From: a virus
DNA: 52,566 nucleotides
Direction: 5' to 3' (one strand)
IMG/VR virus record: IMGVR_UViG_3300048588_000115
Span: 1-52,566 of that record
In this document: positions 1 to 52,566 of the stretch, piece after piece
Numbering within the stretch: position 1 is the stretch's first letter
How the letters are laid out: each line of letters opens with the position of its first letter
The notes under the pieces: generated by a model
Databases searched by the model: none
Told to the model about the DNA's origin: nothing
The model's input: only the letters and a program-made list of their open reading frames with translations
Program-made: the position numbers and the translations under genes

Positions 1-127
1 TAAGCGGATTAATGCCAAGCAGTTGATGCGACGCTTCGCATGTGATCAAGCGTTGTCTGTTGCACATCTGCGTGAGCCCAATGCCGTTGTGGATAAGTAT
101 CTGCAAACGGCTGACCCTGCTTTGCGG
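1..127. repeat. 127-nt exact terminal identity (1-127 = 52440-52566), consistent with a circularly closed contig
   Basis: Read directly. Identity ends exactly at the window end. The same 127 nt also occur at 51036-51162 inside the paralogous gene, so the closure runs through a repeat. Confidence 0.9.
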
Positions 128-340
128 TATGCGGCGCGTAGCGCGGCATGGAATGCGGCATGGAATGCGGCGCGGTATGCGGCGTGGAATGCGGCGCGGT
201 ATGCGGCGTCGAGTGCGGCGTGGAATGCGGCGCGGTATGCGGCGTGGAATGCGGCGCGGTATGCGGCGTCGAGTGCGGCGTGGGATGCGGCAATGGAAGA
301 ATTTGATAAGCGTGTGTATGCTGTGTTTGGCTTGAATTAA
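2..340 (+). CDS. Ala/Trp 4-residue-repeat protein, paralog B, 3' part (5' part is 52192..52566)
   Basis: Frame is open from the window edge. [42 protein letters not shown] is followed by [16 protein letters not shown] repeats. Near-identical to 51036..51387. TAA at 338-340. Confidence 0.75.
   Translation, partial: KRINAKQLMRRFACDQALSVAHLREPNAVVDKYLQTADPALRYAARSAAWNAAWNAARYAAWNAARYAASSAAWNAARYAAWNAARYAASSAAWDAAMEEFDKRVYAVFGLN
128..292 (+). repeat. Coding tandem repeats with 12-nt period (GCGGCNTGGAAT / GCGGCGCGGTAT / GCGGCGTCGAGT)
   Basis: Visible by eye. 181-223 is repeated exactly at 241-283, giving a 60-nt higher-order unit. Confidence 0.85.
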
Positions 341-342
341 TA

Positions 343-777
343 ATGATAAAACACGATATTATTAAGTACACAACGCGTGTTCCTATTAGTTCTGTGCATA
401 CACCTAACCGGAGTGTAAGTGCAGAGCCAGCCTTGCATTGCCAAGCTGATCTAGATAATTGGATTAAAGATACAGAATTTCAAATTGGTAAATGGGTAAT
501 ATTTGGTTCTTCACAATTACAACGAAGTTATGCACATTCTGCTAAGGAAATTATTGCCCATCAAACAGACTACGATCAACTCCAACGACGTGCCTATCAT
601 CCATATCAACCACTTGTTATGTTTGTGCAGCCACTTGGACTAGATGCAAAGGGGGTTAGACTGGCACCTTTCTGGGAAGATGTCCGTGGACTATACGTTG
701 TAAATGACATCGATTACTTACAATACATTAAACCATTGTATGATCAAATACGATATCATAGTCAACCATCCACATGA
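343..777 (+). CDS. hypothetical protein
   Basis: 144-codon ORF starting 3 nt after the upstream stop. No motif recognised. Confidence 0.6.
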   Translation: MIKHDIIKYTTRVPISSVHTPNRSVSAEPALHCQADLDNWIKDTEFQIGKWVIFGSSQLQRSYAHSAKEIIAHQTDYDQLQRRAYHPYQPLVMFVQPLGLDAKGVRLAPFWEDVRGLYVVNDIDYLQYIKPLYDQIRYHSQPST

Positions 778-1042
778 TCAAAAGAACACAAAAGTAATTG
801 TCAAACCAGGTGACACAAACTTCCATGAAATAGTATTTCAACGTAACTTAAAAGCATGTCAATATACCGCTGGTCAGCGTGTAAAACAGCGGGGTGGTCA
901 TATTCGTGGTACAATTTTGTCTATTGAGCGTGACATAACTAAAATTAATTGGTCTAAACATAAACCAATGTTTGTCGAAGTGTTATTTGACGATAAAACA
1001 CATGTTCTTTGTAACCCAAGTCAATTGAAAAGGACTAAATAA
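704..1042 (+). CDS. hypothetical protein (start uncertain)
   Basis: 112-codon ORF overlapping the previous ORF by 74 nt. The only in-frame ATGs are at 704 and 740. Its stop overlaps the next start (TAATG 1040-1044). Confidence 0.45.
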   Translation: MTSITYNTLNHCMIKYDIIVNHPHDQKNTKVIVKPGDTNFHEIVFQRNLKACQYTAGQRVKQRGGHIRGTILSIERDITKINWSKHKPMFVEVLFDDKTHVLCNPSQLKRTK

Positions 1043-1371
1043 TGTATACAGCTTTCCCATGGGCCGTAATTCTTATGGGCGATACCATGATACTCGCTAC
1101 AGATGGACGAGATAACCGTGGTAATCGCATGCGAATGAACCAGCAAGTTGGCAAAAACACCGAGGCGTTTGAGTATCTTGGTGATATCAACGGACGTGCG
1201 GCAATTCATTGGTGTGAATCTGAGGATGCTGCACAGGCGGCAATTCGGACACTAAATCGTCTATTCCCTGCAAACGAATATGCGATTGTTCAGACAAAAG
1301 AGGTATGGGCTATTCCTAAGACGCCAGCCGTGCGTGCGGTCTATACAGAAAATGGATTGCTGCCAGCATGA
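1042..1371 (+). CDS. hypothetical protein
   Basis: 109-codon ORF coupled at both ends (TAATG upstream, ATGA downstream). Confidence 0.6.
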   Translation: MYTAFPWAVILMGDTMILATDGRDNRGNRMRMNQQVGKNTEAFEYLGDINGRAAIHWCESEDAAQAAIRTLNRLFPANEYAIVQTKEVWAIPKTPAVRAVYTENGLLPA

Positions 1372-2027
1372 GATTAGCCTCGGCTGTCTATAACGGAGCA
1401 TATCCGTTTGAAAACATGAATGGTGTGGCGAGCGTTGCACAGGTCGATCATCCAAGTGATCTAACAACCAATGATATCTTGATTATTTGGGGTGGTGGTG
1501 ATATTCATCCATCGCTCTATAATAAACTAGCTGCAAGTAAATCTGGTGCATATTTGCTGCCATCTCGTCGTGATGTGTGTGAGTGGGATTTGCTTCAACG
1601 TGCTATTAAATTAGGCATTCCAACCATTGGTATCTGTCGTGGAGCGCAGATGCTATGTGCGGTTGCCGGTGGCTATTTAATCCAGGATGTTACTGGGCAT
1701 GCAGGAAACAATCACGCTATTACCACGGTTAATGGGGATAGGTTACATGTAAATTCTATCCACCACCAAATGATGGCTCCGTGGGGTGTTGAGCATGAGC
1801 TATTAGCGTGGTCTTCTGACACGCTAAGTCGGCATTATCTAGATGTTACAGATGATGGTGTAGACTCACACGTGTCAGTACCATGTGAACCAGAGTTAGT
1901 CTATTTTCCTAAAGTGCGTGGACTTGCAGCACAATGGCATCCAGAAATGATGGATGAAAATTCTGCTGCAACCCAATATTTAATGAGTCATATTTACGAT
2001 AAATTCATGGTGATGGAGCATGCATAG
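1368..2027 (+). CDS. class I glutamine amidotransferase-like / peptidase C26 (gamma-glutamyl hydrolase, PuuD-like)
   Basis: ILIIWGGGDIHP, GICRGAQML (nucleophile-elbow Cys), IHHQ and WHPE (His-Glu) match the GATase1/C26 pattern. Confidence 0.7.
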   Translation: MRLASAVYNGAYPFENMNGVASVAQVDHPSDLTTNDILIIWGGGDIHPSLYNKLAASKSGAYLLPSRRDVCEWDLLQRAIKLGIPTIGICRGAQMLCAVAGGYLIQDVTGHAGNNHAITTVNGDRLHVNSIHHQMMAPWGVEHELLAWSSDTLSRHYLDVTDDGVDSHVSVPCEPELVYFPKVRGLAAQWHPEMMDENSAATQYLMSHIYDKFMVMEHA

Positions 2028-2337
2028 AATTCAATTACACGTTTTTGATGTTGAAAATCCAACTAGTGTGGAAATCAATGATGGAGATGCGTTTGACAAT
2101 ACAGAAAAAGTTGATACTTGGGGATATGCACCAACAATAGCTGGTTGTTGCGGTAGTGTACAATATACTACAATTAAAACAAACATTAACAACAAGGGTT
2201 GTATGCTGTCAATTACCGACCAGTGTGAGCGGGTCCCTGATGGAGTTGATTCCACTGAAAAACCATATTTTGTTGATAATGTTCAAGTTGGTGATAAATG
2301 GATTAATTTTCTATTGAGAGGCTCTCGTGGTAATTAA
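2020..2337 (+). CDS. hypothetical protein
   Basis: 105-codon ORF overlapping the upstream stop by 8 nt. No motif recognised. Confidence 0.55.
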   Translation: MHRIQLHVFDVENPTSVEINDGDAFDNTEKVDTWGYAPTIAGCCGSVQYTTIKTNINNKGCMLSITDQCERVPDGVDSTEKPYFVDNVQVGDKWINFLLRGSRGN

Positions 2338-2764
2338 AAGTGTTTATTTCAATAGCTTATTTTCAATTTTTGGATATGAGCTAAGTTTTATATTTGGATC
2401 AGACACTGTTACCAATCTATATAATCTTAATCTGTGGAAAACTAACTCATTTATGGCAATGGGCCATAACTTTATTTCTCCCTTTAGTGTCAATAGTCTA
2501 GAAGATATCACTATTGAGCTTCTAAAAAGTAAGTTTCAAAAGCGGCTTATAAACTACTACAATTACTATAAAGGAAAAGATGAGGCGCACATTTTCATCC
2601 TACGTGATGAGCAATTAAACATATTTAATGAGTTTTGTTTTGATATTCCACTTAATTCTTTGATTACCTATCAAAGCGATAAATTTGTTAATCGTAATTA
2701 CGATATTGAAGGGCGTAAACCATATTTGACCGTTTTGGTATTGGATTTTTCAAAGGAGAAATAA
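2327..2764 (+). CDS. hypothetical protein (very AT-rich gene)
   Basis: 145-codon ORF. Hand count of 2401-2460 gives 30% GC. ATAATG coupling to the next gene. Confidence 0.5.
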   Translation: MVIKSVYFNSLFSIFGYELSFIFGSDTVTNLYNLNLWKTNSFMAMGHNFISPFSVNSLEDITIELLKSKFQKRLINYYNYYKGKDEAHIFILRDEQLNIFNEFCFDIPLNSLITYQSDKFVNRNYDIEGRKPYLTVLVLDFSKEK

Positions 2765-3543
2765 TGTTTACACTTGGTGCTGATCCAGAACTATTTTTAG
2801 CTGATGCTGCTGGAAGCTATATTGCTTCTTGCGGTTTGTTTGGTGGAACAAAACTAATGCCGTCACCTATGGGCATTGGTGATGGCTTCATGCTTCAAGA
2901 AGATAATGTCGCACTAGAATTCAACATCCCGCCGGGTGACTCAAAAGCACAATTTGTTAATGCAATTAATCGTGCAATGTCACATTTATCGGACTTAGCC
3001 GCAAAGCATAAATTACATTTGATTAATAAAGCATCAGCGGTGTTCGATGAGTCACAGTTGTGGCACCCGTTGTCACGTGAATTTGGATGTGATCCTGATT
3101 TTGATGCATGGAAAAATGGAGAGAAAAATCCAAAGCCATCTTCTGCAAATAAATATTTGCGCTCATGTGGTGGACACGTCCATGTTGGTTACAAATTTGA
3201 GCAATATGACGACATAATCCGCTTTATTAAGTACATGGATTTGTTTACTATTGGTGCTGTTATTCTTGATAATGACACCGCGCGTAGGCAGCTTTATGGC
3301 AAGCCAGGAGCATTTAGGCCCAAACGATATGGCTGTGAGTATCGTAGCCTATCGAATTTCTGGGTGTTTGATCCAGCTATTACTGGTTGGGTTTGGGATG
3401 CAACCTCGGCAGCCATGAACGCATGGCAGAATAACTCTATTAGCATTGATGAGTTGGGTTCTGAATTACAAGCAGTAATTAACAATAATGATAAGACAAC
3501 TGCACGCCAGTTTGTTGATGCATATCAATTACCAATGATCTAA
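2764..3543 (+). CDS. carboxylate-amine (COOH-NH2) ligase, GS/GCS fold, phiEco32-type
   Basis: GADPELF near the N-terminus, EDNVALEFNIPP, GGHVHVG and CEYRS. This is an E-x-E / H-x-H / R pattern typical of glutamine-synthetase-fold ligases. Family assignment is from memory of the phage COOH-NH2 ligase family. Confidence 0.6.
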   Translation: MFTLGADPELFLADAAGSYIASCGLFGGTKLMPSPMGIGDGFMLQEDNVALEFNIPPGDSKAQFVNAINRAMSHLSDLAAKHKLHLINKASAVFDESQLWHPLSREFGCDPDFDAWKNGEKNPKPSSANKYLRSCGGHVHVGYKFEQYDDIIRFIKYMDLFTIGAVILDNDTARRQLYGKPGAFRPKRYGCEYRSLSNFWVFDPAITGWVWDATSAAMNAWQNNSISIDELGSELQAVINNNDKTTARQFVDAYQLPMI

Positions 3544-4163
3544 TGAAAGACACTTTTTCTTCCACCAATTTTCGTGATTGGGCGGGCCGCTATGAAGGAA
3601 CATTTGGCTGGTTGCTACAAGGTGAGCACAAGCTGCTTGTACAGCTTATTGATCACTCGAACACACACGTATACTTCATAACGGAACCAGAAGGTATGCG
3701 TTTCCACGCAAAGATTGATAGTGGTGTGCAGTTTGAGTTTATGCAGGTCGATCATGCATGGATTAATACTGATAAAGAAGATGAAATTTATCTTCTTGCA
3801 CGTAATCCTCAAAAGCAGTGGAGACGCGGGGTGCACTCCAACAATACAATTATCCGTAAGCCATCTCCACGTGGATTACGTGATATTGCCGTGACATTAC
3901 CTCATCTACAGCGTGTTTATTCCGATGTGTCGAATAGTTATCGTCGGAAGTATCCTGTGACACCATCTTCATGCGTTGCAATATCACGTGCTTTTGCAAT
4001 TGCATATGGGGAACTATATCTTTATGAGAGAGTAATTGGGGCACTAGAAGGTCGTGTCCTAAAATTATTTGACACTGCAAGTATTGTGGCACAAGAATTA
4101 CGTGACGCGATTAATCGAAATAACTTTATTGATGAGTTTATGTTGGAGATAACTAGTGAGTGA
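3543..4163 (+). CDS. hypothetical protein embedded in the ligase cassette
   Basis: 206-codon ORF, TAATG-coupled upstream, overlapping the downstream start by 8 nt. Confidence 0.6.
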   Translation: MKDTFSSTNFRDWAGRYEGTFGWLLQGEHKLLVQLIDHSNTHVYFITEPEGMRFHAKIDSGVQFEFMQVDHAWINTDKEDEIYLLARNPQKQWRRGVHSNNTIIRKPSPRGLRDIAVTLPHLQRVYSDVSNSYRRKYPVTPSSCVAISRAFAIAYGELYLYERVIGALEGRVLKLFDTASIVAQELRDAINRNNFIDEFMLEITSE

Positions 4164-5160
4164 CACAATTATTAAGATTATGGGATTTGACCCGGTGGCT
4201 GCTTGGACTTCTAACAAAGTGACGCCACATCATAATCCTGTGCCATCATTGTTGTATGGTTTAGAGCTAGAGATCGAGAGCGCGAATCCAGAGTGGGTTG
4301 TACCGGGTATGCTTGTAGAAACTGATGGATCACTGCGGAATAATGGCTTTGAGTTTATTTTGAAGCCAATGACGTATAGTCATGTCCAATATGTTCTTGA
4401 GAACTTCTTTAAAAAGAGTAATGTTAATACTACAAACTATACAGAACGCTGCTCAACTCATGTGCATATCAATGTGCAAAACCTAACACTAGAGCAAGTG
4501 GCAAATATTTGTCTTGTGTACCAGGTGTTTGAGCGTGTATTGTTTAATTGGGTAGGCGAAGGACGAAGTAAGAATATCTTTTGTGTGCCTTGGTATGATA
4601 CGTTGCTTACATATCAAGCGTGCTACACTCTTGTTGAAAAGAAATCGATGCCCAATTGGCAGAAATACACAGCCCTTAATCTTCTTCCAATGAGTTCTAT
4701 CGGAACTATCGAATTTCGTCATTTGGAAGGTACAAATAATATTCCACGCATTATGTTGTGGTGCCGCTTGATTGGCTGTATCTATAAGATTGCTACCGAA
4801 CTCGATCATAAAACACTGCTAAATCGGTTTATGCTCCTAAATACTAATTCTCAATATGCAGATATGCTGCAAATTGTGTTTGGTGACGATGCAGCGGAAC
4901 TACGTATTGGTAATTTCCATGAATTAATGGAAGATGGTGTCCTCCGCATGAAATATTCAATGTTAAACCCATCCCCAAAAAAGTTAAGTAATAAAATTCA
5001 TATTGGTGATAATGAATTACATGATTGGATTGCTAATCTTAGTGTCGCACGGCCTGATCTAGTAATACGCAATAACTGGAATATTGAAGCACCAACGTAT
5101 ATACAGGAAACACCTACCGCAATGATTTTGGATGATTTTCATACTGAGGATAACGAATAA
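4156..5160 (+). CDS. putative amidoligase (Amidoligase_2-type, GS fold)
   Basis: Motifs GLELEIES, ETDGSLRNNGFEFILKP, STHVHINV and IEFRHLEGT. Confidence 0.65.
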   Translation: MSDTIIKIMGFDPVAAWTSNKVTPHHNPVPSLLYGLELEIESANPEWVVPGMLVETDGSLRNNGFEFILKPMTYSHVQYVLENFFKKSNVNTTNYTERCSTHVHINVQNLTLEQVANICLVYQVFERVLFNWVGEGRSKNIFCVPWYDTLLTYQACYTLVEKKSMPNWQKYTALNLLPMSSIGTIEFRHLEGTNNIPRIMLWCRLIGCIYKIATELDHKTLLNRFMLLNTNSQYADMLQIVFGDDAAELRIGNFHELMEDGVLRMKYSMLNPSPKKLSNKIHIGDNELHDWIANLSVARPDLVIRNNWNIEAPTYIQETPTAMILDDFHTEDNE

Positions 5161-6443
5161 TGTGTGGGATTGTAGGAATGCTTTCTCCATGGAAAAATGG
5201 TTTCCAAACGGATGAAATGGACACGTTTAAAGACATGTTATTTATTGACACACTACGTGGTTGGGATAGCACGGGTGTGTTTAGTGTGACAAATAATAAG
5301 AACGTACATATTGTTAAGGGAGCTATGCATGGCGCTGATTTTATCCGCAGCAGTGACTTCTCATCGTGGAAACAATCGACATTTTTGAATGGGCTATTTA
5401 TGGTTGGGCATAATCGTGCTGCCACAAAAGGCTCGGTGAGTGACGAAAATGCACATCCATTCTGGATTGATGATAAGATTGTATTAGTTCAAAATGGAAC
5501 ATACTATGGCGATCATAGTCATTTAAAGGATACTGAAGTTGATACCGAAGCGGTCGCACATGTAATTGCTGAACATGATGACATTGCTGAAGCATTACAA
5601 AAGATTAATGCCGCATATGTATTGGTGTGGTATAATGTCGACACTGGGTGTTTGCATATCATCCGTAACGATCAACGACCACTATATCTTGCTTACACTA
5701 GCACGAATGGCATCATTTTTGCATCTGAAGAGTCTACGATTATGTATGCGGCTTATCGTAATAAGCTTAAATTAAAGTCTCCGCCTAAGATGTTGGCGAC
5801 CAGTACTTTATATACATATCGTATTAATTCACGCAATACCTGGGAAGAGGAGGAAGAAGAAATTGATGCCAAATTTCGTCACTCCAATACGAAGACTTAT
5901 GAGAGCACTCCTATTAAAGAGTGGGACTGGGATGAGTGGACGAGTATGAGGTATGGACCTAATGCCCCAGGCCATCAAAGCACGCATAAAGATCCTATTG
6001 TGGATAAGCGTGATAATTCACAGATCACGATTTATGATATTATTCAGAAAGGCGACGCAAAAGATTTTGCACTTACACAAAAGCAGAAACTATATTGGTC
6101 TAACCACATTACTGAGAATCGTGCTGGCACACTGCCGATTGAATTCCATGATTATGTTGCATTAAATGATGAAAAGGATTGTCGTCGTTGGATGGTGATT
6201 GGTAAAATCATCTCGCCATATGAGGATGGAGAGATGGGGTCACCCTTGGTGTATGGTTTTATCTTTGATCAAGATGAAATGTATATGCTTGAGTATGTTG
6301 ATCATGCACTATATACTGGTCGCAGTCCTACTGCTGGTATAATTCACAATGTTAATTGGGGTCACCATGATCATTATCAGGTTTATACTGTGTTTGTCAC
6401 TGACCTAGTTCCTATTCAATTGGTCGATCACGTTGCACAATAA
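5160..6443 (+). CDS. class II (Ntn) glutamine amidotransferase-domain protein
   Basis: MCGIVGM N-terminus (Cys nucleophile exposed after Met removal) and HNRAATKG. TAATG coupling at both ends. The C-terminal ~200 aa are unassigned. Confidence 0.75.
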   Translation: MCGIVGMLSPWKNGFQTDEMDTFKDMLFIDTLRGWDSTGVFSVTNNKNVHIVKGAMHGADFIRSSDFSSWKQSTFLNGLFMVGHNRAATKGSVSDENAHPFWIDDKIVLVQNGTYYGDHSHLKDTEVDTEAVAHVIAEHDDIAEALQKINAAYVLVWYNVDTGCLHIIRNDQRPLYLAYTSTNGIIFASEESTIMYAAYRNKLKLKSPPKMLATSTLYTYRINSRNTWEEEEEEIDAKFRHSNTKTYESTPIKEWDWDEWTSMRYGPNAPGHQSTHKDPIVDKRDNSQITIYDIIQKGDAKDFALTQKQKLYWSNHITENRAGTLPIEFHDYVALNDEKDCRRWMVIGKIISPYEDGEMGSPLVYGFIFDQDEMYMLEYVDHALYTGRSPTAGIIHNVNWGHHDHYQVYTVFVTDLVPIQLVDHVAQ

Positions 6444-7159
6444 TGTACACAAAACCATTTTATATTGTTGTTAATCCCACTGGATCGAAGTTTGCTAAGA
6501 CACTACAGAGTGCACTAAGAGCTACTGTCACAAACTCGATTTATCGACGATTAACTCCACGACAATTACGCAATAATTTCATTGTTACTACTACCACACT
6601 AGATAAAATCCAACAATTAACACGTTTTAAGGAACATAATGTCCCACATCCAAGCTTTGAAACAGATCGCAGCCGACTGCGCGACACTGGCAAACAAATT
6701 TGGTTTGCGCGCACTCTCATCAAAGCCACTAACGGAAGAGGAATTGTGGAGTTTGATTTGCGAAGTGAACGAGATATCCCAGTCGCTCCTCTCTACACGG
6801 AATACATCCCAAAAAGAGCCGAGTATCGCTTCCACGTCTTCAACGGAAACGTAATTGATGTACAGGAAAAAAGAAAGAAGCGCGACTTTGGGGATGGTAG
6901 GAACACTCGCGTTCGGAATGTTAACAATGGTTATGTATATTGTCGTGATGCTGTCAATCCTCCTGATGGCGCTGCCGATATCGCTGTACGTGCAGTGCAA
7001 GCAGTTGGCTATCAATATGGCGCAGTGGATCTCATCTATAATGAGCATCGAAATCAGTGCTATGTCCTTGAAGTTAACTCGCGGCCTGGACTTATGGGTA
7101 CAACGATTGACAAATATGTTGAAGCGCTGATTAACCAGTATGATCTTAGGAGAAAATAA
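6443..7159 (+). CDS. ATP-grasp family ligase
   Basis: GRGIVEF, YTEYIPKRAEYRFHVFNG and YGAVDLIY...CYVLEVNSRPGL (E-x-N metal/ATP site). Confidence 0.75.
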   Translation: MYTKPFYIVVNPTGSKFAKTLQSALRATVTNSIYRRLTPRQLRNNFIVTTTTLDKIQQLTRFKEHNVPHPSFETDRSRLRDTGKQIWFARTLIKATNGRGIVEFDLRSERDIPVAPLYTEYIPKRAEYRFHVFNGNVIDVQEKRKKRDFGDGRNTRVRNVNNGYVYCRDAVNPPDGAADIAVRAVQAVGYQYGAVDLIYNEHRNQCYVLEVNSRPGLMGTTIDKYVEALINQYDLRRK

Positions 7160-7386
7160 TGTCGATGCATAAAGGTATGATTGGTAAGATTGGTCCTGCA
7201 AGTGTAGATGTGACTCTTGGTGATTACATTGCACGTAAGCAGCAAGCTGCCGCATTTGATTCTGTTGCACAAGAGAATAAGCTGTCATTTGAACAATGGT
7301 TTAAGCAAATTAATGAACAACATGGTTTGCCACCTGCATATACACTTGCTAAGTGGGCGTGGCGAGCCGGTCAGGAGAATAAATGA
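7159..7386 (+). CDS. hypothetical protein
   Basis: 75-codon ORF, TAATG-coupled upstream and ATGA-type overlap downstream. Confidence 0.55.
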   Translation: MSMHKGMIGKIGPASVDVTLGDYIARKQQAAAFDSVAQENKLSFEQWFKQINEQHGLPPAYTLAKWAWRAGQENK

Positions 7387-7601
7387 TGTATAAACTTCTT
7401 AATTTACTATTTGGATGGGATTATATCCATTGGTCGAATAGTGCCGCTAGTGGTATTGCACGTGTTATAGCGTTACCAAGTGGTGAAATAGCTTACTGGC
7501 GTTATCGAAACATTAGTGTAATGGATGTAATCGAGAAGCCAACACAAGTTCGCTGGCTGACATGTCCACCAACTAAATATTTTCCTACGGAGAATAAATA
7601 A
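7383..7601 (+). CDS. hypothetical protein
   Basis: 72-codon ORF. Its stop overlaps the next ATG (TAATG at 7599-7603). Confidence 0.55.
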   Translation: MMYKLLNLLFGWDYIHWSNSAASGIARVIALPSGEIAYWRYRNISVMDVIEKPTQVRWLTCPPTKYFPTENK

Positions 7602-7768
7602 TGCAGCATACATATACTCAATTTAATGGGAATCTTGAGCTATATAATGATCCTCGTTATATCGCTGCTAACAACGCGTTTTATGCTGCAATTGAGTTAC
7701 TAAAGCAGTGTGGTATGGAACATAATCAAGCCTGCAATTGGATGAAATCCTGGGGCTATCAGGACTGA
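7601..7768 (+). CDS. hypothetical small protein (55 aa, below the ORF-track cutoff)
   Basis: Hand-translated: MQHTYTQFNGNLELYNDPRYIAANNAFYAAIELLKQCGMEHNQACNWMKSWGYQD. It fills the gap and is coupled to the upstream stop. Confidence 0.5.
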   Translation: MQHTYTQFNGNLELYNDPRYIAANNAFYAAIELLKQCGMEHNQACNWMKSWGYQD

Positions 7769-7777
7769 GACTGAATA

Positions 7778-7948
7778 ATGGAATTGTTTATTCCATATGG
7801 GTACACACCATACGAAGGAAATATACATTACGGTGTGTTTAATACGCGAGAGCAAGCTGAGGCAGTGCTATCCGAAGAACGCTCTTATAATTACTATGAG
7901 TCATATGAAATTTTCGTCACCAAACTTAATATTAAGGATCTTTTCTAA
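7778..7948 (+). CDS. hypothetical small protein (56 aa)
   Basis: Hand-translated: MELFIPYGYTPYEGNIHYGVFNTREQAEAVLSEERSYNYYESYEIFVTKLNIKDLF. TAATG overlap with the next gene. Confidence 0.5.
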   Translation: MELFIPYGYTPYEGNIHYGVFNTREQAEAVLSEERSYNYYESYEIFVTKLNIKDLF

Positions 7949-8160
7949 TGCGCTGCCAATGTTGTAATTCTAATCTCTCTGACTATGAGAGTGTGCTAAG
8001 GCACCCTGAAACACTTGAGTATCTTGATATTTGTCGTAAATGTCTTAAAGATATTCCAATTAATCCTCTTGTTCCTGCCGATTTAGTTGAAACCAGCGAC
8101 CCAGATGAATTCAGCTTTGATGATGATATGTATATAGAGGATGATGAAGATGACGAATAA
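7948..8160 (+). CDS. small zinc-ribbon-like protein with a poly-acidic C-terminus
   Basis: CQCC...CRKC cysteine pairs. The C-terminus is DPDEFSFDDDMYIEDDEDDE. Confidence 0.55.
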   Translation: MRCQCCNSNLSDYESVLRHPETLEYLDICRKCLKDIPINPLVPADLVETSDPDEFSFDDDMYIEDDEDDE

Positions 8161-8512
8161 GCTTGAGATTAAATCGTGGCCTCGATTTTATGACTATCGT
8201 ACTAATTATAATGGTGATCCGGTTGAAGACTACGACTGGAAATATGATTGGGAAGAAAATTGGGAGATGGACTACGAGATTCCACACTTTTGTTACTGTT
8301 GTGGCGCTGCTATTAGGGGTGAAACTACAAATAAGTCGCAGCCATTACTTCGTCGTGGTATCACTATTCATGCTGGATTTTTAGGTAAACCTGGGATAAA
8401 AGAGGTTAAATCTACAGATTTTGAGACTAAAAAAGTAACTGTTGATATTCAGCATATTCAAACAAAGGCGGGGCCTTTGACGTGTGTAATTGCATTACCA
8501 ACGGAGAAATAA
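8141..8512 (+). CDS. hypothetical protein
   Basis: 123-codon ORF with a 20-nt overlap upstream. Confidence 0.55.
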   Translation: MMKMTNKLEIKSWPRFYDYRTNYNGDPVEDYDWKYDWEENWEMDYEIPHFCYCCGAAIRGETTNKSQPLLRRGITIHAGFLGKPGIKEVKSTDFETKKVTVDIQHIQTKAGPLTCVIALPTEK

Positions 8513-8778
8513 TGTCATTAATTTCTTGCTCATTTTACGATACGATTTTTCTTACATATCCTAAAATGACGCCTAGTTGGGCACATAATTTTGTAAAGAA
8601 TAATGTTGATACATATTGTTTAATTTTTGGACCAGCACAACATGATTGTTTACACAATGTCATCGAACTAATTAACAGTAGTAATGGTAAAGTGCTATAC
8701 CAATCACCACGCGCTATTAATTATAATTATGACTATGATATTGACCGTAACACGTTACTAATATTTGAATTTGACTAA
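8512..8778 (+). CDS. hypothetical protein
   Basis: The ORF track gives 8482. ATG 8512 overlaps the upstream stop (TAATG) and is preferred. Confidence 0.5.
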   Translation: MSLISCSFYDTIFLTYPKMTPSWAHNFVKNNVDTYCLIFGPAQHDCLHNVIELINSSNGKVLYQSPRAINYNYDYDIDRNTLLIFEFD

Positions 8779-9499
8779 AGCATATCATTATGAGCCATGC
8801 CCACGATGTCGTGAATTAGGTAATGATAATCGAGGAGATAATCTTGTTGTTTACTCCAATGGGCATAGCCATTGCTTTGCTTGTGGCTATCATAATTATC
8901 CAAAATATCATAAACCAACTACGCAAGAAGTATCTAATGTCCCAAAAAGTGTGCGCCCTTCTGACTTCACCAGAGAAGTCCCAGTTGAAGGATGGCAATG
9001 GCTCCTCCAATATGGACTCCCATACAGCCACTGGAAAGACTGTACCGGCTATTCTGAAGAAGCCGGACGAAGGCTTGTTTTCGAGGTTTCTGACAACGGC
9101 CGAGTGGCCTTTTCCATCGGACGACTGCTCGACGAAGCAACCAAACACTCAAGAAAATGGTATGTGTGGGGGGACTCACACAAGCACTGTCATGTTGTTG
9201 GACAAGGACGTGGTACAAGCACACTTCTGGTTGAAGACCTTATCTCTGCCCACAAAGTCGGAGAAGTAACCGAGGCGATACCTTTGTTTGGTACCACAAT
9301 TCACCCCTGTCATTTGTACTATTTAATGACAAATAACAGGCCCGTTGTGTTGTGGCTTGACAAAGACCAGGAGTTACATGTAAAGAAAAAAGCTCTACAG
9401 TTAGAGAGCTTGATTGATAAATCTGTTAAGATTATTACGACTGATAAAGATCCAAAAGCATTATCTTTTACACAAATAAAGGAATTAACAAATGAATAA
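8765..9499 (+). CDS. DNA primase (zinc ribbon + TOPRIM)
   Basis: CPRCRELG...HSHCFACGYH zinc ribbon, then TOPRIM-like LLVEDLISAHKV and VLWLDKDQ. Only TTG (8765 or 8771) is available as a start. Confidence 0.7.
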   Translation: MNLTKAYHYEPCPRCRELGNDNRGDNLVVYSNGHSHCFACGYHNYPKYHKPTTQEVSNVPKSVRPSDFTREVPVEGWQWLLQYGLPYSHWKDCTGYSEEAGRRLVFEVSDNGRVAFSIGRLLDEATKHSRKWYVWGDSHKHCHVVGQGRGTSTLLVEDLISAHKVGEVTEAIPLFGTTIHPCHLYYLMTNNRPVVLWLDKDQELHVKKKALQLESLIDKSVKIITTDKDPKALSFTQIKELTNE

Positions 9500-9740
9500 A
9501 TATACAAAATATCTTGGTGCACTACTTGTGCTTGTAGCAACAAATGCTGGTAATTTTTACTTCACAAAAAGCCATTATTATATGGCTGGAATGCAGGACT
9601 ACCATGGTGCTTGCTACTTTGTTCCTGGTGCAAGGCTTGACAACGACACAGGAACTGTGGTATACTGTTACCCGCTCGGTCAAGCAGACCCACGACAGCT
9701 TGAGCAAGAGCGTAAAAACACAGAGAAAAATACTACTTGA
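9492..9740 (+). CDS. small membrane protein, hypothetical
   Basis: The N-terminus YLGALLVLVATNAGNFYF is hydrophobic. ATGA overlap with the primase gene. Confidence 0.55.
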   Translation: MNKYTKYLGALLVLVATNAGNFYFTKSHYYMAGMQDYHGACYFVPGARLDNDTGTVVYCYPLGQADPRQLEQERKNTEKNTT

Positions 9741-9765
9741 CAAAGTAGGAAAAGTGTGTTATACT
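9737..9765 (+). promoter_or_regulatory. sigma70-type promoter: TTGACA-17 nt-TATACT with a TG extended -10
   Basis: TTGACA at 9737-9742 and TGtTATACT ending at 9765. AGGAG follows at 9782-9786. It lies at the start of a very AT-rich tract. Confidence 0.6.
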
Positions 9766-9794
9766 AAAAATATATAAACATAGGAGTATTATAT

Positions 9795-11054
9795 ATAATA
9801 CCTATTAAACAATTAATTATATTATTACTAAGTAAAGATAACTATAATAAATATAAAGACTTAGTAGATAATAAACATATAAAAGAAGTTTATAGAGAAT
9901 TAAGTTATATATATTCTTCTTTATGTGAATTACATGAGAAATATCCAAACAATGATATTTCCTTTGATGAGCTAGAAGCTTTCTTTTGGGTAAAGTACCC
10001 TACCGCTGACAAGGCTCTATACGCCAGCCTGCTTAAAAGCCTCTCAGAGCTGAAAATTTCGGATGAGGTAGGGCAGGGTATCATGTTGGAAATTAAAACG
10101 CGGGGTGATGCCTTAAAACTCTCGGAAGAGGCATACAAGGTAGCGCAGGGCCTTGCCGATCTAGAACATCTTCAGAATTTCTACTCTGAAGCCTTTGAGA
10201 AGGTCGATCACACAGCACTTGCTGATGAGATTACCGATGTTAATACTGTATTTATGGAGTTAATGTCTAATGCAGACACCAAACAAGGGATTAGATGGAG
10301 ACTTGACTGCCTTAACAAATCTTTGGGAAGTCTCAGGAGAGGTGATTTTGGATTCATCTTTGCACGCCCTGAGACTGGAAAAACTACTTTCCTTGCAAGC
10401 GAGGTATCTCACTTCCTTACAGACACAGGTGCGGCGCAGCGCGCGATTATCTGGCTCAATAATGAGGAGCAAGGATACAAAGTAATGTGTCGTGTGCTTC
10501 AGGCATACTTTGGCATTACTAATGATGTCCTTCTAAGTAATCTTAAACACTATTATGAGCGTTTTAATCACGAAACGTTCAACCGATTCAAACTATTTGA
10601 TGCAGCAACTATCAACAAAAGTGAAATCCTACGTCTTATCGAAAAATATGACCCCGGACTCGTGGTATATGATCAGATCACAAAGATTAAAGGCTTTAAG
10701 GCAGACCGCCAAGACCTTATGCTCGGAGAAATCTGTCAATGGTCTAGAGAACTTGCTAAAGGAGGTCACGCAGCCATCGGAGTATCACAAGCTGACGGAA
10801 CCGCAGAAGGTGTACGTTACCTCACTATGGAGCACGTTGCCAACGCTAAGACTGCTATGCAAGCTGAGGCAGACTTCATTCTAGGTATTGGTAAGATCAA
10901 CGATCCAGTGCAAGAATATATTCGCTTTCTTAACATCAGTAAGAACAAGCTATTTGGTGACACTGACTCTATTCCTGATCTTCGCCATGGTCGTTTTGAA
11001 GTGATGCTTGAGCCTCAAATAGCAAGATATAAGGACATTATTAAATTTGACTAA
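9795..11054 (+). CDS. DnaB/gp4-like replicative helicase (minimal ATG-initiated version is 10083..11054)
   Basis: Walker A GFIFARPETGKTTF and Walker B LVVYDQ. The frame is stop-free from 9768 with protein-like sequence, but has no ATG/GTG/TTG before 10083. ATA at 9795 lies 8 nt after AGGAG. The extended product is 419 aa. Confidence 0.6.
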   Translation: MIPIKQLIILLLSKDNYNKYKDLVDNKHIKEVYRELSYIYSSLCELHEKYPNNDISFDELEAFFWVKYPTADKALYASLLKSLSELKISDEVGQGIMLEIKTRGDALKLSEEAYKVAQGLADLEHLQNFYSEAFEKVDHTALADEITDVNTVFMELMSNADTKQGIRWRLDCLNKSLGSLRRGDFGFIFARPETGKTTFLASEVSHFLTDTGAAQRAIIWLNNEEQGYKVMCRVLQAYFGITNDVLLSNLKHYYERFNHETFNRFKLFDAATINKSEILRLIEKYDPGLVVYDQITKIKGFKADRQDLMLGEICQWSRELAKGGHAAIGVSQADGTAEGVRYLTMEHVANAKTAMQAEADFILGIGKINDPVQEYIRFLNISKNKLFGDTDSIPDLRHGRFEVMLEPQIARYKDIIKFD

Positions 11055-12190
11055 TGGAAAACATTTTAACATTTGACGTTGAAACCACTACATTTAACAA
11101 AGGACATCCTTTTGACAAAAGAAACAGTTTGGTCAGCTATGCTGAGCTATCTGGCAAACCCGATCCTAGTTTTAAATACTATCTCGATCCTGATTTTAAT
11201 AATTATCTCGCTGCTTGTGTGGATGATGCTGACATATGTGTGGGCTTTAACATTAAATTTGATTTTCATTGGCTATTTAATCTATTTCCTACGACAGATT
11301 TATCTAGAGTTAAAGTATGGGATTGCCAATTAGCAGAATTTATTTACTCTGGACAAGAAGCGCGTTATGCGTCACTTAATGAAACGTGTGAGAAGTATGG
11401 CCTACCAACTAAAATTGATTTGGTGGCGGATTACTGGTCACGCGGAATCGATACCAAAGACATTCCAGTGTCCATTCTTGAAGAGTACAATAAGTGGGAC
11501 GTGCAACTTACCAAAATGCTCTATGATGTACAACAACAACTGCTTAGTGAAAAGCAGAAAAGATTGGTGTGGTTACTAGGTGAAGACCTCAAGGCGCTAC
11601 AAGCTGCCGAGTATGCTGGTATTAAGTTTGATACTGACAAAGCACTTGCAACAATTGCGCAATATAAGGCTGACTTGGAAAGTATTGATCGTGATCTTTC
11701 TCAGTTTCTGCCTGATGGGATTCCTGAAGGCTGCTTTAATTACAATTCTGGGGATCATTTAAGTGTATTGCTCTACGGCGGGACGTTATCGTTTGATTGG
11801 GCCATTGAAGAACCAGCCGTATACAAGTCGGGGGAAAAGAAAGGTCAAGAATATATACGTCGACGGTGGCAAACTACACCCATTCAGTTTCAACAACACT
11901 TTAAACCGTTACCGGGAACAGAGGTTGCTAAAACTGCTAAACTCCCAGACGCGAAGCAACGCTTCTATCAAACTGACCAACCAACGTTCGCACAACTTAA
12001 GACGAAGAAACGTGAAAGTAAGTTACTATTGGAGTTGCTTACGATCCGTGCCAACAAGATTAAAGTGGTGGGAATGATTGAAAGTGTATTAAATTTGTTT
12101 GAAAATAAGCATTGGGCCGATGACTATATTCATGGGCAATTTAATCAAAATGTGGTAGTTACTGGTAGATTGAGTAGTTCTGCGCCTTAA
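11054..12190 (+). CDS. family-A DNA polymerase, exon 1 / N-terminal part (3'-5' exonuclease and start of the pol domain)
   Basis: Exo I motif FDVETT. It ends ...VVVTGRLSSSAP and then TAA, which is inside the conserved T-G-R-L-S-S-x-x-P-N-L-Q-N-I-P motif. Confidence 0.85.
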   Translation: MENILTFDVETTTFNKGHPFDKRNSLVSYAELSGKPDPSFKYYLDPDFNNYLAACVDDADICVGFNIKFDFHWLFNLFPTTDLSRVKVWDCQLAEFIYSGQEARYASLNETCEKYGLPTKIDLVADYWSRGIDTKDIPVSILEEYNKWDVQLTKMLYDVQQQLLSEKQKRLVWLLGEDLKALQAAEYAGIKFDTDKALATIAQYKADLESIDRDLSQFLPDGIPEGCFNYNSGDHLSVLLYGGTLSFDWAIEEPAVYKSGEKKGQEYIRRRWQTTPIQFQQHFKPLPGTEVAKTAKLPDAKQRFYQTDQPTFAQLKTKKRESKLLLELLTIRANKIKVVGMIESVLNLFENKHWADDYIHGQFNQNVVVTGRLSSSAP

Positions 12191-12886
12191 CAGATAGGGC
12201 GCTTTAAACCGTGTGAATTCATGGAAAGCCCAGAACGGGTAACCATGAGCCAAATTAACCAATCTACCTTCGGAGGTACATGTGGACATTAAGTATTTAA
12301 TTGAGAATACAGAATTAACACAAGCACAAATCGGTGCTGTGTTCGGATTATCACAAAAACAAGTGTCTAAATATATAAAAAGACACTATTCAAGCGAGTT
12401 TCGTAAGCACAGAAAAGTTAAATGCTATCGAAATTCAAAACTCGGAGATAAAAATCCGATGTTTAACATGCTTAAAGAAGATCATCACAATTATATCGGC
12501 GTTGTGTCAGACAACAAAGGTTATTGGATGATGTTGAAGCCAGAATGGTATACTGGTAGAAAGCGCAGCAAGCATGTGTTTGAGCATCATATTGTTGTTT
12601 GTGAGAATCTTGGTATTACAGAAATTCCGAAAGGGTTCTCTGTTCACCATTGTGACCATAATCCACGTAATAATTCCTTTAATAACTTAGTGTTGCTCCG
12701 TATGGGTGATCATACTCGTCTACACGGCGCATTAAAAGGTGCAACGACTATCTCGAAAGAGAGTACACTCAAGTGGGTGGAAGCGCACGGCACGCCTTGG
12801 TCGCGTGATGATATAGTCTCATCTGCATGGGGACATGCAGCAGCATATAGCGGGCAGGAAGTAACGACTCCTGCTGAAGATAAATG
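12188..12886 (+). mobile_element. putative group I intron carrying an HNH homing endonuclease ORF
   Basis: The 5' exon ends in U (12187). GCGCCU 12182-12187 pairs with GGGCGC 12197-12202, a P1 helix with a U-G wobble at the splice site. The last intron nt, 12886, is G. Joining 12187 to 12887 restores ...RLSSSAP-NLQNTP. Confidence 0.6.
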
Positions 12887-12887
12887 A
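12282..12887 (+). CDS. HNH homing endonuclease
   Basis: GTG start 5 nt after GGAGG. HHCDHNPRNNSFNNLVLLRMGDHTRLH is an HNH motif. The N-terminal HTH-like segment is LTQAQIGAVFGLSQKQVSKYIK. Confidence 0.8.
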   Translation: MDIKYLIENTELTQAQIGAVFGLSQKQVSKYIKRHYSSEFRKHRKVKCYRNSKLGDKNPMFNMLKEDHHNYIGVVSDNKGYWMMLKPEWYTGRKRSKHVFEHHIVVCENLGITEIPKGFSVHHCDHNPRNNSFNNLVLLRMGDHTRLHGALKGATTISKESTLKWVEAHGTPWSRDDIVSSAWGHAAAYSGQEVTTPAEDK

Positions 12888-12946
12888 ATTTACAGAACAC
12901 TCCACCCGAACTCGACGAATTACTTATTAGTAGATACCATGATTAA
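12887..12946 (+). CDS. family-A DNA polymerase, short middle segment (exon 2)
   Basis: NLQNTPPELDELLISRYHD followed by a stop. It begins exactly with the missing half of the PNLQN(I/T)P motif. Confidence 0.6.
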   Translation, partial: NLQNTPPELDELLISRYHD

Positions 12947-13103
12947 AACAATCGAAATTGCGCCGGATATCTTAGCAAAAGCTCTGGCACACCATTTATT
13001 TGATGAGTTTGGTACAATTCGTGACCGTGAAGGTCAAGATGTATTATTCGTCACTGACGTAGTGGATTTATATAATGTAATTAAGGAGTACTTGAATCGC
13101 TAA
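12939..13103 (+). CDS. hypothetical 54-aa ORF inside the second polymerase interruption
   Basis: Hand-translated: MIKTIEIAPDILAKALAHHLFDEFGTIRDREGQDVLFVTDVVDLYNVIKEYLNR. It lies in the +1 frame relative to the pol segments. Confidence 0.4.
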   Translation: MIKTIEIAPDILAKALAHHLFDEFGTIRDREGQDVLFVTDVVDLYNVIKEYLNR

Positions 13104-13813
13104 TCAATGCCGATGTAAAAAGCCTTGAGGTATTTGTAGCAGCAGATCGATATGATGATAAAACCTTACAGTCTGAGCTTCTTAACCGCTTGGACCTTCA
13201 TGCGCTCAACCAAGAAAAGTTTGCATTACCAGACCGAGTTACCGCCAAGCGTTTCATCTTCAAGCTCTTATATGGAGCGACTGCCTATGGCTATTCGGTG
13301 GATTCAGACTTTATCAACGTTGGCTTTAGTGAAAAGCAATGGCAACGAGTTATTGATGTGTTCTACACAAAATATGATGGGATCGCCAAAGGACATATCG
13401 CTGACATAAACTACGCTAAAGAAAACGGATATCTGGAAATTCCGTCCGGTAGATACTACAACTTTGAGCCAAAGAAAACATCTTATGGATATAAGTGGCC
13501 GTTAACACTGATTAAAAACTACCCTATTCAGGGGTTTGGCGCTGATCTTGTGATGCTTGCTCGTATTGAGTTTTTCCGTCGGCTTAAGGCGTCAGGTTTA
13601 CCAGCAGATTTTATTTGTACGGTGCATGACTCATTAGTAGTTGACACACCCGACGAACTGTGTTATAATATTAGTACGATGTTAAAAGATTCAATCGAAC
13701 TGGTTCCAACACTCTGCCGTCAGGAATTCGACTATGAGTTCAAGTTACCAATTTGGTGTGAGATAAGTGTAGGTCCAAACAAACGCGATCTACAAGAGAT
13801 TAAACTTAATTAA
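13085..13813 (+). CDS. family-A DNA polymerase, C-terminal part (palm and fingers)
   Basis: The frame opens at 13085. NADVKSLEVFVAAD resembles motif A, RVTAKRFIFKLLYGATAYG resembles motif B, and ICTVHDSLVVD resembles motif C. There is no ATG or GTG; the first TTG is at 13190, after motif A. Confidence 0.8.
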   Translation, partial: GVLESLINADVKSLEVFVAADRYDDKTLQSELLNRLDLHALNQEKFALPDRVTAKRFIFKLLYGATAYGYSVDSDFINVGFSEKQWQRVIDVFYTKYDGIAKGHIADINYAKENGYLEIPSGRYYNFEPKKTSYGYKWPLTLIKNYPIQGFGADLVMLARIEFFRRLKASGLPADFICTVHDSLVVDTPDELCYNISTMLKDSIELVPTLCRQEFDYEFKLPIWCEISVGPNKRDLQEIKLN

Positions 13814-13822
13814 AGGAAATTA

Positions 13823-14341
13823 ATGCAAATTCAAGTTCAAGAAGTTTCTGTTGAAACGGTTCAAAAAGGTCGTAACTCCTACCAGAAGTTATCAGTCGTA
13901 CATACTGCAAACGGACGCAATAGTACTAAGTTTCTTATGTCCTTTGCAAATCCTAGTGTCTTTAATCTATTTAAAGATGCACTGCCCGGATCTACATGGG
14001 AAGTAGAAACTAAAAAGAATGGTGAATTCTGGGAATGGGTATCAGCAGCACCTGTAGGGGATGCAACACCACCGGCAAAGAATGCCACTGCACCTATACT
14101 AGTTGGTAAAGTCACCGGATCAAATTATGAGACGGCTGAAGAACGTAAGATCAAACAGATGTACATTATCAAGCAGTCAAGTATTAGTAATGCTATCGAT
14201 TTGCTTGGCACTGGTGCTAAGACACCTCCCGCAGTAGAGCTTGTGTTGGATACTGCCCAACGATTTGTTGATTTTGTGTATGGTAATGAGACTGACCTGT
14301 TCAAACAACCAAACGACATCGACGCCGACATCCCATACTAA
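13823..14341 (+). CDS. putative ssDNA-binding protein
   Basis: It sits after the polymerase. The acidic C-terminal tail ...NDIDADIPY resembles the SSB-type D-D-I-P-F tail. AAGGAAA RBS. Confidence 0.45.
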   Translation: MQIQVQEVSVETVQKGRNSYQKLSVVHTANGRNSTKFLMSFANPSVFNLFKDALPGSTWEVETKKNGEFWEWVSAAPVGDATPPAKNATAPILVGKVTGSNYETAEERKIKQMYIIKQSSISNAIDLLGTGAKTPPAVELVLDTAQRFVDFVYGNETDLFKQPNDIDADIPY

Positions 14342-14366
14342 AAAGACATGGCTAAGGTGGTCACAA

Positions 14367-14609
14367 ATTCATGGCTCATTCCATGAAAATAAATACTACT
14401 TTAGCAAACACTTGAAAAAGGTAGGCGATTACGTTGTAACAGCTCCAATCGTGCAAGCAGATTATATTCGGATTAAGGATGCTGCCAAAGCGTGGGCCTA
14501 CCGCCACAACAAAAGAATTAAGACAGAGAAATTTCAATTACCGGACAACTTGTGCCGCGTAAAGATCATGCTAATTTCACAACATCGTCAACGAGAGTTT
14601 TCATTCTAA
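14367..14609 (+). CDS. hypothetical protein (non-ATG start; ATT 14367 or TTG 14412)
   Basis: This is the only long frame in the gap, with no ATG between the upstream stop and 14569. AAGGTGG at 14354-14360 lies 6 nt before in-frame ATT 14367. Confidence 0.35.
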   Translation: MHGSFHENKYYFSKHLKKVGDYVVTAPIVQADYIRIKDAAKAWAYRHNKRIKTEKFQLPDNLCRVKIMLISQHRQREFSF

Positions 14610-14610
14610 C

Positions 14611-14970
14611 ATGTCATTTCGGATAGCCGCTAGGCAAGCAATGAAATCGGAATTCAAGCAACATCGCCTTGGTGCCGTCATTGTTAAAGGTAATCGTATC
14701 TTGGCTACTGGCTTTAATAAGTATGGTTATAATTCTGTGACTAGACAGCCAACCATGCACGCTGAAGCATCAGCGGTATTGAAGTTATTAAAGCAACGGC
14801 GGCTAGCCGATCTTATGGGAGCAGAAATTTATGTCACTAGGTTTACTCGTGGTGGGCGTGTTGGGCTTGCTCGGCCCTGTATTGATTGCATGGCTATCTT
14901 GCGTAGTTGTGGAATTTCTAGAGTTCATTACACAACTAATGAAGGACTTACTCTAAGTGAGACACTTTAA
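14611..14970 (+). CDS. CMP/dCMP-type (cytidine) deaminase zinc-binding domain protein
   Basis: HAEASAV and PCIDCMAIL (the H-A-E and P-C-x-x-C motifs). Only 119 aa. Confidence 0.7.
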   Translation: MSFRIAARQAMKSEFKQHRLGAVIVKGNRILATGFNKYGYNSVTRQPTMHAEASAVLKLLKQRRLADLMGAEIYVTRFTRGGRVGLARPCIDCMAILRSCGISRVHYTTNEGLTLSETL

Positions 14971-15324
14971 ATGAAGGTAATTATTGCAGGAAGTCGTAGT
15001 ATCCTTGATAAATGGACAATCGTAGAGGCTGTTGGAGCAACTGATTGGATCATTGATGAGGTAGTTTCTGGTGGTGCTGTTGGTGTCGATAGGTTAGGCG
15101 AGGAGTGGGCAGCAACTCACAATATTCCTGTTAGACAGTTTATTGCAGAGTGGGATCGTTACGGAAAAGCCGCAGGTATTTATCGTAATAACGATATGGC
15201 ACAATATGCCGATGCACTTATCGCCGTTTGGGATGGTAAATCGCGTGGAACTCTACATATGATTAATAGTATGGTGACATTAAAGAAACCTGTGTATGTA
15301 TATTGTCCAACATGCGAGCATTAA
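14971..15324 (+). CDS. SLOG-fold (DUF2493/YspA-like) protein
   Basis: KVIIAGSR...VVSGGAVGVDRLGEEWA...ALIAVWDGKSRGT is a Rossmann-like SLOG pattern, assigned from memory of the family. Confidence 0.5.
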   Translation: MKVIIAGSRSILDKWTIVEAVGATDWIIDEVVSGGAVGVDRLGEEWAATHNIPVRQFIAEWDRYGKAAGIYRNNDMAQYADALIAVWDGKSRGTLHMINSMVTLKKPVYVYCPTCEH

Positions 15325-15995
15325 TTGATGCTGATAATGTAGCGATGGCAGCCGCATGGACTGCTGAAGACGAGTCTGAGGAAATCGCTATCTCTCGTGC
15401 CAATACATTTATTGAAAGTATCTTATTCGATGTAGGTGCCACGGAGTTCGAGCTATGGCTTTCTGGTGGTAATAACTTTCGCTATAACGTCTATCCAGAA
15501 TACAAAGCTAATCGAATTAGCCAAGCACGCCCTAAGTGGGAAAAACAAGTAAAACGTTTCTTTGAAACAGAATGGCATGCACATTATACTGAGGCAATTG
15601 AAGCAGATGATATGCTTGGTATTCGTCAACGAGAAGACACTATTATTTGTCACTTAGATAAAGACCTAAATCAAATAGCTGGGCATCATTTTAACTGGGA
15701 GCTACGACGACTTGGTGTAGTAATTCGTGAAAAATCTATTTACACACTTACTCAAGAAGAAGCAGATTATTGGTTTTTTTATCAGCTTCTGGTTGGTGAT
15801 ACAACAGATAACATTAAAGGCATCCCAGGAATCGGACCTAAAAAAGCGGCCGGCATTCTATACGGATGTGAAACAAATCAAGAGCGCTACGAAGCAGTCG
15901 CTGACCGCTATGGTAGCGAAGAAGAATTAGATATGAATGCACAGTGTGTATTTATATGGCGTAAAGAAAACGACAATTGGAGAAATATACTATGA
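15303..15995 (+). CDS. 5'-3' exonuclease / flap endonuclease
   Basis: PIN-like LIDADNVAMAA, EADDMLG, and the H3TH motif GIPGIGPKKAAGIL. Confidence 0.75.
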   Translation: MSNMRALIDADNVAMAAAWTAEDESEEIAISRANTFIESILFDVGATEFELWLSGGNNFRYNVYPEYKANRISQARPKWEKQVKRFFETEWHAHYTEAIEADDMLGIRQREDTIICHLDKDLNQIAGHHFNWELRRLGVVIREKSIYTLTQEEADYWFFYQLLVGDTTDNIKGIPGIGPKKAAGILYGCETNQERYEAVADRYGSEEELDMNAQCVFIWRKENDNWRNIL

Positions 15996-16180
15996 CTAAA
16001 TATCGTATTGTATCTTTTGTTAATCACAACAATGAAACAAAGTATCAACTACAAGCAAATAGCGATCCACTAGAATCTGATGCGACATGGACAAGCATCT
16101 TTACTTCAATGGATTTAGATGAAGTGCGCGACGCCAAGAAGCGTCGTGAAACTCCATTTAAGTTCACCGTTATTGAATGA
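15992..16180 (+). CDS. hypothetical protein
   Basis: ATG 15992 overlaps the upstream stop (ATGA) and is preceded by GGAG. The ORF track starts at 15977. Confidence 0.5.
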   Translation: MTKYRIVSFVNHNNETKYQLQANSDPLESDATWTSIFTSMDLDEVRDAKKRRETPFKFTVIE

Positions 16181-16515
16181 CCCCACAGTCGGCTAAGAGC
16201 AAAGGCCGTAACTTCCAGAAGCTGGTCCGGGATCGGCTTCTGAAGGCGTTTCCATCCTTAGAACAGGATGATGTACGCAGTACCTCGATGGGCGCTGGCG
16301 GAGAAGACCTACAATTAAGTCCGGCAGCTCGCAAACTGATTCCATATCAGATCGAGTGCAAATCCAAAGCAAAATCGCAGATTCATACCTATTATGATCA
16401 AGCAGCAGAACATGGCAAATATGAACCACTCGTTATTGTAAAGCGAGATAGGCACATCCCTTTGGCAGTAGTGAGACTTGATCACTTTATTGAACTGCTT
16501 CAAAGGAAAGAGTAA
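16177..16515 (+). CDS. PD-(D/E)xK nuclease, resolvase/endonuclease-like
   Basis: GRNFQKLV, GGEDLQL and IECKSK fit a D...E-x-K core. ATGA overlap upstream. Confidence 0.5.
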   Translation: MTPQSAKSKGRNFQKLVRDRLLKAFPSLEQDDVRSTSMGAGGEDLQLSPAARKLIPYQIECKSKAKSQIHTYYDQAAEHGKYEPLVIVKRDRHIPLAVVRLDHFIELLQRKE

Positions 16516-16694
16516 TGCAAATTATTGATGTACCTATCTACAACGAAGATGGTTCAGTGCAATTTACACAAAAGGTTTCACCAGCAGAAGCACAGCAGCT
16601 ACTGATGTTTGCCCTTAATTTTCTCGTGGCTACTGGTGTAGCTGTTTCTGGTGCCTCACCTGATAATGAGACGCCACCTGAGTTAAATGACTAA
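16515..16694 (+). CDS. hypothetical small protein (59 aa, below the ORF-track cutoff)
   Basis: Hand-translated: MQIIDVPIYNEDGSVQFTQKVSPAEAQQLLMFALNFLVATGVAVSGASPDNETPPELND. TAATG coupling upstream. Confidence 0.5.
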   Translation: MQIIDVPIYNEDGSVQFTQKVSPAEAQQLLMFALNFLVATGVAVSGASPDNETPPELND

Positions 16695-16878
16695 GTGGAT
16701 TTGGTATAACAGCCATGGATTTGGCCGCATCTATATAAAAAAAGAGGGTGGTAAACTTGATCCAGAAGCTTATTTAGTATTAAATGGCAAATATCCAAAT
16801 CCGCGATACTATACACCTGACGAAATTAAAGAACTTATAGATGATGGCTGGAGTTATGAAGCACTTTGTAATTCCTGA
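16687..16878 (+). CDS. hypothetical protein
   Basis: 63-codon ORF with an 8-nt overlap upstream. Confidence 0.5.
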   Translation: MTKWIWYNSHGFGRIYIKKEGGKLDPEAYLVLNGKYPNPRYYTPDEIKELIDDGWSYEALCNS

Positions 16879-17617
16879 TTGTCAAGTCAAGCCAGAGTAT
16901 GATACACGATACCTTAGAAAAATTGGTCAGTACATTGTCGACAAAAAGCCCGACGTTATCATCTGCATTGGAGATTTTGCAGATATGCCTTCTCTATCAA
17001 GTTATGATGTCGGTACAAAAGCGTTTGAAGGTCGACGATACCGAACTGATGTCGAGTCAGTTCATGCCGCTATGGACCAATTATTGGCTCCTATCACAGA
17101 GTATAATGAACGAGCTAAGAGGGATCATAGAGAACGCTACCGTCCCCGACTTGTACTTACTCTTGGAAACCATGAGAACCGTATCAACCGTGCAACAAAC
17201 TCGGACCCTAAGCTCGATGGAGTCCTCTCTATCCACGACTTAGGGTATTGTGAGAGAGGTTGGGAGGTCTATGATTTTCTTGATGTGGTGGTTATCGATG
17301 GTATTGCTTATAGCCATTACTTCACCAGTGGTGTCCTTGGTCGTCCTTGTACGTCGGCTGCGGCGCAGTTGGCAAAGAAACATATGAGTTGTGTTGCTGG
17401 TCATCAACAAGGCTTACAAATACATATGGCACAGCGCGCTGACGGCAAGCGATTAACATCTGTTATTGCGGGCTCTTGTTATGAGCATTCAGAAGACTAT
17501 ATGGGACCGCAGGGTAATAAACATTGGCGTGGTGCGATGATGCTACACAATGTCTCTGATGGTGAGTTTGATTTGGTGCCAGTTCCTTTACAATATTTAA
17601 ATTCAAAATATGATTAA
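16841..17617 (+). CDS. calcineurin-like metallophosphoesterase (Ser/Thr phosphatase-like)
   Basis: DVIICIGDFADM (GD) and LTLGNHENR (GNHE). The start may instead be ATG 16856. Confidence 0.7.
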   Translation: MMAGVMKHFVIPDCQVKPEYDTRYLRKIGQYIVDKKPDVIICIGDFADMPSLSSYDVGTKAFEGRRYRTDVESVHAAMDQLLAPITEYNERAKRDHRERYRPRLVLTLGNHENRINRATNSDPKLDGVLSIHDLGYCERGWEVYDFLDVVVIDGIAYSHYFTSGVLGRPCTSAAAQLAKKHMSCVAGHQQGLQIHMAQRADGKRLTSVIAGSCYEHSEDYMGPQGNKHWRGAMMLHNVSDGEFDLVPVPLQYLNSKYD

Positions 17618-17870
17618 CGAACACGATATTAAAGACATGAAAGATTTTCCACAACCATCTGCTAATAATATTCAAGTAGGTGGTGACCATTATAAGCAGT
17701 TTAAGGGACATGAGCCCTGGGATGTTATTACTGCGTGGGGCTTAGGTTATCTTGATGGCACCGCTGTAAAATATCTTGCACGCTGGCAACACAAAGGTGG
17801 AGTTGAAGACATTAAGAAAGCCATTCATTTTTTACAGAAGTTACTAGAGGTACAAAATGTCACTAAGTGA
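17610..17870 (+). CDS. DUF3310-like protein
   Basis: GGDHYKQ...EPWDVI...KYLARWQHKGG...DIKKAIHFL matches my recollection of the DUF3310 pattern. Confidence 0.5.
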   Translation: MINEHDIKDMKDFPQPSANNIQVGGDHYKQFKGHEPWDVITAWGLGYLDGTAVKYLARWQHKGGVEDIKKAIHFLQKLLEVQNVTK

Positions 17871-18279
17871 TCAGATTCGTCAATGTCGTCAAGGTGTTGT
17901 AAACAACCCTTATCAGGGTTCTGATAAGCGTGTGTTGTTTGTGTGTAGCATGGGTATTTTACGTAGTGCCACTGCTGCACGCATTTATGGTAATCGTTAT
18001 AATACACGGTCTGCTGGCTCATGGCATGATGCACTCATTCCATTAAGTAATAATCTACTTAGTTGGGCAGATGAGATTGTGTTTGTAAATAGGCATAATT
18101 ATGAGCAAGTACAAAAATATATGCGAGATGAAAATATGGACTTAGACAGCAACTTTAATGTTAAAGTCTTAGATATTCCAGACATGTATCCACATATGCA
18201 TCAAGAACTAATCAAGGCTTTCCATGAGCAATATGAACCAGTAGACAATATTGAGCAATATGAAAAAATGGATGTATGA
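17857..18279 (+). CDS. low-molecular-weight protein-tyrosine-phosphatase / ArsC-like protein
   Basis: VLFVCSMGILRSATAA is a C-x5-R-S P-loop near the N-terminus. Confidence 0.6.
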   Translation: MSLSDQIRQCRQGVVNNPYQGSDKRVLFVCSMGILRSATAARIYGNRYNTRSAGSWHDALIPLSNNLLSWADEIVFVNRHNYEQVQKYMRDENMDLDSNFNVKVLDIPDMYPHMHQELIKAFHEQYEPVDNIEQYEKMDV

Positions 18280-18311
18280 TCTTATGTCTTATATAAGAAT
18301 GTGGTACGAAG

Positions 18312-18464
18312 ATGAATCACCTTGAGCTATTAGAAAAACTAAGGCATCTAGATGAAGTCACATTACTGGAACTTCTAGAAATTAATTCAGACGATATTAT
18401 TGATCGCTTCCTTGACAAAGTATTAGAAAAAGATGATTACATTAGGAAAGAAATTCAAGACTAA
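18312..18464 (+). CDS. hypothetical small acidic protein (50 aa)
   Basis: Hand-translated: MNHLELLEKLRHLDEVTLLELLEINSDDIIDRFLDKVLEKDDYIRKEIQD. It overlaps the next ORF by 32 nt. Confidence 0.4.
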   Translation: MNHLELLEKLRHLDEVTLLELLEINSDDIIDRFLDKVLEKDDYIRKEIQD

Positions 18465-18618
18465 TAAACGTGAGTTGGATGACGACTCTTATCTCTCGAA
18501 GAATCATTCCAAGAGTGTTCGCTTTCGGTTGCGAGTGCAAGAAGAAGCAGAGGCGGAAGAAGAAATTAAAGATTATCAAGATTATGAGGATCAAGACGAT
18601 TATAACAAAGGAACTTAA
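18433..18618 (+). CDS. hypothetical small protein with an acidic C-terminus
   Basis: 61-codon ORF with ...EEAEAEEEIKDYQDYEDQDDYNKGT. TAATG coupling to the RNR gene. Confidence 0.4.
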   Translation: MITLGKKFKTNKRELDDDSYLSKNHSKSVRFRLRVQEEAEAEEEIKDYQDYEDQDDYNKGT

Positions 18619-20300
18619 TGCACGTTAACCGATTTAAAACAGAATTTGCAGAAACTATTTTTAGGACAAAATATGCTCAAGGACCAAACGACAGTTGGGA
18701 TGCACTCGCCGATAGGCTCGTTGAGGATGTCTGTGGAACTCGATGGGGAACTCAGCCAGCACTCATGTCCGACGGAGATCGCAAAGAGCTTGCTGAACAC
18801 ATTAAGAACATGCGGTTTCTTCCGGGAGGAAGATATCTATATTATGCCGGTCGCCCCTACAAAGCCTACAACAATTGTTATCTACTGCGAGCAGAAGAAG
18901 ACACCCGAGAAGAATGGAGCAACGTAACATGGCGTGCAATGAGTTGCTTAATGACTGGTGGAGGTATTGGAATTGACTACAGCCGACTTCGCCCGTCTGG
19001 AAAACCTTTATCACGAACTGGTGGCGTCGCTAGTGGTCCTATCCCTCTCATGGAAGCAATCAACGAAGTGGGCCGCCGAGTTATGCAGGGAGGATCTAGG
19101 CGATCCGCAATCTACGCTAGCCTCAATTGGCAACATGAAGACATTCCTGACTTCCTTAGAAGCAAGAATTGGACGGATGAAGTAAAGGCTCTTAAAGAAA
19201 AAGACTTTAACTTCCCTGCTCCACTGGATATGACCAATATCAGCGTTAATTATGATGATGCTGCCCTAGGCGATGTTGTTTATCATGGGGATAACTGGCC
19301 TGACGTTATACACGAACTAGCTGATAATAAAGTCTTTCTAGAAAACTGCCGTCAGGCTATGATGACTGGTGAACCAGGGTTCTCATTTAACTTTGGAGAT
19401 AAACAGAATGAAACGCTACGTAATGCTTGCACCGAGGTTACTTCTGAGGATGATTCTGATGTTTGTAATCTGGGTTCGATTAATCTTGGAAACATTACTT
19501 CATTGGATGAGTTCAAGACTGTCACCGCACTTGCTAGCAAATTCCTTGTATGCGGAACACTCCGAGCTGATCTCCCTTACGAAAAGGTCTATAAAGTCCG
19601 CGAGAAAAACCGTAGACTCGGTTTGGGCCTCATGGGCATTCACGAATGGCTCCTCCAACGAGGACAAAAATACGAGGTAACAGATGAACTTAAGGAGTGG
19701 TTAAATGTATATCGATCCGAGTCTGAAACAGCAGCAAATGAACATTGCGATAGATTCTATATTTCGCGCCCAGTGGCTTATCGAGCAATCGCTCCGACTG
19801 GAACTATCGGAATTCTCGCCAGTACAACGACGGGAATTGAGCCATTGTTTGCGGTGGCTTATAAGAGACGTTTCCTTACTGATGGAACGAAATGGAAATA
19901 TTCCTATGTCGTCGATGCAACCGCAGACCGACTCATCAAAGAGTACGGACTAAAACCAGAAAGTATTGACACAGCTTATAAGCTAAGTCACGATTATGAA
20001 CGACGAATCAAATTCCAAGCAGACATTCAAGATTACGTTGACATGTCAATTAGCTCTACCATCAACCTCCCATCTTGGGGTAGTAAAGGGAATAGCGAAT
20101 CAGATGTTGGTAGATTCACAGCTACTTTGGCACAATACGCTCCCAGACTGCGTGGATTTACCTGTTATCCAGATGGAAGTCGAGGAGGTCAACCAATTAC
20201 CGAGTGTGACTACGAAGACGCCATCAAACACAAAGGAGCCGTCTATGAGGAGCACGACATCTGTGACATCAGTGGGCACGGTGGAAGCTGCGGAGTCTAA
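18618..20300 (+). CDS. ribonucleotide reductase, probably class II (nrdJ-like)
   Basis: FLPGGR, GGGIGIDYSRLRPSG, GGVASGPIPLM, GGSRRSAIYASL, NACTEV, CNLGSINL and the C-terminal Cys pair CDISGHGGSCGV. There is no separate beta-subunit gene in the genome. Confidence 0.75.
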   Translation: MHVNRFKTEFAETIFRTKYAQGPNDSWDALADRLVEDVCGTRWGTQPALMSDGDRKELAEHIKNMRFLPGGRYLYYAGRPYKAYNNCYLLRAEEDTREEWSNVTWRAMSCLMTGGGIGIDYSRLRPSGKPLSRTGGVASGPIPLMEAINEVGRRVMQGGSRRSAIYASLNWQHEDIPDFLRSKNWTDEVKALKEKDFNFPAPLDMTNISVNYDDAALGDVVYHGDNWPDVIHELADNKVFLENCRQAMMTGEPGFSFNFGDKQNETLRNACTEVTSEDDSDVCNLGSINLGNITSLDEFKTVTALASKFLVCGTLRADLPYEKVYKVREKNRRLGLGLMGIHEWLLQRGQKYEVTDELKEWLNVYRSESETAANEHCDRFYISRPVAYRAIAPTGTIGILASTTTGIEPLFAVAYKRRFLTDGTKWKYSYVVDATADRLIKEYGLKPESIDTAYKLSHDYERRIKFQADIQDYVDMSISSTINLPSWGSKGNSESDVGRFTATLAQYAPRLRGFTCYPDGSRGGQPITECDYEDAIKHKGAVYEEHDICDISGHGGSCGV

Positions 20301-20337
20301 TTGGGGAAGTGATTGGGTAGATGATGGAGTATAAACT

Positions 20338-20784
20338 ATAACAACAATCGCAGTAAATAAGAACATGATGGCGGGAGACCGCCAGTTCACAAAGGATTCG
20401 ATTAAGCTTATTGGTCGTACTAAAATCTACGAAGTCCCTGGTGATATTGTTGGCGCTAAACGATTGTTTGTTGGCTTTGCAGGTAGGGCTGATCAGATCG
20501 GACCATCAGTTATGTGGCTATTAAATCCTGCTGAAAAACCACATAAGCTACGTGATACTGAGATTATTGGTCTTACAGACAAAGGTGAGATATTACACAC
20601 ACAGGACTTAGTTAATTGGATTGAGCTAACGCAAAAGTTCTTTGCAATTGGGAGTGGTGCTGGTTTTGCTATCAGCGCGATGGAGTGTGGTAAAGATCCT
20701 GTGGAAGCAATCAAGGTAGCAAGCAAGTATGACTTACAAACTGGAAAGGGTTATACGAAACTCATAATGAATGAGACAAAATAA
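20338..20784 (+). CDS. HslV-like Ntn (proteasome-type) peptidase (ATG-initiated version is 20365..20784)
   Basis: (ATA)-TTIAVNKNMMAGDRQ...KI...GFAGRADQ...AIGSGAGFA parallels E. coli HslV MTTIVSV..AGDGQ..KV..GFAGGTADA..AIGSGGPYA. GGAG at 20326-20329 lies 8 nt before ATA 20338. A stop lies two codons upstream. Confidence 0.6.
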   Translation: MTTIAVNKNMMAGDRQFTKDSIKLIGRTKIYEVPGDIVGAKRLFVGFAGRADQIGPSVMWLLNPAEKPHKLRDTEIIGLTDKGEILHTQDLVNWIELTQKFFAIGSGAGFAISAMECGKDPVEAIKVASKYDLQTGKGYTKLIMNETK

Positions 20785-20808
20785 AAGGGGCCTTTCGGCC
20801 CCTTTTTA
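20783..20808. terminator. bidirectional rho-independent terminator between the convergent arms
   Basis: AAAA-GGGGCC-TTTC-GGCCCC-TTTTT: a perfect 6-bp GC stem flanked by an A-tract and a T-tract. Confidence 0.85.
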
Positions 20809-21189
20809 ATAACTCCAAATGTTAGGTCGTATACTAGACTTCACCAAATCAAGATGTATGAATCTACTATTACCTTGTTGGCTCACACCAACACCTGTGA
20901 AGCCCATTGTAATGGCTAAACCAACTAGACGATGTGCATCGGCACCACGAACACTAATATCAGCCGCAAGCCCTTGAGCATGCGGCCCAATACCAGTCTT
21001 TGTACGCTCCTCAGGATGGTTTCGATTACGGAAACCAGACGTAATCTTCATAGGTTTGTTGTACACACTACGTAGCTGTTGTAACTTATCCATAAAGGCT
21101 TCCAGCATAAAGTTCTCACCAGAGAATTTACAATCAAACTCCGCCTTAGTAAAGTTTTTGTACTTTGACCAGTCTTTTACAACACTCAT
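20806..21189 (-). CDS. endolysin, zinc peptidase M15 family (VanY/M15A-like)
   Basis: SGFRNRNHPEE, GPHAQGLAADI and IHLD fit an H/D/H metal-binding pattern. It is the last gene of the late arm. Confidence 0.65.
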   Translation of the reverse strand: MSVVKDWSKYKNFTKAEFDCKFSGENFMLEAFMDKLQQLRSVYNKPMKITSGFRNRNHPEERTKTGIGPHAQGLAADISVRGADAHRLVGLAITMGFTGVGVSQQGNSRFIHLDLVKSSIRPNIWSY

Positions 21190-24100
21190 TGTTGATATCC
21201 TTCATAACGACGCACACCTTGTGGTGATTTTGGTATACCCTGGGCACGCTCTTTAGAAGTCTTAGCAGCTTCCATATGAATCTGCGGAATCTTCTTAAGT
21301 AGATGTGTTGGATCACCACCAAGCTTCTCATACTTTGTAAGTAGCTCTTGTTGTTGTTCGGGTGTACCTTTGTTAATAATTAAGTCAGACCATTGCTTTG
21401 ACAACTCAGTTAAGTTATCAATACGCTGGCGCTCATTCTGACGATTCTGATATAGCTCATTCCGCTTACGTGCTTCGTCTAGCGGTACTAAACCAGTTGT
21501 GGCTGCCTTCTTCCATTCCTGCTCAGTACGCGGAACATCTACCTGTCCTTGTTTGTTAAGTAGATTACCCTGCTCATCCCGCTTTACAGCCATCCGAGTT
21601 GCTTGCTTCCATCCTGATGGTGTTGCATCAACTGCAAGATTAGCAAACGAATTCTCATTTGGATTAGTAGCAGCGGTAACTGCACTCTCAGCAATATCAT
21701 ATGCACCAGATAAATGTGGGAACGCGCCCTTCATAAATGAGTCTGGGACCATATCGGCGGCACTAAACTTACCCTGCATATTAAGACCGAGTAAACTGGA
21801 AACAACACCAGTCTTCATATATTCGGGAACATCCTTCATAAAGTCTTGTGCAATCGTGCGACGCTCGTCTGTTACTTCTTCACGAAGTTGTTGATATAGA
21901 TAATCAATGCTATCATAGAATACAGTACCCGTAATACCTGCAAACATTAACATTTGTAAGGCCCCAAGCATTAATGGAATTGAGTTGCCTTTACCAGCTT
22001 CTTTAGCAAGAAGCACATGTGTTCCTGCATAGTTATGTTTAAACGTAGTAAGTCCGCCAGCGTGTGGTGCTAGTACACCAAGTCCACTATACATAAGAGG
22101 GCGCTCCCACTGATGATAATCAGCCATAATTTGGTTAGTGATATTTTCAGCAACTGGTAGCACCTTATTTAAATCAGGTTCAACTTGCTTCAACATATCA
22201 ACAACAGCCAAGAACATCGGTGGGCGGGTAATGTTTTCCCCCATCTGCATTGACCACTCAGCAACGTGATCATAAGCACGACCAACAGTTGTTTTATGTC
22301 CCTCATAAGCACGCTCTAGTTCAGTGAAGTCAAGAATTCCCCGGTCACGTGCCCATTGAAACACCTGTTGCAACTCAGCATCTACTGGAAATTGAAATTT
22401 CACTCCATTCTGTTTAAACATATTATTCATAGATAACTTGAAGAACTGTGGAACAGAATTCGCCATTGCTTTAGTGGCGGCATGTGGGGGCAGTCCAACA
22501 CGTTGGGCTAACATTGTCATCATGGGCACACCAGTTTGAACCGGCTGTGCTAGCTGGGAAGCTGTGAACATCCAGTTAAACCAACCCATGTACATTTGTG
22601 CCATTTTGTTTTTAACAGTGTTAGATAACTTAATAGCATTACCTGGACCAACATAGTTACGCACACCTGGAATACGGCTTGATACACCTTCAACTACAGC
22701 ACTACTCGCGTTAAAGATAGCATTCATAACACGGCCACCATCGTGGATATAACTACCTGTTACATTACGATAATAGTCATCTAAATACTTCTTTGCGTTA
22801 GGCATGTGTTGTGTGCTCTCATCAGCCGTAAGAAGACGTAGTTCTTCTGCTGGTTTTTGTAGGGCATGATGCTCTGCTGCTTCTTCAAAATAACGCACAA
22901 TCGCATCTAAGCGATCACGCGCATTCTTCTCCGGCGACAGCCAAGGCTTATTACCAAGATTCCCGGTAATGCCTTTCTTACGCATGTTATGCACATCGTG
23001 TCCAAACAACTCGGTGGCTGCACGAACGGCGTCAAGCTGAACTTTGTTCTGAAGTTTAGCAAAATCCCCATCAGCATTAGATAGTAGTTTAATCATAGAG
23101 CTTAGATCGCTATAGCGAATAGCTTTACGATTTCCACCAGATATACTACGACGAGCATCCTGCCATTTCTCAGCGCTAAACTTAGCGTCTGGATTACTTT
23201 TCTTGTAGTACTCCACTGCTAGCGCAAACTCCCCTGGACTTGACGCAGAAATAAATCCGATAGGATCACCATTCTTATCAAGAACAAGTGAGTGATAGTC
23301 ACCACTCCAAATAGAAGCTGTATATCCTTTACGCTTAGGAGCAGACTTAACGCCCTGCTCACCACGGATTTGACTAATCCAGTCCCACTCAGCATCGCTA
23401 GTCTTTTTCAGTTGCTCCATGAAAGCAACACCATTTTTAGAAAGACCAATCTGCTGTCCAATTTCAGGTGTAAAGTCCACCTGGTGCTTATCCATCATTG
23501 TAAGTAGCTCAGCAATCTTTACACGTTCTGTAGCATCCATGTTTGTGATTAAAGGACTTAAACCACCTTCAGCAGTAATATAGTCTTTTGAGAACTTTGC
23601 AGCGTCACCACGAGCTTTGTTAAATAAGTGCCGTGCATACTTAAGCAGTGAGTTATTGTGGTATGCGGCCATAAAGTTATTACCAGGTGCCACACCACGT
23701 GAATATGGATTAGACTTAATATCCTTCTCATTTTTAATTAAGCTGACCGCCTCTTCAAAAGTAGTAGGATCAGTCCACTCCGGCATTTTTGTACCTAGAA
23801 TATCAGAGGTCGCCTTTACTTTTTTAACCTTGTCTTGTTTTTCGGCAAGCATACTAGGTGTAACTGGTGTTTCAATAGAATCTTTCGGTGTACCAAAGCG
23901 ATTACGTAGATTCTTAATACCTTCTTCAATATCTTTGACACGTAAGGCACCAGCTTGTGATCGACCTATCCCTCCAGACATAGTGGCACGCACAGGCTCA
24001 TCATATAATGAGCGAATTTTATTATCATCCCATGTTACGAAGGACTTTGTGTATGCTTGATTAGCAGCCAGTGTGCGCGCACGTTGCGGTGTTTGATGCT

Positions 24101-25790
24101 CACCAGACCGTGCATACAATTTATTCTTAGGAGTCTCATATTTATTTTCGTACCAGAAGCCATCAATATCAAATTGATCTTTAAGCATTTGTGCAAAGCG
24201 TGTGTTATCAAAAGCATCACTACCCGGTGACTTACGAGCCCATTCCTGCATGATGTCTTGAACCTCATACATGCTATACTTACCATTCGTTGCACGTGCA
24301 ACATCTAATGCAAAAGTCTGATTGTTTGCAAGAATGTATGGTGCAAATGAACCATAGTCTTTCGACAGTGTAGGATAATTACCCTTACGAATAACAATAG
24401 GATACACAGCAGAACCTACTTCGGCACCTTGCATTGCAGCAGACGCAATATTAAAATCTAAGTTACCAATACGATAATCGATTTTATTACGTTTACGTAG
24501 TGCAGATTTTAAAGTTGCAGCCGACGCATAACCCGCATGTAGACCTTCCATACCAACTGCACGTGGTTGATCATTGAACGCCTCACGAGTCCCATGTAAT
24601 AGAATTGTTGGGGAACCATCTGTATTGCTTTCATAACGGCTTGCCGGGAATCGCTCGCGCACCCATGGCTGATCAGTTAGCCGTGAAAGCCAACGGTTTA
24701 GTCCACGGAATCCTTCTTTAAATACTTCGGGATCAAGTGCACCACGTTGTGATTTACTTAGTCCTTTAATTGGTTCCGGCGAGAAAGATGGTGTGTCCAT
24801 ATCCGCAGCCGCAGCCATTGCTGACTGTGCAATAGGATCGTCACCTTCAAATTGCTTTTGAATTTGTTGTCGTGTTTCCGTTAAGTTGCCAGGAACTTCG
24901 TCATTAAACAAAGCACGGCTAATCTCATAGCTACGATTATCCATCCCATCCCGTGCCAGATCAGGAGCATCTGTAACCATTTTATCAACAGCTTCCGGTA
25001 ATGTGCGCTCAGCTCCTTGGGCTGGTAGATACTCTTCACTAAACAAATCACGTTGTAGCGGATGTGTCGCAGCTTGGACATCCATTGAGCGCTCGGCACT
25101 AATAGGCATTCCATTTTCGTCAGTAACCCAATGTCCCGCATTATTGCTATGGTCAATACCGTATTGTGGGGCATTAGATGGAAGTAGCTCGGACTGTGTT
25201 GGCGGTACATAATCTTGTGACACTGAATCAGGTTGTGTTTTAGCTTCCTTTACAATCGCCTCGATATTACTCATAGGTGGATTATACTTATTAGCCGCCT
25301 TATCAATTGCTTTATTAATCGCACGAACAGGCTTAACCACACCAAGATGTAGTGGTAGAAAGTTTAGTGCAACTTCAGTTGGAAGCTCACCATAGATGGG
25401 ATCAAGGCCAAGTGCTTCAGCGCCTTTACCAGCATATTCTACAGGCTTACGCATAATCTCACCAGAAGCCTCTACAGCGCGTTTTCCAGGGTCAGTAGTA
25501 CCTTTGTATGTTCCCATGCCGAAGTTCTCCTCCTGGACACGTTTAGAGGCTTCTGCGGCCTTATCTAAACCCTGTCCAGAAGCAAGTGTTCCAAGACCAT
25601 ATAAACCACCAGCGATTTGTGATGGCAACGCAGACATCATAGAAAGTGCTGCTTCAGGTATACCCATATAGGTTGGAACCTTACGCTTCTGCACTTTCTC
25701 ATGATCGGATAACTTAACATCATTAAGCTCAAAAAGATCGCGCGGACCTTCTTGAGAAATGTTAGCTTGTTCAAATAGATCAATAGGCAT
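21186..25790 (-). CDS. large internal virion / DNA-ejection protein (1534 aa)
   Basis: Its size and its position after other internal-virion-like genes. It has hydrophobic segments, e.g. MAQMYMGWFNWMFTASQLAQPV. No enzymatic motif recognised. Confidence 0.5.
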   Translation of the reverse strand: MPIDLFEQANISQEGPRDLFELNDVKLSDHEKVQKRKVPTYMGIPEAALSMMSALPSQIAGGLYGLGTLASGQGLDKAAEASKRVQEENFGMGTYKGTTDPGKRAVEASGEIMRKPVEYAGKGAEALGLDPIYGELPTEVALNFLPLHLGVVKPVRAINKAIDKAANKYNPPMSNIEAIVKEAKTQPDSVSQDYVPPTQSELLPSNAPQYGIDHSNNAGHWVTDENGMPISAERSMDVQAATHPLQRDLFSEEYLPAQGAERTLPEAVDKMVTDAPDLARDGMDNRSYEISRALFNDEVPGNLTETRQQIQKQFEGDDPIAQSAMAAAADMDTPSFSPEPIKGLSKSQRGALDPEVFKEGFRGLNRWLSRLTDQPWVRERFPASRYESNTDGSPTILLHGTREAFNDQPRAVGMEGLHAGYASAATLKSALRKRNKIDYRIGNLDFNIASAAMQGAEVGSAVYPIVIRKGNYPTLSKDYGSFAPYILANNQTFALDVARATNGKYSMYEVQDIMQEWARKSPGSDAFDNTRFAQMLKDQFDIDGFWYENKYETPKNKLYARSGEHQTPQRARTLAANQAYTKSFVTWDDNKIRSLYDEPVRATMSGGIGRSQAGALRVKDIEEGIKNLRNRFGTPKDSIETPVTPSMLAEKQDKVKKVKATSDILGTKMPEWTDPTTFEEAVSLIKNEKDIKSNPYSRGVAPGNNFMAAYHNNSLLKYARHLFNKARGDAAKFSKDYITAEGGLSPLITNMDATERVKIAELLTMMDKHQVDFTPEIGQQIGLSKNGVAFMEQLKKTSDAEWDWISQIRGEQGVKSAPKRKGYTASIWSGDYHSLVLDKNGDPIGFISASSPGEFALAVEYYKKSNPDAKFSAEKWQDARRSISGGNRKAIRYSDLSSMIKLLSNADGDFAKLQNKVQLDAVRAATELFGHDVHNMRKKGITGNLGNKPWLSPEKNARDRLDAIVRYFEEAAEHHALQKPAEELRLLTADESTQHMPNAKKYLDDYYRNVTGSYIHDGGRVMNAIFNASSAVVEGVSSRIPGVRNYVGPGNAIKLSNTVKNKMAQMYMGWFNWMFTASQLAQPVQTGVPMMTMLAQRVGLPPHAATKAMANSVPQFFKLSMNNMFKQNGVKFQFPVDAELQQVFQWARDRGILDFTELERAYEGHKTTVGRAYDHVAEWSMQMGENITRPPMFLAVVDMLKQVEPDLNKVLPVAENITNQIMADYHQWERPLMYSGLGVLAPHAGGLTTFKHNYAGTHVLLAKEAGKGNSIPLMLGALQMLMFAGITGTVFYDSIDYLYQQLREEVTDERRTIAQDFMKDVPEYMKTGVVSSLLGLNMQGKFSAADMVPDSFMKGAFPHLSGAYDIAESAVTAATNPNENSFANLAVDATPSGWKQATRMAVKRDEQGNLLNKQGQVDVPRTEQEWKKAATTGLVPLDEARKRNELYQNRQNERQRIDNLTELSKQWSDLIINKGTPEQQQELLTKYEKLGGDPTHLLKKIPQIHMEAAKTSKERAQGIPKSPQGVRRYEGYQQ

Positions 25791-25792
25791 TA

Positions 25793-26722
25793 TTACATTC
25801 CTAAACGCTTTTTAACTTCTTCAACCGTGATACCATATTTCTTCGCTGTGAATTCGATGTCAGCCTGTGTCGGTGGGGCTTTAGCTGGTGACGCTGTTGG
25901 TGGAGCAGTGTCAGCAAGTTGTGTGCCTTGTGATGGTTTCCAATTACCACCAGCATCAGGTGCCATACCAATACGGTCACGACCACGATCAATCAATTCT
26001 TGTGCAACAGGTTGTACAGCGGTTTTCATTGCAATAAGCTTTGGAATACGCGGATCATCTGGATTTTCTGCCTGTACTTCAGCAATATAACGTACAATGG
26101 CCGTATACTGTTGTAGAGGATCTTTAATCTTATTAAAGTCGGGCATACCAGAACTACTAGGTGACTTCATACCTTGCACATTCTCACGAGACGTGGCAGC
26201 AATACGGGCGGCTTCAATCGTACGACGCGACGCTTCTCGTTCTTTTTCCATTGCTTGCTTATGCTTAGTGCGTGTATCAATTTGTGCCGGAAGTTGATCG
26301 TAAAGTGCTTGAGCTTGTGCACGTGCTTTCGGATCTTGACTTTGTAGTCCATTCTTGATTTTAGATTCAAATTGTGACCACTTATAATCATCAGCTTCTT
26401 TTGCAAACTTATCGAGCTTCGCTTGAATCTCTTGTGGTAATGTTTCTTTACGCACACGATTATCCATCCCCAAGCCTTCGTTCTGAAGTTGCCGGGCTTG
26501 ATTACCAAGTTGAGTGCCTGCGAGTGTAGCGCTCTTTTGTGCTAGATCGGCACCATGCATTTCTTGTGTGCGTTGACGAGCTTTCATTAGTTCTTCTAAT
26601 GTTGCTTGATCAGTTTGTTGATTTTGCTTTAGCAAACGAGCAGCATCCACAGTATACATTAATGGTAGTTGCCCTGCGGTTTGCATTGCTTGTGGCGTAT
26701 ATAGCATGCTTAGATCAGCCAT
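25793..26722 (-). CDS. internal virion protein, hypothetical
   Basis: 309-codon Q/A/K-rich ORF, tightly packed between structural genes. Confidence 0.45.
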   Translation of the reverse strand: MADLSMLYTPQAMQTAGQLPLMYTVDAARLLKQNQQTDQATLEELMKARQRTQEMHGADLAQKSATLAGTQLGNQARQLQNEGLGMDNRVRKETLPQEIQAKLDKFAKEADDYKWSQFESKIKNGLQSQDPKARAQAQALYDQLPAQIDTRTKHKQAMEKEREASRRTIEAARIAATSRENVQGMKSPSSSGMPDFNKIKDPLQQYTAIVRYIAEVQAENPDDPRIPKLIAMKTAVQPVAQELIDRGRDRIGMAPDAGGNWKPSQGTQLADTAPPTASPAKAPPTQADIEFTAKKYGITVEEVKKRLGM

Positions 26723-27990
26723 TAGTCACCCCAATCAAATAAGTCTTTATAGAAGTCAGACCCTTTAAAGTCCTTCCAGATATCGCTACCAATACCTTTA
26801 ATCGCATCACCAAATATACTGGATAGCCCAGAATCTTCACCAAGCTTAAGACCAGCTTGTAATTGTGAGGTTAATCCTGAATTACTCTTATCCATAAGCG
26901 CAGTCATAGTCGTAAGATTCTTAGTCATTTGATCAGCTAGCTTTGCTTGTAGTTCAACTTCACGTGGGCCATACTGGCTACGACGACCAGACGCCGCATC
27001 ACGCCGATCAAGCTCTTGTCGAAGCTGCTTCGCATAGGCGGAATCTGGACCAAACTGACTAGCTAACGAGTCATATAAACCTTTGGCTGACTCTTGCTGA
27101 CGATTACCTTGATATATCTGTGCAATATTTTGAAGTAATGAGCCTAGATCAAACCCACCGCTACCACCGCTATTCTTATTACCACCCACTAAATTTTTAA
27201 CAATTGACTGCCCTGTGTTGCTTTTCGCAATATCACCAAGTAAAGCGCTTAATCCTGTTCCTGCACCACCAGCAGTTGCTAATGCTCCACCAAGTATTCC
27301 ACCACCCTCAGCAAGTGCCCCAGTTGTTGGGACAAGGCCCGCGCCTGCGCTTGTAAGTGATGTCGAGCCAATTGCGCCAGATGTGCCAAAAGATCCACCA
27401 GATAGTGCATATGGGCTTCCAGCGGCCGTACCAGCGCCACCAGCAAGTCCATTGCCTGCAAGCTCTAATCCACCAAACTCACCTGGCATAACAGCCGTAG
27501 AACCAACACCACCACTACCACCGAGTGCACTTGCACCACCAGCGACAGCTAGTTGCAGTGCAATGCCTTTCATAACTTCAGTAAGAGTTTCTTTTGCTGG
27601 ATCATAGGAATAAGGTGAAGAGTTTGAAACAATATTCCCACTTGCATCACGCAATAGATTTATACGCCCATCATCCATTCCAGCATAACCAGTTCGTGAG
27701 CGTGTAAATCCTTTAAGTGCATCTTCGAGTGTAGCACCAAACTTTTTAGAATTATCTGAGAATTGAAAGTCACCCAATGCCTCAGAGTTCCAACCGAGGC
27801 TAGCACCGCGTTCTTTCATATAATTATCAAATCCGCCAGTGCCTCCAACTGCATCGAATAGTGTTGAGTTATTACCAACAAAATTACGATACATATCAGA
27901 GGTCTTTTGATTTACATCACCAAAAGCATTATAAGATGCAAAGTCTTTGCCAAGACTATTTGGATCGTAATTATATTGTGCCATATTCAT
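26722..27990 (-). CDS. Gly/Ala-rich internal virion protein, hypothetical
   Basis: 422-codon ORF with a long G/A/S/T-rich central tract (GGASALGGSGGVGSTA...). Confidence 0.45.
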   Translation of the reverse strand: MNMAQYNYDPNSLGKDFASYNAFGDVNQKTSDMYRNFVGNNSTLFDAVGGTGGFDNYMKERGASLGWNSEALGDFQFSDNSKKFGATLEDALKGFTRSRTGYAGMDDGRINLLRDASGNIVSNSSPYSYDPAKETLTEVMKGIALQLAVAGGASALGGSGGVGSTAVMPGEFGGLELAGNGLAGGAGTAAGSPYALSGGSFGTSGAIGSTSLTSAGAGLVPTTGALAEGGGILGGALATAGGAGTGLSALLGDIAKSNTGQSIVKNLVGGNKNSGGSGGFDLGSLLQNIAQIYQGNRQQESAKGLYDSLASQFGPDSAYAKQLRQELDRRDAASGRRSQYGPREVELQAKLADQMTKNLTTMTALMDKSNSGLTSQLQAGLKLGEDSGLSSIFGDAIKGIGSDIWKDFKGSDFYKDLFDWGD

Positions 27991-27997
27991 TTATTCC

Positions 27998-28744
27998 TTA
28001 ATTTTCTTGAACAGCATACAGCGTCACCGTACCAGTTCCAACAATAGTAACGCCACCAGAATCTGTCGCAATTTCAGCAGTAATAACACCTGTGGCTTCA
28101 CCTGAAGATGTGCTAATAGATAGTGATCTAGCCGAGTTTAATTGTAACCATGAACCAAATGTACCAGAGATTGTTGCCCCGGCTTCACTTACTTTTGTAA
28201 ATCTAATCCAATGTGTGTCACCAATAGAAGCAGTTGTTGGATTATACCAATTCCCATTTCCAATATAGCTCCCACCATTAACTCGGCGATCTTTAGTACC
28301 ATCATTATTATAGCGTACTTCAGCGGATGCTGTACCAGCCCCTAAAAATAGGGCAGAAGCACCACTAGATACATTATATGTATCCGGTGATAGGCTTTCC
28401 GATGATTGCTCTTGTGCTGCTACAGCTAGTGCTTGTGCTAAATCCGCCGCAGTCTGCGCAGTTTCTGCGGCAGTCTGTGCTGTTTCCGCCGCAGTCTGTG
28501 CTGTTTCTGCGGCAGTCGACGCAGTTTCTGCGACAGTCTGTGCTGTTTCCGCCGCAGTCTGTGCTAAATCTGCTGCGTCTTGCGCATCTTGTGCCGCAGT
28601 GGCAGCACTAGCAGCAACTGTATTTACTTCTAGTAATAACTCGTTTAAATAATCAACTACAACAGTGATTTGATTATACCAATCGATCCAGACATAACTA
28701 TTTGGATCGGCTCCGATTGGTGGTGATGGAATTAATTGTGCCAT
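27998..28744 (-). CDS. tail fibre / needle-like protein with heptad repeats
   Basis: AETAQTA heptads (coiled-coil-like) followed by a beta-rich C-terminal domain. Confidence 0.5.
   Translation of the reverse strand: MAQLIPSPPIGADPNSYVWIDWYNQITVVVDYLNELLLEVNTVAASAATAAQDAQDAADLAQTAAETAQTVAETASTAAETAQTAAETAQTAAETAQTAADLAQALAVAAQEQSSESLSPDTYNVSSGASALFLGAGTASAEVRYNNDGTKDRRVNGGSYIGNGNWYNPTTASIGDTHWIRFTKVSEAGATISGTFGSWLQLNSARSLSISTSSGEATGVITAEIATDSGGVTIVGTGTVTLYAVQEN
28440..28570 (-). repeat. about six 21-nt tandem coding repeats (AETAQTA heptads)
   Basis: gcagtctgtgctgtttccgcc-type units are visible by eye, in frame within 27998..28744. Confidence 0.8.
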
Positions 28745-30252
28745 TATATTTGTGCAATATTTAAGTTCAGATAAAATCCTTTAAGCCAGAATGGATAATT
28801 ATCGGCATATTCAAATCTAAAACTTCGTTTCCTAAAGCGACCAAGACGATATATTTGTGGTGAGATACTGAATACATTAATTGTGCGTGTGGCTCCACTA
28901 GCCGTCGACCAATCCTTATCGCTCCATGTAATCGTTAAATTACTTGTACCAGTCACTTCTTCTTGGCTACAATCCAGAGTCAATCTATTGCATATTTTCC
29001 AATTAATAGTCTCAGCATCGATTAATTCTGTTGTGTAACGACACGTAAAGTTAACACCAAAATCTTGATATAATGAAGATGATAATAATGACACATACGT
29101 TTGGTTGTTAATTGCAAGATACATCGAACCATTTTGCATCAACCAGGCACCTTCAATGGCTAGTGCTGTTCCACTAGAATTGCGCCATTCATACCATTCT
29201 TTTAATTCGATATCATAAATCCAAGTAGCACCGGTGATTGCTAGCACATAAAATGTGTGCCCATCAATCGAGATATGATAGCCGGCAGTATTTAAACTTG
29301 CACGAGATTTGGCATTATCAGTTGAGACATATGTTTGTATTGTTCGCTCAATGGCTGGATTTGATACTTTTTTGACTTCAAATTGATCGATAGTGTATAC
29401 ACCAACATTGTGTTTTTCATCCTGACCAACAAAGTAAGTAATATCACCTATTGTTACCAAACCGGTAATATATCCAACTTGTCGTACAGCCGACGCATTT
29501 CGTTGTAGTGGACTACCAGATGCAATACCAGCGTCATAAAAATATTCAACGCTAGACACACCTAATACTACGATATAGTTTCTCATTTTAACAAGACGTT
29601 TCGCATAATCTGGGTGGATCTCAGCATTAATAAAATCACCAGCAGTCCATGCTGTAGGATCATTTAAATTGCTATTATAAATATCCCCAGTATTAGCATC
29701 AATTAAAAATACATATCCGTCGACATAAACAGGTGACGGTTCATGTGGTGTGGGCATATCTGCATCTGTTACTCGTGCACAAGATGTTGCCACATAATCA
29801 TCTACCCATAAATCAGTGCCGTCAGAAATAAGAATATAGCGATCACTACTAACAGAGTCAAGAAAACTACAAAACCCGACGAGCCCAGACGATGTGTTTA
29901 ATGTTGCAACTGTTCTAATAGAAGTACCAGAATCTGGTTTTACGCTATACAACTTATTACCTACAGCCCAGTAAAATGCATTTTGGTCTACATCATAATA
30001 CGTGCCACGTAGTACATCTGAACTACTCGCTTTTGTTAAATTATAGGCTGTTGCGCGTAAACCAGGACGCTTCTTTAATCGCTTTAGTGCAACACGATTT
30101 TGGCTGTCTTGAATTGAAACATCGTAGTACATGTTAACAATTTGAAGATCACGCTCATCTGTTAAATCACCATTACGTGTATTAACACGACCATCAACCG
30201 AAATTGGTATCGTTTTATAAGTACTAATTTGTGGTGATTGTGTATAAGCCAT
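28744..30252 (-). CDS. tail tubular protein B / nozzle-like structural protein
   Basis: 502-aa beta-rich ORF directly after the adaptor-like gene. The call rests on synteny and size only. Confidence 0.4.
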   Translation of the reverse strand: MAYTQSPQISTYKTIPISVDGRVNTRNGDLTDERDLQIVNMYYDVSIQDSQNRVALKRLKKRPGLRATAYNLTKASSSDVLRGTYYDVDQNAFYWAVGNKLYSVKPDSGTSIRTVATLNTSSGLVGFCSFLDSVSSDRYILISDGTDLWVDDYVATSCARVTDADMPTPHEPSPVYVDGYVFLIDANTGDIYNSNLNDPTAWTAGDFINAEIHPDYAKRLVKMRNYIVVLGVSSVEYFYDAGIASGSPLQRNASAVRQVGYITGLVTIGDITYFVGQDEKHNVGVYTIDQFEVKKVSNPAIERTIQTYVSTDNAKSRASLNTAGYHISIDGHTFYVLAITGATWIYDIELKEWYEWRNSSGTALAIEGAWLMQNGSMYLAINNQTYVSLLSSSLYQDFGVNFTCRYTTELIDAETINWKICNRLTLDCSQEEVTGTSNLTITWSDKDWSTASGATRTINVFSISPQIYRLGRFRKRSFRFEYADNYPFWLKGFYLNLNIAQI

Positions 30253-30255
30253 TTA

Positions 30256-30390
30256 TTAAACTAGTTGAATAGATCCATTACCAATAATGGGCACACGTAC
30301 AGATGTAACGGTTGCAGCAGGAGTAATTCGTAAGGAAACATCAGTGGTAGCATCAATTACAGTACCGGCAATAAAATTAGTTGACGCCAT
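30256..30390 (-). CDS. hypothetical small protein (44 aa)
   Basis: Hand-translated: MASTNFIAGTVIDATTDVSLRITPAATVTSVRVPIIGNGSIQLV. GAGG RBS, and TAATAAATG junction with the next gene. Confidence 0.45.
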   Translation of the reverse strand: MASTNFIAGTVIDATTDVSLRITPAATVTSVRVPIIGNGSIQLV

Positions 30391-30391
30391 A

Positions 30392-31090
30392 TTAACCTCT
30401 CATTTTTGTATATGGCTGAATGAATAATGATCCTTCTTCATCACCATATGATGATGCTAAAGCCCAGTATTCTTTAGCTTCTTGCTTTAAGTCTTGACGA
30501 TCTTGGATTGGCATTCCAACTTCTGGGGCAAGTGCGACAGCCGTTTTATAAACAATTGCGCTAGTCCAATACGATGGGAAATCAAGTGTGTCAGTAGTTG
30601 TAGTTGTAAATCCATCAAATTTTTTCTGATAGACAACAACTATACTTTTAGTAGCCACTGTACCACTATCACTTAACATCGGCCAAATTCGTAATGTACC
30701 ACCAGTTATTGTAGGTTCAAACACCCAGTTCACAGGAATACCACTTGTATTATTTGGTAGACGATAATAGTCATATAATGACTTAACTTCTAGTTCATAC
30801 TGCACACCGCTAAGTGTGTCACGCAAAAAGACACCAGAAACTTTAACGGCGTTTGCTAACGTATAATTTTGTGATGTCGTTGACGGAGTTACCGTGGTCG
30901 TTGTTCTTTTCCATAATGGCATACCATCAGTTACTGCTAGCGCAATAACGCTGTTTAATGCAGTCGCTCCATCGGTATACTGGTCGGTGGATAATGTATT
31001 TCCATCACCTGGCAAACCTAGTTTGCGATAGGCTGTTTCAATCAACTCATTACGAGTTAGTTCCCAAGAAGTATTAGCAGATGTAGTCAT
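30392..31090 (-). CDS. head-tail adaptor / tail tubular protein A-like
   Basis: 232 aa. The N-terminus ELTRNELIETAYRKLGL...LNSVIALAVTDGMPLW resembles podovirus adaptor/tubular-A proteins. The call rests on recollection and synteny. Confidence 0.4.
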   Translation of the reverse strand: MTTSANTSWELTRNELIETAYRKLGLPGDGNTLSTDQYTDGATALNSVIALAVTDGMPLWKRTTTTVTPSTTSQNYTLANAVKVSGVFLRDTLSGVQYELEVKSLYDYYRLPNNTSGIPVNWVFEPTITGGTLRIWPMLSDSGTVATKSIVVVYQKKFDGFTTTTTDTLDFPSYWTSAIVYKTAVALAPEVGMPIQDRQDLKQEAKEYWALASSYGDEEGSLFIQPYTKMRG

Positions 31091-32763
31091 TATGCGCTCA
31101 GTACAATATGGCCGTCAAACCAAACAGTAAGTCTAACATCACTTAGTGCAAAAGATGTAAATACACGGCAACGTAAATTACCAGAGTCTTCTTCAATAAA
31201 CGTGTCGATAGAAGATGGTGAAATATCAAAAATAGAACTTACTGTAGTAGTTGCTCCATCAAAAGTTACTTCACTACGAATAGAAGCATAACGTGGGTTT
31301 GTGGCACTGTTTAAATATGTTGAAGCAAAGCCGTGAACACGACTATTCGCAGCTAAAGGAAATAGAATGTGGTTTACAGTTTCGTTTAATGCATAACTTC
31401 TATTTGCATACTCAAATACTGGTGATACAAGTACAACAGGAAAAGCAGTAGTAGCTGTAGCATTTGTAGTACAATTGACAAATCTGTGACGCACAAACGT
31501 ACCACCGTTAATAGTTTCTACACCAATGTCGCAGGTGTCAGAAACGTTGTTTTGCAGGTGGTGTGAAGTCGCACCACGCCAAGTGTATCCTTTAGCGCAG
31601 TTAATTGACAGGTTATTACTAACTGTAACAGCAGCACCGTTATTAGTTTCTCCAGCAAAGCCAGAATCAAAATTACTTACAATATTACTGGTAATTGTTA
31701 GGCGGCTGCCAGCTAGTTCTGGTGAAATATTATTAATAATCCACACACCAAACGTTGTTGCTGTTTTTGCAGTACCGTTTTGATGAATTGTGTTAGAAGA
31801 AACAACAATGTTTTCTGGGTTTGTCATAGAACCAGTTACGTTGTTCTCTAAGAAAGCAATTCCGGCGCCATTAGCGACAATGGCGCACTTAATGTTGTTT
31901 TGTGCACATACACCACGCAAGCAGGTTTCTTCCATATGAATTGCCTCGCGCACTGTACCTTCAAAAGTATTCTCAGTAACAGAGAAGTCTTTTACACTCG
32001 CAAGTGCTACATAAATAGAATCAACACCAGCAGCATTACCAGCATGGTTTTTAAAGTGGCAACCGTGTACTTTAACAAAAGATATTTCCCCAAGTGGGGA
32101 ATTAAATGATAAATCTTCACGGAAGTTTCCATCAAAAATACACTTAACATAGTTAATATTTTTTTGAGTACTGGTAGACCCGTTTTGTTTTAAAAATGGG
32201 AAGTGCAGTCTAGTAAAAATACTATTTTCAAATACGATATTTTCGTTGCTTCCAGTAGTAGGAATTAGTAAACCATATGATGTAAAATTAAAGCTACCAG
32301 AATGTACTACTTGACCATCAATTTTAACACGACTACCATAAAGATTATTTCCACCAACACGAATCGCGGCTGCTGATTGTCCTGCTACTGGCTCAACTTT
32401 AATCGTTAAGTTTTCAATATTTAAGTCCGCAGTTACGTTAATACCATTAAAATAAGTCGCGGTGCCTTTTAAAACAATAATAGTCTTATCAATGCCAGCA
32501 CCAACAATATTACAACTTGAGGCAATACTTAATAACGTAGCAGCAGAACTTGTAACTAAATATGTACCTGCTGGAATTACTAGAGTTTTACCAGCGGCGG
32601 CAATAATAGCGTTCTGTAACGCCAAAGTATCATTGGTAACACCGTCCCCTACAGCGCCAAATGTAGGCCACTTTAGATTTACTGTAGTAAACGTCGACTC
32701 GTTAACCTCATTAAGCCACCCAGGTAAAATCACTGTTCCATTAGAAAAAGTAGTATCACTCAT
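31090..32763 (-). CDS. tailspike / depolymerase, pectate-lyase-3-type right-handed beta-helix
   Basis: FGAVGDGVTNDTLALQNAIIAAAGKTLVIPAGTYLV is the signature, followed by N/G/V/T-rich beta-helix repeats. Backbone GC content. Confidence 0.65.
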   Translation of the reverse strand: MSDTTFSNGTVILPGWLNEVNESTFTTVNLKWPTFGAVGDGVTNDTLALQNAIIAAAGKTLVIPAGTYLVTSSAATLLSIASSCNIVGAGIDKTIIVLKGTATYFNGINVTADLNIENLTIKVEPVAGQSAAAIRVGGNNLYGSRVKIDGQVVHSGSFNFTSYGLLIPTTGSNENIVFENSIFTRLHFPFLKQNGSTSTQKNINYVKCIFDGNFREDLSFNSPLGEISFVKVHGCHFKNHAGNAAGVDSIYVALASVKDFSVTENTFEGTVREAIHMEETCLRGVCAQNNIKCAIVANGAGIAFLENNVTGSMTNPENIVVSSNTIHQNGTAKTATTFGVWIINNISPELAGSRLTITSNIVSNFDSGFAGETNNGAAVTVSNNLSINCAKGYTWRGATSHHLQNNVSDTCDIGVETINGGTFVRHRFVNCTTNATATTAFPVVLVSPVFEYANRSYALNETVNHILFPLAANSRVHGFASTYLNSATNPRYASIRSEVTFDGATTTVSSIFDISPSSIDTFIEEDSGNLRCRVFTSFALSDVRLTVWFDGHIVLSA

Positions 32764-32771
32764 TTTAAACC

Positions 32772-33110
32772 TTATAATTGATGGTTATTTCTTAACACAG
32801 AATATGGAACACTAACGTTTCCGGCTTGTGCACATCCTGCTGCGGCAAGTCCGGCATAACCGCTTTTAGTATCTAAAAAACAAATTTCTACAAAGGTGTC
32901 TTGTGGTTCATGCCGAATAAATGGAACTTGTTTTGGATCAGATTGGACGCGCAAGTATTTTTGTGGATGGTCAGCTTCCCAATCATTTTGGCAAACAATA
33001 AGACCATCCCATCTTTTTCTTACTTCATCAGATTTATAACGAACACCGCAGACATCACAGATAATATTCCATGAGCCGTGTTTGAAGTAATTATTACTTG
33101 CGTAACTCAT
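32772..33110 (-). CDS. hypothetical Cys-rich (zinc-ribbon-like) protein
   Basis: CDVCGVRY...GLIVCQNDWE. Confidence 0.5.
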   Translation of the reverse strand: MSYASNNYFKHGSWNIICDVCGVRYKSDEVRKRWDGLIVCQNDWEADHPQKYLRVQSDPKQVPFIRHEPQDTFVEICFLDTKSGYAGLAAAGCAQAGNVSVPYSVLRNNHQL

Positions 33111-33342
33111 TTAGCTGTGTAGTCCAATTAATTTCCATCTTATCAAGGCGTGTCCATAGTTCGTCTTTGAATTCACGGAAGTCTTCCTTTTTAAAGTAAG
33201 TATCTTTTACTTTATCCAGTTCGGTTTTATGTTCTTTAACTTGCTCTTTAAGGTCGCTATATGTTTGCTTCATAAACCATATTACTCCACCAAGTAAAAG
33301 ATTAATTACTACACCACCGATTGTCACTAATGAGGCATCCAT
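33094..33342 (-). CDS. membrane-anchored coiled-coil protein (holin- or spanin-like?)
   Basis: N-terminal TM segment VTIGGVVINLLLGGVIWF, then a charged helical region. Confidence 0.45.
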   Translation of the reverse strand: MDASLVTIGGVVINLLLGGVIWFMKQTYSDLKEQVKEHKTELDKVKDTYFKKEDFREFKDELWTRLDKMEINWTTQLNELRK

Positions 33343-34538
33343 TATATACTAATTCCAATTTGTAGACTAATTGTGTTACCATTATAATTTATTGTAGCAG
33401 GTTCTCCACTCCAACGCAATGTGGCATTACGCCCACTTAATGTGTATATTCCACGTTCCGCTGTTAATGCATAACTACCCGGAACACTATGAACAAATGT
33501 TACATCTTGCCCCGTTAGTGTGTATGTGCCGGTAAGAGCAATACGACCTAAGCTATAATATGCTTGTTGTCCACTAATACTATATGAACCACTATCGGCT
33601 GTGAGTGTGGAAACACCAGATGTGGTCGTGAACTGCGCCGACGTAACGATGTTGGAATCGTTCGCTGCCGCGTCCGTGTGGATCAGGTGCGCGTAGTAGC
33701 CGGTGCTCGCTGTCAGGCCGGTGGCGTTGAGCGTCTTGGCGCCCGTGCTGCTGACGGCCACAGAATCAGCCCACACGGCGCCCGTGCCGGCCTTCAGGTC
33801 CGTCGCGCTCGGCGGCGTGGCCGAGGTGCTGACGAAGGCGTACAGCGTGCCGTTGCCTTCGTCCGTCGTCGCTCCGACCGTCGCCGTCGTGCTGCCGGTG
33901 GCTGTGCCGGTGGGGCTGCTCAGGACGGGGGCGGTGGTGTCGCCGCCGCCAAGCGTCTCGGCTAGGAAATTGTCGTAGTGATATCCAGTGGTGTTGGTCG
34001 ACGCGGCGTTGTCCCGCAAGCCAGCCTTGCCAGCGGCGGTGATGGCTGAATCGGTGGCGCTGATCGCGGCCGACCCCTCGCCGAGCTTGTATAGCTCGAT
34101 GGCGCTGCCGTTGACTCGCAATTCCACAGCGTAACTGGTGCTCGTCGAGACGGTCTGTGCAACGTTCGAGCCCAATTGGGTATAGGTGCCCGCGACTCGC
34201 TTGTAGAGCTGCCAGTTAGCGCTGCTTCCAGACGAGAACGCAAGCCTGGCTTCGTAGTAAGTCAGCGCGCTTGTGTCCATGCGGGCGCACACCCCGGGGG
34301 CGTTTCCGCTGACGCCAGCGCCTGCCACGTAGATGTCTGCCTTGACAGAGTAGTCAGCGCTCGGTGGCGTCTCTGCCCGGTAGATCACGCAGTTGGTGCC
34401 GTTGCCGCGTGCGCGCTCGTCATTGGTGATGCGGAACCCGTTGCCGGCGCCCGGATGATTTACCCAGTTCGCGTCATGGTCCGGCAGGGTGTCTCCATCG
34501 GAACTTCCAGCGAATGCATCGGCGGCAATGACTGTCAT
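33342..34538 (-). CDS. chimeric structural / receptor-binding-like protein (GC-rich 5' part, AT-rich 3' part)
   Basis: 398-codon ORF. It has a T/S/A-rich Ig/Fn3-like middle and C-terminal repeats SGSYSISGQ / TGTYTLTGQ / GIYTLSGR. The composition step is near 33.62-33.66 kb. Confidence 0.5.
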   Translation of the reverse strand: MTVIAADAFAGSSDGDTLPDHDANWVNHPGAGNGFRITNDERARGNGTNCVIYRAETPPSADYSVKADIYVAGAGVSGNAPGVCARMDTSALTYYEARLAFSSGSSANWQLYKRVAGTYTQLGSNVAQTVSTSTSYAVELRVNGSAIELYKLGEGSAAISATDSAITAAGKAGLRDNAASTNTTGYHYDNFLAETLGGGDTTAPVLSSPTGTATGSTTATVGATTDEGNGTLYAFVSTSATPPSATDLKAGTGAVWADSVAVSSTGAKTLNATGLTASTGYYAHLIHTDAAANDSNIVTSAQFTTTSGVSTLTADSGSYSISGQQAYYSLGRIALTGTYTLTGQDVTFVHSVPGSYALTAERGIYTLSGRNATLRWSGEPATINYNGNTISLQIGISI

Positions 34539-35785
34539 TTTGTTCCCCGGATCGCTGTGGAGTACGACTCATACGACGAGTACACGCCAGCCCACCACAG
34601 GGCGCGCGTGCCACCGCTTACGCCACCATCAACGCCAATGGGCCGACAGTTGCGCATGCTTGACGCGCCGCCGCTGGTGACGTCGCGCAGTTTCGACCAC
34701 GACGATCCGCCGTCAGCCGTTGACCATTCGCTGAGTTCCCACGCACCGCCGGCCTGTTGGATGCTGGCGAACGCTTTGGCCGGATCGCCTCGATCCAGAG
34801 CCCCGCCGCCGGAGTAATAGGACTCCGATGAGTACAACCTCCCACCCATCGCGCACACTTCCGACGTTGACCACGAGCCGCTGACACACTTTGCGTAGCG
34901 CAGACGGTGGTCTGTCGTGGCGTTTGGAAATGTCGAATACAGCGCGTGGATCACGCCGTCCTTCACGAGCAGATCCCATACCCACGAGCGGTTCGCGCCT
35001 CCGGTGTGCACGAGCGTCGCATCTGCCGGCGTGATTGGACCGCTTCCAATGAGCGTGCCGTCGCTCTTGTAGAACAGCTCTGCGCCCGAGCCGTCAAGTT
35101 GCATGTAGACGTGGTAGACCGATGAATTCCCCTGGTTGGGATGCATATCGGTGAAGAACAGGTCGATCCTGTTCACGCCGTTGCCAACGCTCTTGACGTA
35201 AGGCCGCGTGCTGGCGTTGTCCAGCCAGGTGCGCTCCGCGTCCCACGTCCCGGCCGTCACGTCATACGCCCGAACGTTGATCGGGTTCGTCCCAACGCCT
35301 CCCGCGCCACTGCGGTAATGCAGGTACACCTTGTCGGTCTGGCTCAAGTAATATGGATTGCTGTACGTCGCAGGCGTCGTCACCGTCAGCGCCGCCGTAG
35401 AGCCCCACGCGCTGATGTCTTCTGCGTTCGTGCTGATGCGGTAGCGAGTGCCGCCCGTGTCGTTGTGCAGCGAGTAGGCTGAGAAAATGCGCCCGTCAGG
35501 CAAGAAGCAGAATCCTCCGTTGTTGTGGTCGTTCTGCTGCGTCAGTGCGTGAATTGTGGCTTCTGCTGTATCCCCGCTGGACTCGACACGCCTTGCCATG
35601 CACACGTTGCCATTGGCCTTGACGTACTGCGCGTATGTTGCGCCGTTGCGGTAGATCGCGCGCCGGTCTGAGAACCACGTCCAGATGCCGTCTGGCGCCA
35701 CCTCGTATTGAGCGGGTGCAGGCGCGTCCCTCCCCGCCCACAGGTCATCAGAATTCCTTACAAATAATGTATAATTATTCGCCAT
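34535..35785 (-). CDS. BNR/Asp-box beta-propeller-like protein (sialidase/lyase-like, depolymerase candidate)
   Basis: Asp-box TADGGSSW and repeated W/Y-rich blades. GC-rich body after an AT-rich first ~13 codons (MANNYTLFVRNSD). ATGA coupling downstream. Confidence 0.45.
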   Translation of the reverse strand: MANNYTLFVRNSDDLWAGRDAPAPAQYEVAPDGIWTWFSDRRAIYRNGATYAQYVKANGNVCMARRVESSGDTAEATIHALTQQNDHNNGGFCFLPDGRIFSAYSLHNDTGGTRYRISTNAEDISAWGSTAALTVTTPATYSNPYYLSQTDKVYLHYRSGAGGVGTNPINVRAYDVTAGTWDAERTWLDNASTRPYVKSVGNGVNRIDLFFTDMHPNQGNSSVYHVYMQLDGSGAELFYKSDGTLIGSGPITPADATLVHTGGANRSWVWDLLVKDGVIHALYSTFPNATTDHRLRYAKCVSGSWSTSEVCAMGGRLYSSESYYSGGGALDRGDPAKAFASIQQAGGAWELSEWSTADGGSSWSKLRDVTSGGASSMRNCRPIGVDGGVSGGTRALWWAGVYSSYESYSTAIRGTK

Positions 35786-36207
35786 TATGCTAGTGTGAAA
35801 ATACCGTTACTTGCATCAAAGTCAACAGAGAAAGATTCCCCATTGGCAAGTGTTAATGAACTAGCATAGTCCCAGAAAGCGATTAGTGGGGATGTGCTAG
35901 CGGTACCAGTATCCTTATATAAAACTGCATAACGGAATGGACCAACAGCACCAGATGCGTTCCATGTGACATCTGTGCCAACTACTTTTGCGGTACCAGA
36001 TGATGTGCTAACAGTAATTGTAGTTGCTGCACCGCCCGCAGTATAGCCATTACCTGCGGATATTTCCGTAATATCGTCAAAGAAGTCATCAGTTGCAGCA
36101 GTGGGGGCGGTATTGGTGAGTGCTACTTTAAATGTATCCGCATCCCAATCGATGCCACTGATGAGTTGTTTTTCTGTGAATGCTTGAAATTTAGTATATG
36201 TTGCCAT
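35785..36207 (-). CDS. hypothetical virion-associated protein
   Basis: 140-codon ORF with TAATG coupling. Confidence 0.5.
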   Translation of the reverse strand: MATYTKFQAFTEKQLISGIDWDADTFKVALTNTAPTAATDDFFDDITEISAGNGYTAGGAATTITVSTSSGTAKVVGTDVTWNASGAVGPFRYAVLYKDTGTASTSPLIAFWDYASSLTLANGESFSVDFDASNGIFTLA

Positions 36208-36218
36208 TATTCAAATCC

Positions 36219-36470
36219 TTAGTATAGTGCTAAAATGTCACTAGCCGAAGTAGCAGCTAATACTTTTGTCACTTGAATTGGTAAAAATTGTCCATTTGCG
36301 ACATTAGCAAATGTAATTGAAGACCCTTGATCTGCCATATCAACTACCACGTCACCCGCAGTCCCAACAAAAAGACCACGAGTAACTTGTAATGTCGTTG
36401 CATCAGATGGGGTCACTGCAACGGCACGTGAAGCTGGTCGCGTTGCGTCTGCATTATGATAGGATGCCAT
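36219..36470 (-). CDS. hypothetical protein
   Basis: 83-codon ORF with GGAG-like RBS context. Confidence 0.5.
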   Translation of the reverse strand: MASYHNADATRPASRAVAVTPSDATTLQVTRGLFVGTAGDVVVDMADQGSSITFANVANGQFLPIQVTKVLAATSASDILALY

Positions 36471-36480
36471 GAAATCTCCA

Positions 36481-36513
36481 ATAAAGAATAAATAGGGGGA
36501 CTTGCACCCCCTG
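36481..36513 (-). terminator. rho-independent terminator after the capsid gene block
   Basis: The minus strand reads GGGGG-TGCAAGT-CCCCC followed by TATTTATTCTTTATT. Confidence 0.7.
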
Positions 36514-36517
36514 TGTA

Positions 36518-36928
36518 TTAGTCGTCGACAGCTTCGCCAGCGCCAACCACATAAAAGTCAATAATCACATAACCAGTACCACCAGCCGTGGAAGAACCAA
36601 CGGTATATGTGGAAGTGATTTTACGATCTTCAGTCTGTTTAACAAGAACATCAGAACCAGCCGATGTACCTGCATTTACAAGACCTACTTTTGTGGTTGC
36701 CATTGAAAATGCTGTAAGAATTGCGTCTGCATCAGAGCCAAGACCAACTGTAAATGAACCAACGTCCGTGGTTGCGTCTACAACCTGTAATACATGTACA
36801 CCGCTAATAACTGCATCTTTTGGAAGAACAGCTTTAGTGGTGCCAGCATCAGTACGCGCAATTGGAATTACAATAGTCTGCTCACTACGACGCTTTGGAT
36901 AGCTAAGATTCGGATTTGATACCGGCAT
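36518..36928 (-). CDS. beta-rich head-associated protein (decoration-like?)
   Basis: 136-codon ORF immediately after the capsid gene and before the terminator. Confidence 0.45.
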   Translation of the reverse strand: MPVSNPNLSYPKRRSEQTIVIPIARTDAGTTKAVLPKDAVISGVHVLQVVDATTDVGSFTVGLGSDADAILTAFSMATTKVGLVNAGTSAGSDVLVKQTEDRKITSTYTVGSSTAGGTGYVIIDFYVVGAGEAVDD

Positions 36929-36988
36929 TGCTTAATCTCCTTAAAATTGGGGGCGGGCGGTTGTTATATGCCTAAGCCCCCGTTAAAA

Positions 36989-37897
36989 TTAAGCGCCAGG
37001 AGAACCAAAAAGACCACGGGGATCGGTCCAACCGAAGCTGTAACGAGCCGTTGCCTTGAACTTAGCGTTCTCGGTATCAAAGTCGTTGTCCATATCGAAG
37101 CTATCAGCCCGACGTTCAAAATGCTTCATACCATGAGGCACATCAGTACGTAGGAACCAGGCATCACTATCGGTTAGATAATGGTTAACCACAACTTCAG
37201 GAACAAGACCCATAGCCTTCATGGCGTTCACGTCGTTGGTATCAGTACCAGGACGGCCATCAGGAGCAGTGATACGCTTGGCTTCAAAGATCAGTTGGCG
37301 AGGAATAATCAATGTCTTAGGACGGACAGAGATTAGCAGACCACGATCATTGGTAAAACCAGCAATATCGATGTGTGCTTGCTCAAGTGCAGCTTCGGAA
37401 AGGTCAGCAGCAGTTGCAAGCTCGTTGGCAAAAGTACCACCAGCAAACAGAGGATGGTTAGTAGCGCATAGTTCCTTACCGTCACCACCAGCGTAAGCTG
37501 CGGTGAAAGCGCGGTTGTATACGTTAGCAGCCACAATCTCCTTCGTCTGACGCATTGAGAATGCAAGACCTTGCGCTTTCCGTTGACCAACCACATCATA
37601 CAGATCGTCATCCATGATTTCACGAGTGATCATGAAACCAAGAGCATACACAACGTGTGAATAACGTGTGATGTATGCTTGACGCTCAGAATCGTAGCTG
37701 ATTGGAGAGCCTTCAGGCTTCACAACTGCTAGACCAAATCCGCTTACACCAACATCTTCTTCAAACGCGCGATTTGACTTGCTCGTTTCAAAAAGTTTGG
37801 TGTATTCAACCGGATACTCATTATAAGCCTTGCCGTACCAAGCATTGACGCCAGGCCATAGGGCTTTTGCAAAACTGGAACTATTGATAATAGACAT
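36989..37897 (-). CDS. major capsid protein (HK97-fold, gpT-like)
   Basis: 302 aa. The N-terminus SFAKALWPGVNAWYGKAYNEY and its position after the scaffold resemble Mu gpT-like capsid proteins as I recall them. A strong terminator lies downstream. Confidence 0.6.
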   Translation of the reverse strand: MSIINSSSFAKALWPGVNAWYGKAYNEYPVEYTKLFETSKSNRAFEEDVGVSGFGLAVVKPEGSPISYDSERQAYITRYSHVVYALGFMITREIMDDDLYDVVGQRKAQGLAFSMRQTKEIVAANVYNRAFTAAYAGGDGKELCATNHPLFAGGTFANELATAADLSEAALEQAHIDIAGFTNDRGLLISVRPKTLIIPRQLIFEAKRITAPDGRPGTDTNDVNAMKAMGLVPEVVVNHYLTDSDAWFLRTDVPHGMKHFERRADSFDMDNDFDTENAKFKATARYSFGWTDPRGLFGSPGA

Positions 37898-37907
37898 ACT
37901 TTACTCC

Positions 37908-38513
37908 TTATACACCTGCAAGACCAGCGGCATTAAACGCATGCGTATTAATACGTACCAGAAGTTCAGCGGGGCGTGAGGTTGAAGTTACATCATTATC
38001 AGGAGATGCAACCACACCAACGATTTGAACAGGATCAGTTGCAGTAGTAGCAACTTCTGAACTGTCAACCATCATTGCGGAGGCATACGGAGCGGTTGAG
38101 GAACCAGAACCAATCACCAGTGAGCAGTTCAAACCAACAGACGCGGCGGCCACAACACCACCAGTGCCGTCTTGTGGACAAGCAAAGATGAGGTCTGGAG
38201 AGTCCGCGACAAGTGCCACACGTCGCGTTGATGCAGCGCGATAGTTACCTGTATTAAGGTTACTATAGTCTACTTCAAAACCGACGATTGCACCAACAAT
38301 TGCCGATGACGTAGCGGAAGCCGCACGTTCAACAGCAGGATAAACACCACCAGCGGCGTCCACCAGAGCGTCGTTATCCGACAGAACAACCAGATCGCCA
38401 ACGTTAGTTACCTGAGAATCAGACGCACTAATCATATAACGATTAACCTGGCCGTTGAATGGGGAACCATTCATGTGTTTAACAGGGCGAAAGCCCATTA
38501 GAACAGATGCCAT
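37908..38513 (-). CDS. hypothetical head-module protein
   Basis: 201-codon ORF between the scaffold and capsid genes. Confidence 0.45.
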   Translation of the reverse strand: MASVLMGFRPVKHMNGSPFNGQVNRYMISASDSQVTNVGDLVVLSDNDALVDAAGGVYPAVERAASATSSAIVGAIVGFEVDYSNLNTGNYRAASTRRVALVADSPDLIFACPQDGTGGVVAAASVGLNCSLVIGSGSSTAPYASAMMVDSSEVATTATDPVQIVGVVASPDNDVTSTSRPAELLVRINTHAFNAAGLAGV

Positions 38514-38545
38514 TTTAAAACTCCAAAAATAGCTCCCCTAACAGA

Positions 38546-38956
38546 TTATTCGCGTGTAATTTCGAGTTTACCCGAACGTAAATCATTGTTAGCAAGAGCG
38601 TCCTTCTTAATAGATTGCTCTAAGTCATTGACCTGTGCTTGCTTGGCTAGTTGGTCTTCTTCATACCATTCCTTACGGATACGCATGACGTATGCCTTCG
38701 TGCCTTGCTTGTCAACAGATACCATAGCTTTTGAGCCTTCAGCGGATGAGTTATTTACTCGACGGTCGCCGACTTTTACGTCTTTGTTATCGACTAACTC
38801 ATAACCCGCCTCTTCAAATTGTTGAATACGGTCACCAACAGCATTTACAATACGGTATACATAGTTGGGATCTTTCCCTGATACAGTAAGAATGTTACGG
38901 CCATTGATGGGTGTCCGCTGCGGACGTTGAACTCGGGGTTGTGCTTCTCGTACCAT
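38546..38956 (-). CDS. hypothetical head-module protein
   Basis: 136-codon ORF. Confidence 0.45.
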   Translation of the reverse strand: MVREAQPRVQRPQRTPINGRNILTVSGKDPNYVYRIVNAVGDRIQQFEEAGYELVDNKDVKVGDRRVNNSSAEGSKAMVSVDKQGTKAYVMRIRKEWYEEDQLAKQAQVNDLEQSIKKDALANNDLRSGKLEITRE

Positions 38957-38958
38957 GA

Positions 38959-39741
38959 TTAACCTCGGATTTTCTTTAGTTCTTCGATGTACTGTTCTTT
39001 AGTCATTACACCTGTTGAAATAAATTTATTCATTACACGACGCTCGTCGTCACTCATTTGAAACTCGGCTTGCGGAGACTTTGTACTACGTGTACTTGCC
39101 TCAACTGCCCCTGCTCGATCCCTCTTAGGATTGGTAAGCTTATGTCGGAACTCATCCCGTACTTCGCGTGTAACACGCTGAAGAATTTCATCAGGTGAGT
39201 ATCCTTGACCTGCAAGATCAACACCAAGGCGATCTGCAAAAGCGGTCATTGCACGGTCTTTACCATACCATGTATTTTCTGAGGTCCAGCGAACAAACTC
39301 TGGACGCTGTGTTGCGGGTTCAGCAACATTAGTGGCTGCTACGTCTTGCTCAAACTGATCCTTCTGCTCTGTAATTTCATCAATTTTATCTTCGATGACC
39401 AAAGCCCGATCAGTCTCACCATCTGATAGTGCGCGTCGCTTTTCAGCTTTTAGAGCCGCTAGAGCACGATTATATTCCGCTTCTTTTACTTTTGAGTGAT
39501 GCTGTTTAAAGGCATCAAACGCTTGCTTCATTGCTCGAATTTCTTTTGATTGATGTTCAATCTTTTCAAACAATGGTTGACGCCGTACAAATTCTTTTGC
39601 GTCAATAAAGTCTTCAGGAGCACCAGACCACTCTTCTTCTGGTCGCCATCCTAGTTCCGTGGCACGTTCAACAAAAGGATCTACTTCAGTCTTTTGTTCT
39701 TGAGTGTCACTAATATCTTTCTTAAGATCAGTTTCGTCCAT
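38959..39741 (-). CDS. scaffolding protein
   Basis: 260 aa, highly charged and helical (E/K/R/D-rich), located between the portal and capsid genes. Confidence 0.55.
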   Translation of the reverse strand: MDETDLKKDISDTQEQKTEVDPFVERATELGWRPEEEWSGAPEDFIDAKEFVRRQPLFEKIEHQSKEIRAMKQAFDAFKQHHSKVKEAEYNRALAALKAEKRRALSDGETDRALVIEDKIDEITEQKDQFEQDVAATNVAEPATQRPEFVRWTSENTWYGKDRAMTAFADRLGVDLAGQGYSPDEILQRVTREVRDEFRHKLTNPKRDRAGAVEASTRSTKSPQAEFQMSDDERRVMNKFISTGVMTKEQYIEELKKIRG

Positions 39742-39742
39742 T

Positions 39743-40087
39743 TTATTCCTTATCTAAGACTGCTACAAAGTCTTCGTCATTTAACACAACGCACTCTTCT
39801 TTAGTATAGGGGTTTGTAACTAATTTACCAGAACCCTTAACATATGTGACAATATTACCAACTTCAATTGGAATATCAATGTTAAAGTCACGGAATGCGG
39901 TACTACCAATTGCAAGAACTTCTCCTACATCAACACTCAATGCCGCACGATTTTTATCGGCGCCAGTCGACTCGATTGGGGCTAATTCTAGGCCCATAGC
40001 TTTTGCTCGGCGTCGGCCATCATCCCAATCATCCACACTTAGTGGTTTTACAGCTACACGATGTAGTAAAACTTTAATAGTTTTCAT
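39743..40087 (-). CDS. GroES-like co-chaperonin
   Basis: MKTIKVLLHRVAVKPL parallels GroES MKIRPLHDRVIVK. Later GEVLAIGS and EVGNIVTY, with a C-terminus DEDFVAVLD. The ORF track starts at TTG 40111. Confidence 0.5.
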   Translation of the reverse strand: MKTIKVLLHRVAVKPLSVDDWDDGRRRAKAMGLELAPIESTGADKNRAALSVDVGEVLAIGSTAFRDFNIDIPIEVGNIVTYVKGSGKLVTNPYTKEECVVLNDEDFVAVLDKE

Positions 40088-40243
40088 CTTGTTCTGAAGA
40101 CTCCTCTTCAATTAATTCCATCGATAAGAAATCGTTTACAGCGGCAATATAACCGCAACGAAAACGATCCTCGGCGGGGTTTTGTCCCGCATAAAGCATA
40201 AGGTACGTTGTCAGTTCCTCTGCTCTATTCTTCCACCCTGAAA

Positions 40244-42328
40244 TTACTTCCCTGGTGCACGCCGACTCTTTCCAGTCGACCCATTGCTCTTTGGTTGCGA
40301 TTGTGCTTTCTCCTTGCTTTGTTGCATCGCCTGCCGATGCTGCATATCACGTTGTGTCACACCTTGAATTGCTTTTGCTTTTGCATCCGCCGCAAAGATT
40401 TCACTCATTTGGATTTTACTTGCTGCTTCAAGTTGTGCACTCTGTGCTTTATTCTGCATTTCTTGGGCATGGGACTGTTGTTCCATTACCATTTTTTGTT
40501 CTGCACTACGACCCTCTAATTCCATTTTTTGCTGTGTGGACTGAGCATCAAGCGCAGCTTTTTGTTGGTCAGTTTGTGCTTTTGCCTGAATTGCTTGTAG
40601 CTTTGGATCAGGCGGTGGCTGAAATTGACCAGTCTGTTGTACTTCATCACTGAATAGCTCTTGCCAATTAGGTTGTTCTTGCGCCTCAAGAACACGTGAT
40701 ACAACCTTAACAGGATTAAGCATACCAGTTTGTAGCAGCTCCATCAGCCCCTGTGCTTTCATTAAGCGCTCAGACTGAGAAATTGCATTAGGATCAGCCC
40801 CTGGGCAAATATCATATAATGTATCATCAAAGTCTGCTGTAGTGACTTCACCATCAATTACTGTTTGGTACTCTGAGTAATCTACATATATACGGTTTAA
40901 CTCATAAAGCTTTTTAAATTCTTCTGTAAGAGCACGATAAATACGCTTATAAACCGCTGTAAATACTTTCATGCCCTGCTCAACGGTAGCCATTGTCGTG
41001 GTAGCTGGCGTATTTTGTCCAGGCATTTTACCAGTAAAGATTTCAGCAACTGAGGCTAATTCTTTTCCAGAACCAACTAAAACTTCCATAAGCTTTAGTA
41101 ACACGGCTGATGGCTCTTTAGTAGGTAATGGGATAATTTGCTTTTTAAGATCATCACCAATAGCTCCGGTTAGTGCTTTCCACTCACCAGGTTTAAAAGT
41201 ATTATCACCCATCTTCATTTTCAAGCCCTTACCTAAGAAGCCTGATTGTAAATTATATAAGTGACCTGAATCTAAAAGCTGATTAATTAGTGTGTTAACA
41301 GACTCATTTAATGGGCCAAGTAAAACACCAAATCCGATATCATAAAAAGAACCATCTGGATTTGGAATAAAACCATATTTCGTATAGTACTGAATTGGTT
41401 CAATTTCTTGAATTTTGCCCTTATCAGTTACATATACACCATCTTCGTCAAATCGTGCCACGACACGTAGAATCTTTTTGCTATAACGTTCAAATGTGAC
41501 AATATAAGGTTCTGGATAACCATCACCATCTTTGTCAAAGTAGCAGTGCTGCTCAACAATAAAATATGGGAGTGTCTCATCCTGTCGTATAATTGCAGGC
41601 TCGCTACGCTCAATATGAGCTTGTGGTTCCCCTAGATTAACATCATCAAAGATTTCAGCCGCGATACGAGAGGCCATAACACGTTGTGGCATCATAATAA
41701 TCTCAGATACACGATCAGCGTCTTCAAGAGATTTCGACCAATAATTCACTACAACATTTTTGGCTGGAATTAATTCAGACACGAATGTTTGTCTTACTGA
41801 GTTCCAGTAAGTTTTCTTAAAGGCCATACCAACAATCGGCAGCATAATAAGAAGCTTATCCATGTCCTCTTCCCATCCAGTCATTTTACGAAGGACTTGA
41901 TAGGACATATAGGTACTTACACGGTCGGCCTTATTCTTTTTCTCACCAGTAGAATCTTGACCAATTACAACAGCTTTTACAATGCGACCATCAGATGGCA
42001 CTAATGCAGGATAAGAACGAGCATTAAACTGCATTGCAGCAGTTGATAGTAATGGATATTTAACGTTTGCTGCACCGGGCCACGGATATGTTTTGTTTTC
42101 AACAACCTGAAGTGCAAGTTTAGTCCAGTCGTCTGCCGCTTTTTCCCAATCTTTGCGTGATAACAAATCATGCTCAAAGCCACTAGCGACTTGCTCTGCT
42201 AATTGTGCCAGTTGATCTTTACTAAACTTGTTAGTTAGGTTAGTAAATTCAACCAACTCACGAATAGACTCAGTATCCGGTTGCGACTGATCGGCCATCG
42301 TTTCCGAGGTTTGCTCTGTTAAGTTCAT
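40244..42328 (-). CDS. portal protein (start uncertain; the ORF track gives 42373)
   Basis: About 700 aa, directly downstream of TerL, with a Q/K-rich C-terminal tail. The call rests on synteny and size. Confidence 0.6.
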   Translation of the reverse strand: MNLTEQTSETMADQSQPDTESIRELVEFTNLTNKFSKDQLAQLAEQVASGFEHDLLSRKDWEKAADDWTKLALQVVENKTYPWPGAANVKYPLLSTAAMQFNARSYPALVPSDGRIVKAVVIGQDSTGEKKNKADRVSTYMSYQVLRKMTGWEEDMDKLLIMLPIVGMAFKKTYWNSVRQTFVSELIPAKNVVVNYWSKSLEDADRVSEIIMMPQRVMASRIAAEIFDDVNLGEPQAHIERSEPAIIRQDETLPYFIVEQHCYFDKDGDGYPEPYIVTFERYSKKILRVVARFDEDGVYVTDKGKIQEIEPIQYYTKYGFIPNPDGSFYDIGFGVLLGPLNESVNTLINQLLDSGHLYNLQSGFLGKGLKMKMGDNTFKPGEWKALTGAIGDDLKKQIIPLPTKEPSAVLLKLMEVLVGSGKELASVAEIFTGKMPGQNTPATTTMATVEQGMKVFTAVYKRIYRALTEEFKKLYELNRIYVDYSEYQTVIDGEVTTADFDDTLYDICPGADPNAISQSERLMKAQGLMELLQTGMLNPVKVVSRVLEAQEQPNWQELFSDEVQQTGQFQPPPDPKLQAIQAKAQTDQQKAALDAQSTQQKMELEGRSAEQKMVMEQQSHAQEMQNKAQSAQLEAASKIQMSEIFAADAKAKAIQGVTQRDMQHRQAMQQSKEKAQSQPKSNGSTGKSRRAPGK

Positions 42329-43769
42329 CTTGGTAGATTTCTTCCTCTTCTTCAGCCTTTGTAGGCGCTTCAATTAATGAGTCCAGCATTAAGCCTAAAT
42401 AAGCAAATGCATCAACTTGGTCATCCTTAGTTCCACGAGGAAACTTACAAAGTTCATCCTCAAATATCGGATACCAGTCAGAACTTTTGTCAAACTTTAC
42501 AGCATGTGCTCTTACACGAGCTTGTATAGACTTTGCACGTGCAATTTTATCTTTTCCACCATGCTTTAATGGCATTAAATTCAGATAAGTGCCAGTTCGC
42601 ATCATTTCTTCACGCAAGAATGGGCCAATTGCCTTTGAAACCTGCATTTCTTCGATGCCAACTAATTCTGGTGAGTAAATTCGCTGCAAACTAAGTAGTG
42701 TGTCAACAATTTCTCGACCATCTAAGCGATCACGAATCACATTTTTGGTGTGAATAATCTTATTTTCGTCAACACCCGCAATTAAGAACACAGAATAATC
42801 AGCAGTTTCTTTTTCTGAGATAGCTAAGTCAGCAGTAATATAGTAATTTAGCTTAATGCGCTTATCTTCAGTAGTTTCTGAAATAAAATCACCACGCTTA
42901 AAGTAGGCAACTGACTCATCAATCGGGCGATTGCGATATTCCTGTGAATAAACGTCAGCTAAACCACGATCAATATAGTCTTGTCGTTCTGCAATAAACC
43001 ACTCTTTCGTATATCGTGTCGGCCATAGGATGCTGGTAAAGTCATCATTATGTGCATCATACTTGAATGCTTGCCAACTAGCTCGTTTATTACGGCTATA
43101 TATCTTTAAATCAGTTACAACAGTTTGTTTATCCCACTCTGATGGCATTAAATTGTTAAGTAGACTGTCTTCATGCAGAATTGTACCAACAATCCGAATT
43201 ACACCACTTTGTGATAATGACGGTACCAGAGCACCATAAAACCACCGCTTAAACTTTGAACGTCGTTCTGAGTTTAGAACAATTTCATCATTTTCTAAAT
43301 CGTCACCAACAATAAGATCAGGTCTCTTGTTATTCCATTTTAAGCCACGAAGCTTTTGTTCAGAGCCTTTAGCAGTTAAACGAAATTGATAACCATCTTC
43401 ACATGTGACGATTACGTCATCTTCTCTATCTTTTGCAAACTCTTTAATTTTAAAGAGTGTATTAATCCGTTCGTTATCCGCTAGTTCTTTGATGATATCA
43501 CCAAGAAACTGTGTTGCCTGTGTAATAGTATCTGAAACAATCAGAACATATTGACGATTACGAAACAGAACAGCAGCGAGTACGTATGCTAGTGTTACCG
43601 CCGTACTTTTAGCGTGACGACGCGGTGCAGCAATAGCTACTTTAGAGTGCTTAGAGCTACAAAGATCCCACCACTCATAGTGGCAATCAGGGGATTCGAC
43701 AGCTTCGTCATAATTCTTTTGTAATAAGCTACTACTAAATCCCGCAATAATATCAGCGGTTAATTCCAT
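42270..43769 (-). CDS. terL: terminase large subunit
   Basis: Walker A-like AAPRRHAKST, Walker B LIVGDDLEND, and a C-terminal nuclease-like region. Confidence 0.8.
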   Translation of the reverse strand: MELTADIIAGFSSSLLQKNYDEAVESPDCHYEWWDLCSSKHSKVAIAAPRRHAKSTAVTLAYVLAAVLFRNRQYVLIVSDTITQATQFLGDIIKELADNERINTLFKIKEFAKDREDDVIVTCEDGYQFRLTAKGSEQKLRGLKWNNKRPDLIVGDDLENDEIVLNSERRSKFKRWFYGALVPSLSQSGVIRIVGTILHEDSLLNNLMPSEWDKQTVVTDLKIYSRNKRASWQAFKYDAHNDDFTSILWPTRYTKEWFIAERQDYIDRGLADVYSQEYRNRPIDESVAYFKRGDFISETTEDKRIKLNYYITADLAISEKETADYSVFLIAGVDENKIIHTKNVIRDRLDGREIVDTLLSLQRIYSPELVGIEEMQVSKAIGPFLREEMMRTGTYLNLMPLKHGGKDKIARAKSIQARVRAHAVKFDKSSDWYPIFEDELCKFPRGTKDDQVDAFAYLGLMLDSLIEAPTKAEEEEEIYQDELNRANLGNDGRSVATGY

Positions 43770-45343
43770 TATTCAGTTAAATAAGTTGCTTTACCGTATG
43801 CACCAATGTGATTCTTCGACTGGAATCCACGGATATCACGGCGATATCCGAGGTCGGCACCATCAGTCAACAGCGGAGAGCCTGCGAGCGGCACGCCGGC
43901 TGCGTTGACGAGCGGGTCGTCTGTTGAGCTGCTTCCATGCAGCGTGTGGCCGCTGGCCGCCGCCATGTCGTAGAAGCGGTTGTTGCTCTCGCCTGTCCAC
44001 GTCACGCCGCTGGACACGGCTGCTCCTGGCCCGGTGAACAGGTTGGCCTCAACGATGTTGTCTGTGGCTGCGTCAGCCTGTAGGCGCACTCCTGCCACGG
44101 TGCAGCCCGAGAAGGTGTTGCGCACGGCATGCAAGCTCTGGTTCGGCGACCCTCCGGTGTCGTTATGAGACTGCGCTCCGATGTAGATGCCAACGGCTAC
44201 GTCGTGACCATAATTGGCTTCCACCACGCAGTCTGTGCTGTCAAGCACCATCGCAGCACAGCCACTGTTTGTGGCGCCTGTTTTTCCGGGGATGTTCCTG
44301 AACTTGTTGGCCTCGACAATTGTTCTTTGGTTTCCGTGGTCAAGCAGTACGCCGTTGCCGTCGATGGTTTCGGTGTATATGCCGTCCATTTCGTTGTGGT
44401 GGACCCAATACTCGCCAAAGAATAAGTTGAAACCGCCATACTGCCCATAGACATCGCGCAAGATGTTGTGAGCAATCTCATTCCGGCCGAATCCTGGCGT
44501 CGTGCTTGGCGCAAACCCGCGCACCACATTGCCACCAAGCAGCGAACTGCCGACAGCGAACCCGCAGTTCCGCTCGATGTTGTGCCTGATCTTCAGGCCC
44601 GTGTTCAGGCCGTAGGTATTGAAGGCGCTGTTGACCTCGATAGGGATGCCGGCGCACCCCTCGAACACGTTGTGTTCGATGACGAGGTCGGCAATCGTGC
44701 GCGCAGTGACGCCAGTGTCTGACCGAAGATGGATGATTGAACGCGGAGATTCGCACTGATGAAACCTGTTGCCCGTGATCGTTGCGCGCGTTAGCGTGAC
44801 TGTTGCACTTGCGGCCGTCACAAACTGGCTGATGAACCCCTGCGAGCCGCACTCCCCGTAGAAGTCACAGCCATCAATGACCAGATCTGTAAGCGTGTTT
44901 CCGTTTGCAACCGGCAGGGCGACAACTTGTGTGCTTCCATCTCCAGTAATGGAACAGCGTATCACCCGCGTGTAGTGTGCGCCGTTACCGATGTTCAGCG
45001 CCCGCCCGCCGTTTCCGATCAGAGCCATGCCGATAATGTCGGTGTACTGCCTGCTGCCGTTGTTCAGGTAGTAGCCGCCTGATGGAGTTGACGTAATCGT
45101 TCCCGGATCTGGGTCGAAGCTTCCATCAATGACGCACCGGGTGGCGCCGCTGTTACCTCCATGTGCCCCAATGGCGGCATTCGCTGAAAGCGTATGTGTT
45201 CCGCAGACCTTGAGGGTGTCGCCACCCACGACGCCAGCGCCGCCCCAGACGATCTCTGTCCATCCGCCCCACGCCGTCGCGTAGCTAGTGCCGTCGCGCG
45301 TCCCGGCATGTGATGTATCAGGTCTGACGTACCAAGTCCCCAT
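43769..45343 (-). CDS. right-handed parallel beta-helix protein (pectate-lyase-like, depolymerase candidate), GC-rich
   Basis: N-terminus WYVRPDTSHAGTRDGTSYATAW and repeated N-x-x-G / H-N-I-type beta-helix rungs (HNIERN, HNILRD, HHNEMDG, EANKFRN). Hand count of 44521-44580 gives 62% GC. TAATG coupling to terL. Confidence 0.6.
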   Translation of the reverse strand: MGTWYVRPDTSHAGTRDGTSYATAWGGWTEIVWGGAGVVGGDTLKVCGTHTLSANAAIGAHGGNSGATRCVIDGSFDPDPGTITSTPSGGYYLNNGSRQYTDIIGMALIGNGGRALNIGNGAHYTRVIRCSITGDGSTQVVALPVANGNTLTDLVIDGCDFYGECGSQGFISQFVTAASATVTLTRATITGNRFHQCESPRSIIHLRSDTGVTARTIADLVIEHNVFEGCAGIPIEVNSAFNTYGLNTGLKIRHNIERNCGFAVGSSLLGGNVVRGFAPSTTPGFGRNEIAHNILRDVYGQYGGFNLFFGEYWVHHNEMDGIYTETIDGNGVLLDHGNQRTIVEANKFRNIPGKTGATNSGCAAMVLDSTDCVVEANYGHDVAVGIYIGAQSHNDTGGSPNQSLHAVRNTFSGCTVAGVRLQADAATDNIVEANLFTGPGAAVSSGVTWTGESNNRFYDMAAASGHTLHGSSSTDDPLVNAAGVPLAGSPLLTDGADLGYRRDIRGFQSKNHIGAYGKATYLTE

Positions 45344-45344
45344 G

Positions 45345-45464
45345 TCAGGCCGCGCCGATGATTGGCGTCACGGGCCAATGGCCGGCGAACGTGTTGTAAG
45401 CGCTACCCAAGGACGTGCCGTCTCCATTGCTAGATGCCTGCGGATTGACGTACTGAAGTGCCAT
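45345..45464 (-). CDS. 39-codon GC-rich ORF resembling a beta-helix protein N-terminus (possible remnant)
   Basis: MALQYVNPQASSNGDGTSLGSAYNTF... parallels the WYVRPD...RDGTSYATAW of the next gene. TAATG coupling upstream and TGAcATG downstream. Confidence 0.4.
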   Translation of the reverse strand: MALQYVNPQASSNGDGTSLGSAYNTFAGHWPVTPIIGAA

Positions 45465-45955
45465 TATTCAACCATTACATCAATAGTAGCAGTGCCAGAA
45501 ATAACTACGTGACAACCAGTTGAATTAATACGACGGCCACCAGTACCTACACCAGCAGTAGCATGATCACCATCCCAGTAATAAGTACCAGTCGTGATAT
45601 TAGCCACTGTCATGATGGCTGTGCCAGTGGCACTAGTTGCATCATAGATCGTAACATCAGCAGTACCACCAGATTCAGAGCGAACTACGAATCCACGGAA
45701 TTCACAGGCACCACTAACAGCGGTGTCAGTTGCAGTTAACGTAACAACGGCGACAGCTTCAGATAAAGCATATACGCCACCATCACCATCAAGCAAATAA
45801 CCACTACTATTGATGGTACCAAGGACATTCCAAGATGTACCATCAGAATGGTATAAAGCCCCAGTATCTAACGCTTGGGCCAGTGCACCCTTGTTTGCAG
45901 TAGCATCAGGGAAATCAGCGAATGTGGCTTTAACGTATTTACCGGAGCGAATCAT
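45464..45955 (-). CDS. hypothetical beta-rich protein
   Basis: 163-codon ORF. Confidence 0.5.
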   Translation of the reverse strand: MIRSGKYVKATFADFPDATANKGALAQALDTGALYHSDGTSWNVLGTINSSGYLLDGDGGVYALSEAVAVVTLTATDTAVSGACEFRGFVVRSESGGTADVTIYDATSATGTAIMTVANITTGTYYWDGDHATAGVGTGGRRINSTGCHVVISGTATIDVMVE

Positions 45956-45958
45956 AAT

Positions 45959-46117
45959 TTACTTCTTTGCGTCTTCAGACTTGGCTGCTTGTTTAGCAGC
46001 TTCATCCATTGCAACACCTACAGCGGCGGCAGTGTTTGCATCTTTATTTGAAGCACCAGCAGCTTTAGCCTGCGTTCGTAAATTCAAATACATTAGGAAT
46101 GTGTTCCAAAAACTCAT
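45959..46117 (-). CDS. hypothetical small protein (52 aa)
   Basis: Hand-translated: MSFWNTFLMYLNLRTQAKAAGASNKDANTAAAVGVAMDEAAKQAAKSEDAKK. AAGGAAA RBS. Confidence 0.45.
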   Translation of the reverse strand: MSFWNTFLMYLNLRTQAKAAGASNKDANTAAAVGVAMDEAAKQAAKSEDAKK

Positions 46118-46120
46118 TAT

Positions 46121-46405
46121 TTATTTTCCTTTTCTTGACTTCTGATTTCGGAGAGAACCATCAGGATTACGACTAAAACTGCGATTGGCGCCACGATCAA
46201 CGACACGTAGATTAGATTTAGAAGTGGTTCCACCTTTTGATAAAGGTGTTTTATGGTCGACATCTTTTCCGTCTCCCTTATGTACCTTACCTTCTTTTTC
46301 CATTAATCGACGTGCTTTATTTTGTTCAACACGTTTCTTTACAACTTCTGGGCGGGAAGTGTACTTAGCAACTTCCTTCTTATAATCTCGTTCACCATTC
46401 TTCAT
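46121..46405 (-). CDS. small basic HNH-like protein
   Basis: DVDHKTPLSKGGTTSKSNLRVVDRGANRS resembles an HNH core (D-H...N...N). It lies in the terminase region. Confidence 0.5.
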   Translation of the reverse strand: MKNGERDYKKEVAKYTSRPEVVKKRVEQNKARRLMEKEGKVHKGDGKDVDHKTPLSKGGTTSKSNLRVVDRGANRSFSRNPDGSLRNQKSRKGK

Positions 46406-46443
46406 GTATGGGATTTTGTCATCTCCTTGTCACCCTTACGGCA

Positions 46444-46965
46444 TTAGATTTCCTTAGATACTACGTCAATAACTTCAGTAGATTTCTTACGTGTAAGCTT
46501 TGCAAATTCCATTGCTAAATTCTTTAAGATTTCGTTTGCTGAGACTTCATCGCCACTACGAGTAGCCTGAAGCTTTTCGATTTCAGCTGAACGTGTCAGC
46601 AAGTTATTCATTGCGGAGTTTGCATCACGTAAACCCACAGGCTTACGCATAAGCTCGCCGGTCTTGTTATTGAGAATGTATTCGCCGTTGCGAAGCCGGT
46701 CATCCATGATGTCTAAAGACGTAGCCGCAATGGTATTGATTTTGGATTGAAGCTCTGCTCTGGCTTCCTGCTTGACTTCTTCCATGACAGCAGGCCACCA
46801 CTCAGCTTTCTTCCATTGAAGGATAGTGCCGTATGGGATATTTGTCAGCTCGCTTGCGAGGCGTATATTGCCTAGGCGAACGATATGCCTTGCTACTTCA
46901 TAGCGGGCTTCTTGTGGATGTGGCTCGTTATGGCGAACCTTAAGCTGTGTGTCTTCTGTAGGCAT
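46444..46965 (-). CDS. terminase small subunit-like / HTH DNA-binding protein
   Basis: It is the first gene of the late arm. HTH-like IRLASELTNIPYGTILQWKK. AGGAG RBS. Confidence 0.45.
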   Translation of the reverse strand: MPTEDTQLKVRHNEPHPQEARYEVARHIVRLGNIRLASELTNIPYGTILQWKKAEWWPAVMEEVKQEARAELQSKINTIAATSLDIMDDRLRNGEYILNNKTGELMRKPVGLRDANSAMNNLLTRSAEIEKLQATRSGDEVSANEILKNLAMEFAKLTRKKSTEVIDVVSKEI

Positions 46966-46982
46966 TGCGACTCCTTTCCTAT

Positions 46983-47011
46983 ATTATACCACAGAAAAGG
47001 CGATTTGTCAA
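46983..47011 (-). promoter_or_regulatory. consensus sigma70 promoter for the minus (structural) arm
   Basis: The minus strand reads TTGACA-17 nt-TGgTATAAT, followed by AGGAG and ATG 46965. Confidence 0.75.
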
Positions 47012-47070
47012 TAGCAAAAAGCATATTTATTAAAAATAAATAGAAATATGTAAAAAAGTAAGAAAAAGAC

Positions 47071-47098
47071 TTGACTTTTTTTCAAAAGACGATATAAT
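47071..47098 (+). promoter_or_regulatory. near-consensus sigma70 promoter for the plus arm
   Basis: TTGACT at 47071-47076, a 16-nt spacer, and TATAAT at 47093-47098. Confidence 0.65.
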
Positions 47099-47099
47099 T

Positions 47100-47220
47100 A
47101 AGTAATATATATATATATAAGTAATAAAAGAATATAAAAGTTATTTACTAATAAGTTTTATGTTCTTTTATATATAAGTTATTTATTTAATTAATTATAT
47201 ATAAGTTGATAAAAAGATAA
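47100..47220. repeat. extremely AT-rich tract with repeated TATATAAGT words (possible DNA-unwinding element)
   Basis: tatatataagtaat, tatatataagttatt and tatatataagttgat are read directly. No ORF. Confidence 0.5.
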
Positions 47221-48391
47221 AAAGACTAGGGACGCGTAGCGTCTGCGAGCATCAGCGAGCCAAGTTACATTTAAATAACCCCTAGGAAGGCTTTAAAGGT
47301 ACCTAGAAGGCGTTAAAACAGGTGAAGGTATACCAGGGTAGCCAGAAGACATCTTAAGGGGCTAGAATAGCCTCTAATCGAATAGCCCTATTATTTCCCA
47401 CCCCATAAAAATGGTATAAGAGGTGTTTCACACCAATTCAACCAGAGAAGTTTTCCCCCCACCCCCTCTTTGTGACAGGGAAGACTACTCAGTTCCATAC
47501 ACTACTGTATGGTCTATTCATCATATGATACTACGTAGGGGAACGTTACCATGTAGGGTATGATTAGGGTTAACACCTATACCCCCTCCCACTATATGGA
47601 AATGCCCGGGAAGCCCCCTAGCTGGGCGATACGGCCGTTTTCGCTGAATCTGAGGCCGACCCCTTCAAAAATATAGTTATGCGCCTGTAGGGTATCCCTG
47701 ATTAATACCCGGTATGGTATGCCGTCACCCAGGTAAACACATACCCATACCCCGTACCGTATATACCCATACCCGTTATCACCTTACTTGACAAATGGTC
47801 TTTATTCTGGTATTCGCGCAGCGCAGGCAGGCCGGCGGCCGATACCTGACTAATACCGTCGGATACCCTTGTCAGGGTCGATCATTCGTGTTACCCTACG
47901 TGCGCGCGTGCGCAGATCCAGCCAGCAGCCTAGGAATGAGAATCATTCGCATCCACCCAGGCCGGGAGGGTTATTAACCCTACTGTTGACATGGGTATTT
48001 TTAACAGGCATAATGCAGACATGCGCTGAGTAATCGGTGCTAGCGAGCTAGGTCGGCGTGCTGACCGAGGCGGCTATCTTTAACAATCGATAATTGCAGA
48101 CCACGCGGCGAAGGCCAATGAACGCAGCCGCGCGAAACGTCTAGGGCGAATGCAAAAGCGCACAGCATGTGAATGCTCGCTTGCGGATTCCGTCTCCCGA
48201 TGGCCCGTCACTGCAACGTAGTGGACTGGCAATGCCAGACGTTCGCCGAATGGAAAGGGCGACTATAAAAATTACCACTTCGATAATAGATGGGGATATG
48301 GTGTAATGGCACACACCTAACGGATTCAACCGGCTTGAATCCCCATATCCTTGTACATTAACGCCGTTAACCTAACTGCTAGTGTGCAAGG
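47221..48391. other. ORF-free, motif-rich segment (iteron-like repeats and many hairpins), function unknown
   Basis: No credible ORF in about 1.17 kb. CTAG(G)AAGGCnTTAAA occurs twice (47282, 47304). TGTAGGGTAT occurs twice (47551, 47686). ATACCC/GGGTAT words are clustered at 47690-47870, and ATCATTCG occurs twice (47881, 47942). Confidence 0.6.
47986..48014 (+). promoter_or_regulatory. sigma70-type promoter TTGACA-17 nt-CATAAT with an adjacent palindrome
   Basis: TTGACA at 47986-47991 and CATAAT at 48009-48014. The inverted repeat GGGTTA-T-TAACCC at 47968-47980 lies just upstream of the -35. Confidence 0.5.
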
Positions 48392-49033
48392 ATGATGGAG
48401 ATACAAATGCAACATGCAATGGAAACCATCCGCACCAGCGGCTCGCTGCCCATGAAGAAGGCACCGATCCGCCTGGAATCGCGGGATGACCGGCTTCAGG
48501 GTGAACTGCTGTCGGCCGAAGTGCTCGCCGCTGCCAAGGGTCACGACAACATCTGGTTGGCCTTCGCGTGGCGTGTCATCGACATGACCCCGGAAGCGCG
48601 GGATGTGTTCGTGAACCGCATCAAGGCGGAGAAGTCGGCCATGACCAAGGGTCAGACCGAGGCTGGCGTCGACGAGAAGACGGCCAAGTCCCGCACCGCC
48701 ACGTTCGGAGTGCAGGTGTCCCGCTTGACCGGCATCGCCAAGGCGTGGAACGCCGGGGGCAGTGTCGAGGGTCTGTGTGACTACATGAATCAGGGCTTCA
48801 CCGACAAGAGCAAGCACGCCAAGCCCGAGGACATGCGGGCACATGCATCCTTCATCGGGATCTACGAGTACGCCAAGATCCTGAACGGGTCCGGCCTTGG
48901 TCGCAAGCCTGATGCACTCGTGGTCAAGCTCGCCAAGTTCATCAAGGCGAACACCAGCACCGACGCCGACGCCAATGACACGGCGCTGATTGCCAAGCTC
49001 ACCGAACTCTACAAGGAGTTCAACAAGGACTGA
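48392..49033 (+). CDS. hypothetical protein, GC-rich (alternative start 48407 after GGAG)
   Basis: 213-codon ORF with a balanced K/E/A composition. The overlapping minus-strand 306-codon ORF is H/R/G/L/V-biased, typical of antisense to a GC-rich gene. Confidence 0.6.
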   Translation: MMEIQMQHAMETIRTSGSLPMKKAPIRLESRDDRLQGELLSAEVLAAAKGHDNIWLAFAWRVIDMTPEARDVFVNRIKAEKSAMTKGQTEAGVDEKTAKSRTATFGVQVSRLTGIAKAWNAGGSVEGLCDYMNQGFTDKSKHAKPEDMRAHASFIGIYEYAKILNGSGLGRKPDALVVKLAKFIKANTSTDADANDTALIAKLTELYKEFNKD

Positions 49034-49040
49034 GCATCCT

Positions 49041-49056
49041 CCCCCGTGTTCGGGGG
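49041..49056 (+). terminator. GC hairpin after the 213-aa ORF (weak terminator candidate)
   Basis: CCCCCG-TGTT-CGGGGG, followed only by TT. Confidence 0.35.
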
Positions 49057-49129
49057 TTAGCATCATTAATGGTGTTAACCCCTGCACATGCAGGTCAACG
49101 CGGTGATAACCGCAGAAAGGTCGATCATC

Positions 49130-49300
49130 ATGGCACGCAAGCACACCCACCTTGGCGTCTACACTGTCCATGGCTTCATGACGCCGGCAATGGCAAAAGC
49201 GCAGAAGCTCCAACCCATCACGGTGCGCCAATACCGTGGTATCCAAGGTGCACGAGCCCGTGCACTTAAACTCCTGAACAACCGCACAACGGTGCGTTAA
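49130..49300 (+). CDS. hypothetical small basic protein, GC-rich
   Basis: MARKHTHLGVYTVHGF...; AAAGG lies before ATG 49130. The ORF track starts at 49088. Confidence 0.45.
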   Translation: MARKHTHLGVYTVHGFMTPAMAKAQKLQPITVRQYRGIQGARARALKLLNNRTTVR

Positions 49301-49316
49301 CAGGAGTAAAGCAACT

Positions 49317-49463
49317 ATGACAAATCAAGAGCTACTTGAAATCCTCAAGAGCAAGATCATGCTTAATGAAATGTCCACAGAAGAATTAACTCTGCTAATG
49401 GACATTTGCGAGTGTGATATTATTAATCGCATGGCCGCCGCTGCTGGCTACATGGAAGATTAA
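49317..49463 (+). CDS. hypothetical small protein (48 aa)
   Basis: Preceded by the TAACAGGAGTAAAGCAA cassette. Hand-translated: MTNQELLEILKSKIMLNEMSTEELTLLMDICECDIINRMAAAAGYMED. Confidence 0.5.
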   Translation: MTNQELLEILKSKIMLNEMSTEELTLLMDICECDIINRMAAAAGYMED

Positions 49464-49476
49464 GGTCGATCATCAA

Positions 49477-49602
49477 ATGCTTCTAGTCAAGATCATCGGA
49501 ATCATCATTGGTGCTGTGGTTGTTGTTGTTGTTTGTGAATTACTCTGGCCCACTGAGGATGAGGTGCTTGATGAGTACGAGCGTGTAAATCGTGGGTGGT
49601 GA
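49477..49602 (+). CDS. small membrane protein (41 aa)
   Basis: MLLVKIIGIIIGAVVVVVVCELLW is a TM segment followed by an acidic tail. Confidence 0.4.
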   Translation: MLLVKIIGIIIGAVVVVVVCELLWPTEDEVLDEYERVNRGW

Positions 49603-49619
49603 CACCTAATTGAATTAAG

Positions 49620-49704
49620 CCCCGAATGGTGTAATTGGTAGCCACATCAGCCTTAAAATCTGATGCCGTAAGGCGTGCCGGTTCGAGTCCGGCTTCGGGG
49701 ACCA
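49620..49704 (+). tRNA. tRNA-Leu (anticodon UAA), type II with a long variable arm, CCA encoded
   Basis: Hand-folded. Acceptor CCCCGAA/TTCGGGG, D arm GTG..CAC with GG, anticodon loop CTTAAAA, variable arm GCCGTAAGGCGT, and T arm GCCGG-TTCGAGT-CCGGC, then ACCA. Confidence 0.8.
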
Positions 49705-49716
49705 ACAAGGTTCGAT

Positions 49717-49914
49717 ATGAAATGGGAATACATTGCCGCTGCTGATATTTATCGTTGTGGTACATACCAAATCGTGGTGTCGCACACACCGGATTTCAAC
49801 GAGCGAATGGACTTAAACTATCCACGAATTTCGTTGACAATTCCATGGGGTGCACATCAATATGGTTTGGTAGTGCTCGAAGCTGCAATTAAAGCACACG
49901 AAGACGTACCATAA
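49717..49914 (+). CDS. hypothetical protein (65 aa)
   Basis: ATG 49717 lies 6 nt after AAGG. The ORF track's upstream start lies inside the tRNA. Confidence 0.5.
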   Translation: MKWEYIAAADIYRCGTYQIVVSHTPDFNERMDLNYPRISLTIPWGAHQYGLVVLEAAIKAHEDVP

Positions 49915-49927
49915 ACAGGAGTAAAGC

Positions 49928-49984
49928 AATGGCAAAGAAAACAGTGCAAGAAATGATTACCGTGATATCGGGAGAAATCAAATG
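49928..49984 (+). CDS. 18-codon mini-ORF sharing its RBS cassette and MAKK start with the repeat-protein paralogs
   Basis: TAAACAGGAGTAAAGCAATGGCAAAGAAA is identical to the 50772-50799 context. ATGA overlap with the next gene. It may be a recombination remnant. Confidence 0.3.
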
Positions 49985-50326
49985 AAGCTAGCTGTGTATG
50001 GTACTTTACGTAGCGGTGAAGTACGCGGGCCTGTACTTGCTGATTACCCGTGTCTTGGGACATTCCGCACGGATTCATGTCACACTATGTACGACTTGGG
50101 TGCATATCCTGCTGTTAAAAACGAAGGGGATTCTCCTATCGTTGTGGAGTTGTATGAAGTTGATGACGATGCCATGGCAATCTGTGATAGGATTGAAGGT
50201 GTCTCGTTTGGGCTTTATAAACGAGACATTGCTTACGTAAACGGAGAACACGCAACGATCTACACCTATCTACACGATACAGCTGATGACCGTGTGATTG
50301 CATCAGGAGACTGGTGTAATCGTTAA
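49982..50326 (+). CDS. gamma-glutamylcyclotransferase (GGCT/AIG2-like) family protein
   Basis: N-terminal LAVYGTLRSGE and later VELYEV...IEG...Y.R fit the AIG2/GGCT pattern. Confidence 0.6.
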   Translation: MKLAVYGTLRSGEVRGPVLADYPCLGTFRTDSCHTMYDLGAYPAVKNEGDSPIVVELYEVDDDAMAICDRIEGVSFGLYKRDIAYVNGEHATIYTYLHDTADDRVIASGDWCNR

Positions 50327-50336
50327 TTGAAATAAT

Positions 50337-50412
50337 GTCACGTTAACTCAGTGGTTAGAGTAGCCGACTCATAATCGGTTGGTCGTTGGTTCGAGTCCAA
50401 CACGTGACACCA
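50337..50412 (+). tRNA. tRNA with CAU anticodon (elongator Met, or Ile2 if lysidinylated), CCA encoded
   Basis: Hand-folded. Acceptor GTCACGT/ACGTGAC, D arm ACTC-AGTGGTTA-GAGT, anticodon arm GCCGA-CTCATAA-TCGGT, and T arm GTTGG-TTCGAGT-CCAAC, then ACCA. Confidence 0.85.
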
Positions 50413-50433
50413 CTCAACAACCTTGGAGTAATC

Positions 50434-50616
50434 ATGATTTCATCTATTCGTCGTCCCACTGCACTTGCATTAGCGCTTGTTAATGCAGCCGCCAATGACC
50501 TTACAAAGCAGCAAGGCAAGGTCGATCATAAGCGCTGGGTTGCACGCCACGTGCGTGACAAAGTGGAAAACACACAACTCGGCACTAAAGTGGAATTGTC
50601 CACAAAGGTGTTCTAA
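50434..50616 (+). CDS. hypothetical protein (60 aa)
   Basis: ATG 50434 follows GGAG at 50425-50428. The upstream part of the track ORF overlaps the tRNA. Confidence 0.5.
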   Translation: MISSIRRPTALALALVNAAANDLTKQQGKVDHKRWVARHVRDKVENTQLGTKVELSTKVF

Positions 50617-50774
50617 TGGACTACTTGGTGTATCTAGGTGTCTATCCTTTCGATGAGATCATCGGTAAAGTGTCTGCGGACACACACGAAGAAGGGCTTG
50701 TAATTGCCATCAACCAATACAAACAAATTGGTGTTCCGTCACCTGTAATTGAGCCGATTAGCGCAACGCATTAA
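50616..50774 (+). CDS. hypothetical small protein (52 aa)
   Basis: TAATG coupling. Hand-translated: MDYLVYLGVYPFDEIIGKVSADTHEEGLVIAINQYKQIGVPSPVIEPISATH. Confidence 0.45.
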   Translation: MDYLVYLGVYPFDEIIGKVSADTHEEGLVIAINQYKQIGVPSPVIEPISATH

Positions 50775-50787
50775 CAGGAGTAAAGCA

Positions 50788-51387
50788 ATGGCAAAGAAAG
50801 AATTTGGCTGGCATTTCGTAGCTGATAAGCTGCGTGATGGCTCGCCTATCCCTGCTGATGGTGTACCGCTTGTGTATAGCGGTGCTATTCACATCTGCAC
50901 GTCAGGCTTGCACTTCTCAAGCAAGCCACACCAAGCGTTGCGGTATGCACCAGGCAATACGCTGTGCTACGTGCAGGTGGAAGATGTGCGAGAGCGTCAG
51001 GCAGACAAAGGTGTGTGCAGCAAACGTACAATTATTAAGCGGATTAATGCCAAGCAGTTGATGCGACGCTTCGCATGTGATCAAGCGTTGTCTGTTGCAC
51101 ATCTGCGTGAGCCCAATGCCGTTGTGGATAAGTATCTGCAAACGGCTGACCCTGCTTTGCGGGATGCGGCGCGTAGCGCGGCATGGAATGCGGCGCGGTA
51201 TGTGGCGTCGAGTGCGGCGTGGGATGCGGCGTCGAGTGCGGCGTGGGATGCGGCGTCGAGTGCGGCGTGGGATGCGGCGTCGAGTGCGGCGTGGGATGCG
51301 GCGTGGGATGCGGCGCGGTATGCGGTGTGGAATGCGGCATGGGAAGAATTCGATAGGCGTGTGTATGCTGCTTTTGGCTTGAATTGA
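50788..51387 (+). CDS. Ala/Trp 4-residue-repeat protein, paralog A
   Basis: ATG 50788 follows the AGGAG cassette. The N-domain is [61 protein letters not shown]. The C-terminus has AAWDAASS repeats. The antisense PHSTPH ORF was rejected. Confidence 0.75.
51165..51345 (+). repeat. coding tandem repeats (12-nt period; four 24-nt units encoding AAWDAASS)
   Basis: agtgcggcgtgggatgcggcgtcg is repeated four times around 51211-51300. Repeat number and order differ from paralog B. Confidence 0.85.
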
Positions 51388-51453
51388 TGCGGTATTTACG
51401 TGCTTGTGGCATTTGTGTTTTGTTCTTGATCCTCATTATTATTTGGAGTTAAT

Positions 51454-51618
51454 GTGAGTACCACATCTAGGCGCGTATGTGCAATGCGCAAAAAATCAAA
51501 ACCTAGTCGCACAAAGTCAAATCGTGCGATTATTTACATCGCTGTGCTACCACCAACTGGATGGCCTGCATTTACTGGTCAAAATTGGGCCGATCTTGGC
51601 CTGCGTAGGAGAGGGTAA
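51454..51618 (+). CDS. hypothetical small basic protein (GTG start)
   Basis: GGAG at 51445-51448 lies 5 nt before GTG 51454. TAATG coupling downstream. 54 codons. Confidence 0.35.
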   Translation: MSTTSRRVCAMRKKSKPSRTKSNRAIIYIAVLPPTGWPAFTGQNWADLGLRRRG

Positions 51619-51860
51619 TGACAATCGAAGCAAGACGTATTGACCACAACACCTATGATCTGTTCATTGGAACACAGTGGTCTGATTGGATTCGTGTGCG
51701 GCGTGGTCGTAATGGCACGTATCGCCTTGTAGGTATTCGCGTACCGAAAGCTGTATTGCATTGGCTTAACGATGTGCTCGCACCGAATATGCCCATAAAC
51801 TATGGGCAAGACATTGAGTGTATGCTCCACAACATTAACGCAATCAACGCAACAAGGTAA
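51618..51860 (+). CDS. hypothetical protein
   Basis: 80-codon ORF. Confidence 0.5.
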   Translation: MTIEARRIDHNTYDLFIGTQWSDWIRVRRGRNGTYRLVGIRVPKAVLHWLNDVLAPNMPINYGQDIECMLHNINAINATR

Positions 51861-51862
51861 TC

Positions 51863-52186
51863 ATGTTTAAACCATTTTATATTCATCGTCATTCTGGCTC
51901 AGGTTTCAATAATCCGCATCAGCGAACTCGTCGTGGCTTTACAATGTATGTGTCGCCTAATAAGGACGATCATCAATTAGCTGACGTTCGTGTTGCATGG
52001 TGCTCTGGTGCAGATAACTTTTGTCGCAAAACTGGGCGACAACAAGCAGAGGGCGCATCGGTCATCAGCGTCAATAAGCGTGATTTGCCTCGATTTGTTG
52101 CCCAAGCTGCAACTAAGATCGCGCGTTGTCAGAGGGTGCCTACGTTTATTACCGACTATTATTATCTTTACCGCTACATGCTGTGA
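51863..52186 (+). CDS. hypothetical protein
   Basis: 107-codon ORF starting 2 nt after the upstream stop. Confidence 0.5.
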   Translation: MFKPFYIHRHSGSGFNNPHQRTRRGFTMYVSPNKDDHQLADVRVAWCSGADNFCRKTGRQQAEGASVISVNKRDLPRFVAQAATKIARCQRVPTFITDYYYLYRYML

Positions 52187-52191
52187 TTACG

Positions 52192-52566
52192 ATGGCAAAG
52201 AAAGAGTTTGGCTGGCATTTCGTAGCTGATAAGCTGCGTGATGGCTCGCCTATCCCTGCTGATGGTGTACCGCTTGTGTATAGCGGTGCTATTCGCATCT
52301 GTCGATCTGGCTTGCATTTCTCAAGCAAGCCTCATCAAGCGTTGCAATATGCACCAGGCAATACACTATGCTACGTGCAGGTGGCAGATGTACGTGAGCG
52401 GGGGGCAGACAAAGGTGTGTGCAGCAAACGTACAATTATTAAGCGGATTAATGCCAAGCAGTTGATGCGACGCTTCGCATGTGATCAAGCGTTGTCTGTT
52501 GCACATCTGCGTGAGCCCAATGCCGTTGTGGATAAGTATCTGCAAACGGCTGACCCTGCTTTGCGG
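52192..52566 (+). CDS. Ala/Trp 4-residue-repeat protein, paralog B, 5' part (continues at nt 128 across the junction)
   Basis: ATGGCAAAGAAAGAGTTTGGCTGGCATTTC... runs open to the window end. It is roughly 90% identical by eye to 50788..51162. Confidence 0.7.
   Translation, partial: MAKKEFGWHFVADKLRDGSPIPADGVPLVYSGAIRICRSGLHFSSKPHQALQYAPGNTLCYVQVADVRERGADKGVCSKRTIIKRINAKQLMRRFACDQALSVAHLREPNAVVDKYLQTADPALR

Follow-up and report, generated by a model that had tools for sequence, protein, structure and literature searches.

Organization of the Amide-Bond Enzyme Cluster

The window, by which we mean the whole 52,566-nucleotide stretch of viral DNA analyzed here, is a circular contig with a 127-bp overlap of its ends. 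Positions 1368-7159 hold eight co-directional ORFs on the + strand, exactly where an earlier note made from the sequence had placed a block of five amide-bond enzymes and three ORFs of unknown function. The features considered here are:

1042-1371, + strand: pre, a small upstream gene (109 aa) that meets the C26 gene in an ATGA overlap
1368-2027, + strand: Peptidase C26/class I amidotransferase-like protein (PF07722, phrog_7218)
2020-2337, + strand: U1, an ORFan (105 aa) in a variable slot that separates the C26 gene from the first ligase
2327-2764, + strand: U2, an ORFan (145 aa) that starts with GTG and shares the variable slot with U1
2764-3543, + strand: CNL, predicted phage phiEco32-type COOH-NH2 ligase (PF14395, phrog_3815)
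3543-4163, + strand: U3, a conserved 206-aa core protein between the two GS-like ligases
4156-5160, + strand: AL2, predicted Amidoligase_2-type GS-like ligase (PF12224, phrog_7469)
5160-6443, + strand: GAT2, predicted class II (Ntn) glutamine amidotransferase (GATase_6, phrog_4736)
6443-7159, + strand: predicted RimK/LysX-like ATP-grasp ligase, short (238 aa; PF08443, phrog_2599)
49982-50326, + strand: GGCT, predicted GGACT/AIG2-like gamma-glutamyl(amine) cyclotransferase (PF06094, phrog_2520)

Every junction in the block is an overlap of 1-11 nt. TAATG occurs at four of the seven internal junctions. At the remaining three the genes overlap by 8, 11 and 8 nt, the first of these overlaps lying between the end of the C26 gene and the start of U1, and two of the three have GTG starts. 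The gene at 1042-1371 runs into the C26 gene through a 4-nt ATGA overlap, and a downstream gene at 7159-7386 is coupled to the ATP-grasp gene by TAATG. Thus, the tight coupling described earlier stands, but the wording 'TAATG or ATGA throughout' does not fit three of the internal junctions. Promoter-like and terminator-like matches in positions 1-10000 were not above the frequency seen in shuffled sequence. All of the motifs quoted in the earlier note (GICRGAQ, WHPE, GADPELF, GGHVHVG, GLELEIES, STHVHINV, EFRHLEGT, MCGIVGM, and EVNSRPGL) are present in the translations, all five named families were matched in both Pfam and PHROG, and the catalytic residues are conserved in all five enzymes; together with the ORF positions, these results bear out a five-enzyme block.

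The Ligases and the Amidotransferase

CNL matched COOH-NH2_lig (PF14395, 2.5e-8) and phrog_3815 (1.2e-68), with K30, Q45, D47, E52, R133, H138, H140, R174, R185, E192, and R194 invariant, and it is the anchor gene of the cassette, with a predicted GS/GCS2-like fold. AL2 matched Amidoligase_2 (PF12224, 1.6e-6) and phrog_7469 (6.9e-36), and its residues E37, E39, D57, E66, H102, H104, R137, E186, and R188 are 100% conserved among 53 homologues. PDB sequence searches returned no relative of either protein and no solved structure for any PF14395 or PF12224 member, and we know of no biochemically characterised member of these two families. CNL and AL2 occur in near-equal numbers of phage records (314 cultured records vs. 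322) with near-identical host distributions, and both belong to phage-specific families with no close cellular housekeeping counterpart.

GAT2 matched GATase_6/7 (4.6e-14) and phrog_4736 (1e-59, covering residues 1-252 only), and it comprises an Ntn domain (residues 1-240), a disordered linker (245-285) and a C-terminal domain (290-420). C2, R33, D36, H84-N85-R86, N112-G113, and D128 are invariant or nearly so. In Foldseek searches with the AF2 model (pLDDT 89.6), the top PDB matches were the glutaminase domains of GlmS and PurF, along with EgtC. The modeled C-terminal domain has the strand order b1-b2-b3-a-b4-b5 and gave weak BFVD Foldseek matches to SSBs and CcmE (E 0.01-0.06); topology and matches suggest that GAT2 carries an OB-fold-like domain in place of a known synthase domain. 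The ATP-grasp ligase matched RimK (PF08443, 5.7e-5) and phrog_2599 (7.3e-41), as well as the NCBIfam MptN and RimK families under cut-off, and K55, E127, R129, K143, D196, and E210 are conserved.

U3 Is a Conserved Core Member of the Cassette

The three interleaved ORFs that the earlier note had listed together as of unknown function are not equivalent, since U3 is a conserved core member of the cassette and U1 and U2 have no relatives. U3 was found in 30 + 6 of 54 loci and in 24 of 53 MAG loci, invariably between the two ligases. It aligned with the syntenic QDWS535 protein (E 1e-7), PA11 gp006 (4.6e-7), LUZ24 gp17 (1.3e-3) and, by hhalign, phiEco32 gp85 (probability 78%, E 1.9e-5), and it is the counterpart of phiEco32 gp85, LUZ24 gp17, and PA11 gp006. 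Its relatives (498 cluster representatives) are all stand-alone, the matched proteins being full-length at ~165-215 aa. U3 had no Pfam family and no PDB match, and its AF2 model (pLDDT 40) was unusable. It carries an R-x-P-A-R-Q-W-x-R-G motif and is non-enzyme-like, with no catalytic signature.

GS-fold ligases such as PafA/Dop and ATP-grasp enzymes such as RimK/LysX modify proteins, and the cassette might similarly place a pupylation- or RimK-like tag on a protein of the host or the phage, perhaps U3 itself, with the C26, GGCT or HslV-like enzymes reversing the tag or processing the tagged protein. The position of the conserved U3 between two ligases would suit this explanation, as would the HslV-like Ntn peptidase encoded at 20338-20784 (phrog_1040, 1.5e-28), which keeps its Thr-Thr N-terminus. 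We nevertheless consider protein tagging unlikely: there is no conserved small disordered tag gene, and U3 as a Pup- or LysW-like tag was rejected because its homologs share no conserved C-terminus and do not end in an acidic or GGQ/GGE sequence. The HslV-like gene itself was absent from phiEco32, LUZ24, PA11, QDWS535 and all ligase-baited loci, and even in this phage's clade it is missing from at least two contigs that carry the cassette and extend the full 3 kb downstream. The peptidase is real but unlinked to the cassette, contrary to the earlier suggestion that it shares the same chemistry.

Optional Partners and the Variable Slot

The C26 gene product matched Peptidase_C26 (PF07722, 2.3e-19) and phrog_7218 (6e-31), with C90, H191, and E193 100% conserved among 40 homologues and the C26-type proteins 3fij and 7d4r as best PDB relatives, and it is predicted to be of the gamma-glutamyl hydrolase type. 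Its nearest named NCBIfam model is gamma-glutamyl-CDP-amidate hydrolase, with a score well under cut-off, and it also weakly matches the gamma-glutamyl-GABA hydrolase model. The gene is a recurrent but optional partner: among ligase-baited loci, 45 of 54 from IMG/VR or GenBank and 34 of 53 from MAGs carry it, and it was not detected in LUZ24 or phiEco32. Immediately 5′ of it, the pre gene, which had no Pfam or PHROG family match, was found in 13 of the 54 loci and is specific to this phage's lineage. In relatives the gap between the C26 gene and the ligase ranges from 0 to ~1.3 kb. Neither U1 nor U2, which fill it here, matched any Pfam, PHROG or NCBIfam family or had a homolog in the ligase-baited loci, four complete phage genomes or an IMG/VR scan (a pattern scan for U1); among the loci fetched and the IMG/VR scans, both occur only in this window.

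The GGCT-like gene is likewise real (PF06094, 3e-16; Y6, G7, and E72 conserved) and lies on the same strand ~3.5 kb upstream of the cassette across the circular junction. The proposal that it shares the cassette's chemistry gains support from many relatives, in which it is adjacent or embedded: it is next to or within the cassette in LUZ24, phiEco32, QDWS535, L013 (embedded), L217, L227, and L249, and it overlaps the ATP-grasp gene in four of these loci (LUZ24, L217, L227, and L249), both gene orders occurring. A minimal cassette of ligase-C26-GGCT-C26 was found in six loci. Seventy phage GGCT genes had no cassette gene within 3 kb, and GGCT is a recurrent but optional partner. Since many cassettes lack C26 and GGCT, the core reaction must be able to proceed without trimming.

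Distribution and Genomic Setting

The block is a divergent copy of the phiEco32/LUZ24-type cassette known from hundreds of phages, as the earlier note had recognized, and its gene order is that of phiEco32 gp86-gp80 and LUZ24 gp16-gp21; QDWS535 has the same order, whereas that of PA11 is rearranged. The novelty accorded to the block was too strong, given that Pfam and PHROG names exist and that the two GS-like ligases are carried by ~315-320 cultured phages in addition to >100 metagenomic loci. The analysis adds, among other things, the recognition of U3 as core, of U1 and U2 as variable-slot ORFans and of C26 and GGCT as optional partners. CNL, AL2, GAT2, and the ATP-grasp gene stand together in 47-53 of 54 IMG/VR or GenBank loci, as they do in the majority of those MAG loci whose length allows a judgment; because the same genes recur jointly in >100 independent loci, the clustering is far beyond chance. 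The cassette is essentially phage-restricted: 185,579 species genomes yielded only 53 matches, nearly all on MAG contigs, many of them phage-sized. Five amide-bond enzymes with intact catalytic residues and U3 are co-inherited across very distant phages.

Phage papers commonly call such genes auxiliary metabolic genes (e.g., PMC10580990), and a loose gene set without a dedicated product might raise host glutamine/glutamate/glutathione turnover and so serve phage nitrogen supply, glutaminase, gamma-glutamyl hydrolase, and GGCT activities all leading to glutamate or 5-oxoproline. This is highly improbable in our judgment, as catabolism has no need of three ATP-consuming ligases, the ligase families lack close housekeeping counterparts, and strict co-inheritance with a non-enzymatic partner together with translational coupling points to a dedicated pathway.

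A primase/helicase gene lies 0.4-3 kb downstream of the cassette in five genomes. The middle genes of the LUZ24-like phage PaP3 are ORF22-56, among them the primase (ORF40), and by gene number the PaP3 cassette homologs p44-p48 fall in this range. The constant position beside replication genes and the probable co-expression with them are in keeping with amino-acid or amide decoration of DNA bases, tRNA or aminoacyl-tRNA, by which the phage would evade host nucleases and in which the OB-like domain of GAT2, with its weak SSB-like matches, would bind nucleic acid. In two contigs ~30% identical to each other, the minimal ligase-C26-GGCT cassette also adjoins genes for a T4 Rnl1-like RNA ligase and for a nucleotidyltransferase-like protein of the Pol-beta type, and in viromes genes for amidoligases and amidotransferases occur alongside those for thymidine hypermodification (Lee et al., 2021; PMC8989533). 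However, evidence for the OB fold is weak, the RNA-ligase neighborhood represents one lineage only, and the window's annotated + strand genes include no base-activating enzyme (dUMP hydroxymethylase, 5-hmdU kinase, aGPT-Pplase or DpdA). To our knowledge, the canonical carriers LUZ24, PaP3, and phiEco32 do not have hypermodified DNA, and we regard nucleic acid as a distinctly improbable target.

Stem-peptide carboxylates are amidated by a ligase paired with an amidotransferase (MurT/GatD, AsnB-type enzymes), and cell-wall precursors receive amino acids from ATP-grasp ligases. With these precedents, the ligases and amidotransferase could amidate or extend the stem peptide of UDP-MurNAc-pentapeptide or lipid II, and the altered wall would block superinfecting phages or lytic enzymes. 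The cassette proteins all look cytoplasmic, as the precursors are, and PMC10580990 credits Iyer et al. (2009) with the same proposal for phiEco32. Yet the cassette encodes neither a Mur-ligase nor a lipid II-binding or membrane protein, replication-gene co-expression and the constant primase neighbor do not suggest the envelope, and the carriers' apparent hosts (cassette phages are binned with MAGs of Saccharibacteria, Bacteroidota and perhaps an archaeon, among others) differ in their walls; wall modification therefore seems to us improbable.

A Putative Gamma-Glutamyl Module

With moderate confidence, we favor the explanation that the cassette is one module for the formation and trimming of gamma-glutamyl-type amide bonds on some acceptor. 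Its unity is backed by the 1-11 nt overlaps, the lack of promoter or terminator enrichment in 1-10000 and gene co-occurrence; the gamma-glutamyl theme is suggested by the C26 NCBIfam matches, the GGACT family, EgtC among the GAT2 fold matches, the GGCT/ATP-grasp gene overlaps and the minimal ligase-C26-GGCT-C26 cassette. The block would form a translationally coupled operon and be expressed along with the replication genes. CNL and AL2 would each turn a carboxylate into an acyl-phosphate and couple it to an amine or ammonia, this carboxylate being, solely by GS/GCS superfamily precedent, the putative gamma-carboxyl of glutamate, and the RimK/LysX-like enzyme would attach a further amino acid, probably glutamate. 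GAT2 may feed glutamine-derived ammonia to one ligase or, like EgtC, cut a gamma-glutamyl-N bond, its OB-like domain docking it to the acceptor or a partner protein, and U3 might, as a guess, be a subunit that confers specificity or serves as scaffold or acceptor. In cassettes that have them, the C26 hydrolase and the GGACT cyclotransferase would strip gamma-glutamyl groups, so that the glutamyl unit could be a temporary handle or protecting group, much as it is in the Puu, ergothioneine, and butirosin pathways. The module as a whole would yield a small gamma-glutamyl/peptidyl amide conjugate of a cytoplasmic acceptor, for which the candidates rank roughly as polyamine or other small amine, then cell-wall precursor, protein, and nucleic acid.

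In agreement with the earlier note, we found no product or substrate of the cassette reported in the searchable literature. During directed evolution of a Bruynoghevirus, two lines acquired parallel missense changes in their amidoligase and GAT-II genes (PMC11450229), which we count as a sign of functional relevance.

A compact block of amide-bond enzymes in a LUZ24-like genome

The ORF listing of the window returned the eight plus-strand ORFs of the block at 1368-7159 exactly where the earlier note had placed them, and all the motifs quoted there were seen in the translations. The five enzyme families assigned in that note agreed with profile searches against Pfam, PHROG and NCBIfam, and both amidoligase families exceeded their Pfam gathering cut-offs within one operon (33.9 against 25 bits for PF14395 and 28.6 against 22 bits for PF12224).

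ORFs of the block, with profile matches of the five enzymes
1368-2027, +, C26, Peptidase C26-like enzyme: Peptidase_C26 2.3e-19; phrog_7218 6e-31
2020-2337, +, U1, ORF
2327-2764, +, U2, ORF
2764-3543, +, CNL, COOH-NH2 ligase: COOH-NH2_lig PF14395 2.5e-8; phrog_3815 1.2e-68
3543-4163, +, U3, ORF
4156-5160, +, AL2, Amidoligase_2: PF12224 1.6e-6; phrog_7469 6.9e-36
5160-6443, +, GAT2, class II amidotransferase: GATase_6/7 4.6e-14; phrog_4736 1e-59, residues 1-252 only
6443-7159, +, ATP-grasp, RimK/LysX-like ligase: RimK ATP-grasp 5.7e-5; phrog_2599 7.3e-41

TAATG or ATGA coupling had been claimed throughout; TAATG was found at four of the seven internal junctions, the other three being overlaps of 8, 11 and 8 nt, two of them with GTG starts, and all junctions of the block overlap. 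The flanking genes are coupled likewise, 1042-1371 by ATGA and 7159-7386 by TAATG. In window positions 1-10000, sigma-70-like promoters and intrinsic terminators were not commoner than in shuffled sequence, and the first strong promoter-like sites lie downstream of the block at 9637-9765 (11/12 matches, with TG). None of the cassette proteins matched the PADLOC defence library.

An exact 127-bp direct repeat joins the two ends of the window (1-127 and 52440-52566), and because of this terminal overlap the genome is taken to be complete, circular or terminally redundant, at about 52.4 kb. It is organised like a LUZ24-like podovirus, with structural genes on the minus strand and early/replication genes on the plus strand, the latter including primase, DnaB-like helicase, an HNH-split DNA polymerase, exonuclease, dCMP deaminase and ribonucleotide reductase (RNR). 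The split polymerase is of family A (11054-12190 and 13190-13813, with the HNH endonuclease gene at 12282-12887 between the parts), and split polymerases are annotated in LUZ24-like phages too. Megablast of the block against cultured phages gave no nucleotide match, tblastn queries with U3 and with an HslV-like protein encoded at 20338-20784 gave no match, and the cassette proteins are at most 45% identical to those of any cultured phage, with 43% as the upper bound in the tblastn searches made with CNL and AL2. IMG/VR holds a large related clade, in which the RNR is 75-87% identical in the best 80 of 554 related stretches and CNL is up to 55% identical.

Distribution and arrangements of the cassette

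The earlier note had called for a check of the co-occurrence of these genes across phage genomes, and the same neighbourhood was recovered in phage genomes and metagenomic loci. By tblastn against INPHARED, CNL was found in 314 and AL2 in 322 cultured phage records, with almost identical hosts (CNL/AL2: Pseudomonas 121/119, Escherichia 94/93, Vibrio 22/21, Aeromonas 11/11, Proteus 8/8, Salmonella 7/7, Cronobacter 6/6). When iterated local HMMs were run on 54 loci (50 from IMG/VR, three from GenBank and the window), CNL matched in 54, AL2 and GAT2 in 53 each, ATP-grasp in 47 and C26 in 45. The order of ligase, a protein of about 200 aa, AL2, class II amidotransferase and ATP-grasp is identical in phiEco32, LUZ24, Alcaligenes phage QDWS535 and about 30 IMG/VR loci, and at least four arrangements occur across the loci.

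Cassette genes in reference phages
phiEco32: gp86 CNL, gp85, gp84 AL2, gp83 GAT2, gp80 ATP-grasp, gp77 GGCT, gp75 primase
LUZ24: gp16 CNL, gp17, gp18 AL2, gp19 GAT2, gp21 ATP-grasp, gp22 GGCT, gp24 primase
QDWS535 (genes 39-45): GGCT ... C26 ... CNL, hypothetical protein, AL2, GAT2, ATP-grasp ... primase
PA11 (gp001-gp008), rearranged: C26 ... GAT2, CNL, gp006, AL2, ATP-grasp ... primase

Arrangements of the cassette
A: as in the window
B: ATP-grasp, C26, CNL, GAT2, long AL2, second GAT2
C: (GGCT), C26, GAT2, CNL, U3, AL2, ATP-grasp
D, minimal: CNL, C26, x, GGCT, x, second C26

The window cassette is a divergent example of a known, uncharacterised phage module and not a new kind of system. The cassettes of phiEco32 (Kuravirus; gp86-gp80, plus gp77) and LUZ24 (Bruynoghevirus; gp16-gp22) share with it the gene families, their order and the place upstream of primase and helicase, and a gene for a GGCT-like enzyme stands in the same early/middle block. 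The window differs from both in carrying C26, which was undetected in either, and two ORFans before CNL; its GGCT gene lies upstream of the cassette, whereas theirs follows the ATP-grasp gene, and its proteins are shorter than those of phiEco32 (ATP-grasp 238 against 397 aa, class II amidotransferase 427 against 676 aa). A scan of 185,579 prokaryotic species, one genome each, yielded only 53 loci, nearly all on metagenome-assembled genome (MAG) contigs and many of these phage-sized; the family is therefore essentially restricted to phages. Few multi-enzyme modules of unknown function are as widespread among lytic phages as this cassette, whose carriers include Pseudomonas Bruynogheviruses, E. 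coli Kuraviruses and many metagenomic lineages.

The ATP-grasp gene of the window ends at 7159 and the primase gene starts at 8765, a layout also seen in the four reference genomes; in these five genomes the cassette lies 0.4-3 kb upstream of primase/helicase. PMC4707531 places ORF22-56 of the LUZ24-like phage PaP3 among its middle genes, with the primase as ORF40. Annotations of PA11 and UFV-P2 name PaP3 p48 and p47 as homologues of CNL and U3, and by gene numbering, though PMC4707531 does not state it, the PaP3 cassette would fall among the middle genes. When Bruynoghevirus FJK was put through directed evolution, missense changes arose in the amidoligase and class II amidotransferase genes of both evolved lines (PMC11450229).

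Type D was seen at loci L234 (7912-14858) and L241 (3274-10066) and also at L224, L230, L232 and L233. It lacks Amidoligase_2, class II amidotransferase and ATP-grasp genes and runs CNL, C26, a small ORF, a 457-aa Pol-beta-type nucleotidyltransferase-like protein (GDLDI motif, weak PolyA_pol match), GGCT, a small ORF and a second C26. A T4 Rnl1-like RNA ligase precedes it in L234 (PF09511, 3e-21) and in L241, the latter ligase being 30% identical to the former (E 2e-43).

U3 is a member of the cassette core

The three ORFs that had been grouped as being of unknown function proved not to be equivalent: U3 belongs with the core, and U1 and U2 had no relatives in our searches. U3 is homologous (E 1e-7) to a QDWS535 protein of the same size and position, and an iterated HMM found it in 30 of the 54 loci, with six more added by a deeper HMM and every match in the gap between CNL and AL2; among the MAG loci it was detected in 24 of 53. 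The HMM also matches LUZ24 gp17 (E 1.3e-3) and PA11 gp006 (4.6e-7), and phiEco32 gp85 aligned to the U3 profile in hhalign with a probability of 78% (E 1.9e-5, 139 columns), the alignment spanning the N-terminal DF-x-x-Y-x-x-T and R-x-P-x-R-Q motifs. When 1.84 billion cluster representatives were scanned in full with HMMER, 498 relatives were found, all stand-alone and without fusions, the matched proteins being full-length at about 165-215 aa. Against Pfam and PDB sequences U3 found no family and no relative, and only weak matches to two PHROGs of unknown function were seen. Strong conservation is confined to R-x-P-A-R-Q-W-x-R-G and to a Gly and a Glu near the C-terminal helix. A word-indexed protein search gave only one and then nine relatives, and the AF2 model built from the nine-sequence alignment was unusable (pLDDT 40). 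U3 is a core member of the cassette, and our analysis defines a minimal core of five genes (CNL, U3, AL2, GAT2 and ATP-grasp) that includes this overlooked one.

Two ideas about U3 were tested. As a Pup- or LysW-like carrier or tag with a C-terminal Glu it is excluded, since its C-terminus is variable; nor was it detectable as a fusion within the long AL2 of the arrangement GRASP-C26-CNL-GAT2-AL2-GAT2. No relatives of U1 or U2 were found in the ligase-baited IMG/VR loci, in four complete phage genomes or in IMG/VR pattern scans, and the slot that they occupy between C26 and CNL is 0 to about 1.3 kb long in relatives. We read both as lineage-specific inserts outside the conserved chemistry.

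Catalytic residues and domain structure of the enzymes

Loss of catalytic residues would have counted against the families assigned, and alignments indicated that these residues are conserved both in the homologues of C26, CNL, AL2, ATP-grasp, GGCT and GAT2 and in the window.

Residues conserved in at least 90% of homologues and present in the window
C26: C90, H191, E193 (Cys-His-Glu triad; 100% conserved, aligning with the C26 protein 3fij)
CNL: E9, K30, Q45, D47, E52, R133, H138, H140, R174, R185, E192, R194
AL2: E37, E39, D57, E66, H102, H104, R137, E186, R188
ATP-grasp: K55, E127, R129, K143, D196, E210
GGCT: Y6, G7, E72 (YGxL motif and catalytic Glu; L9 of the motif is conserved too)
GAT2: C2, R33, D36, H84-N85-R86, N112-G113, D128

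Searches by sequence found no solved relative of CNL or AL2. In the ATP-grasp protein, only 238 aa long, the Mg/ATP-binding residues K55, K143, D196 and E210 are conserved together with an LEVNSRPG motif; its PHROG name, RimK (ribosomal protein S6 glutamate ligase), was rejected on NCBIfam scores of 15-31 bits against equivalog/subfamily cut-offs of 143-350.

Across 109 GAT2 sequences there is little or no variation at the hallmarks M1-C2, the N112-G113 oxyanion hole and the glutamine-binding R86 and D128. The AF2 model is confident (pLDDT 89.6) and comprises an Ntn domain (1-240), a disordered linker (245-285) and a compact C-terminal domain (290-420). In Foldseek the Ntn domain resembles the glutaminase domains of GlmS and PurF and also EgtC, and all PDB matches of the full model fell on this N-terminal domain. 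Beyond residue 254 there was no Pfam or NCBIfam match and no SIS, PRTase or AsnB-type synthase/acceptor domain. The modelled C-terminal domain has the secondary-structure order b1-b2-b3-a-b4-b5, and Foldseek pairs it weakly with phage SSBs and CcmE (E 0.01-0.06). Together these suggest an OB-fold, which we regard as a lead and not a demonstration. Within this domain (residues 286-427), for which the model confidence is high, Y332, C341 and E373 are nearly invariant.

GGCT is linked to some cassettes, and the HslV-like peptidase is not co-inherited

The earlier note had also suggested that a GGCT-like enzyme (49982-50326) and the HslV-like Ntn peptidase could belong to the same chemistry. The former, a GGACT/AIG2-like gamma-glutamyl cyclotransferase, is a real gene (PF06094, 60.5 bits against a cut-off of 22.8), lying about 3.5 kb upstream of C26 across the circular junction in a mostly plus-strand block. 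GGCT and ATP-grasp genes overlap in LUZ24 and at loci L217, L227 and L249, in both gene orders; GGCT stands inside the cassette at L013, near it in phiEco32, QDWS535, L042 and L043, and forms part of the minimal type D cassette. Only 5 of 53 loci from IMG/VR or GenBank and 11 of 53 from MAGs have a GGCT gene within 10 kb of the cassette, and 70 other phage GGCT genes had no cassette gene within 3 kb. We conclude that GGCT is functionally linked to the cassette where present, outside the core. In the window it is flanked by tRNA-Leu(taa) (49620-49704) and tRNA-Met(cat) (50337-50412), the latter 11 nt past its stop codon.

For the peptidase the proposal was not supported. The HslV profile had no match in phiEco32, LUZ24, PA11, QDWS535 or any ligase-baited locus except the window, and an IMG/VR pattern scan for the protein found nothing. 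Within the clade, the ORF follows RNR in 41 of the best 80 of 554 relatives; among six contigs carrying both the cassette and RNR loci it is present in three and absent in three, two of these with the full 3 kb of downstream flank. This lack of matches outside the clade and patchy presence inside it leave the link unsupported. The analysis separates optional trimming enzymes from the core and drops the HslV-like peptidase from the hypothesis.

The HslV-like ORF (20326-20784) has the hallmark Thr-Thr-Ile N-terminus with no ATG, GTG or TTG before it. An ATA codon (20338) stands just ahead of Thr-Thr and has GGAG 8 nt upstream of it, and a start at the next canonical codon, ATG at 20365, would remove the catalytic Thr. 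Relatives have M, L or I immediately in front of TT. This suggests initiation at a non-canonical codon. The adjoining ORF at 20806-21189 (minus strand), at the convergent junction of two transcription blocks, is a VanY / L-Ala-D-Glu peptidase-like Peptidase_M15 protein and a probable endolysin.

Predicted chemistry and comparison with known systems

Since the comparative-genomic description of 2009, no substrate or product of the cassette has been reported in the searchable literature; the proposal made then, as far as a passage of PMC10580990 quotes it, was a cell-wall modification preventing superinfection. In our analysis the best-supported reading is that the cassette would be a dedicated pathway making and trimming gamma-glutamyl-type amide bonds. 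What the earlier note observed is confirmed, and what it made of it is partly supported. All characterised enzymes of the GS/GCS fold known to us (GS, GshA/YbdK/EgtA, PuuA, PauA and PafA) activate the gamma-carboxyl of glutamate. Gamma-glutamyl-N bonds are cleaved by C26 enzymes (PuuD, gamma-glutamyl hydrolase), by GGACT and by stand-alone Ntn enzymes such as EgtC, and ATP-grasp enzymes of the RimK, LysX and MptN types join the amine of an amino acid to a carboxylate of a glutamyl-bearing substrate. GAT2 could either supply ammonia to a ligase, by MurT/GatD-type logic, or act as a gamma-glutamyl amidohydrolase.

The gamma-glutamylation of amines by PuuA/PuuD and by Pau/Spu of Pseudomonas likewise pairs a GS-fold ligase with a Peptidase C26 hydrolase; among the PDB relatives of C26 is the 'probable glutamine amidotransferase' 7d4r of P. 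aeruginosa, and a gamma-glutamyl-GABA hydrolase model matches C26 weakly. In contrast to Puu/Pau, a scan of the cassette ORFs and of the larger ORFs of the window found no oxidase or aldehyde dehydrogenase, the phage ligases belong to other families than PuuA (PF14395 and PF12224), and the window has two extra ligases, a class II amidotransferase and U3. In butirosin biosynthesis the ATP-grasp enzyme BtrJ and the cyclotransferase BtrG use the gamma-glutamyl group as a removable protecting group, which the overlapping ATP-grasp/GGCT neighbours of several cassettes mirror; ergothioneine biosynthesis combines the GCS-like ligase EgtA with the Ntn amidohydrolase EgtC, and the cassette too has a GCS-like ligase and a stand-alone class II Ntn enzyme, with EgtC among the fold matches of GAT2. 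The cassette differs from both in lacking a carrier protein, a PLP enzyme and a sulfoxide synthase, and the likeness lies in the logic and does not extend to pathway homology.

Part of the 2009 work of Iyer and colleagues reportedly predicts bacterial peptide-tagging systems. With pupylation (PafA/Dop/Pup/proteasome) the window shares two paralogous GS-fold enzymes and an Ntn (HslV-like) peptidase. Two hallmarks of pupylation-like tagging are missing: there is no small Pup-like tag with a conserved C-terminal Gln/Glu, U3 being about 200 aa with variable C-termini and no other small ORF being conserved, and the HslV-type peptidase is not co-inherited with the cassette.

The support for an action on nucleic acid is suggestive but weak: GAT2 has the OB-like domain, the cassette adjoins the replication module, and type D is flanked by a T4 Rnl1-like RNA ligase and a Pol-beta-type nucleotidyltransferase-like protein. 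PHROG annotated the larger plus-strand genes as primase, helicase, DNA polymerase, exonuclease, dCMP deaminase, RNR and phosphoesterase; the marker enzymes of thymidine-hypermodification clusters (dUMP hydroxymethylase, 5-hmdU DNA kinase and aGPT-Pplase) were not among them. We think it unlikely that the five-gene core is a phage-specific machine for modifying macromolecules and not a metabolite pathway. In such a machine U3 and the OB-like domain of GAT2 would bring the ligases to their target, either a nucleic acid (tRNA, aminoacyl-tRNA or replicating DNA) or one particular protein; the gamma-glutamyl/amide mark set there would protect the phage against a host defence, and C26 and GGCT would be erasers or maturases. 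If true, the mark would be a previously undescribed modification. For the preferred pathway of gamma-glutamyl-type amide bonds, the analysis points to the logic of a gamma-glutamyl handle and to a possible OB-fold targeting domain. The module is a widespread orphan pathway, to which the window adds little beyond what a comparative analysis of any member would give.

Other features of the genome

Three GC-rich islands lie on the minus strand at 33342-35785, 43769-45343 and 48326-49246 (0.58-0.61, against about 0.42 for the genome). Two of them encode structural proteins rich in Gly, Ala, Thr and Ser that resemble tail fibres or depolymerases, and these genes may have been horizontally acquired; the 306-aa ORF at 48326-49246, oddly rich in Leu, Gly and Arg, may be non-coding. 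Arrays of a 12-nt repeat (GCGGCGTGGAAT; 12-14 copies) at 143-291 and 51178-51342 encode tetrapeptide repeats in two paralogous genes, the ORFs from about 52117 through the junction to 340 and at 50749-51387; one of the two has a DUF7666 domain (6e-9) and the other crosses the circular junction.

Follow-up and report, generated by a model that had tools for sequence, protein, structure and literature searches.

The locus at 9.8 kb of the window (the whole 52,566-nucleotide stretch of viral DNA analysed here, IMG/VR record IMGVR_UViG_3300048588_000115) raises the question of where translation of a DnaB-like replicative helicase gene begins, the open frame of that gene extending far upstream of its first canonical start codon. 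The features at issue are these:

9637–9666, plus strand: upstream sigma-70-type promoter-like site (TTGACA-18-TATACT, TG before the −10 box; 11 of 12 matches)
9737–9765, plus strand: promoter-like site directly 5' of the helicase gene (TTGACA-17-TATACT, TG before the −10 box; predicted)
9765–9767, plus strand: in-frame TAA closing the helicase frame on its 5' side (read from the sequence)
9768–9940, plus strand: AT-rich zone of ~16% GC (16% over 9740–9920), spanning the leader plus the first ~50 codons of the helicase gene
9782–9786, plus strand: helicase Shine-Dalgarno sequence (SD) AGGAG, 8 nt before ATA 9795
9795–9797, plus strand: ATA, proposed helicase start codon (alternative, ATA 9798–9800, 11 nt from the SD)
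9795–11054, plus strand: DnaB-like replicative helicase gene, full length (419 aa plus stop; predicted)
10083–10085, plus strand: ATG, first canonical start of the helicase frame, which gene callers pick (323 aa)

The helicase frame is free of stops from 9768 to 11054 and contains no in-frame ATG, GTG, or TTG in the 105 codons upstream of ATG 10083. An earlier note on this DNA had described this open frame, the AGGAG at 9782–9786 with ATA 9795 at 8-nt spacing and ATA 9798 next to it, and products of 419 aa (from 9795) vs. 323 aa (from 10083); all were verified in the window sequence, the sizes by recomputation. The expectation that stops should occur in so AT-rich a stretch is likewise borne out: the other five frames of 9768–10082 contain 3–17 stops each, the 174-nt AT-rich part of the helicase frame is stop-free in 0.07% of shuffles, and 105 codons without a canonical start occur in 0.8% of shuffles. 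By these comparisons, chance would not readily produce such an open frame. When the whole window was scanned, no real gene other than the helicase gene had an open extension of at least 100 codons that lacks a start.

Three lines of evidence indicate that the extension is coding. The first comes from homologs: the 96-codon extension aligns with helicases of 413–418 aa that cover 98% of the open frame, and in the alignment to homologous helicases that the earlier note had proposed, homologs begin within one codon of 9795, not at 10083. The extension, moreover, has dN/dS values of 0.08–0.24, vs. 0.07–0.14 for the rest of the gene (five lineages). In an AlphaFold model, residues 1–117 are helical (pLDDT ~78–91 for residues 1–90), and Foldseek matches the model over its whole length to full-length DnaB chains (440–475 columns, E = 1e-16, TM 0.5–0.6); the predicted model has the N-terminal helical domain and the linker helix to the C-terminal domain that mark DnaB. 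The RecA-like C-terminal domain contains the invariant Walker A motif ARPETGKTT and matches Pfam AAA_25 at 30.2 bits (cut-off 27) and DnaB_C at 25.2 bits, just under the cut-off of 27. Since full-length homologs, dN/dS like that of the rest of the gene, and a confident helical N-domain model agree, we conclude that the extension, which the earlier note had read as protein, is real coding sequence and, as judged from homology and modelling, the N-terminal domain of a DnaB-type helicase.

If the extension is coding, a codon other than ATG, GTG, or TTG has to be considered as its start. We surveyed 71 related helicase loci, with rule-based SD calls and start assignments, and with calls for three ambiguous loci (L047, L084, and L089) corrected by hand; ATH denotes ATA, ATT, or ATC (H = A, T, or C) and is the same set as AUH. 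Before hand-correction, the best start was ATG in 25 loci, ATA in 17, TTG in 11, GTG in 7, ATT in 6, and ATC in 5; after hand-correction, 25 of the 71 loci have an ATH start and no canonical start. The ATH codon of these 25 loci occupies, position for position, the place of ATG, GTG, or TTG in other loci. An SD of at least 4 nt at a spacing of 4–10 nt precedes the start in all 25 ATH loci, vs. 2 of 26 loci with ATG and 11 of 18 with GTG or TTG (Fisher p = 1.5e-12 for ATH vs. ATG), and several ATG loci have a −10 box 6–8 nt upstream of the start and look leaderless. The presence of ATA or ATT would by itself be weak evidence, because both are common at 16% GC; the argument depends on the SD and the alignment. 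The pairing of SD with ATH agrees with published findings that an SD helps initiation at near-cognate codons and that leaderless mRNAs need AUG (PMC8459731).

Comparison with individual relatives points to the same codon. Homolog N-termini read M-x-I-P-E-K-Q-L, and the window reads ATA ATA CCT ATT AAA CAA TTA. The codon aligned to the window's helicase start is TTG in two loci (L101, L102), ATA in two (L008, L010), and ATT in one (L006). Four independent close relatives are also without a canonical start near the conserved N-terminus, and the codon aligned with the start is ATA or ATT in all of them; one of the four has a TTG, which lies just four codons before its called ATG. Elsewhere in the family, ATC TAC CTA CCT GAA (L025) corresponds codon for codon to ATG TAC CTA CCT GAA (L040), and an in-frame TAA lies immediately 5' of an ATT start (L044). 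Homologs carry one extra residue before I-P, such that the strictly aligned Met position in the window is TAT 9792; on SD spacing alone, ATA 9795 would be favoured, ATA 9798 being the less likely start.

The third base of the start codon varies. Of the 16 loci sampled from the window's clade, ten have A there, three have T, and C and G occur once each; the remaining locus was read as either ATT or ATA. Local base composition is A 49%, T 35%, G 10%, and C 6%. At least nine switches between ATH and a canonical start occur on the helicase tree. From these sequence comparisons, the third base appears to drift freely among A, T, and C given a strong SD, and members without an SD keep ATG.

The region around the helicase start has the elements expected for expression from a short leader. 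The promoter that the earlier note had placed upstream of the SD is confirmed at 9737–9765, as a prediction from its consensus match, and predicts a leader of ~22 nt; 13 of the 25 ATH-start relatives have promoter-like sites (at least 10 of 12 matches) 20–40 nt upstream of the proposed start. The site at 9637–9666 scores equally, and its consensus match suggests promoter function. The RNA fold of 9772–9860 is weak (−6.5 kcal/mol), and a special RNA structure at the helicase start was rejected, the fold energy being like that of shuffles (z = 0.45). The AT-rich 5' end of the gene is common to the family regardless of start codon; because relatives with ATG starts are equally AT-rich there, the idea that AT-richness compensates for a weak start was also rejected. 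An unlikely reading is that the AT-rich, promoter-proximal zone is a replication origin or DNA-unwinding element, in which case the G-poor start codon would be part of a DNA-level constraint; a search of the zone for iterons or origin repeats returned short two-copy repeats at chance level only, and GC skew tracks gene orientation and has no feature at 9.8 kb.

The helicase gene is not the only gene in the window with this arrangement. Two further loci, an HslV/BPH-like protease gene and a small minus-strand gene, are as follows:

20326–20329, plus strand: SD GGAG of the HslV/BPH-like gene, 8 nt before ATA 20338
20338–20784, plus strand: HslV/BPH-like Ntn-hydrolase gene (start ATA 20338, 148 aa)
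46121–46414, minus strand: gene for a small, possibly HNH-like protein in which a His/Asn pattern is conserved (start ATC 46414)
46428–46423, minus strand: SD AAGGAG of the 46414 gene, 8 nt upstream of ATC 46414

In the HslV/BPH-like frame, TAA 20332–20334 closes the 5' side and the first ATG is at 20365. ATA 20338 aligns exactly with Met1 of homologs (M-T-T-I-A-V), and the codon before T-T-I-A-V is ATA in three lineages (the window, L091, and L093), TTG in L094 and L096, and ATG in L097; the recurrence of an SD, 8 nt, and ATA at this gene, which the earlier note had pointed out, thus holds in the window and in relatives. A five-sequence profile matches BPH 5ovu (E = 7.7e-5) and several HslV chains (E ~1e-3). 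The protein has no Pfam match, so the relationship is distant. Thr directly follows the initiator position, (ATA)-T-T-I-A-V, and, by analogy with the family, this N-terminal Thr would be the catalytic nucleophile. The minus-strand gene reads (ATC)-P-Y-M-K-N-G-E-R-D-Y and its homologs read M-P-Y-M-x-N-G-K-R-D-Y, placing ATC exactly at Met1. In none of the three genes (helicase, 20338, and 46414) does a canonical in-frame start lie in the stretch from the upstream stop to the conserved N-terminus. At least three genes of this 52-kb genome, ~6% of its genes, most likely have ATH starts; a fourth candidate, ATC 40301, has AAGGAG 8 nt upstream, and no homologs of it were found. The window also contains an HNH gene within a split DNA polymerase.

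The window also encodes a tRNA with a CAT anticodon:

50337–50412, plus strand: phage tRNA, anticodon CAT (elongator, AUA-reading tRNA-Ile2 type)

The first base pair of this tRNA is G1:C72, its anticodon stem lacks a G-C triplet, and in E. coli it best matches genes annotated as tRNA-Ile. Because these features and matches are elongator-type, a phage-encoded initiator tRNA for AUA was rejected. An Rfam scan of the window returned two tRNAs only and no intron family, and an intron or ribozyme supplying an upstream exon was rejected on that result. Related genomes are Zobellviridae-like, and the cultured relatives infect Betaproteobacteria. No nucleotide match of the window to known phages was found, and IMG/VR scans yielded few helicase loci and none related to the HslV/BPH-like protease gene. 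Assigning a host from matches to bacterial and archaeal genome bins was rejected, since the matches span unrelated phyla and thus reflect mis-binned phage contigs.

Three explanations would dispense with initiation at ATA altogether. That only the 323-aa protein is made from ATG 10083, the upstream stretch being an untranslated remnant of a longer gene, would suit the fact that ATG 10083 is the first canonical start and that callers choose it or its equivalents. However, purifying selection acts on the extension as on the rest of the gene, the extension is open at 16% GC and models as a DnaB N-terminal domain, Met 10083 is unconserved (homologs have Leu at the equivalent position), an SD before ATG 10083 was looked for and not found, and the downstream canonical start picked by callers differs in position from one relative to the next. 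ATG 10083 is probably not the true start, and production of the short protein only is very unlikely. Recoding, in which an upstream ORF supplies the N-terminus by frameshift or readthrough, or AUG arises in the RNA by splicing, editing, or slippage, could draw on an 82-aa ORF at 9492–9740 in the helicase frame, on an ORF at 9544–9777 that overlaps the beginning of the helicase open frame, and on mobile elements in the genome such as the HNH gene. Two in-frame stops (9738–9740 and 9765–9767) and a promoter nevertheless separate the 82-aa ORF from the helicase gene; upstream neighbours vary among relatives (Thy1, a NinX-like gene, primase) and the SD-plus-ATH arrangement is constant; the window has no Rfam intron match; and full-length homologs require nothing 5' of M-x-I-P-E. 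Nothing points to the RNA-level recoding that the earlier note had listed, and we regard it as highly improbable. The base-call or modification artefact also raised there, taken here to include sequencing and assembly error and to conceal a true ATG, would need one G-to-A miscall to make ATA from ATG. The same arrangement, however, recurs in independent assemblies (ENA, JGI, Logan, GenBank), the homologous codon is also found as ATT and ATC, neither of which can result from a G-to-A artefact, miscalls would not yield a correlation with SD strength, and most other window genes start with ATG (39 of ~52); an artefact is the least credible of the three, with next to no chance of being correct.

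A further explanation refines initiation at ATA rather than replacing it. The weak start may be a selected regulatory device that puts translation under the control of initiation fidelity (the ratio of IF3 to ribosomes, ppGpp or nutrients, or a phage factor), like the infC AUU start. ATH is kept across the whole clade despite saturated synonymous divergence (pS 0.6–0.7) and occurs in three unrelated genes of one genome, and ppGpp and a shortage of nutrients have a stronger effect on mRNAs with non-AUG starts, as IF3 has on those starting with AUU (PMC5499595). Against selection, the third-base counts approximate local base composition, such that drift alone would suffice, and the start has switched repeatedly on the tree; we consider a selected device possible but unlikely. 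Still more doubtful, as a broader speculation, is that third-base discrimination at initiation is relaxed in these phages or their hosts and that the phage makes a programme of it, the helicase, the protease, the small, possibly HNH-like protein, and perhaps the DNA polymerase C-terminal half, with ATC 13103 as its candidate start, being efficiently made only at lowered fidelity (a drop in IF3 per ribosome, or a phage factor), or else that the AT-rich zone is to be read as an origin.

The explanation that we favour, and hold to be highly likely from the comparative evidence, is SD-assisted near-cognate initiation by the initiator tRNA, producing a 419-aa, two-domain DnaB-type helicase from ATA 9795 or, less likely, 9798. 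Most likely, the helicase and at least two other genes of the genome start at ATA or ATC instead of ATG, in accordance with the repeated use of a non-canonical initiator that the earlier note had suggested and that the helicase gene, ATA 20338, and the related loci support. For the helicase we infer promoter use, initiator tRNA decoding, and expression level. A host sigma-70-type promoter at 9737–9765 would yield a helicase mRNA with a short leader; AGGAG would pair with 16S rRNA and, its spacing of 8 nt being optimal, bring ATA into the P site; initiator fMet-tRNA would decode AUA despite the third-position mismatch; and the A/U-rich, nearly unstructured surroundings of the start would aid complex formation. 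The HslV/BPH-like gene (ATA 20338) and the small minus-strand gene (ATC 46414) would use the same mechanism. That AUA is a very poor initiator in E. coli, as the earlier note had it, is true only with qualification: an AUA mRNA (infA) in an optimised initiation region is translated in vitro approximately as well as an AUG mRNA (PMC5499595), which, together with the weak fold of 9772–9860, makes AUA initiation biochemically plausible. In vivo, AUA starts have often been reported as inefficient; a T4 rIIB AUG-to-AUA mutant, for one, lost ~85% of translation (cited in PMC5499595).

Near-cognate initiation is a known mechanism; what is unusual here is its frequency and the systematic mis-annotation that results. 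Annotated AUA, AUU, AUC, and CUG starts make up 0.004–0.024% of bacterial starts (PMC5499595), and here an essential replication gene has ATH starts in ~35–40% of a widespread environmental podophage family. Because gene callers accept only ATG, GTG, and TTG, they cut off the helicase N-terminal domain, as in GenBank MW202697 and many database entries of 299–376 aa, and in the protease homolog they also drop the N-terminal threonine, the putative catalytic residue. Alignments of the family that rest on truncated entries are consequently wrong, as are domain calls and structure predictions made from them. The family provides a natural series on SD strength vs. tolerance of weak starts, running from strong SD with AUH, through no SD with AUG, to leaderless-like AUG. 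It also suggests a rule for gene rescue: a strong SD followed 5–10 nt on by an in-frame ATH that heads a conserved open frame.

Phage T7 gene 4, which yields gp4A and gp4B from two in-frame starts, both canonical and conserved, resembles the window helicase gene in encoding a phage replicative helicase with more than one in-frame candidate start. Unlike in T7 gene 4, the internal ATG in the window is unconserved and without an SD, and a two-product design is therefore unsupported. A literature search on natural AUA/AUU starts in phage helicases found nothing specific. Mycoplasma and mitochondria use AUA, AUU, and AUC as regular starts (PMC5499595; PMC8459731); the SD sites, predicted sigma-70 promoters, and intact frames under code 11 offer no hint of a system of that kind here. 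The infA AUA mRNA and T4 rIIB AUG-to-AUA mutant indicate that bacterial ribosomes initiate at AUA in a strongly context-dependent manner (PMC5499595), but those are laboratory constructs and mutants, whereas the phage helicase ATA is a natural, conserved start. E. coli infC and pcnB have natural AUU starts read by the initiator tRNA (as summarised in PMC5499595) and, like the window genes, are SD-led and differ from AUG at the third base only. They are single, deeply conserved cases, whereas AUA is the commonest near-cognate start in the phage helicase family and members differ in having A, T, or C at the third base; and the infC start is tied to IF3 autoregulation, and that of pcnB is thought to hold expression low, whereas for the phage family a regulatory link is hypothetical. 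In Caulobacter crescentus, AUC, AUU, and AUA starts occur on leadered mRNAs and leaderless mRNAs start almost exclusively with AUG, the tolerance of near-cognate codons being attributed by the authors to SD/anti-SD stabilisation (PMC8459731). The Caulobacter cases are cellular genes identified by ribosome profiling, and the phage case is comparative only and far more frequent (~35–40% of the family, and ~6% of the genes in this one phage genome). The Caulobacter split is nonetheless mirrored in the helicase family, where the SD accompanies 25 of 25 ATH starts vs. 2 of 26 ATG starts.

The helicase frame had been described in the earlier note as open from 9768 with no ATG, GTG or TTG until 10083, with a promoter ending at 9765, AGGAG at 9782-9786 and in-frame ATA codons at 9795 (8-nt spacing) and 9798; all of these elements are confirmed on the window sequence:

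9637-9666: second promoter-like site, an equally good match, 100 nt upstream of the first
ending at 9765: first promoter-like site, sigma-70-type, a near-consensus match (TTGACA-17-TATACT, with TG preceding the -10 box)
9765-9767, + strand: in-frame TAA closing the helicase frame
9768 to the stop at 11052-11054, + strand: open helicase frame
9782-9786, + strand: Shine-Dalgarno (SD) sequence AGGAG
9795 (8 nt past the SD) and 9798, + strand: in-frame ATA codons
10083, + strand: ATG, first in-frame canonical start (ATG, GTG or TTG), 105 codons into the open frame

The open frame is not of chance origin. The remaining five frames of 9768-10082 contain 3-17 stops per frame, the frame stays stop-free across the AT-rich 174 nt in just 0.07% of shuffles, and the 315 nt as a whole are without any canonical start in just 0.8% of shuffles. 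No other real gene anywhere in the window has an open, start-less extension this long (at least 100 codons). GC content falls to about 16% at 9740-9920, vs. about 42% in the rest. Positions 9637-9940 hold tandem near-consensus sigma-70-type promoter-like sites and then a zone of ~180 bp and 16% GC, comprising the leader and the first ~50 helicase codons; the AT-rich 5' end and promoter are kept family-wide, irrespective of start-codon type. This layout is reminiscent of a transcription-activated origin or of a DNA-unwinding element; a search of the AT-rich helicase 5' end for iterons, other repeats or a skew signal marking an origin found none.

The extension reads as protein, as had been proposed from the sequence. 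With the 428-codon open frame as query, we obtain thousands of homologs, many of 413-418 aa and covering 96-98% of the frame, with N-termini of the form M-x-I-P-E-(K/Q)-x-L-L; the window N-terminus is Y(9792)-I(9795)-I(9798)-P-I-K-Q-L-I-I-L-L-L-S-K-D-N-Y. Alignment to homologs, the check that the earlier note had suggested, places Met1 near ATA 9795 and shows that Met 10083 is not conserved, because Leu occupies that position in homologs. For the window and four relatives (71-78% identity), dN/dS is 0.08-0.24 in the extension vs. 0.07-0.14 in the remaining gene, with synonymous sites close to saturation. For the 419-aa protein, AlphaFold gives a model with a mean pLDDT of 78, in which residues 1 to ~90 are helical at pLDDT about 78-91, and Foldseek matches the model to full-length DnaB structures over 440-475 columns (E about 1e-16). 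From the homologs, purifying selection and structural matches, we conclude that the extension is the N-terminal domain of a DnaB-type helicase, a domain that would be missing from a 323-aa product started at ATG 10083.

The nearest database proteins (72-80% identity) are all annotated short (299-376 aa). In the DNA of these relatives, the 80-120 codons before the called ATG are open, protein-conserved and 15-22% GC, with no canonical start close to the conserved N-terminus (one has a TTG just four codons ahead of its called ATG), and the codon aligned to Met1 of full-length homologs is ATA or ATT. A further 80 loci came from one scan of metagenome contigs; frames were found by tblastn and extended to the upstream stop, and N-termini were aligned.

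Best start codon at 71 usable helicase loci
ATG: 25 loci
ATA: 17 loci
TTG: 11 loci
GTG: 7 loci
ATT: 6 loci
ATC: 5 loci

Hand correction of three ambiguous calls gives 25 loci with ATA, ATT or ATC (ATH), 26 with ATG and 18 with GTG or TTG. AAGGA, AGGAG, AAGGAG or GGAGG lies 5-10 nt ahead of the in-frame ATH in all 25 ATH loci. The clearest cases are GGAGG-9-ATC TAC CTA CCT GAA in L025 vs. ATG TAC CTA CCT GAA in L040, and ATA ACT ATA CCA GAA in L010, ATA TCT ATA CCA GAA in L008 and TTG GTA ATA CCA GAA in L101 and L102, the closest relatives with canonical starts. Another is locus L044, where an in-frame TAA immediately precedes ATT, so that the open frame begins with this ATT. In GenBank MW202697.1 (1949-3031), GGAG-8-ATA heads the conserved open frame; since that frame has no canonical start, the annotated helicase CDS is missing 46 codons. 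Both cultured relatives examined, Alcaligenes phage QDWS535 and Methylophilales phage MEP401 (Zobellviridae), have ATG starts. Helicase relatives L103-L118 lie on 40-55 kb contigs in MAGs of unrelated phyla (Saccharibacteria, Thaumarchaeota, Bacteroidota, Ktedonobacterales and others); these contigs are almost certainly of phage origin and were mis-binned. This phage group often has mobile elements in its replication module; the 52-kb relative L101 carries a ribonucleotide reductase large subunit with an intein and LAGLIDADG domain (19114-21254) and an HNH gene immediately downstream of the helicase.

The SD-ATA arrangement recurs, as the earlier note had observed, at an HslV-like gene:

20332-20334, + strand: TAA closing the frame of the HslV/BPH-like gene

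The TAA is followed by ACT ATA(20338) ACA ACA ATC GCA GTA, with the first ATG 9 codons further on. The codon immediately ahead of the conserved T-T-I-A-V is ATA in the window and in relatives L091 and L093, all three with GGAG 7-8 nt upstream, TTG in L094 and L096, and ATG in L097. A family profile matches BPH (the beta-proteobacterial proteasome homologue; E = 7.7e-5) and HslV. In BPH and HslV enzymes the nucleophile is the threonine that follows the initiator Met; the start must therefore be precisely ATA 20338, and removal of an initiator Met ahead of Thr would expose the putative nucleophile. The spacer at 20301-20337 carries GGAGTATAA, a motif with which the upstream ribonucleotide reductase gene of L093 ends (final codons plus stop); the spacer resembles a duplicate of that gene's 3' end which has come to supply the SD.

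A scan for a strong SD and in-frame ATH upstream of genes' first canonical starts identified ATC 46414 on the minus strand (AAGGAG-8-ATC CCA TAC ATG). Where homologs read M-P-Y-M-x-N-G-K-R-D-Y-K-K-E, the window has (ATC)-P-Y-M-K-N-G-E-R-D-Y-K-K-E; for this small protein (46121-46414, minus strand), with a conserved His/Asn pattern that is possibly HNH-like, ATC 46414 is the most likely start, and gene callers choose the ATG three codons downstream. For a further candidate gene, a homolog search found none:

40074-40301, - strand: 75-aa ORF, with AAGGAG 8 nt ahead of candidate ATC 40301

This ORF occupies the space between two genes of the structural module, with an overlap at the end of the upstream one. 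The minus-strand structural module also contains GC-rich islands (57-63% GC, in a genome of about 42% GC) at 34000-36000, 44000-46000 and 48000-49000. At 11054-13813, a family A DNA polymerase is split in two, its ORFs separated by an HNH endonuclease gene (12282-12887). In relatives the C-terminal half begins M-L-I-N-A-D-V-K-S-L-E; in the window it has no canonical start before TTG 13190, which would cost it the conserved D-V-K-S-L-E motif, and its sole in-frame near-cognate codon is ATC 13103, 14 nt downstream of AAGGAG (13083-13088). ATC 13103 is a possible fourth ATH start, but another explanation may apply. Start codons in an approximate list of 52 window genes are ATG (39), TTG (6), GTG (4), ATA (2) and ATC (1).

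The phage encodes two tRNAs:

49620-49704: tRNA-Leu(UAA)
50337-50412: tRNA with anticodon CAT

The best E. coli matches of the latter are genes annotated tRNA-Ile, which identifies it as the AUA-reading tRNA-Ile2 type; as this is an elongator, a phage initiator tRNA for AUA was rejected. TTA and ATA, the codons of the two tRNAs, are enriched in the AT-rich helicase start (7 of 9 Leu, 4 of 7 Ile); genome-wide, ATA accounts for only 9% of Ile codons.

The earlier note had offered repeated use of a non-canonical initiator, RNA-level recoding, or a base-call or modification artefact at ATG. An artefact at ATG is excluded: many independent assemblies show the same arrangement, ATT and ATC occur at the homologous codon, ATG starts are normal elsewhere in the window, and SD presence correlates with ATH starts. 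Also excluded is that the helicase is a pseudogene or that the short form alone is made, given purifying selection on the extension and its predicted structure. Nothing supports an N-terminus provided by upstream ORF fusion or RNA-level repair: two stops and the promoter-like site separate the upstream ORF from the helicase, SD-plus-ATH is constant in relatives while upstream neighbours vary, and an Rfam search gave no intron match. Repeated non-canonical initiation is supported by the helicase relatives, ATA 20338 and ATC 46414. The results support a helicase start at ATA 9795, preferred to ATA 9798 on SD spacing alone, and point to SD-assisted near-cognate initiation, a known kind of mechanism.

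In a neighbour-joining tree, the window falls inside a clade with almost only ATH starts (16 sampled members: ATA 10, ATT 3, ATC 1, ATG 1, and L015, readable as ATT or ATA), and across the family the tree requires a minimum of 9 changes from ATH to canonical starts or back. Within the clade, the third start-codon base roughly follows local composition (A 49%, T 35%, G 10%, C 6%), a pattern that near-neutral drift behind a strong SD would yield; selection for a weak start therefore cannot be claimed. What is unusual is the frequency of near-cognate starts within one essential phage gene family and one genome; the consequence is systematic truncation of annotations at genes with ATH starts.

SD presence (4 or more nt, 4-10 nt upstream) by start codon, helicase loci
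ATH: 25 of 25
ATG: 2 of 26
GTG or TTG: 11 of 18

SD presence differs sharply between ATH and ATG loci (Fisher's test, p = 1.5e-12). In seven ATG loci a near-consensus -10 box ends 6-8 nt ahead of the ATG, which suggests leaderless mRNAs, and other ATG loci adjoin an in-frame TGA; in ATH loci, the conserved promoter-like site ends 20-40 nt upstream, with space for an SD-bearing leader. An AUA mRNA with an optimised initiation region was about equal to an AUG mRNA in in vitro translation and ribosome competition, strong reductions were seen in other contexts, and ppGpp and nutrient limitation affected non-AUG starts more (PMC5499595). Leadered mRNAs of Caulobacter include some with AUC, AUU or AUA starts, leaderless mRNAs are much more AUG-selective than leadered mRNAs, and SD/anti-SD pairing is thought to aid near-cognate initiation (PMC8459731). 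The split between SD and start codon in the helicase family agrees with this published behaviour of leadered vs. leaderless mRNAs.

Follow-up and report, generated by a model that had tools for sequence, protein, structure and literature searches.

How did DNA with the composition of one phage lineage come to lie, in frame, inside two genes of a phage of very different composition? The question is raised by a viral sequence of 52,566 nucleotides (IMG/VR record IMGVR_UViG_3300048588_000115; hereafter the window, meaning this whole stretch), which is the complete, circularly assembled genome, about 52.4 kb long, of an AT-rich (~42% GC), uncultivated virulent phage. Phages alter their host range mainly by swapping receptor-binding or depolymerase modules, a principle on which engineered "plug-and-play" phages are built, and the preliminary description of this DNA had proposed a replacement of such modules from a donor of much higher GC. 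That proposal is supported here by the gene order of donor-type contigs, the different cargo of backbone relatives, and the match in third-position GC (GC3) and tetranucleotide usage. We conclude with considerable confidence that a GC-rich enzyme-plus-lectin cassette from a phage lineage of about 65% GC replaced, in frame, the region from the body of a first gene (gene A) through the Fn3-like domain of a second (gene B).

Composition of the island

Gene A is an open reading frame (ORF) of 416 amino acids (34,535-35,785, minus strand), and gene B is an ORF of 398 amino acids (33,342-34,538, minus strand) whose start codon overlaps the gene A stop codon as ATGA, a coupling already noted and readable in the sequence. 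A three-segment maximum-likelihood fit, which exceeded the one-segment model by 142 log-likelihood units, delimited a GC-rich island of about 2.15 kb at 33,596-35,744 (GC 0.633) between a left flank of 0.368 and a right flank of 0.449. The 2-log-likelihood support of the two change points spans 33,584-33,636 and 35,734-35,758, respectively. In 200-bp windows, GC passes from 0.31-0.44 to 0.60-0.72 across ~33,600-35,750, and the GC windows and GC3 profiles both display a discrete step at both ends. The island is the GC-richest 2.1-kb stretch of the contig (0.634 vs a mean of 0.436, SD 0.049), and the hand counts first made for two 60-nucleotide stretches, 63% and 43%, were exact on recount (63.3% for 34,561-34,620 and 43.3% for 30,001-30,060). 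Two more GC-rich islands are present in the window, at ~43.8-45.4 kb and ~47.8-49.3 kb.

GC3 profiles place both switches within the ORFs and not between genes, as the preliminary description had it. In gene A, GC3 goes up past codons ~10-15, in agreement with the AT-rich first ~13 codons and GC-rich body attributed to it; in gene B, it drops from 0.8-1.0 to 0.07-0.3 at codons ~303-308, and the AT-rich 3' ~100 codons with the repeats SGSYSISGQ, TGTYTLTGQ and GIYTLSGR can be read directly. The switches sit near codons 14 (gene A) and 306 (gene B), and there values are 0.1-0.3 outside and 0.75-1.0 inside. Over the whole island, GC3 is 0.75-0.90, compared with 0.73-0.85 in GC-rich orthologues and 0.19-0.40 in flanking genes of the same genome, with no detectable drift to backbone values. 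The tetranucleotide profile of the island correlates negatively with its own backbone (r = -0.40) and positively with GC-rich phage contigs (0.87-0.90 for L112, L116 and L120). The features of the locus are collected in Table 1.

Table 1. Coordinates of the features of the locus, with the evidence on which each is based.
Feature	Coordinates	Strand	Basis
GC-rich island	33596..35744		Maximum-likelihood change points, GC 0.633
p140, conserved 140-aa protein, AT-rich, upstream of the variable locus, left flank	35785..36207	-	phrog_644 (function unknown), E 7e-26
Gene A leader, first 13 codons MANNYTLFVRNSD, AT-rich, recipient-derived	35747..35785	-	GC3 profile and motif common to relatives
Gene A body, GC-rich seven-bladed beta-propeller BNR_4, predicted polysaccharide lyase or glycosidase	34535..35746	-	Pfam, AF2, PDB folds
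Gene B codons 1-198, GC-rich CBM66-like beta-sandwich (lectin-like)	33945..34538	-	Profile and Foldseek
Gene B codons 199-306, GC-rich Fn3-like domain	33621..33944	-	GC 0.70, GC3 0.90
Gene B codons 307-398, AT-rich C-terminal GxYxLxGQ repeat module ending LRWSGEP..., recipient-derived	33342..33620	-	GC3 0.19
p82, small AT-rich protein directly downstream, right flank	33094..33342	-	Weak PHROG matches
p112, small Cys-rich protein, conserved, at the outer limit of the variable zone	32772..33110	-	15 IMG/VR loci, same backbone

Proteins encoded across the island

The reading of gene A as a propeller was borne out by a Pfam match to BNR_4 (PF15892; 102.9 bits vs a cut-off of 27.3, residues 50-310), and its AF2 model is a seven-bladed propeller (pLDDT 92.6, pTM 0.90). 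The best PDB folds were PL25 ulvan lyase (5UAS/5UAM), PL42 Rha-GlcA lyase (7ESK) and GH145, together with 5MUK and 6BYP; the reference propellers among these are PL42 FoRham1 (7ESK, formerly GH145, BT3686) and the PL25/PL24 ulvan lyases (5UAM, 6BYP). Against these reference propellers, the Foldseek E value was 6e-17 and TM 0.70-0.73, at a sequence identity of just 14-15%. A profile search from gene A reached neither 7ESK nor 5UAM, and direct PDB sequence searches with the gene A or gene B protein gave nothing useful. Four residues (H86, H106, Y140, Y195) do not vary among 30 gene A homologues, and a fifth, R157, is almost invariant. Sequence and model together predict that gene A encodes a surface-glycan-modifying enzyme, a lyase or a glycosidase. 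IMG/VR relatives of the propeller are 37-81% identical, with the window itself absent from the set searched, and the closest (78-81% amino acid identity) are on GC-rich phage contigs; the gene A and gene B proteins had no match in 50,697 GenBank phage records. Residues 1-18 are disordered in the AF2 monomer model, which fits a docking peptide but proves nothing.

The 398-aa ORF and its C-terminal repeats were unrecognised by Pfam and PHROGs. The N-terminal domain of gene B matched the CBM66 of levanase in a profile search (4AZZ, E 2.6e-6) and in Foldseek (4B1M, E 3e-7, target-normalised TM 0.81), and shares 61-62% amino acid identity with the ORF directly after BNR_4 in L001 and L112. The Fn3-like domain, modeled by AF2 with high confidence, recurs at 85-97% amino acid identity in many proteins of otherwise unrelated architecture; with L120/L121, identity is 97% in amino acids and just 86% in nucleotides. 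The C-terminal repeats, which have an AF2 pLDDT below 50 as a monomer, align with the gene B C-termini of four backbone relatives (L019, L021, L024, L025). A homology search with this 93-aa module alone returned nothing, not even its own protein, and so gave no closer pre-swap allele. Fold matches and domain layout make gene B a putative glycan-binding protein.

The resident genome and its relatives

The window carries a terminal direct repeat of 127 bp, and among cultured phages Alcaligenes phage vB_Af_QDWS535 is its nearest relative. When the DNA of the region was compared with GenBank phages, the capsid gene alone was matched, and weakly; no recombinase was found among ten early ORFs scanned. 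Where detected, the conserved gene order is MCP, p136, p83 and p140 upstream and p82, p112, p232 and p502 downstream, and the genes between p140 and p82 vary. The "tail" label first given to the two genes is not retained here, as the locus sits between head genes and tail genes.

Both edges of the variable locus can be followed in other contigs. Relatives of p140 number 349 in IMG/VR, on contigs of GC 0.35-0.70, and the 3' end of its gene is the last stretch conserved at the DNA level before the relatives diverge, with conservation stopping essentially at the stop codon. The p82 protein has weak PHROG matches to phrog_462 (lipoprotein) and phrog_739 (Rz-like spanin), and its homologues follow gene B in L018, L019, L098, L099 and L102; a similar-looking ORF, undetected by tblastn, occupies the p82 position in L021 and L025. 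The backbone relatives (MCP 77-87% identical) share the arrangement of p140, a variable gene A, gene B and a small p82-like ORF (detected by tblastn in L018 and L019), and p112 was detected after that ORF just in L019 and L021, where contigs extend that far.

At the site of the island, five of these relatives (L018, L019, L021, L024, L025) carry other genes at backbone GC. In L019 gene A encodes a SASA esterase (PF03629) and in L021 an esterase of PF00756, L024 and L025 have still other proteins in its place, and gene B has a variable N-terminal domain and conserved GxYxLxGQ repeats. The leader peptides at the locus read MANYRLRVG (L017), VANYRLRVG (L025), MANQTLYIG (L021), VAHYALRIG (L024) and MDYALRIG (L019), and after the common motif (M/V-A-N/H-Y-x-L-R-V/I-G) the protein bodies of all five differ; the window leader resembles them only loosely (MANNYTLFV vs MANYRLRVG). 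By sequence comparison, the island is bounded on one side by an N-terminal peptide and on the other by a C-terminal repeat module, both of them conserved. The earlier idea that the replacement spans two genes is supported, with the correction that what was exchanged is a single, contiguous cassette made up of both.

GC-rich islands also occur in relatives. The L021 tailspike is AT-rich over codons 1-38, after which GC3 is mostly 0.6-1.0 almost as far as the gene extends; in L106 the zone from MCP to p112, which is also where the island of the window lies, contains one of GC ~0.59 (2,553-4,585 by threshold, ~2.4-4.9 kb on a finer profile); and L107 has a GC-rich island too. All three contigs were assembled independently, from other samples, and their islands lie in host-recognition genes. 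As for the window's own alleles, BNR_4, ORF398, p140 and p82 are each recorded on two contigs, which may or may not be independent, and exact-protein look-ups with both window ORFs and with P0001 found no contig on record. A metagenome scan with the junction-spanning C-terminal peptide recovered a common repeat pattern, and the window was absent among the matches listed, at least 600 in number.

Contigs of donor type

A BNR_4 gene directly followed by a lectin gene was found in L001, L112, L113, L114, L115 and L116-119. Apart from L115, these contigs are uniformly 64-68% GC, and the contigs that carry homologues of the island (L001, L112, L113, L116 and L120, the last also GC-rich) have a GC of 0.64-0.68. 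The cassette in L001, L112 and L113 shares 78-81% amino acid and 72-77% nucleotide identity with the window. Donor-like contigs encode HK97-type capsid and protease genes (L001) or a lambda-type terminase and portal (L116). Because the nearest donor-like DNA is 72-77% identical in nucleotides (86% in the Fn3-like domain), the actual donor lies outside the sampled sequences, and the age of the transfer is unconstrained. The cassette proteins themselves need no high GC, since the phage of L115, at 44-46% GC, encodes orthologues of both at a GC3 of 0.29-0.33.

Origin of the island

The locus would be an accessory two-gene site between head and tail genes, downstream of p140. Gene A would combine a short leader conserved in the lineage with a glycan-modifying enzyme, and gene B would combine a glycan-binding part with lineage-conserved GxYxLxGQ repeats. 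In the most probable course of events, all sequence between the gene A leader and the gene B repeats was swapped in one event, and the incoming cassette would have brought a co-adapted set: the BNR_4 propeller, the CBM66-like domain, the Fn3-like domain and their own ATGA gene junction. The retained AT-rich leader and repeat module may dock the two proteins on the virion, and surviving crossovers would map to the leader and the repeats because those ends dock. The crossovers themselves could have arisen when two phages infected one cell or when the phage met a prophage, through recombination that was illegitimate or relied on short homology. The swap would redirect the virion, in both binding and cleavage, to another host polysaccharide.

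Whether such a cassette crossed between phages of different hosts is a further question. The same recombination could have taken place in a GC-rich host that the AT-rich phage infects, with the cassette derived from a prophage or co-infecting phage of that host. Over the first 22 kb of its genome, the closest cultured relative is 48% GC, and its host Alcaligenes faecalis has about 56-57%, so the lineage may lie below its hosts. Furthermore, the window phage encodes a tRNA-Leu(UAA), and TTA makes up 33% of its leucine codons and 0% of those in the island, a pattern that would be expected if the host reads TTA poorly; the recurrence of GC-rich module capture in relatives also points this way. 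On the other hand, gaps of 20 GC points or more between phage and host are uncommon, and a search for a prophage that carries the cassette, run over 185,579 bacterial and archaeal species with a single genome for each, was negative; the best cellular matches were distant BNR_4 proteins at most 34% identical (Actinomycetota, Kordia and others). We consider this variant credible, if somewhat improbable.

An assembler could also have spliced a fragment of a GC-rich phage into an AT-rich contig. The nearest relatives of the island and the backbone relatives do co-occur in one JGI sample series (sample 3300020050 yielded L025, L110 and L112, and sample 3300020049 yielded L108 and L113), so both templates could have been present in the same library. 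However, a chimera would require two in-frame misjoins placed exactly at module boundaries used throughout the family and rejoining the same syntenic backbone (p82, p112), and six misjoins if all three islands of the contig are counted. The switches are localized to ~25-50 bp, and, from the way de Bruijn assembly works, genomes of 40% and 63% GC would share no stretch of k-mer length there unless the recombinant is real. The contig also closes on itself through its terminal repeat. The independently assembled L021, L106 and L107 also have GC-rich host-recognition islands, with intragenic switches of the same kind, and chimeric assembly is therefore very unlikely.

The view that the block is native and old, its high GC kept by amino acid composition or selection, can draw on proteins rich in Gly, Ala and Thr and a somewhat elevated GC at first and second positions (0.53-0.58), but it is hardly credible given that the contrast is greatest at synonymous third positions, that L115 carries the orthologous cassette at low GC3, that the switch occurs within a few codons inside ORFs, and that backbone relatives have unrelated genes at this site. 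Amino acid composition as the cause of the GC step was ruled out by GC3, and a local mutational bias or diversity-generating mechanism by the sharp boundaries and foreign homologues.

Replacement by a cassette from a GC-rich phage lineage is thus the reading we retain, and it can be extended into a broader, speculative proposal, which we hold to be rather unlikely: that this lineage of AT-rich virulent phages regularly takes up host-recognition cassettes from phages that are unrelated to it and have about 65% GC. Uptake would be through a "two-adaptor" locus, in which a fixed N-terminal peptide on one gene and C-terminal repeats on the next serve as virion-docking ends and any enzyme-plus-lectin pair can be inserted between them as a unit. 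If so, either these phages replicate in hosts at least 20 GC points higher than themselves, or specificity modules cross between phages of very different hosts. Composition-based host prediction would be unreliable for these phages either way.

Comparison with known systems

Mosaic exchange of specificity modules is already well established, and for that reason the locus extends known biology without overturning it. The island is a marker of gene flow between phage lineages that lie far apart in composition, a flow that recurs in relatives. The locus also enlarges the BNR_4 (PL42/PL25-like) propellers by a phage clade, as yet uncharacterised, whose members are candidate depolymerases for polysaccharides of the rhamnose/uronic-acid type. 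As a natural swap, the locus differs from the usual case in three respects: the enzyme travels together with its partner lectin in a single block that spans the gene boundary, the ends that stay fixed are an N-terminal peptide of ~13 residues and a C-terminal repeat module, and the donor is about 22 GC points from the recipient, with GC3 not detectably shifted toward the backbone.

Two classical concepts apply here, that of compositionally atypical acquired islands and that of phage mosaicism, in which junctions coincide with the limits of genes or domains. Like acquired islands, the block has a sharp step in GC and GC3, has its closest homologues in composition-matched genomes and is absent from the site in close relatives. 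In contrast to classical mosaic junctions, its boundaries lie inside two ORFs, with in-frame fusion to resident coding sequence on both sides.

On the enzyme side, FoRham1 belongs to the Pfam BNR_4 family and has His85/His105 (PMC8377490). Gene A shares this family (PF15892) and the seven-bladed fold, and its His86/His106, 20 residues apart, parallel His85/His105 of FoRham1 and His123/His143 of PL25 in their spacing. Unlike the PL42 and PL25 enzymes, it is phage-encoded and has a docking-type leader. The N-terminal domain of gene B has the same beta-sandwich fold as the CBM66 of Bacillus subtilis levanase SacC (4AZZ, 4B1M), but at 17% identity, and in a separate protein where it is fused to Fn3 and phage repeats.

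A close parallel is found in modular depolymerases. The receptor-binding proteins of Klebsiella, K1E/K1-5 and SP6 phages use conserved N-terminal peptides of 7-11 residues for docking, and their enzymatic domains are horizontally exchanged (Latka et al. 2019, PMC6872550). The depolymerases of Klebsiella KP32/KP34-type, E. coli K1E/K1-5 and Salmonella SP6 phages and the window have in common an N-terminal peptide of 7-13 residues on otherwise unrelated enzymes, a break in structural-gene synteny at the locus, horizontal exchange of the enzymatic part and a junction inside the ORF. The window locus, where neither an anchor protein nor a T4 gp10-like docking domain was identified, departs from these systems in that it lies between head and tail genes and in that donor and recipient are separated by about 22 GC points. 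Furthermore, the exchanged block crosses the gene boundary into a second gene, and this second gene is conserved at its C-terminus and not at its N-terminus.

A sharp compositional block joined in frame at both ends

Island 1, the GC-rich block at about 33.6 to 35.75 kb of the window, is a real and sharp compositional feature. In 200-bp windows, GC rises from 0.31-0.44 outside to 0.60-0.72 between ~33,600 and 35,750, and a three-segment likelihood fit placed the change points at 33,596 (support 33,584-33,636) and 35,744 (support 35,734-35,758), with GC of 0.633 inside versus 0.368 and 0.449 in the flanks, gaining 142 log-likelihood units over a single-segment model. The contig background is 0.419 once its three islands are excluded, and the hand-counted GC values of the preliminary description were reproduced at exactly 63.3% and 43.3%. 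That description had also located the switches inside ORFs rather than between genes and reported an ATGA coupling of the two island genes; both points hold, as profiles of GC at third codon positions (GC3) place the two steps within coding sequence and the overlap is present. In gene B (398 aa), GC3 is 0.8-1.0 through codon ~300 and 0.07-0.3 from codon ~306; in gene A (416 aa), it climbs past codons ~10-15. Island 1 is a single uninterrupted stretch of foreign DNA that keeps the reading frame at either end and includes its own internal ATGA junction, and TAATG overlaps mark both outer junctions of the pair.

GC3 in island 1 is 0.75-0.90 versus 0.19-0.40 in the flanking genes, with no detectable drift toward the backbone, the AT-rich remainder of the genome. 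Its tetranucleotide profile resembles those of the phage contigs L112, L116, and L120 (r = 0.87-0.90) and not that of its own backbone (r = -0.40). Because GC3 resembles that of the GC-rich carriers and the tetranucleotide profiles match, amino-acid composition was ruled out as the cause of the step.

Recipient locus and carriers of the cassette

Backbone relatives have a major capsid protein (MCP) 77-87% identical and GC of 0.41-0.48. Five of them (L018, L019, L021, L024, and L025) share the order p140, gene A, gene B, and a small p82-like ORF, the last detected by tblastn in L018 and L019 and by by-eye similarity in L021 and L025; p112 comes next in L019 and L021, which are long enough to reach it, and L017 stops just within gene A. 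At the DNA level, these phages are conserved as far as the p140 stop codon. As gene A, L019 has a SASA-type carbohydrate esterase, L021 and L025 each have an esterase, and L024 has a different protein of 459 aa; each of these proteins starts with M/V-A-N/H-Y-x-L-R-V/I-G, similar to MANNYTLFV in the window. Gene B of the relatives combines an N-domain of ~200 aa, which varies and resembles a CBM in L024 and L025, with about five GxYxLxGQ repeats ending in LRWSGEP, with which the last three repeats of the window align. Judging from these shared ends, the window retains the leader peptide and C-terminal repeats of its lineage, both AT-rich, everything in between being foreign.

Among 70 loci with p140 homologues, surveyed with heuristic ORF calling, the two downstream ORFs usually lie within ~0.1 GC of their flanks, and the window is the largest outlier (+0.15 to +0.23). 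The p140 family (phrog_644) was found at 349 IMG/VR loci, and the GC of the phage contigs that carry it spans 0.35-0.70; since its members usually precede highly variable genes, p140 is a marker for a zone of general plasticity.

Among homologues of gene A, the closest is P0002 (78% identity) on L001, a contig of uniformly ~65% GC with S78 protease and HK97 capsid genes, and the ORF directly after it is homologous to the gene B N-domain (62%). The pair of BNR_4 propeller and lectin is also present on L112 (29.4 kb, GC 0.67) and on L116-119 (GC 0.64), where a lectin+Fn3 protein follows with a 4-nt overlap. More distant versions occur on L114 (GC 0.68) and on L115 (GC 0.46, after p83 and p140 homologues), and L113 (GC 0.65) carries a BNR_4 homologue and stops before the following gene. 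Cassette GC3 is 0.73-0.85 in the GC-rich carriers and 0.29-0.33 in L115. Since the pair is found across contigs of differing GC, it is a conserved cassette that acquires the composition of its carrier phage. Both the GC-rich carriers and the different cargo of the relatives support the earlier proposal of recombinational module replacement by a donor of much higher GC.

Predicted products of the island genes

Gene A matches BNR_4 (PF15892) with 102.9 bits, and its AlphaFold2 model (30-sequence alignment) shows with confidence (pLDDT 92.6) a propeller of seven blades, in which residues 1-18 are disordered. The nearest solved folds are PL25 ulvan lyase (5UAS/5UAM), FoRham1 (7ESK, a PL42 L-Rha-alpha-1,4-GlcA lyase), GH145, and PL24; top viral fold matches are minor tail protein C-terminal domains, e.g., of Mycobacterium phage PP. 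His86, His106, Tyr140, and Tyr195 do not vary in the family alignment, and Arg157 is nearly invariant. The 20-residue spacing of His86-His106 resembles that of the comparison pairs His85/His105 in FoRham1 and His123/His143 in PL25 (PMC8377490), a parallel that is only suggestive.

In gene B, the boundary between the Fn3-like domain and the repeats is also the composition boundary. The Fn3-like domain retains 85-97% amino acid identity across many unrelated architectures. Between the copy in the window and those of L120 and L116, protein identity is 86-97% and DNA identity just 81-86%, and the domain appears promiscuous and under unusually strong purifying selection.

Genome context

With a direct repeat of 127 bp at its termini, the contig probably represents a complete genome, assembled as a circle of ~52.4 kb. 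Early and replication genes occupy the plus strand to ~20.8 kb, including a DnaB-like helicase, a split family-A DNA polymerase that looks like a gene interrupted by a homing endonuclease, ribonucleotide reductase, and a phiEco32-like amidoligase/GATase/ATP-grasp set resembling a peptide- or amino-acid-ligation system. The minus strand between ~47 kb and 20.8 kb holds the virion genes, of which those with an annotation or conservation are, in reading order, terminase, a 709-aa portal candidate (named from position alone, without any family match), capsid protein (Mu GpT/Phage_capsid_4 type), p136, p83, p140, the two island genes, p82, p112, a pectate-lyase-like tailspike, p232, and a P22-type "stabilisation" protein; more ORFs without annotation come after these, one of 1,534 aa. 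An extremely AT-rich stretch just past the start of this operon may be a regulatory region or origin. The second island, essentially one entire 524-aa ORF, lies directly upstream of the terminase gene and overlaps its start; Pfam, PHROG, and PDB sequence searches gave no match for this ORF, and its tetranucleotide profile correlates with that of island 1 (r = 0.84). In the third GC-rich stretch, ORFs compete on both strands, the minus-strand one without a match in Pfam and PHROG searches.

Coordinates of features in the window and in compared contigs
Feature	Position	Strand	Remarks
Terminal direct repeat	1-127; 52,440-52,566
phiEco32-like set	1,368-7,159	plus	COOH-NH2 ligase, amidoligase_2, peptidase C26/GATase, second glutamine amidotransferase, RimK-like ATP-grasp
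Family-A DNA polymerase ORFs	11,054-12,190; 13,190-13,813	plus
HNH endonuclease ORF	12,282-12,887		between polymerase ORFs
Gene B	33,342-34,538	minus
CBM66-like beta-sandwich	gene B residues 1-198		profile E 2.6e-6 to 4AZZ; target-normalised TM 0.81 to 4B1M
Fn3-like domain	residues 199-306; 33,621-33,944		recurrent; compared copies L120 5,316-5,636, L116 6,568-6,891
GxYxLxGQ repeat module	gene B residues 307-398		pLDDT below 50; not folded by monomer model
Gene A	34,535-35,785	minus
p140	35,785-36,207
Terminase gene	42,270-43,769
Second GC-rich island	43,769-45,343	minus	GC ~0.59
AT-rich stretch	47,000-47,300		GC 0.15-0.25
Third GC-rich stretch	~47,800-49,300		GC up to 0.64
306-aa ORF	48,326-49,246	minus	in third stretch
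213-aa ORF	48,392-49,033	plus	in third stretch
tRNA-Leu(UAA); tRNA-Met	49,620-49,704; 50,337-50,412
L021 tailspike-position gene	5,403-7,391		662 aa
L106 island	2,553-4,585		by threshold
L107 island	1,448-2,373

Host, assembly, and proposed mechanism

The preliminary description called a replacement of this kind unusual for a donor and recipient with a common host. The phage lineage may be lower in GC than its hosts. An AT-rich phage in a GC-richer host is suggested by the nearest cultured relative, Alcaligenes phage vB_Af_QDWS535 (TerL identity 54%), which is without the p140-A-B locus and has a GC of 48% in its first 22 kb versus about 56-57% in its host, Alcaligenes faecalis. It is also hinted at by the carried tRNA-Leu(UAA), with TTA the commonest Leu codon in backbone genes (33%; 0% in island 1). 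Against it, a search of one genome per species across 185,579 bacterial and archaeal species turned up no prophage carrying the cassette.

Several indirect arguments make a chimeric assembly very improbable: it needs two joins that both keep the frame, fall on module boundaries shared across the families, and lead back into the same synteny; three islands occur within one contig; and each composition switch is confined to tens of bases, leaving no space for a k-mer path common to such different genomes. The same sample series, and even the same samples, yielded AT-rich relatives and GC-rich donor-like contigs. Furthermore, independently assembled relatives from other samples show the same phenomenon. 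The neighbouring tailspike-position gene of L021 has 38 AT-rich codons (MADLGTVV...KIFVV) and then GC3 of mostly 0.6-1.0 to near its end, the same kind of in-frame GC-rich replacement in another gene. The islands of L106 and L107 have GC of 0.56-0.59 versus 0.42-0.46. That of L106 (GC ~0.59; about 2.4-4.9 kb on a finer profile) falls in the same zone as island 1, from the capsid gene to p112, with a first ORF that begins AT-rich; that of L107 is upstream of p112, the capsid gene being outside the fragment.

Regarding recombinational replacement, we propose that a resident p140-A-B locus recombined with a GC-rich phage or prophage bearing the BNR_4-lectin cassette, the event probably being illegitimate or microhomology-driven because DNA similarity is low. 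Selection would then have kept only products with an intact N-terminal peptide and C-terminal repeat module. Island 1 is a striking case, of unusual architecture, of the horizontal exchange of phage specificity modules, an already well-known process. The swap would redirect binding and cleavage to another surface polysaccharide, and the leader peptide and repeat module may be the virion attachment segments of the two proteins, by analogy with the short docking peptides, of 7-11 residues, in the receptor-binding proteins of Klebsiella, K1E/K1-5, and SP6 phages (PMC6872550).

Follow-up and report, generated by a model that had tools for sequence, protein, structure and literature searches.

A GC-rich beta-helix gene between the HNH and TerL genes of a phage is probably the exchangeable half of a two-gene late-operon cassette

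The swapping of polysaccharide-degrading beta-helix domains is a main route by which phages change their host range. To our knowledge, most of the examples so far are tailspikes with an anchor on the same protein. In these proteins a conserved N-terminal anchor is kept and the distal parts are swapped, as described for the gp17-type anchors of T7-like phages and for the tailspikes of Friunavirus (PMC6966330). A different solution is attributed to the SP6/K1-5-like phages, where the adapter gp37 mounts anchorless tailspikes (Leiman et al. 2007, as it is cited in PMC6966330). In addition, the activity of the GH136 lacto-N-biosidase LnbX needs the adjacent, co-expressed LnbY, which embraces the helix (PMC7335108). 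Finally, morons and the hypervariable slots of late genes present varying cargo of atypical composition that is absent from most relatives; a moron is a single stray gene for which an own promoter and terminator are expected.

The window analysed here is a stretch of 52,566 nt of a phage (IMG/VR record IMGVR_UViG_3300048588_000115), and the genes of interest lie on its minus strand. At 46983..47011 (-), just upstream of the TerS-like gene, there is a sigma-70-type promoter-like site (TTGACA, 17 nt, TATAAT, with TG) that matches the consensus at 12/12 positions, and this predicted site likely starts the packaging/late operon; no minus-strand terminator-like site was found from this promoter to TerL. 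The TerS-like gene (46444..46965 (-), 173 aa) is named by position only, since it lies upstream of HNH and TerL in ~20 relatives, and it gave no match in Pfam or PHROG. The HNH endonuclease-like gene that follows (46121..46405 (-), 94 aa; phrog_4590, 1e-18; Pfam HNH at E = 6e-4, just below threshold) belongs to the backbone, is present between the TerS-like gene and TerL in all the relatives, and forms the left edge of a variable slot. Inside the slot we observed, in this order, an Ala/Lys-rich ORF of 52 aa (45959..46117 (-)) with backbone codon use (GC3 0.32), which shares 56% identity with a 48-aa ORF in the equivalent place of the sister phage L035; a gene of 163 aa (45464..45955 (-)); an ORF of 39 codons (45345..45464 (-)); and an ORF of 524 aa (43769-45343 (-)). 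The right edge is TerL (42270..43769 (-), 499 aa; phrog_38, 8e-78), which is 46-86% identical in the relatives and whose ATG overlaps the stop of the 524-aa gene. We consider it rather probable that the 39-codon ORF and the 524-aa gene form an island, namely the enzyme half, open to exchange, of a cassette of two genes in the late operon, and that the 39-codon ORF is the leftover start of a displaced enzyme. The unit is regarded as a two-gene cassette because the beta-helix gene has the 163-aa gene as its conserved partner.

The original prediction described 43830-45464 as a GC-rich island, and its composition supports both this and a foreign origin: GC is 59.4% vs 43.7% for the whole window, and only 2% of stretches as long as the island reach that value. 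At 44521-44580, where a hand count had given 62%, the computed GC is 61.7%. The GC3 is 0.68 in the 524-aa gene and 0.70 in the 39-codon ORF, against 0.27-0.31 in the backbone neighbours (0.27 in the 163-aa gene, 0.28 in TerL). In the imported body of the beta-helix gene (~codons 1-485, 43890..45343 (-), delimited by GC3, homologues and the structural model) GC3 varies between 0.53 and 0.93. The composition then decays gradually across the last ~40 codons and drops to 0.1-0.2 over the final ~15, as had been anticipated for the end of the gene. These last ~35-40 codons (43769..43889 (-), boundary approximate; …GSPLLTDGADLGYRRDIRGFQSKNHIGAYGKATYLTE), recognized by composition and a shared motif, encode a C-terminal tail, and the tail motif is common to partner-coupled beta-helix proteins that are otherwise unrelated. 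The TAATG junctions proposed at both ends are present, at 45464 between the 163-aa gene and the 39-codon ORF and at 43769 between the 524-aa gene and TerL. Stop/start overlaps are thus found on either side of the 524-aa gene, which is translationally coupled to TerL. The stop TGA of the 39-codon ORF lies one base ahead of the ATG of the 524-aa gene (TGA-c-ATG), and this ATG has no preceding Shine-Dalgarno sequence.

The 524-aa protein had been read as a right-handed beta-helix and called depolymerase-like. The AlphaFold2 model, built on a 40-sequence alignment, presented a mean pLDDT of 94 and a pTM of 0.93. Its beta strands begin at residue 3, continue to ~460 and are arranged in the stacked three-stranded coils of a right-handed parallel beta-helix, and every significant Foldseek match was a right-handed beta-helix (probability 1.0). 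In the alignment, Asn is invariant at positions 225, 255, 293, 317, 346, 377, 409 and 455, roughly at one-coil spacing, and the candidate acidic invariants of the family, D328 and D335, fall within the motif TIDGNGxLxDH. Structurally, its closest neighbours are tailspikes and enzymes that act on glycans, with hydrolases and lyases at the top, at TM-scores of just 0.2-0.5; the CAZy beta-helix families are found at 9-14% identity and TM-scores of 0.2-0.4. The term depolymerase-like applies at the level of the fold only; neither a sequence match to a characterised enzyme nor a tailspike anchor domain was found.

At the sequence level, nothing was obtained for the 524-aa and 163-aa proteins from Pfam, PHROGs, NCBIfam or PADLOC (for the former, no Pfam family at E <= 0.01). 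A phmmer search of the 524-aa protein against all PDB sequences gave no match at E <= 1, and no sequence homology was detected to characterised members of PL6, GH136, GH87, PL9 or AlgE/AlgG (phmmer/PDB, Pfam, NCBIfam). Homologues of the protein carry precomputed PF13229 or PF05048 (NosD) matches, weak or faint in those inspected, and the protein itself misses the curated threshold of PF13229 Beta_helix and PF05048 NosD. It shares 81% and 75% amino acid identity with the metagenomic proteins P0002 and P0003, respectively, and is itself on record in two contigs. Compared with the contig of P0002 (L038), the DNA of the gene is 90-98% identical at nt 1198-1410, and this identity decays past nt ~1440 and is lost in the tail.

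Like the anchored tailspikes, which are among its structural neighbours, the 524-aa protein is a right-handed beta-helix, and as in those proteins, close relatives in the present lineage keep a resident N-terminal module and exchange the distal parts horizontally. However, in the tailspikes anchor and enzyme form one chain, whereas here there are two separate polypeptides; the beta-helix starts at residue 3, with no N-terminal anchor domain on the 524-aa polypeptide. Furthermore, tailspike genes are located in tail modules and the cassette in packaging/head operons. No sequence homology to known tailspikes was detected in PHROGs or by tblastn against phage records.

On the basis of its modelled fold, the 524-aa protein is probably a sugar-degrading enzyme, and it could cut or modify a host surface polysaccharide with a specificity set by the allele. 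Two further proteins of the window had been proposed as glycan-enzyme-like, and both presented matches of this kind, the one of 557 aa to Pect-lyase_RHGA_epim (5e-7) and the one of 416 aa to BNR_4 (3e-29). Among the other explanations, the one that survives best is that the beta-helix protein is no depolymerase and instead builds or modifies glycans (epimerase-like, or an accessory of virion or host glycosylation), or is a non-enzymatic adhesin. We consider this unlikely, but it retains some weight. P0003, the nearest beta-helix homologue with full context, has no partner upstream and lies in an SU10-like head module, flanked by a TPR protein, a GT8-like gene (E = 1.5e-3, sub-threshold) and an FkbM methyltransferase gene (7e-14), and the homologue P0010 comes after a GT2-like gene (E = 2.6e-3). 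The mannuronan C5-epimerases AlgE and AlgG are also among the structural neighbours, in addition to the weak NosD matches of some homologues. However, the glycosyltransferase matches are sub-threshold in Pfam and belong to a minority of contexts, and other contexts include degradative enzymes, since L008 carries a polysaccharide lyase (2e-10) and L072 an enzyme of PhoD-like type. That hydrolases and lyases head the list of structural neighbours, and that the fast turnover of alleles suits specificity-determining enzymes, also argue for degradation.

The 163-aa gene had been taken as mere backbone, a view that did not stand, since it is the conserved partner of the beta-helix gene in ~25 loci. 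In these metagenomic loci, which belong to unrelated phage types, the beta-helix gene begins -4 to +3 nt after the partner. The packaging module had also seemed an odd location for such a gene; in every locus examined, the cassette lies within the packaging/head operon, and outside the present window it follows the gene for TerL, the portal or the major capsid protein. The partner consists of an N-terminal module of ~45 aa, resident in the lineage, and a conserved all-beta sandwich domain of ~110 aa at the C-terminus, and among 40 homologues the C-domain is conserved and the N-termini are variable. The C-domain is 85% identical to that of a phage of 65% GC, with saturated synonymous sites, and the low pN of 0.087 against a pS of 0.92 shows strong purifying selection on the partner. 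Its AlphaFold2 model is all-beta (pLDDT 92), and Foldseek against PDB gave weak, generic jelly-roll, CBM and TNF-like matches (best E = 0.018, not significant). Because of the weak and generic nature of these matches we drew no function from the fold, and because none was significant, the role of adaptor or chaperone is proposed from the modular pattern only. We infer that the partner is the constant subunit of the beta-helix protein. Most likely it would be an adaptor, with the N-terminal module as the part by which the beta-helix protein docks to the virion; the alternative is a factor that helps assembly.

The partner could act like the small separate protein that links an anchorless enzyme to the virion in SP6/K1-5-like phages, and its adjacency to the beta-helix gene and the three-tier modularity would fit; a link made by a small protein encoded upstream would allow beta-helix enzymes to be exchanged. 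However, the partner, a ~110-aa beta-sandwich with a 45-aa N-terminal module, has no detectable homology to any PHROG or Pfam family or to known adapters, and differs from gp37 in genome position. With respect to the GH136 system, LnbX is the top PDB structural match of the 524-aa model (TM 0.35-0.41, identity 12-14%), but LnbY is all-alpha and the 163-aa partner all-beta, so the likeness is one of analogy only. Some members of the beta-helix family (in L002, L003 and L008) pair instead with an upstream protein of 191 aa; these proteins were considered as relatives of the partner and discarded (hhalign probability 1%). A 157-aa protein of L006 is a possible distant relative (71%, E = 3.7e-5). 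The window holds no further copies of the partner N-terminal module, of its C-domain or of the beta-helix tail.

The exchange of alleles can be followed in the pair L010 and L011, which are 100% identical across 6.3 kb up to the final codons of the partner; beyond it, the beta-helix bodies are 27% identical and the tails 87-89%. The right flank is assessable over the 111-nt tail only, as nothing else realigns on that side, and the description of this swap as clean on both sides was softened accordingly. L011 ends 147 nt past the beta-helix gene. Across 23 cassettes, the identity of the partner C-domain correlates with that of the tail (Spearman 0.72, Mantel p = 5e-4) and not with that of the beta-helix body (0.10, p = 0.10). 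This co-variation could reflect the co-inheritance of two flanks rather than physical contact. A tblastn search of 50,697 sequenced phage records with the beta-helix protein, the partner and a second beta-helix type gave no match except a marginal one, to an Enterococcus phage, covering 14% of the query. The arrangement was found only in uncultured phages and in a prophage-like region, and in the literature we found nothing specific on beta-helix proteins of head modules.

Another aspect to mention is the 39-codon ORF, which the original prediction interpreted as a truncated second copy of the start of the 524-aa gene, left by recombination. The comparisons maintain the idea of a truncated beta-helix N-terminus left by recombination and withdraw that of a duplicate of the resident gene. 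Against a panel of N-termini of partner-coupled beta-helix proteins, the ORF reached a Smith-Waterman score of 53 (shuffle p = 7e-4), above all the 386 other ORF N-termini of the window evaluated on the same panel (maximum 39, mean 23.5, sd 4.1; empirical p < 0.003). A tblastn search with it of 656 kb of loci pointed in the same direction: six of the best matches begin at residue 1 of partner-coupled beta-helix genes. We regard this similarity to beta-helix N-termini as real but modest. In the sister phage L035 the intact beta-helix gene begins at the same TAATG that the ORF occupies here, and the ORF corresponds to a 121-nt segment missing from L035, with the coupled start directly on one side of it and the coding sequence of the beta-helix on the other. 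The features of a gene remnant, that is, homology to a 5' end, an orthologous start position and truncation, are found in it.

A truncated tandem duplicate of the 5' end of the resident gene would also be expected to resemble the resident N-terminus, and at the protein level it does so (score 43; shuffle p ~0.001 with the first 60 aa and 0.01 with the whole protein), with a similar GC3 in both. This explanation is nevertheless improbable. The DNA similarity between the ORF and the 5' end of the 524-aa gene is no better than chance (p = 0.27); the family-invariant residues W4, R7 and H12 are replaced in the ORF, which also presents indels; other types of N-terminus (L058, L052, L011) score equal to or better than the resident one; and the position of the ORF is precisely that of the true start in all the other cassettes. 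Therefore, from the canonical coupled start and the N-terminal resemblance in the absence of DNA similarity to the resident gene, the ORF is a relic: it comes from a beta-helix allele that was displaced and does not duplicate the resident gene.

The parent allele of the relic would be a full-length gene starting MALQYVNPQASSNGDGTS…. An exhaustive phmmer search for it against 1.84 billion representatives gave just three repeat-derived junk proteins, degenerate DNA patterns gave 0 matches in viral and metagenome collections, and blastn of the relic against all the compared loci gave merely chance matches of 12-16 nt. We also considered a frameshift fusion between the relic and the 524-aa protein, which was rejected because it requires both readthrough of the TGA and a +1 shift and would double the N-terminal cap. 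The possibility that the 3' half of the relic is the 3' end of a donor partner was likewise discarded, as no convincing likeness to partner C-termini was observed. The relic ORF may still relay translation to the beta-helix gene.

The slot itself was compared in phages related by TerL. In ~20 relatives (46-83% identical) the order is TerS-like gene, HNH, 0-1030 bp and TerL, and the cassette is absent. In contrast, the sister phage L035 (TerL 81%) has in the same slot a partner (72% identical, GC3 0.34) and a different beta-helix allele (39% identical, GC3 0.77), with the stop of the partner overlapping the start of the beta-helix gene and without any relic. The closest relative, L072 (TerL 86%), uses the same slot for a chimeric gene that opens with ~40 AT-rich codons for the same N-terminal module and from codon ~46 on has 80-100% GC3; a 286-aa gene and then a PhoD-like gene come next. 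In both sister phages, the import is thus attached in frame to one and the same module, the AT-rich N-terminal 45 codons of the partner. Together with a phage tRNA-Leu(UAA), the GC-rich imports suggest that the host has a GC content far above that of the phage.

These observations bear on the simplest interpretation of the island, that of an ordinary moron, in which a bacterial beta-helix gene would have been acquired once by illegitimate recombination, next to an unrelated backbone gene of 163 aa and a 39-aa ORF arisen by chance. The sharp compositional contrast and the absence from ~20 relatives are those of a horizontally acquired island, the HNH-TerL slot is hypervariable and contains unrelated small genes in the relatives, and no library annotates either protein. 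We consider this interpretation quite improbable, and it is already largely refuted because the pairing of partner and beta-helix recurs: the two genes are adjacent and coupled in loci of unrelated phages, where a moron would be a single stray gene. In addition, partner and tail co-vary, the sister phages re-use the slot and fuse their cargo in frame to the resident module, and the relic outscores all the other ORF N-termini of the window. The island also lacks the promoter and terminator expected of a moron, since a consensus scan detected no minus-strand promoter-like or terminator-like site in 43769-46440, and it is coupled into an essential operon upstream of TerL. A metagenomic assembly chimera, with a GC-rich contig joined into an AT-rich phage, would explain the abrupt change of composition at the two edges of the island, and the early end of L011 suggests assembly-graph branching at such cassettes, but it is extremely improbable, and an assembly artefact is unlikely because the independent assembly L035 has a GC-rich gene of this type in its own HNH-TerL slot and because functional stop/start overlaps couple the frames without a seam at each junction of the island, to which are added the GC-rich, in-frame insert of L072, the gradual decay over the last ~40 codons and the record of the protein in two contigs.

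The exchangeable cassette could then work as follows. Its constant half is the 163-aa partner, with the lineage-resident N-terminal module and the conserved beta-sandwich C-domain, and its variable half is an anchorless right-handed beta-helix protein with a conserved tail of ~35 residues at its end. Partner and tail are the conserved flanks, and recombination between them probably replaces the beta-helix bodies. In the latest swap, a body of ~58% GC probably came in with its own start codon, while 39 codons from the beginning of the earlier allele stayed behind at the coupled start. Transcription of the cassette would begin at the promoter-like site ahead of the TerS-like gene, and translation would probably proceed by a stop/start relay, from the partner through TAATG to the relic ORF, through TGAcATG to the beta-helix gene, and through TAATG to TerL.

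A broader proposal, which we put forward as speculative, is that the N-terminal "socket", the beta-sandwich and the co-varying tail of ~35 residues constitute a general plug-and-play mount for interchangeable enzymes that degrade surface polymers in unrelated lineages. These may include T7-like, P22-like, SU10-like and HK97-like phages together with the present one, and the payloads may be beta-helix glycanases as well as the PhoD-like phosphoesterase of one relative. As the genes are always in head/packaging operons, the enzymes might be mounted on the capsid or portal vertex, and not on the tail. If this were true, capsid- or portal-mounted enzymes would be an undescribed class of virion-borne enzymes.

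Apart from this proposal, the split arrangement of a constant partner and a separate enzyme in packaging/head operons is recurrent and is not annotated in any library. In the window and two sister phages, imports have been joined in frame onto a resident module of 45 codons, and the short relic ORF shows what an imperfect swap can leave behind, with the translation of the new gene probably still linked through it to that of its neighbours. Should the partner prove to be an adaptor, the conserved flanks would offer practical handles for engineering the specificity of phage enzymes; should it not, two protein families that merit characterisation are defined by the pairing all the same.

The structural block of this phage is long and lies on the minus strand, from ~47.0 kb down to 20.8 kb of a complete-looking 52.6-kb contig of about 44% GC (43.7% computed). 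The block opens at a sigma-70-like promoter with a perfect consensus (47011-46983), followed on the same strand by a TerS-like gene (173 aa), an HNH gene (94 aa), a 52-aa ORF, a 163-aa gene that we call the partner (45464-45955), a 39-codon ORF (45345-45464), the 524-aa beta-helix gene (43769-45343), TerL (42270-43769) and the portal gene. The partner and the beta-helix gene form a cassette that is co-transcribed and tightly coupled with essential packaging genes. The very AT-rich intergenic region 46966-47350 (25-28% GC) carries, besides the minus-strand consensus, an 11/12 promoter match on the plus strand (47071-47098), and is likely a divergent control region between early and late blocks. 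The longest portal ORF (TTG start, within 40244-42373) overlaps TerL by ~100 nt, so the true start is probably further downstream; after it comes a 122-aa ORF (39743-40111) with a weak Cpn10 (GroES-like) match (E = 8e-5), kept in the related loci L035 and L072. The contig ends overlap exactly over 127 nt (1-127 = 52440-52566), a direct repeat that indicates circular assembly or terminal redundancy, and the first ~125 nt recur at 51036-51160, giving a direct repeat in the GC-rich right end with ~1.4 kb between its copies.

The original prediction placed a GC-rich island at 43830-45464, and the computed composition agrees with it: 59.4% GC in the island against 43.7% window-wide, and 61.7% at 44521-44580, where 62% had been counted. 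GC3 is 0.68 in the beta-helix gene and 0.70 in the 39-codon ORF, against 0.27 in the partner and 0.28 in TerL. The backbone composition ascribed to the end of the 524-aa gene was also found (GC3 0.1-0.2 over the last ~15 codons), as were TAATG overlaps at both junctions named; the junction between the 39-codon ORF and the 524-aa gene reads TGA-c-ATG. A second minus-strand island, 33342-35785 (~62% GC, GC3 0.66-0.75), lies between head-completion genes and a 557-aa tailspike-like gene and appears to be a further import among the structural genes. It holds two coupled genes: the product of one, 416 aa, has a sialidase-like BNR_4 domain (E = 3e-29), and that of the other, 398 aa, gave no match in a family search. 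GC-rich stretches (55-63%) are also present in the plus-strand early region at 48101-49300 and 50801-51600, the former including an ORF of 213 aa (48392-49033) for which neither Pfam nor PHROGs gave a match. Genes for tRNA-Leu(TAA) and tRNA-Met were located at 49620-49704 and 50337-50412. In a phage of 40% GC whose imports are all ~60% GC, a tRNA that reads UUA hints that the host is far richer in GC than the phage.

The 524-aa protein had no match in Pfam, PHROGs, NCBIfam, PADLOC, PDB sequences or 50,697 sequenced phages. A large protein collection contains 42 other relatives; identity is highest in three of them (81%, 75% and 57%) and 31-41% in all others. Some have precomputed Beta_helix or NosD Pfam matches, which were weak or faint in those checked. 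In the AlphaFold2 model of the 524-aa protein (40 relatives, pLDDT 94, pTM 0.93), residues 3 to ~460 form one right-handed beta-helix and a C-terminal cap comes after it, with no separate N-terminal domain. Foldseek returned beta-helix proteins only (TM-scores 0.2-0.5, identities 9-16%), among them GH136 lacto-N-biosidases, PL6 lyases, GH87, alginate epimerases and phage tailspikes. The confident model and these matches therefore establish the fold, and it is reasonable to regard the modelled protein as carbohydrate-active, with no specific family claimable. The family-invariant residues include an Asn series and D328/D335 within TIDGNGxLxDH, the two acids being candidate active-site residues.

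In the contexts that were fetched first, homologues of the 524-aa gene had a small gene ahead of them, its stop abutting or overlapping their start, and at ~25 loci drawn from viral, metagenome and genome collections the beta-helix gene starts -4 to +3 nt from the end of the partner. The partner has 39 other relatives; their N-termini differ widely, and a C-terminal region of ~110 aa is strongly conserved. This C-domain is 85% identical between the window phage (40% GC) and a 65%-GC phage despite synonymous saturation (pS 0.92, pN 0.087), which implies strong purifying selection. It is modelled as an all-beta sandwich (pLDDT 92), without a significant match in the PDB. The coupled beta-helix bodies are of many types (401-579 aa, mean identity 26%), and all end in a similar tail of ~35 residues with two related forms, …GSPLL..GADLGY.RDI.G.QS..HIGAYG… and …GTHLGYTRDI.RKQRPNPP.IGAYD…. 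Across 23 cassettes, identity in the partner C-domain follows identity in the tail (Spearman 0.72, Mantel p = 5e-4) and does not correlate with that of the body (Spearman 0.10, p = 0.10); thus partner and tail are constant flanks, co-inherited or co-evolving, between which the body is shuffled. The recurrent pairing and the partner-tail co-variation contradict the idea that the beta-helix gene is a plain, function-less moron. At every locus examined, whether the gene order is T7-like, P22-like, SU10-like or HK97-like, the cassette sits in the packaging/head operon, after TerL, portal or major capsid protein. For this cassette, then, a position in the packaging module is the rule, although it was at first regarded as odd. 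Neither protein family was found in the cultured-phage records searched. A 55-kb Logan contig (SRR29476933, L006:6291-8611), from a phage whose capsid and stabilisation-protein types are those of the window phage, has a homologue of the HNH gene (58% identical) at another genome position, between head and tail genes. Directly downstream come a 157-aa gene that is distantly partner-like and a 536-aa homologue of the beta-helix gene; HNH and cassette may travel together.

The history of the slot was followed in 21 TerL-related loci (TerL 46-83% identical). All those reaching the upstream region show TerS-like, HNH, a gap of 0-1030 bp and TerL; the gap is either empty or contains small genes (holin-like, additional HNH or others), and the cassette is absent from all these loci. 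Two closer relatives fill the slot. L035 (TerL 81% identical) has a 48-aa ORF and a partner (72% identical, GC3 0.34) whose stop overlaps the start of a beta-helix allele only 39% identical to that of the window (GC3 0.77), with no 39-codon ORF. L072, the closest relative found (TerL 86% identical; JGI 3300078335, contig Ga0643540_0000885, 7001-9623), carries there three GC-rich genes, for proteins of 204 aa and 286 aa and a PhoD-like phosphoesterase (PF09423, E = 1e-16). Its 204-aa gene is chimeric, with GC3 0.07-0.27 in the first ~40 codons and 0.8-1.0 from codon ~46 onward, and its N-terminus is the same module as in the window partner (MIRSGKYVK…NKGALAQALDTG.LY.SDG..WN), so that the slot accepts cargo other than beta-helices. 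GC3 rises from codon ~96 of the partner in L035 and exactly at the partner stop in the window; from these differing switch points it follows that the lineage keeps a resident module of ~45 codons, onto which GC-rich DNA is joined in frame at different points. Outside this lineage, a swap was also seen between L010 and L011, contigs of sister samples (IMG/VR 3300048839_001136 and 3300048838_000571). They share 6.3 kb at 100% identity as far as the final codons of the partner, diverge exactly at its stop codon into bodies 27% identical, and return to 87-89% over the 111-nt tail. L011 ends 147 nt past its beta-helix stop, which suggests strain-level cassette polymorphism breaking assemblies; those 147 nt do not align with L010. 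At the right junction of the window, DNA identity with the contig of the 81% relative (P0002) is 90-98% at nt 1198-1410 and decays from nt ~1440, and GC3 then drifts down to backbone values. The body is a mosaic of stretches like P0002 and like P0003, the 75% relative. An assembly chimera is contradicted by the in-frame, functional junctions and by the same use of the slot in two independent assemblies.

The 39-codon ORF had been interpreted as a truncated second copy left by recombination. In the alignment with L035 it is a segment of 121 nt that only the window has, exactly between the shared coupled start …TAATGGC and the shared …GACTTGGTA(C/T)GTC… of the beta-helix CDS, and thus occupies the start position of the beta-helix gene in every other cassette. 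Its peptide begins MALQYVNPQASSNGDGTSLGSAYNTF… and resembles the N-termini of partner-coupled beta-helix proteins such as L058 (MANIYVDPSAATNGSGTE) or L052 and L057 (MATFYIDPSAAVNGSGTE): the best score is 53, against a maximum of 39 for the other 386 ORF N-termini of the window (shuffle p 7e-4), and six of the best tblastn matches in 656 kb of fetched loci start at residue 1 of such genes. With the resident 524-aa gene the score is 43 (p ~0.001-0.01). A tandem duplicate of the resident 5' end is contradicted by the DNA, which shows no similarity to that gene (p = 0.27), and by the lack of the family-invariant W4, R7 and H12. The ORF is therefore a beta-helix 5' remnant, as proposed, but of a displaced divergent allele, itself an import given its GC3 of 0.70; a search for the parent allele did not find it. 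No Shine-Dalgarno sequence precedes the 524-aa ATG, one base past the stop of the relic, and many genes of this phage have one. Probably the relic relays ribosomes from the partner to the 524-aa gene by termination-reinitiation. Overall, the initial observation was correct and its interpretation is supported in part.

Regarding function, the beta-helix proteins would cleave, or possibly modify, surface polysaccharide. A role in building or modifying glycans is possible: P0003 is encoded with a TPR protein, a GT8-like gene and an FkbM methyltransferase, with no partner, and a GT2-like gene precedes another homologue. However, the GT8-like and GT2-like matches are below threshold, and degradative enzymes occur elsewhere (a polysaccharide lyase in a Nitrosospira prophage-like region, PhoD in L072). 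The P0003 context (L001:4029-8859, ENA ERZ23498651 scaffold_8236) lies in an SU10-like head module and also includes an uncharacterised 207-aa protein, and this cluster by the capsid gene possibly serves phage-encoded glycan modification. The partner would be a constant subunit, probably an adaptor docking the anchorless enzyme to the virion. As in conserved-anchor tailspikes and the adapter-mounted tailspikes of SP6/K1-5-like phages (PMC6966330), a three-tier pattern is found: the N-terminal module tracks the phage lineage, conservation of the C-domain and the tail extends over lineages, and the body is free to vary. This pattern favours the adaptor. Alternatively, the partner could be a dedicated folding or assembly factor, as LnbY is for GH136 enzymes (PMC7335108), structurally the nearest to the 524-aa model; since LnbY is all-alpha and the partner all-beta, this comparison is only an analogy. 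The N-terminal module also starts two small proteins, for which no annotation was found, beside a 1,361-aa fibre-like protein in viral contig L012, a weak hint of virion association. The enzyme may be virion-bound, or else soluble and released at lysis.

That phages exchange beta-helix depolymerase domains horizontally, and that they carry islands of atypical GC, is well known. What is new here is the split architecture with a strongly conserved, unannotated partner family, its consistent place in packaging/head operons of unrelated phage lineages, the partner-tail co-variation, the documented series of in-frame imports on a resident 45-codon module, and a relic ORF preserving translational coupling. 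In this two-gene cassette the flanks are constant and the body is exchangeable, and an AT-rich phage lineage has repeatedly and independently received GC-rich imports in the same slot, joined in frame onto its resident N-terminal module; through such body swaps, the phage would change the specificity of its enzyme for surface polysaccharide.
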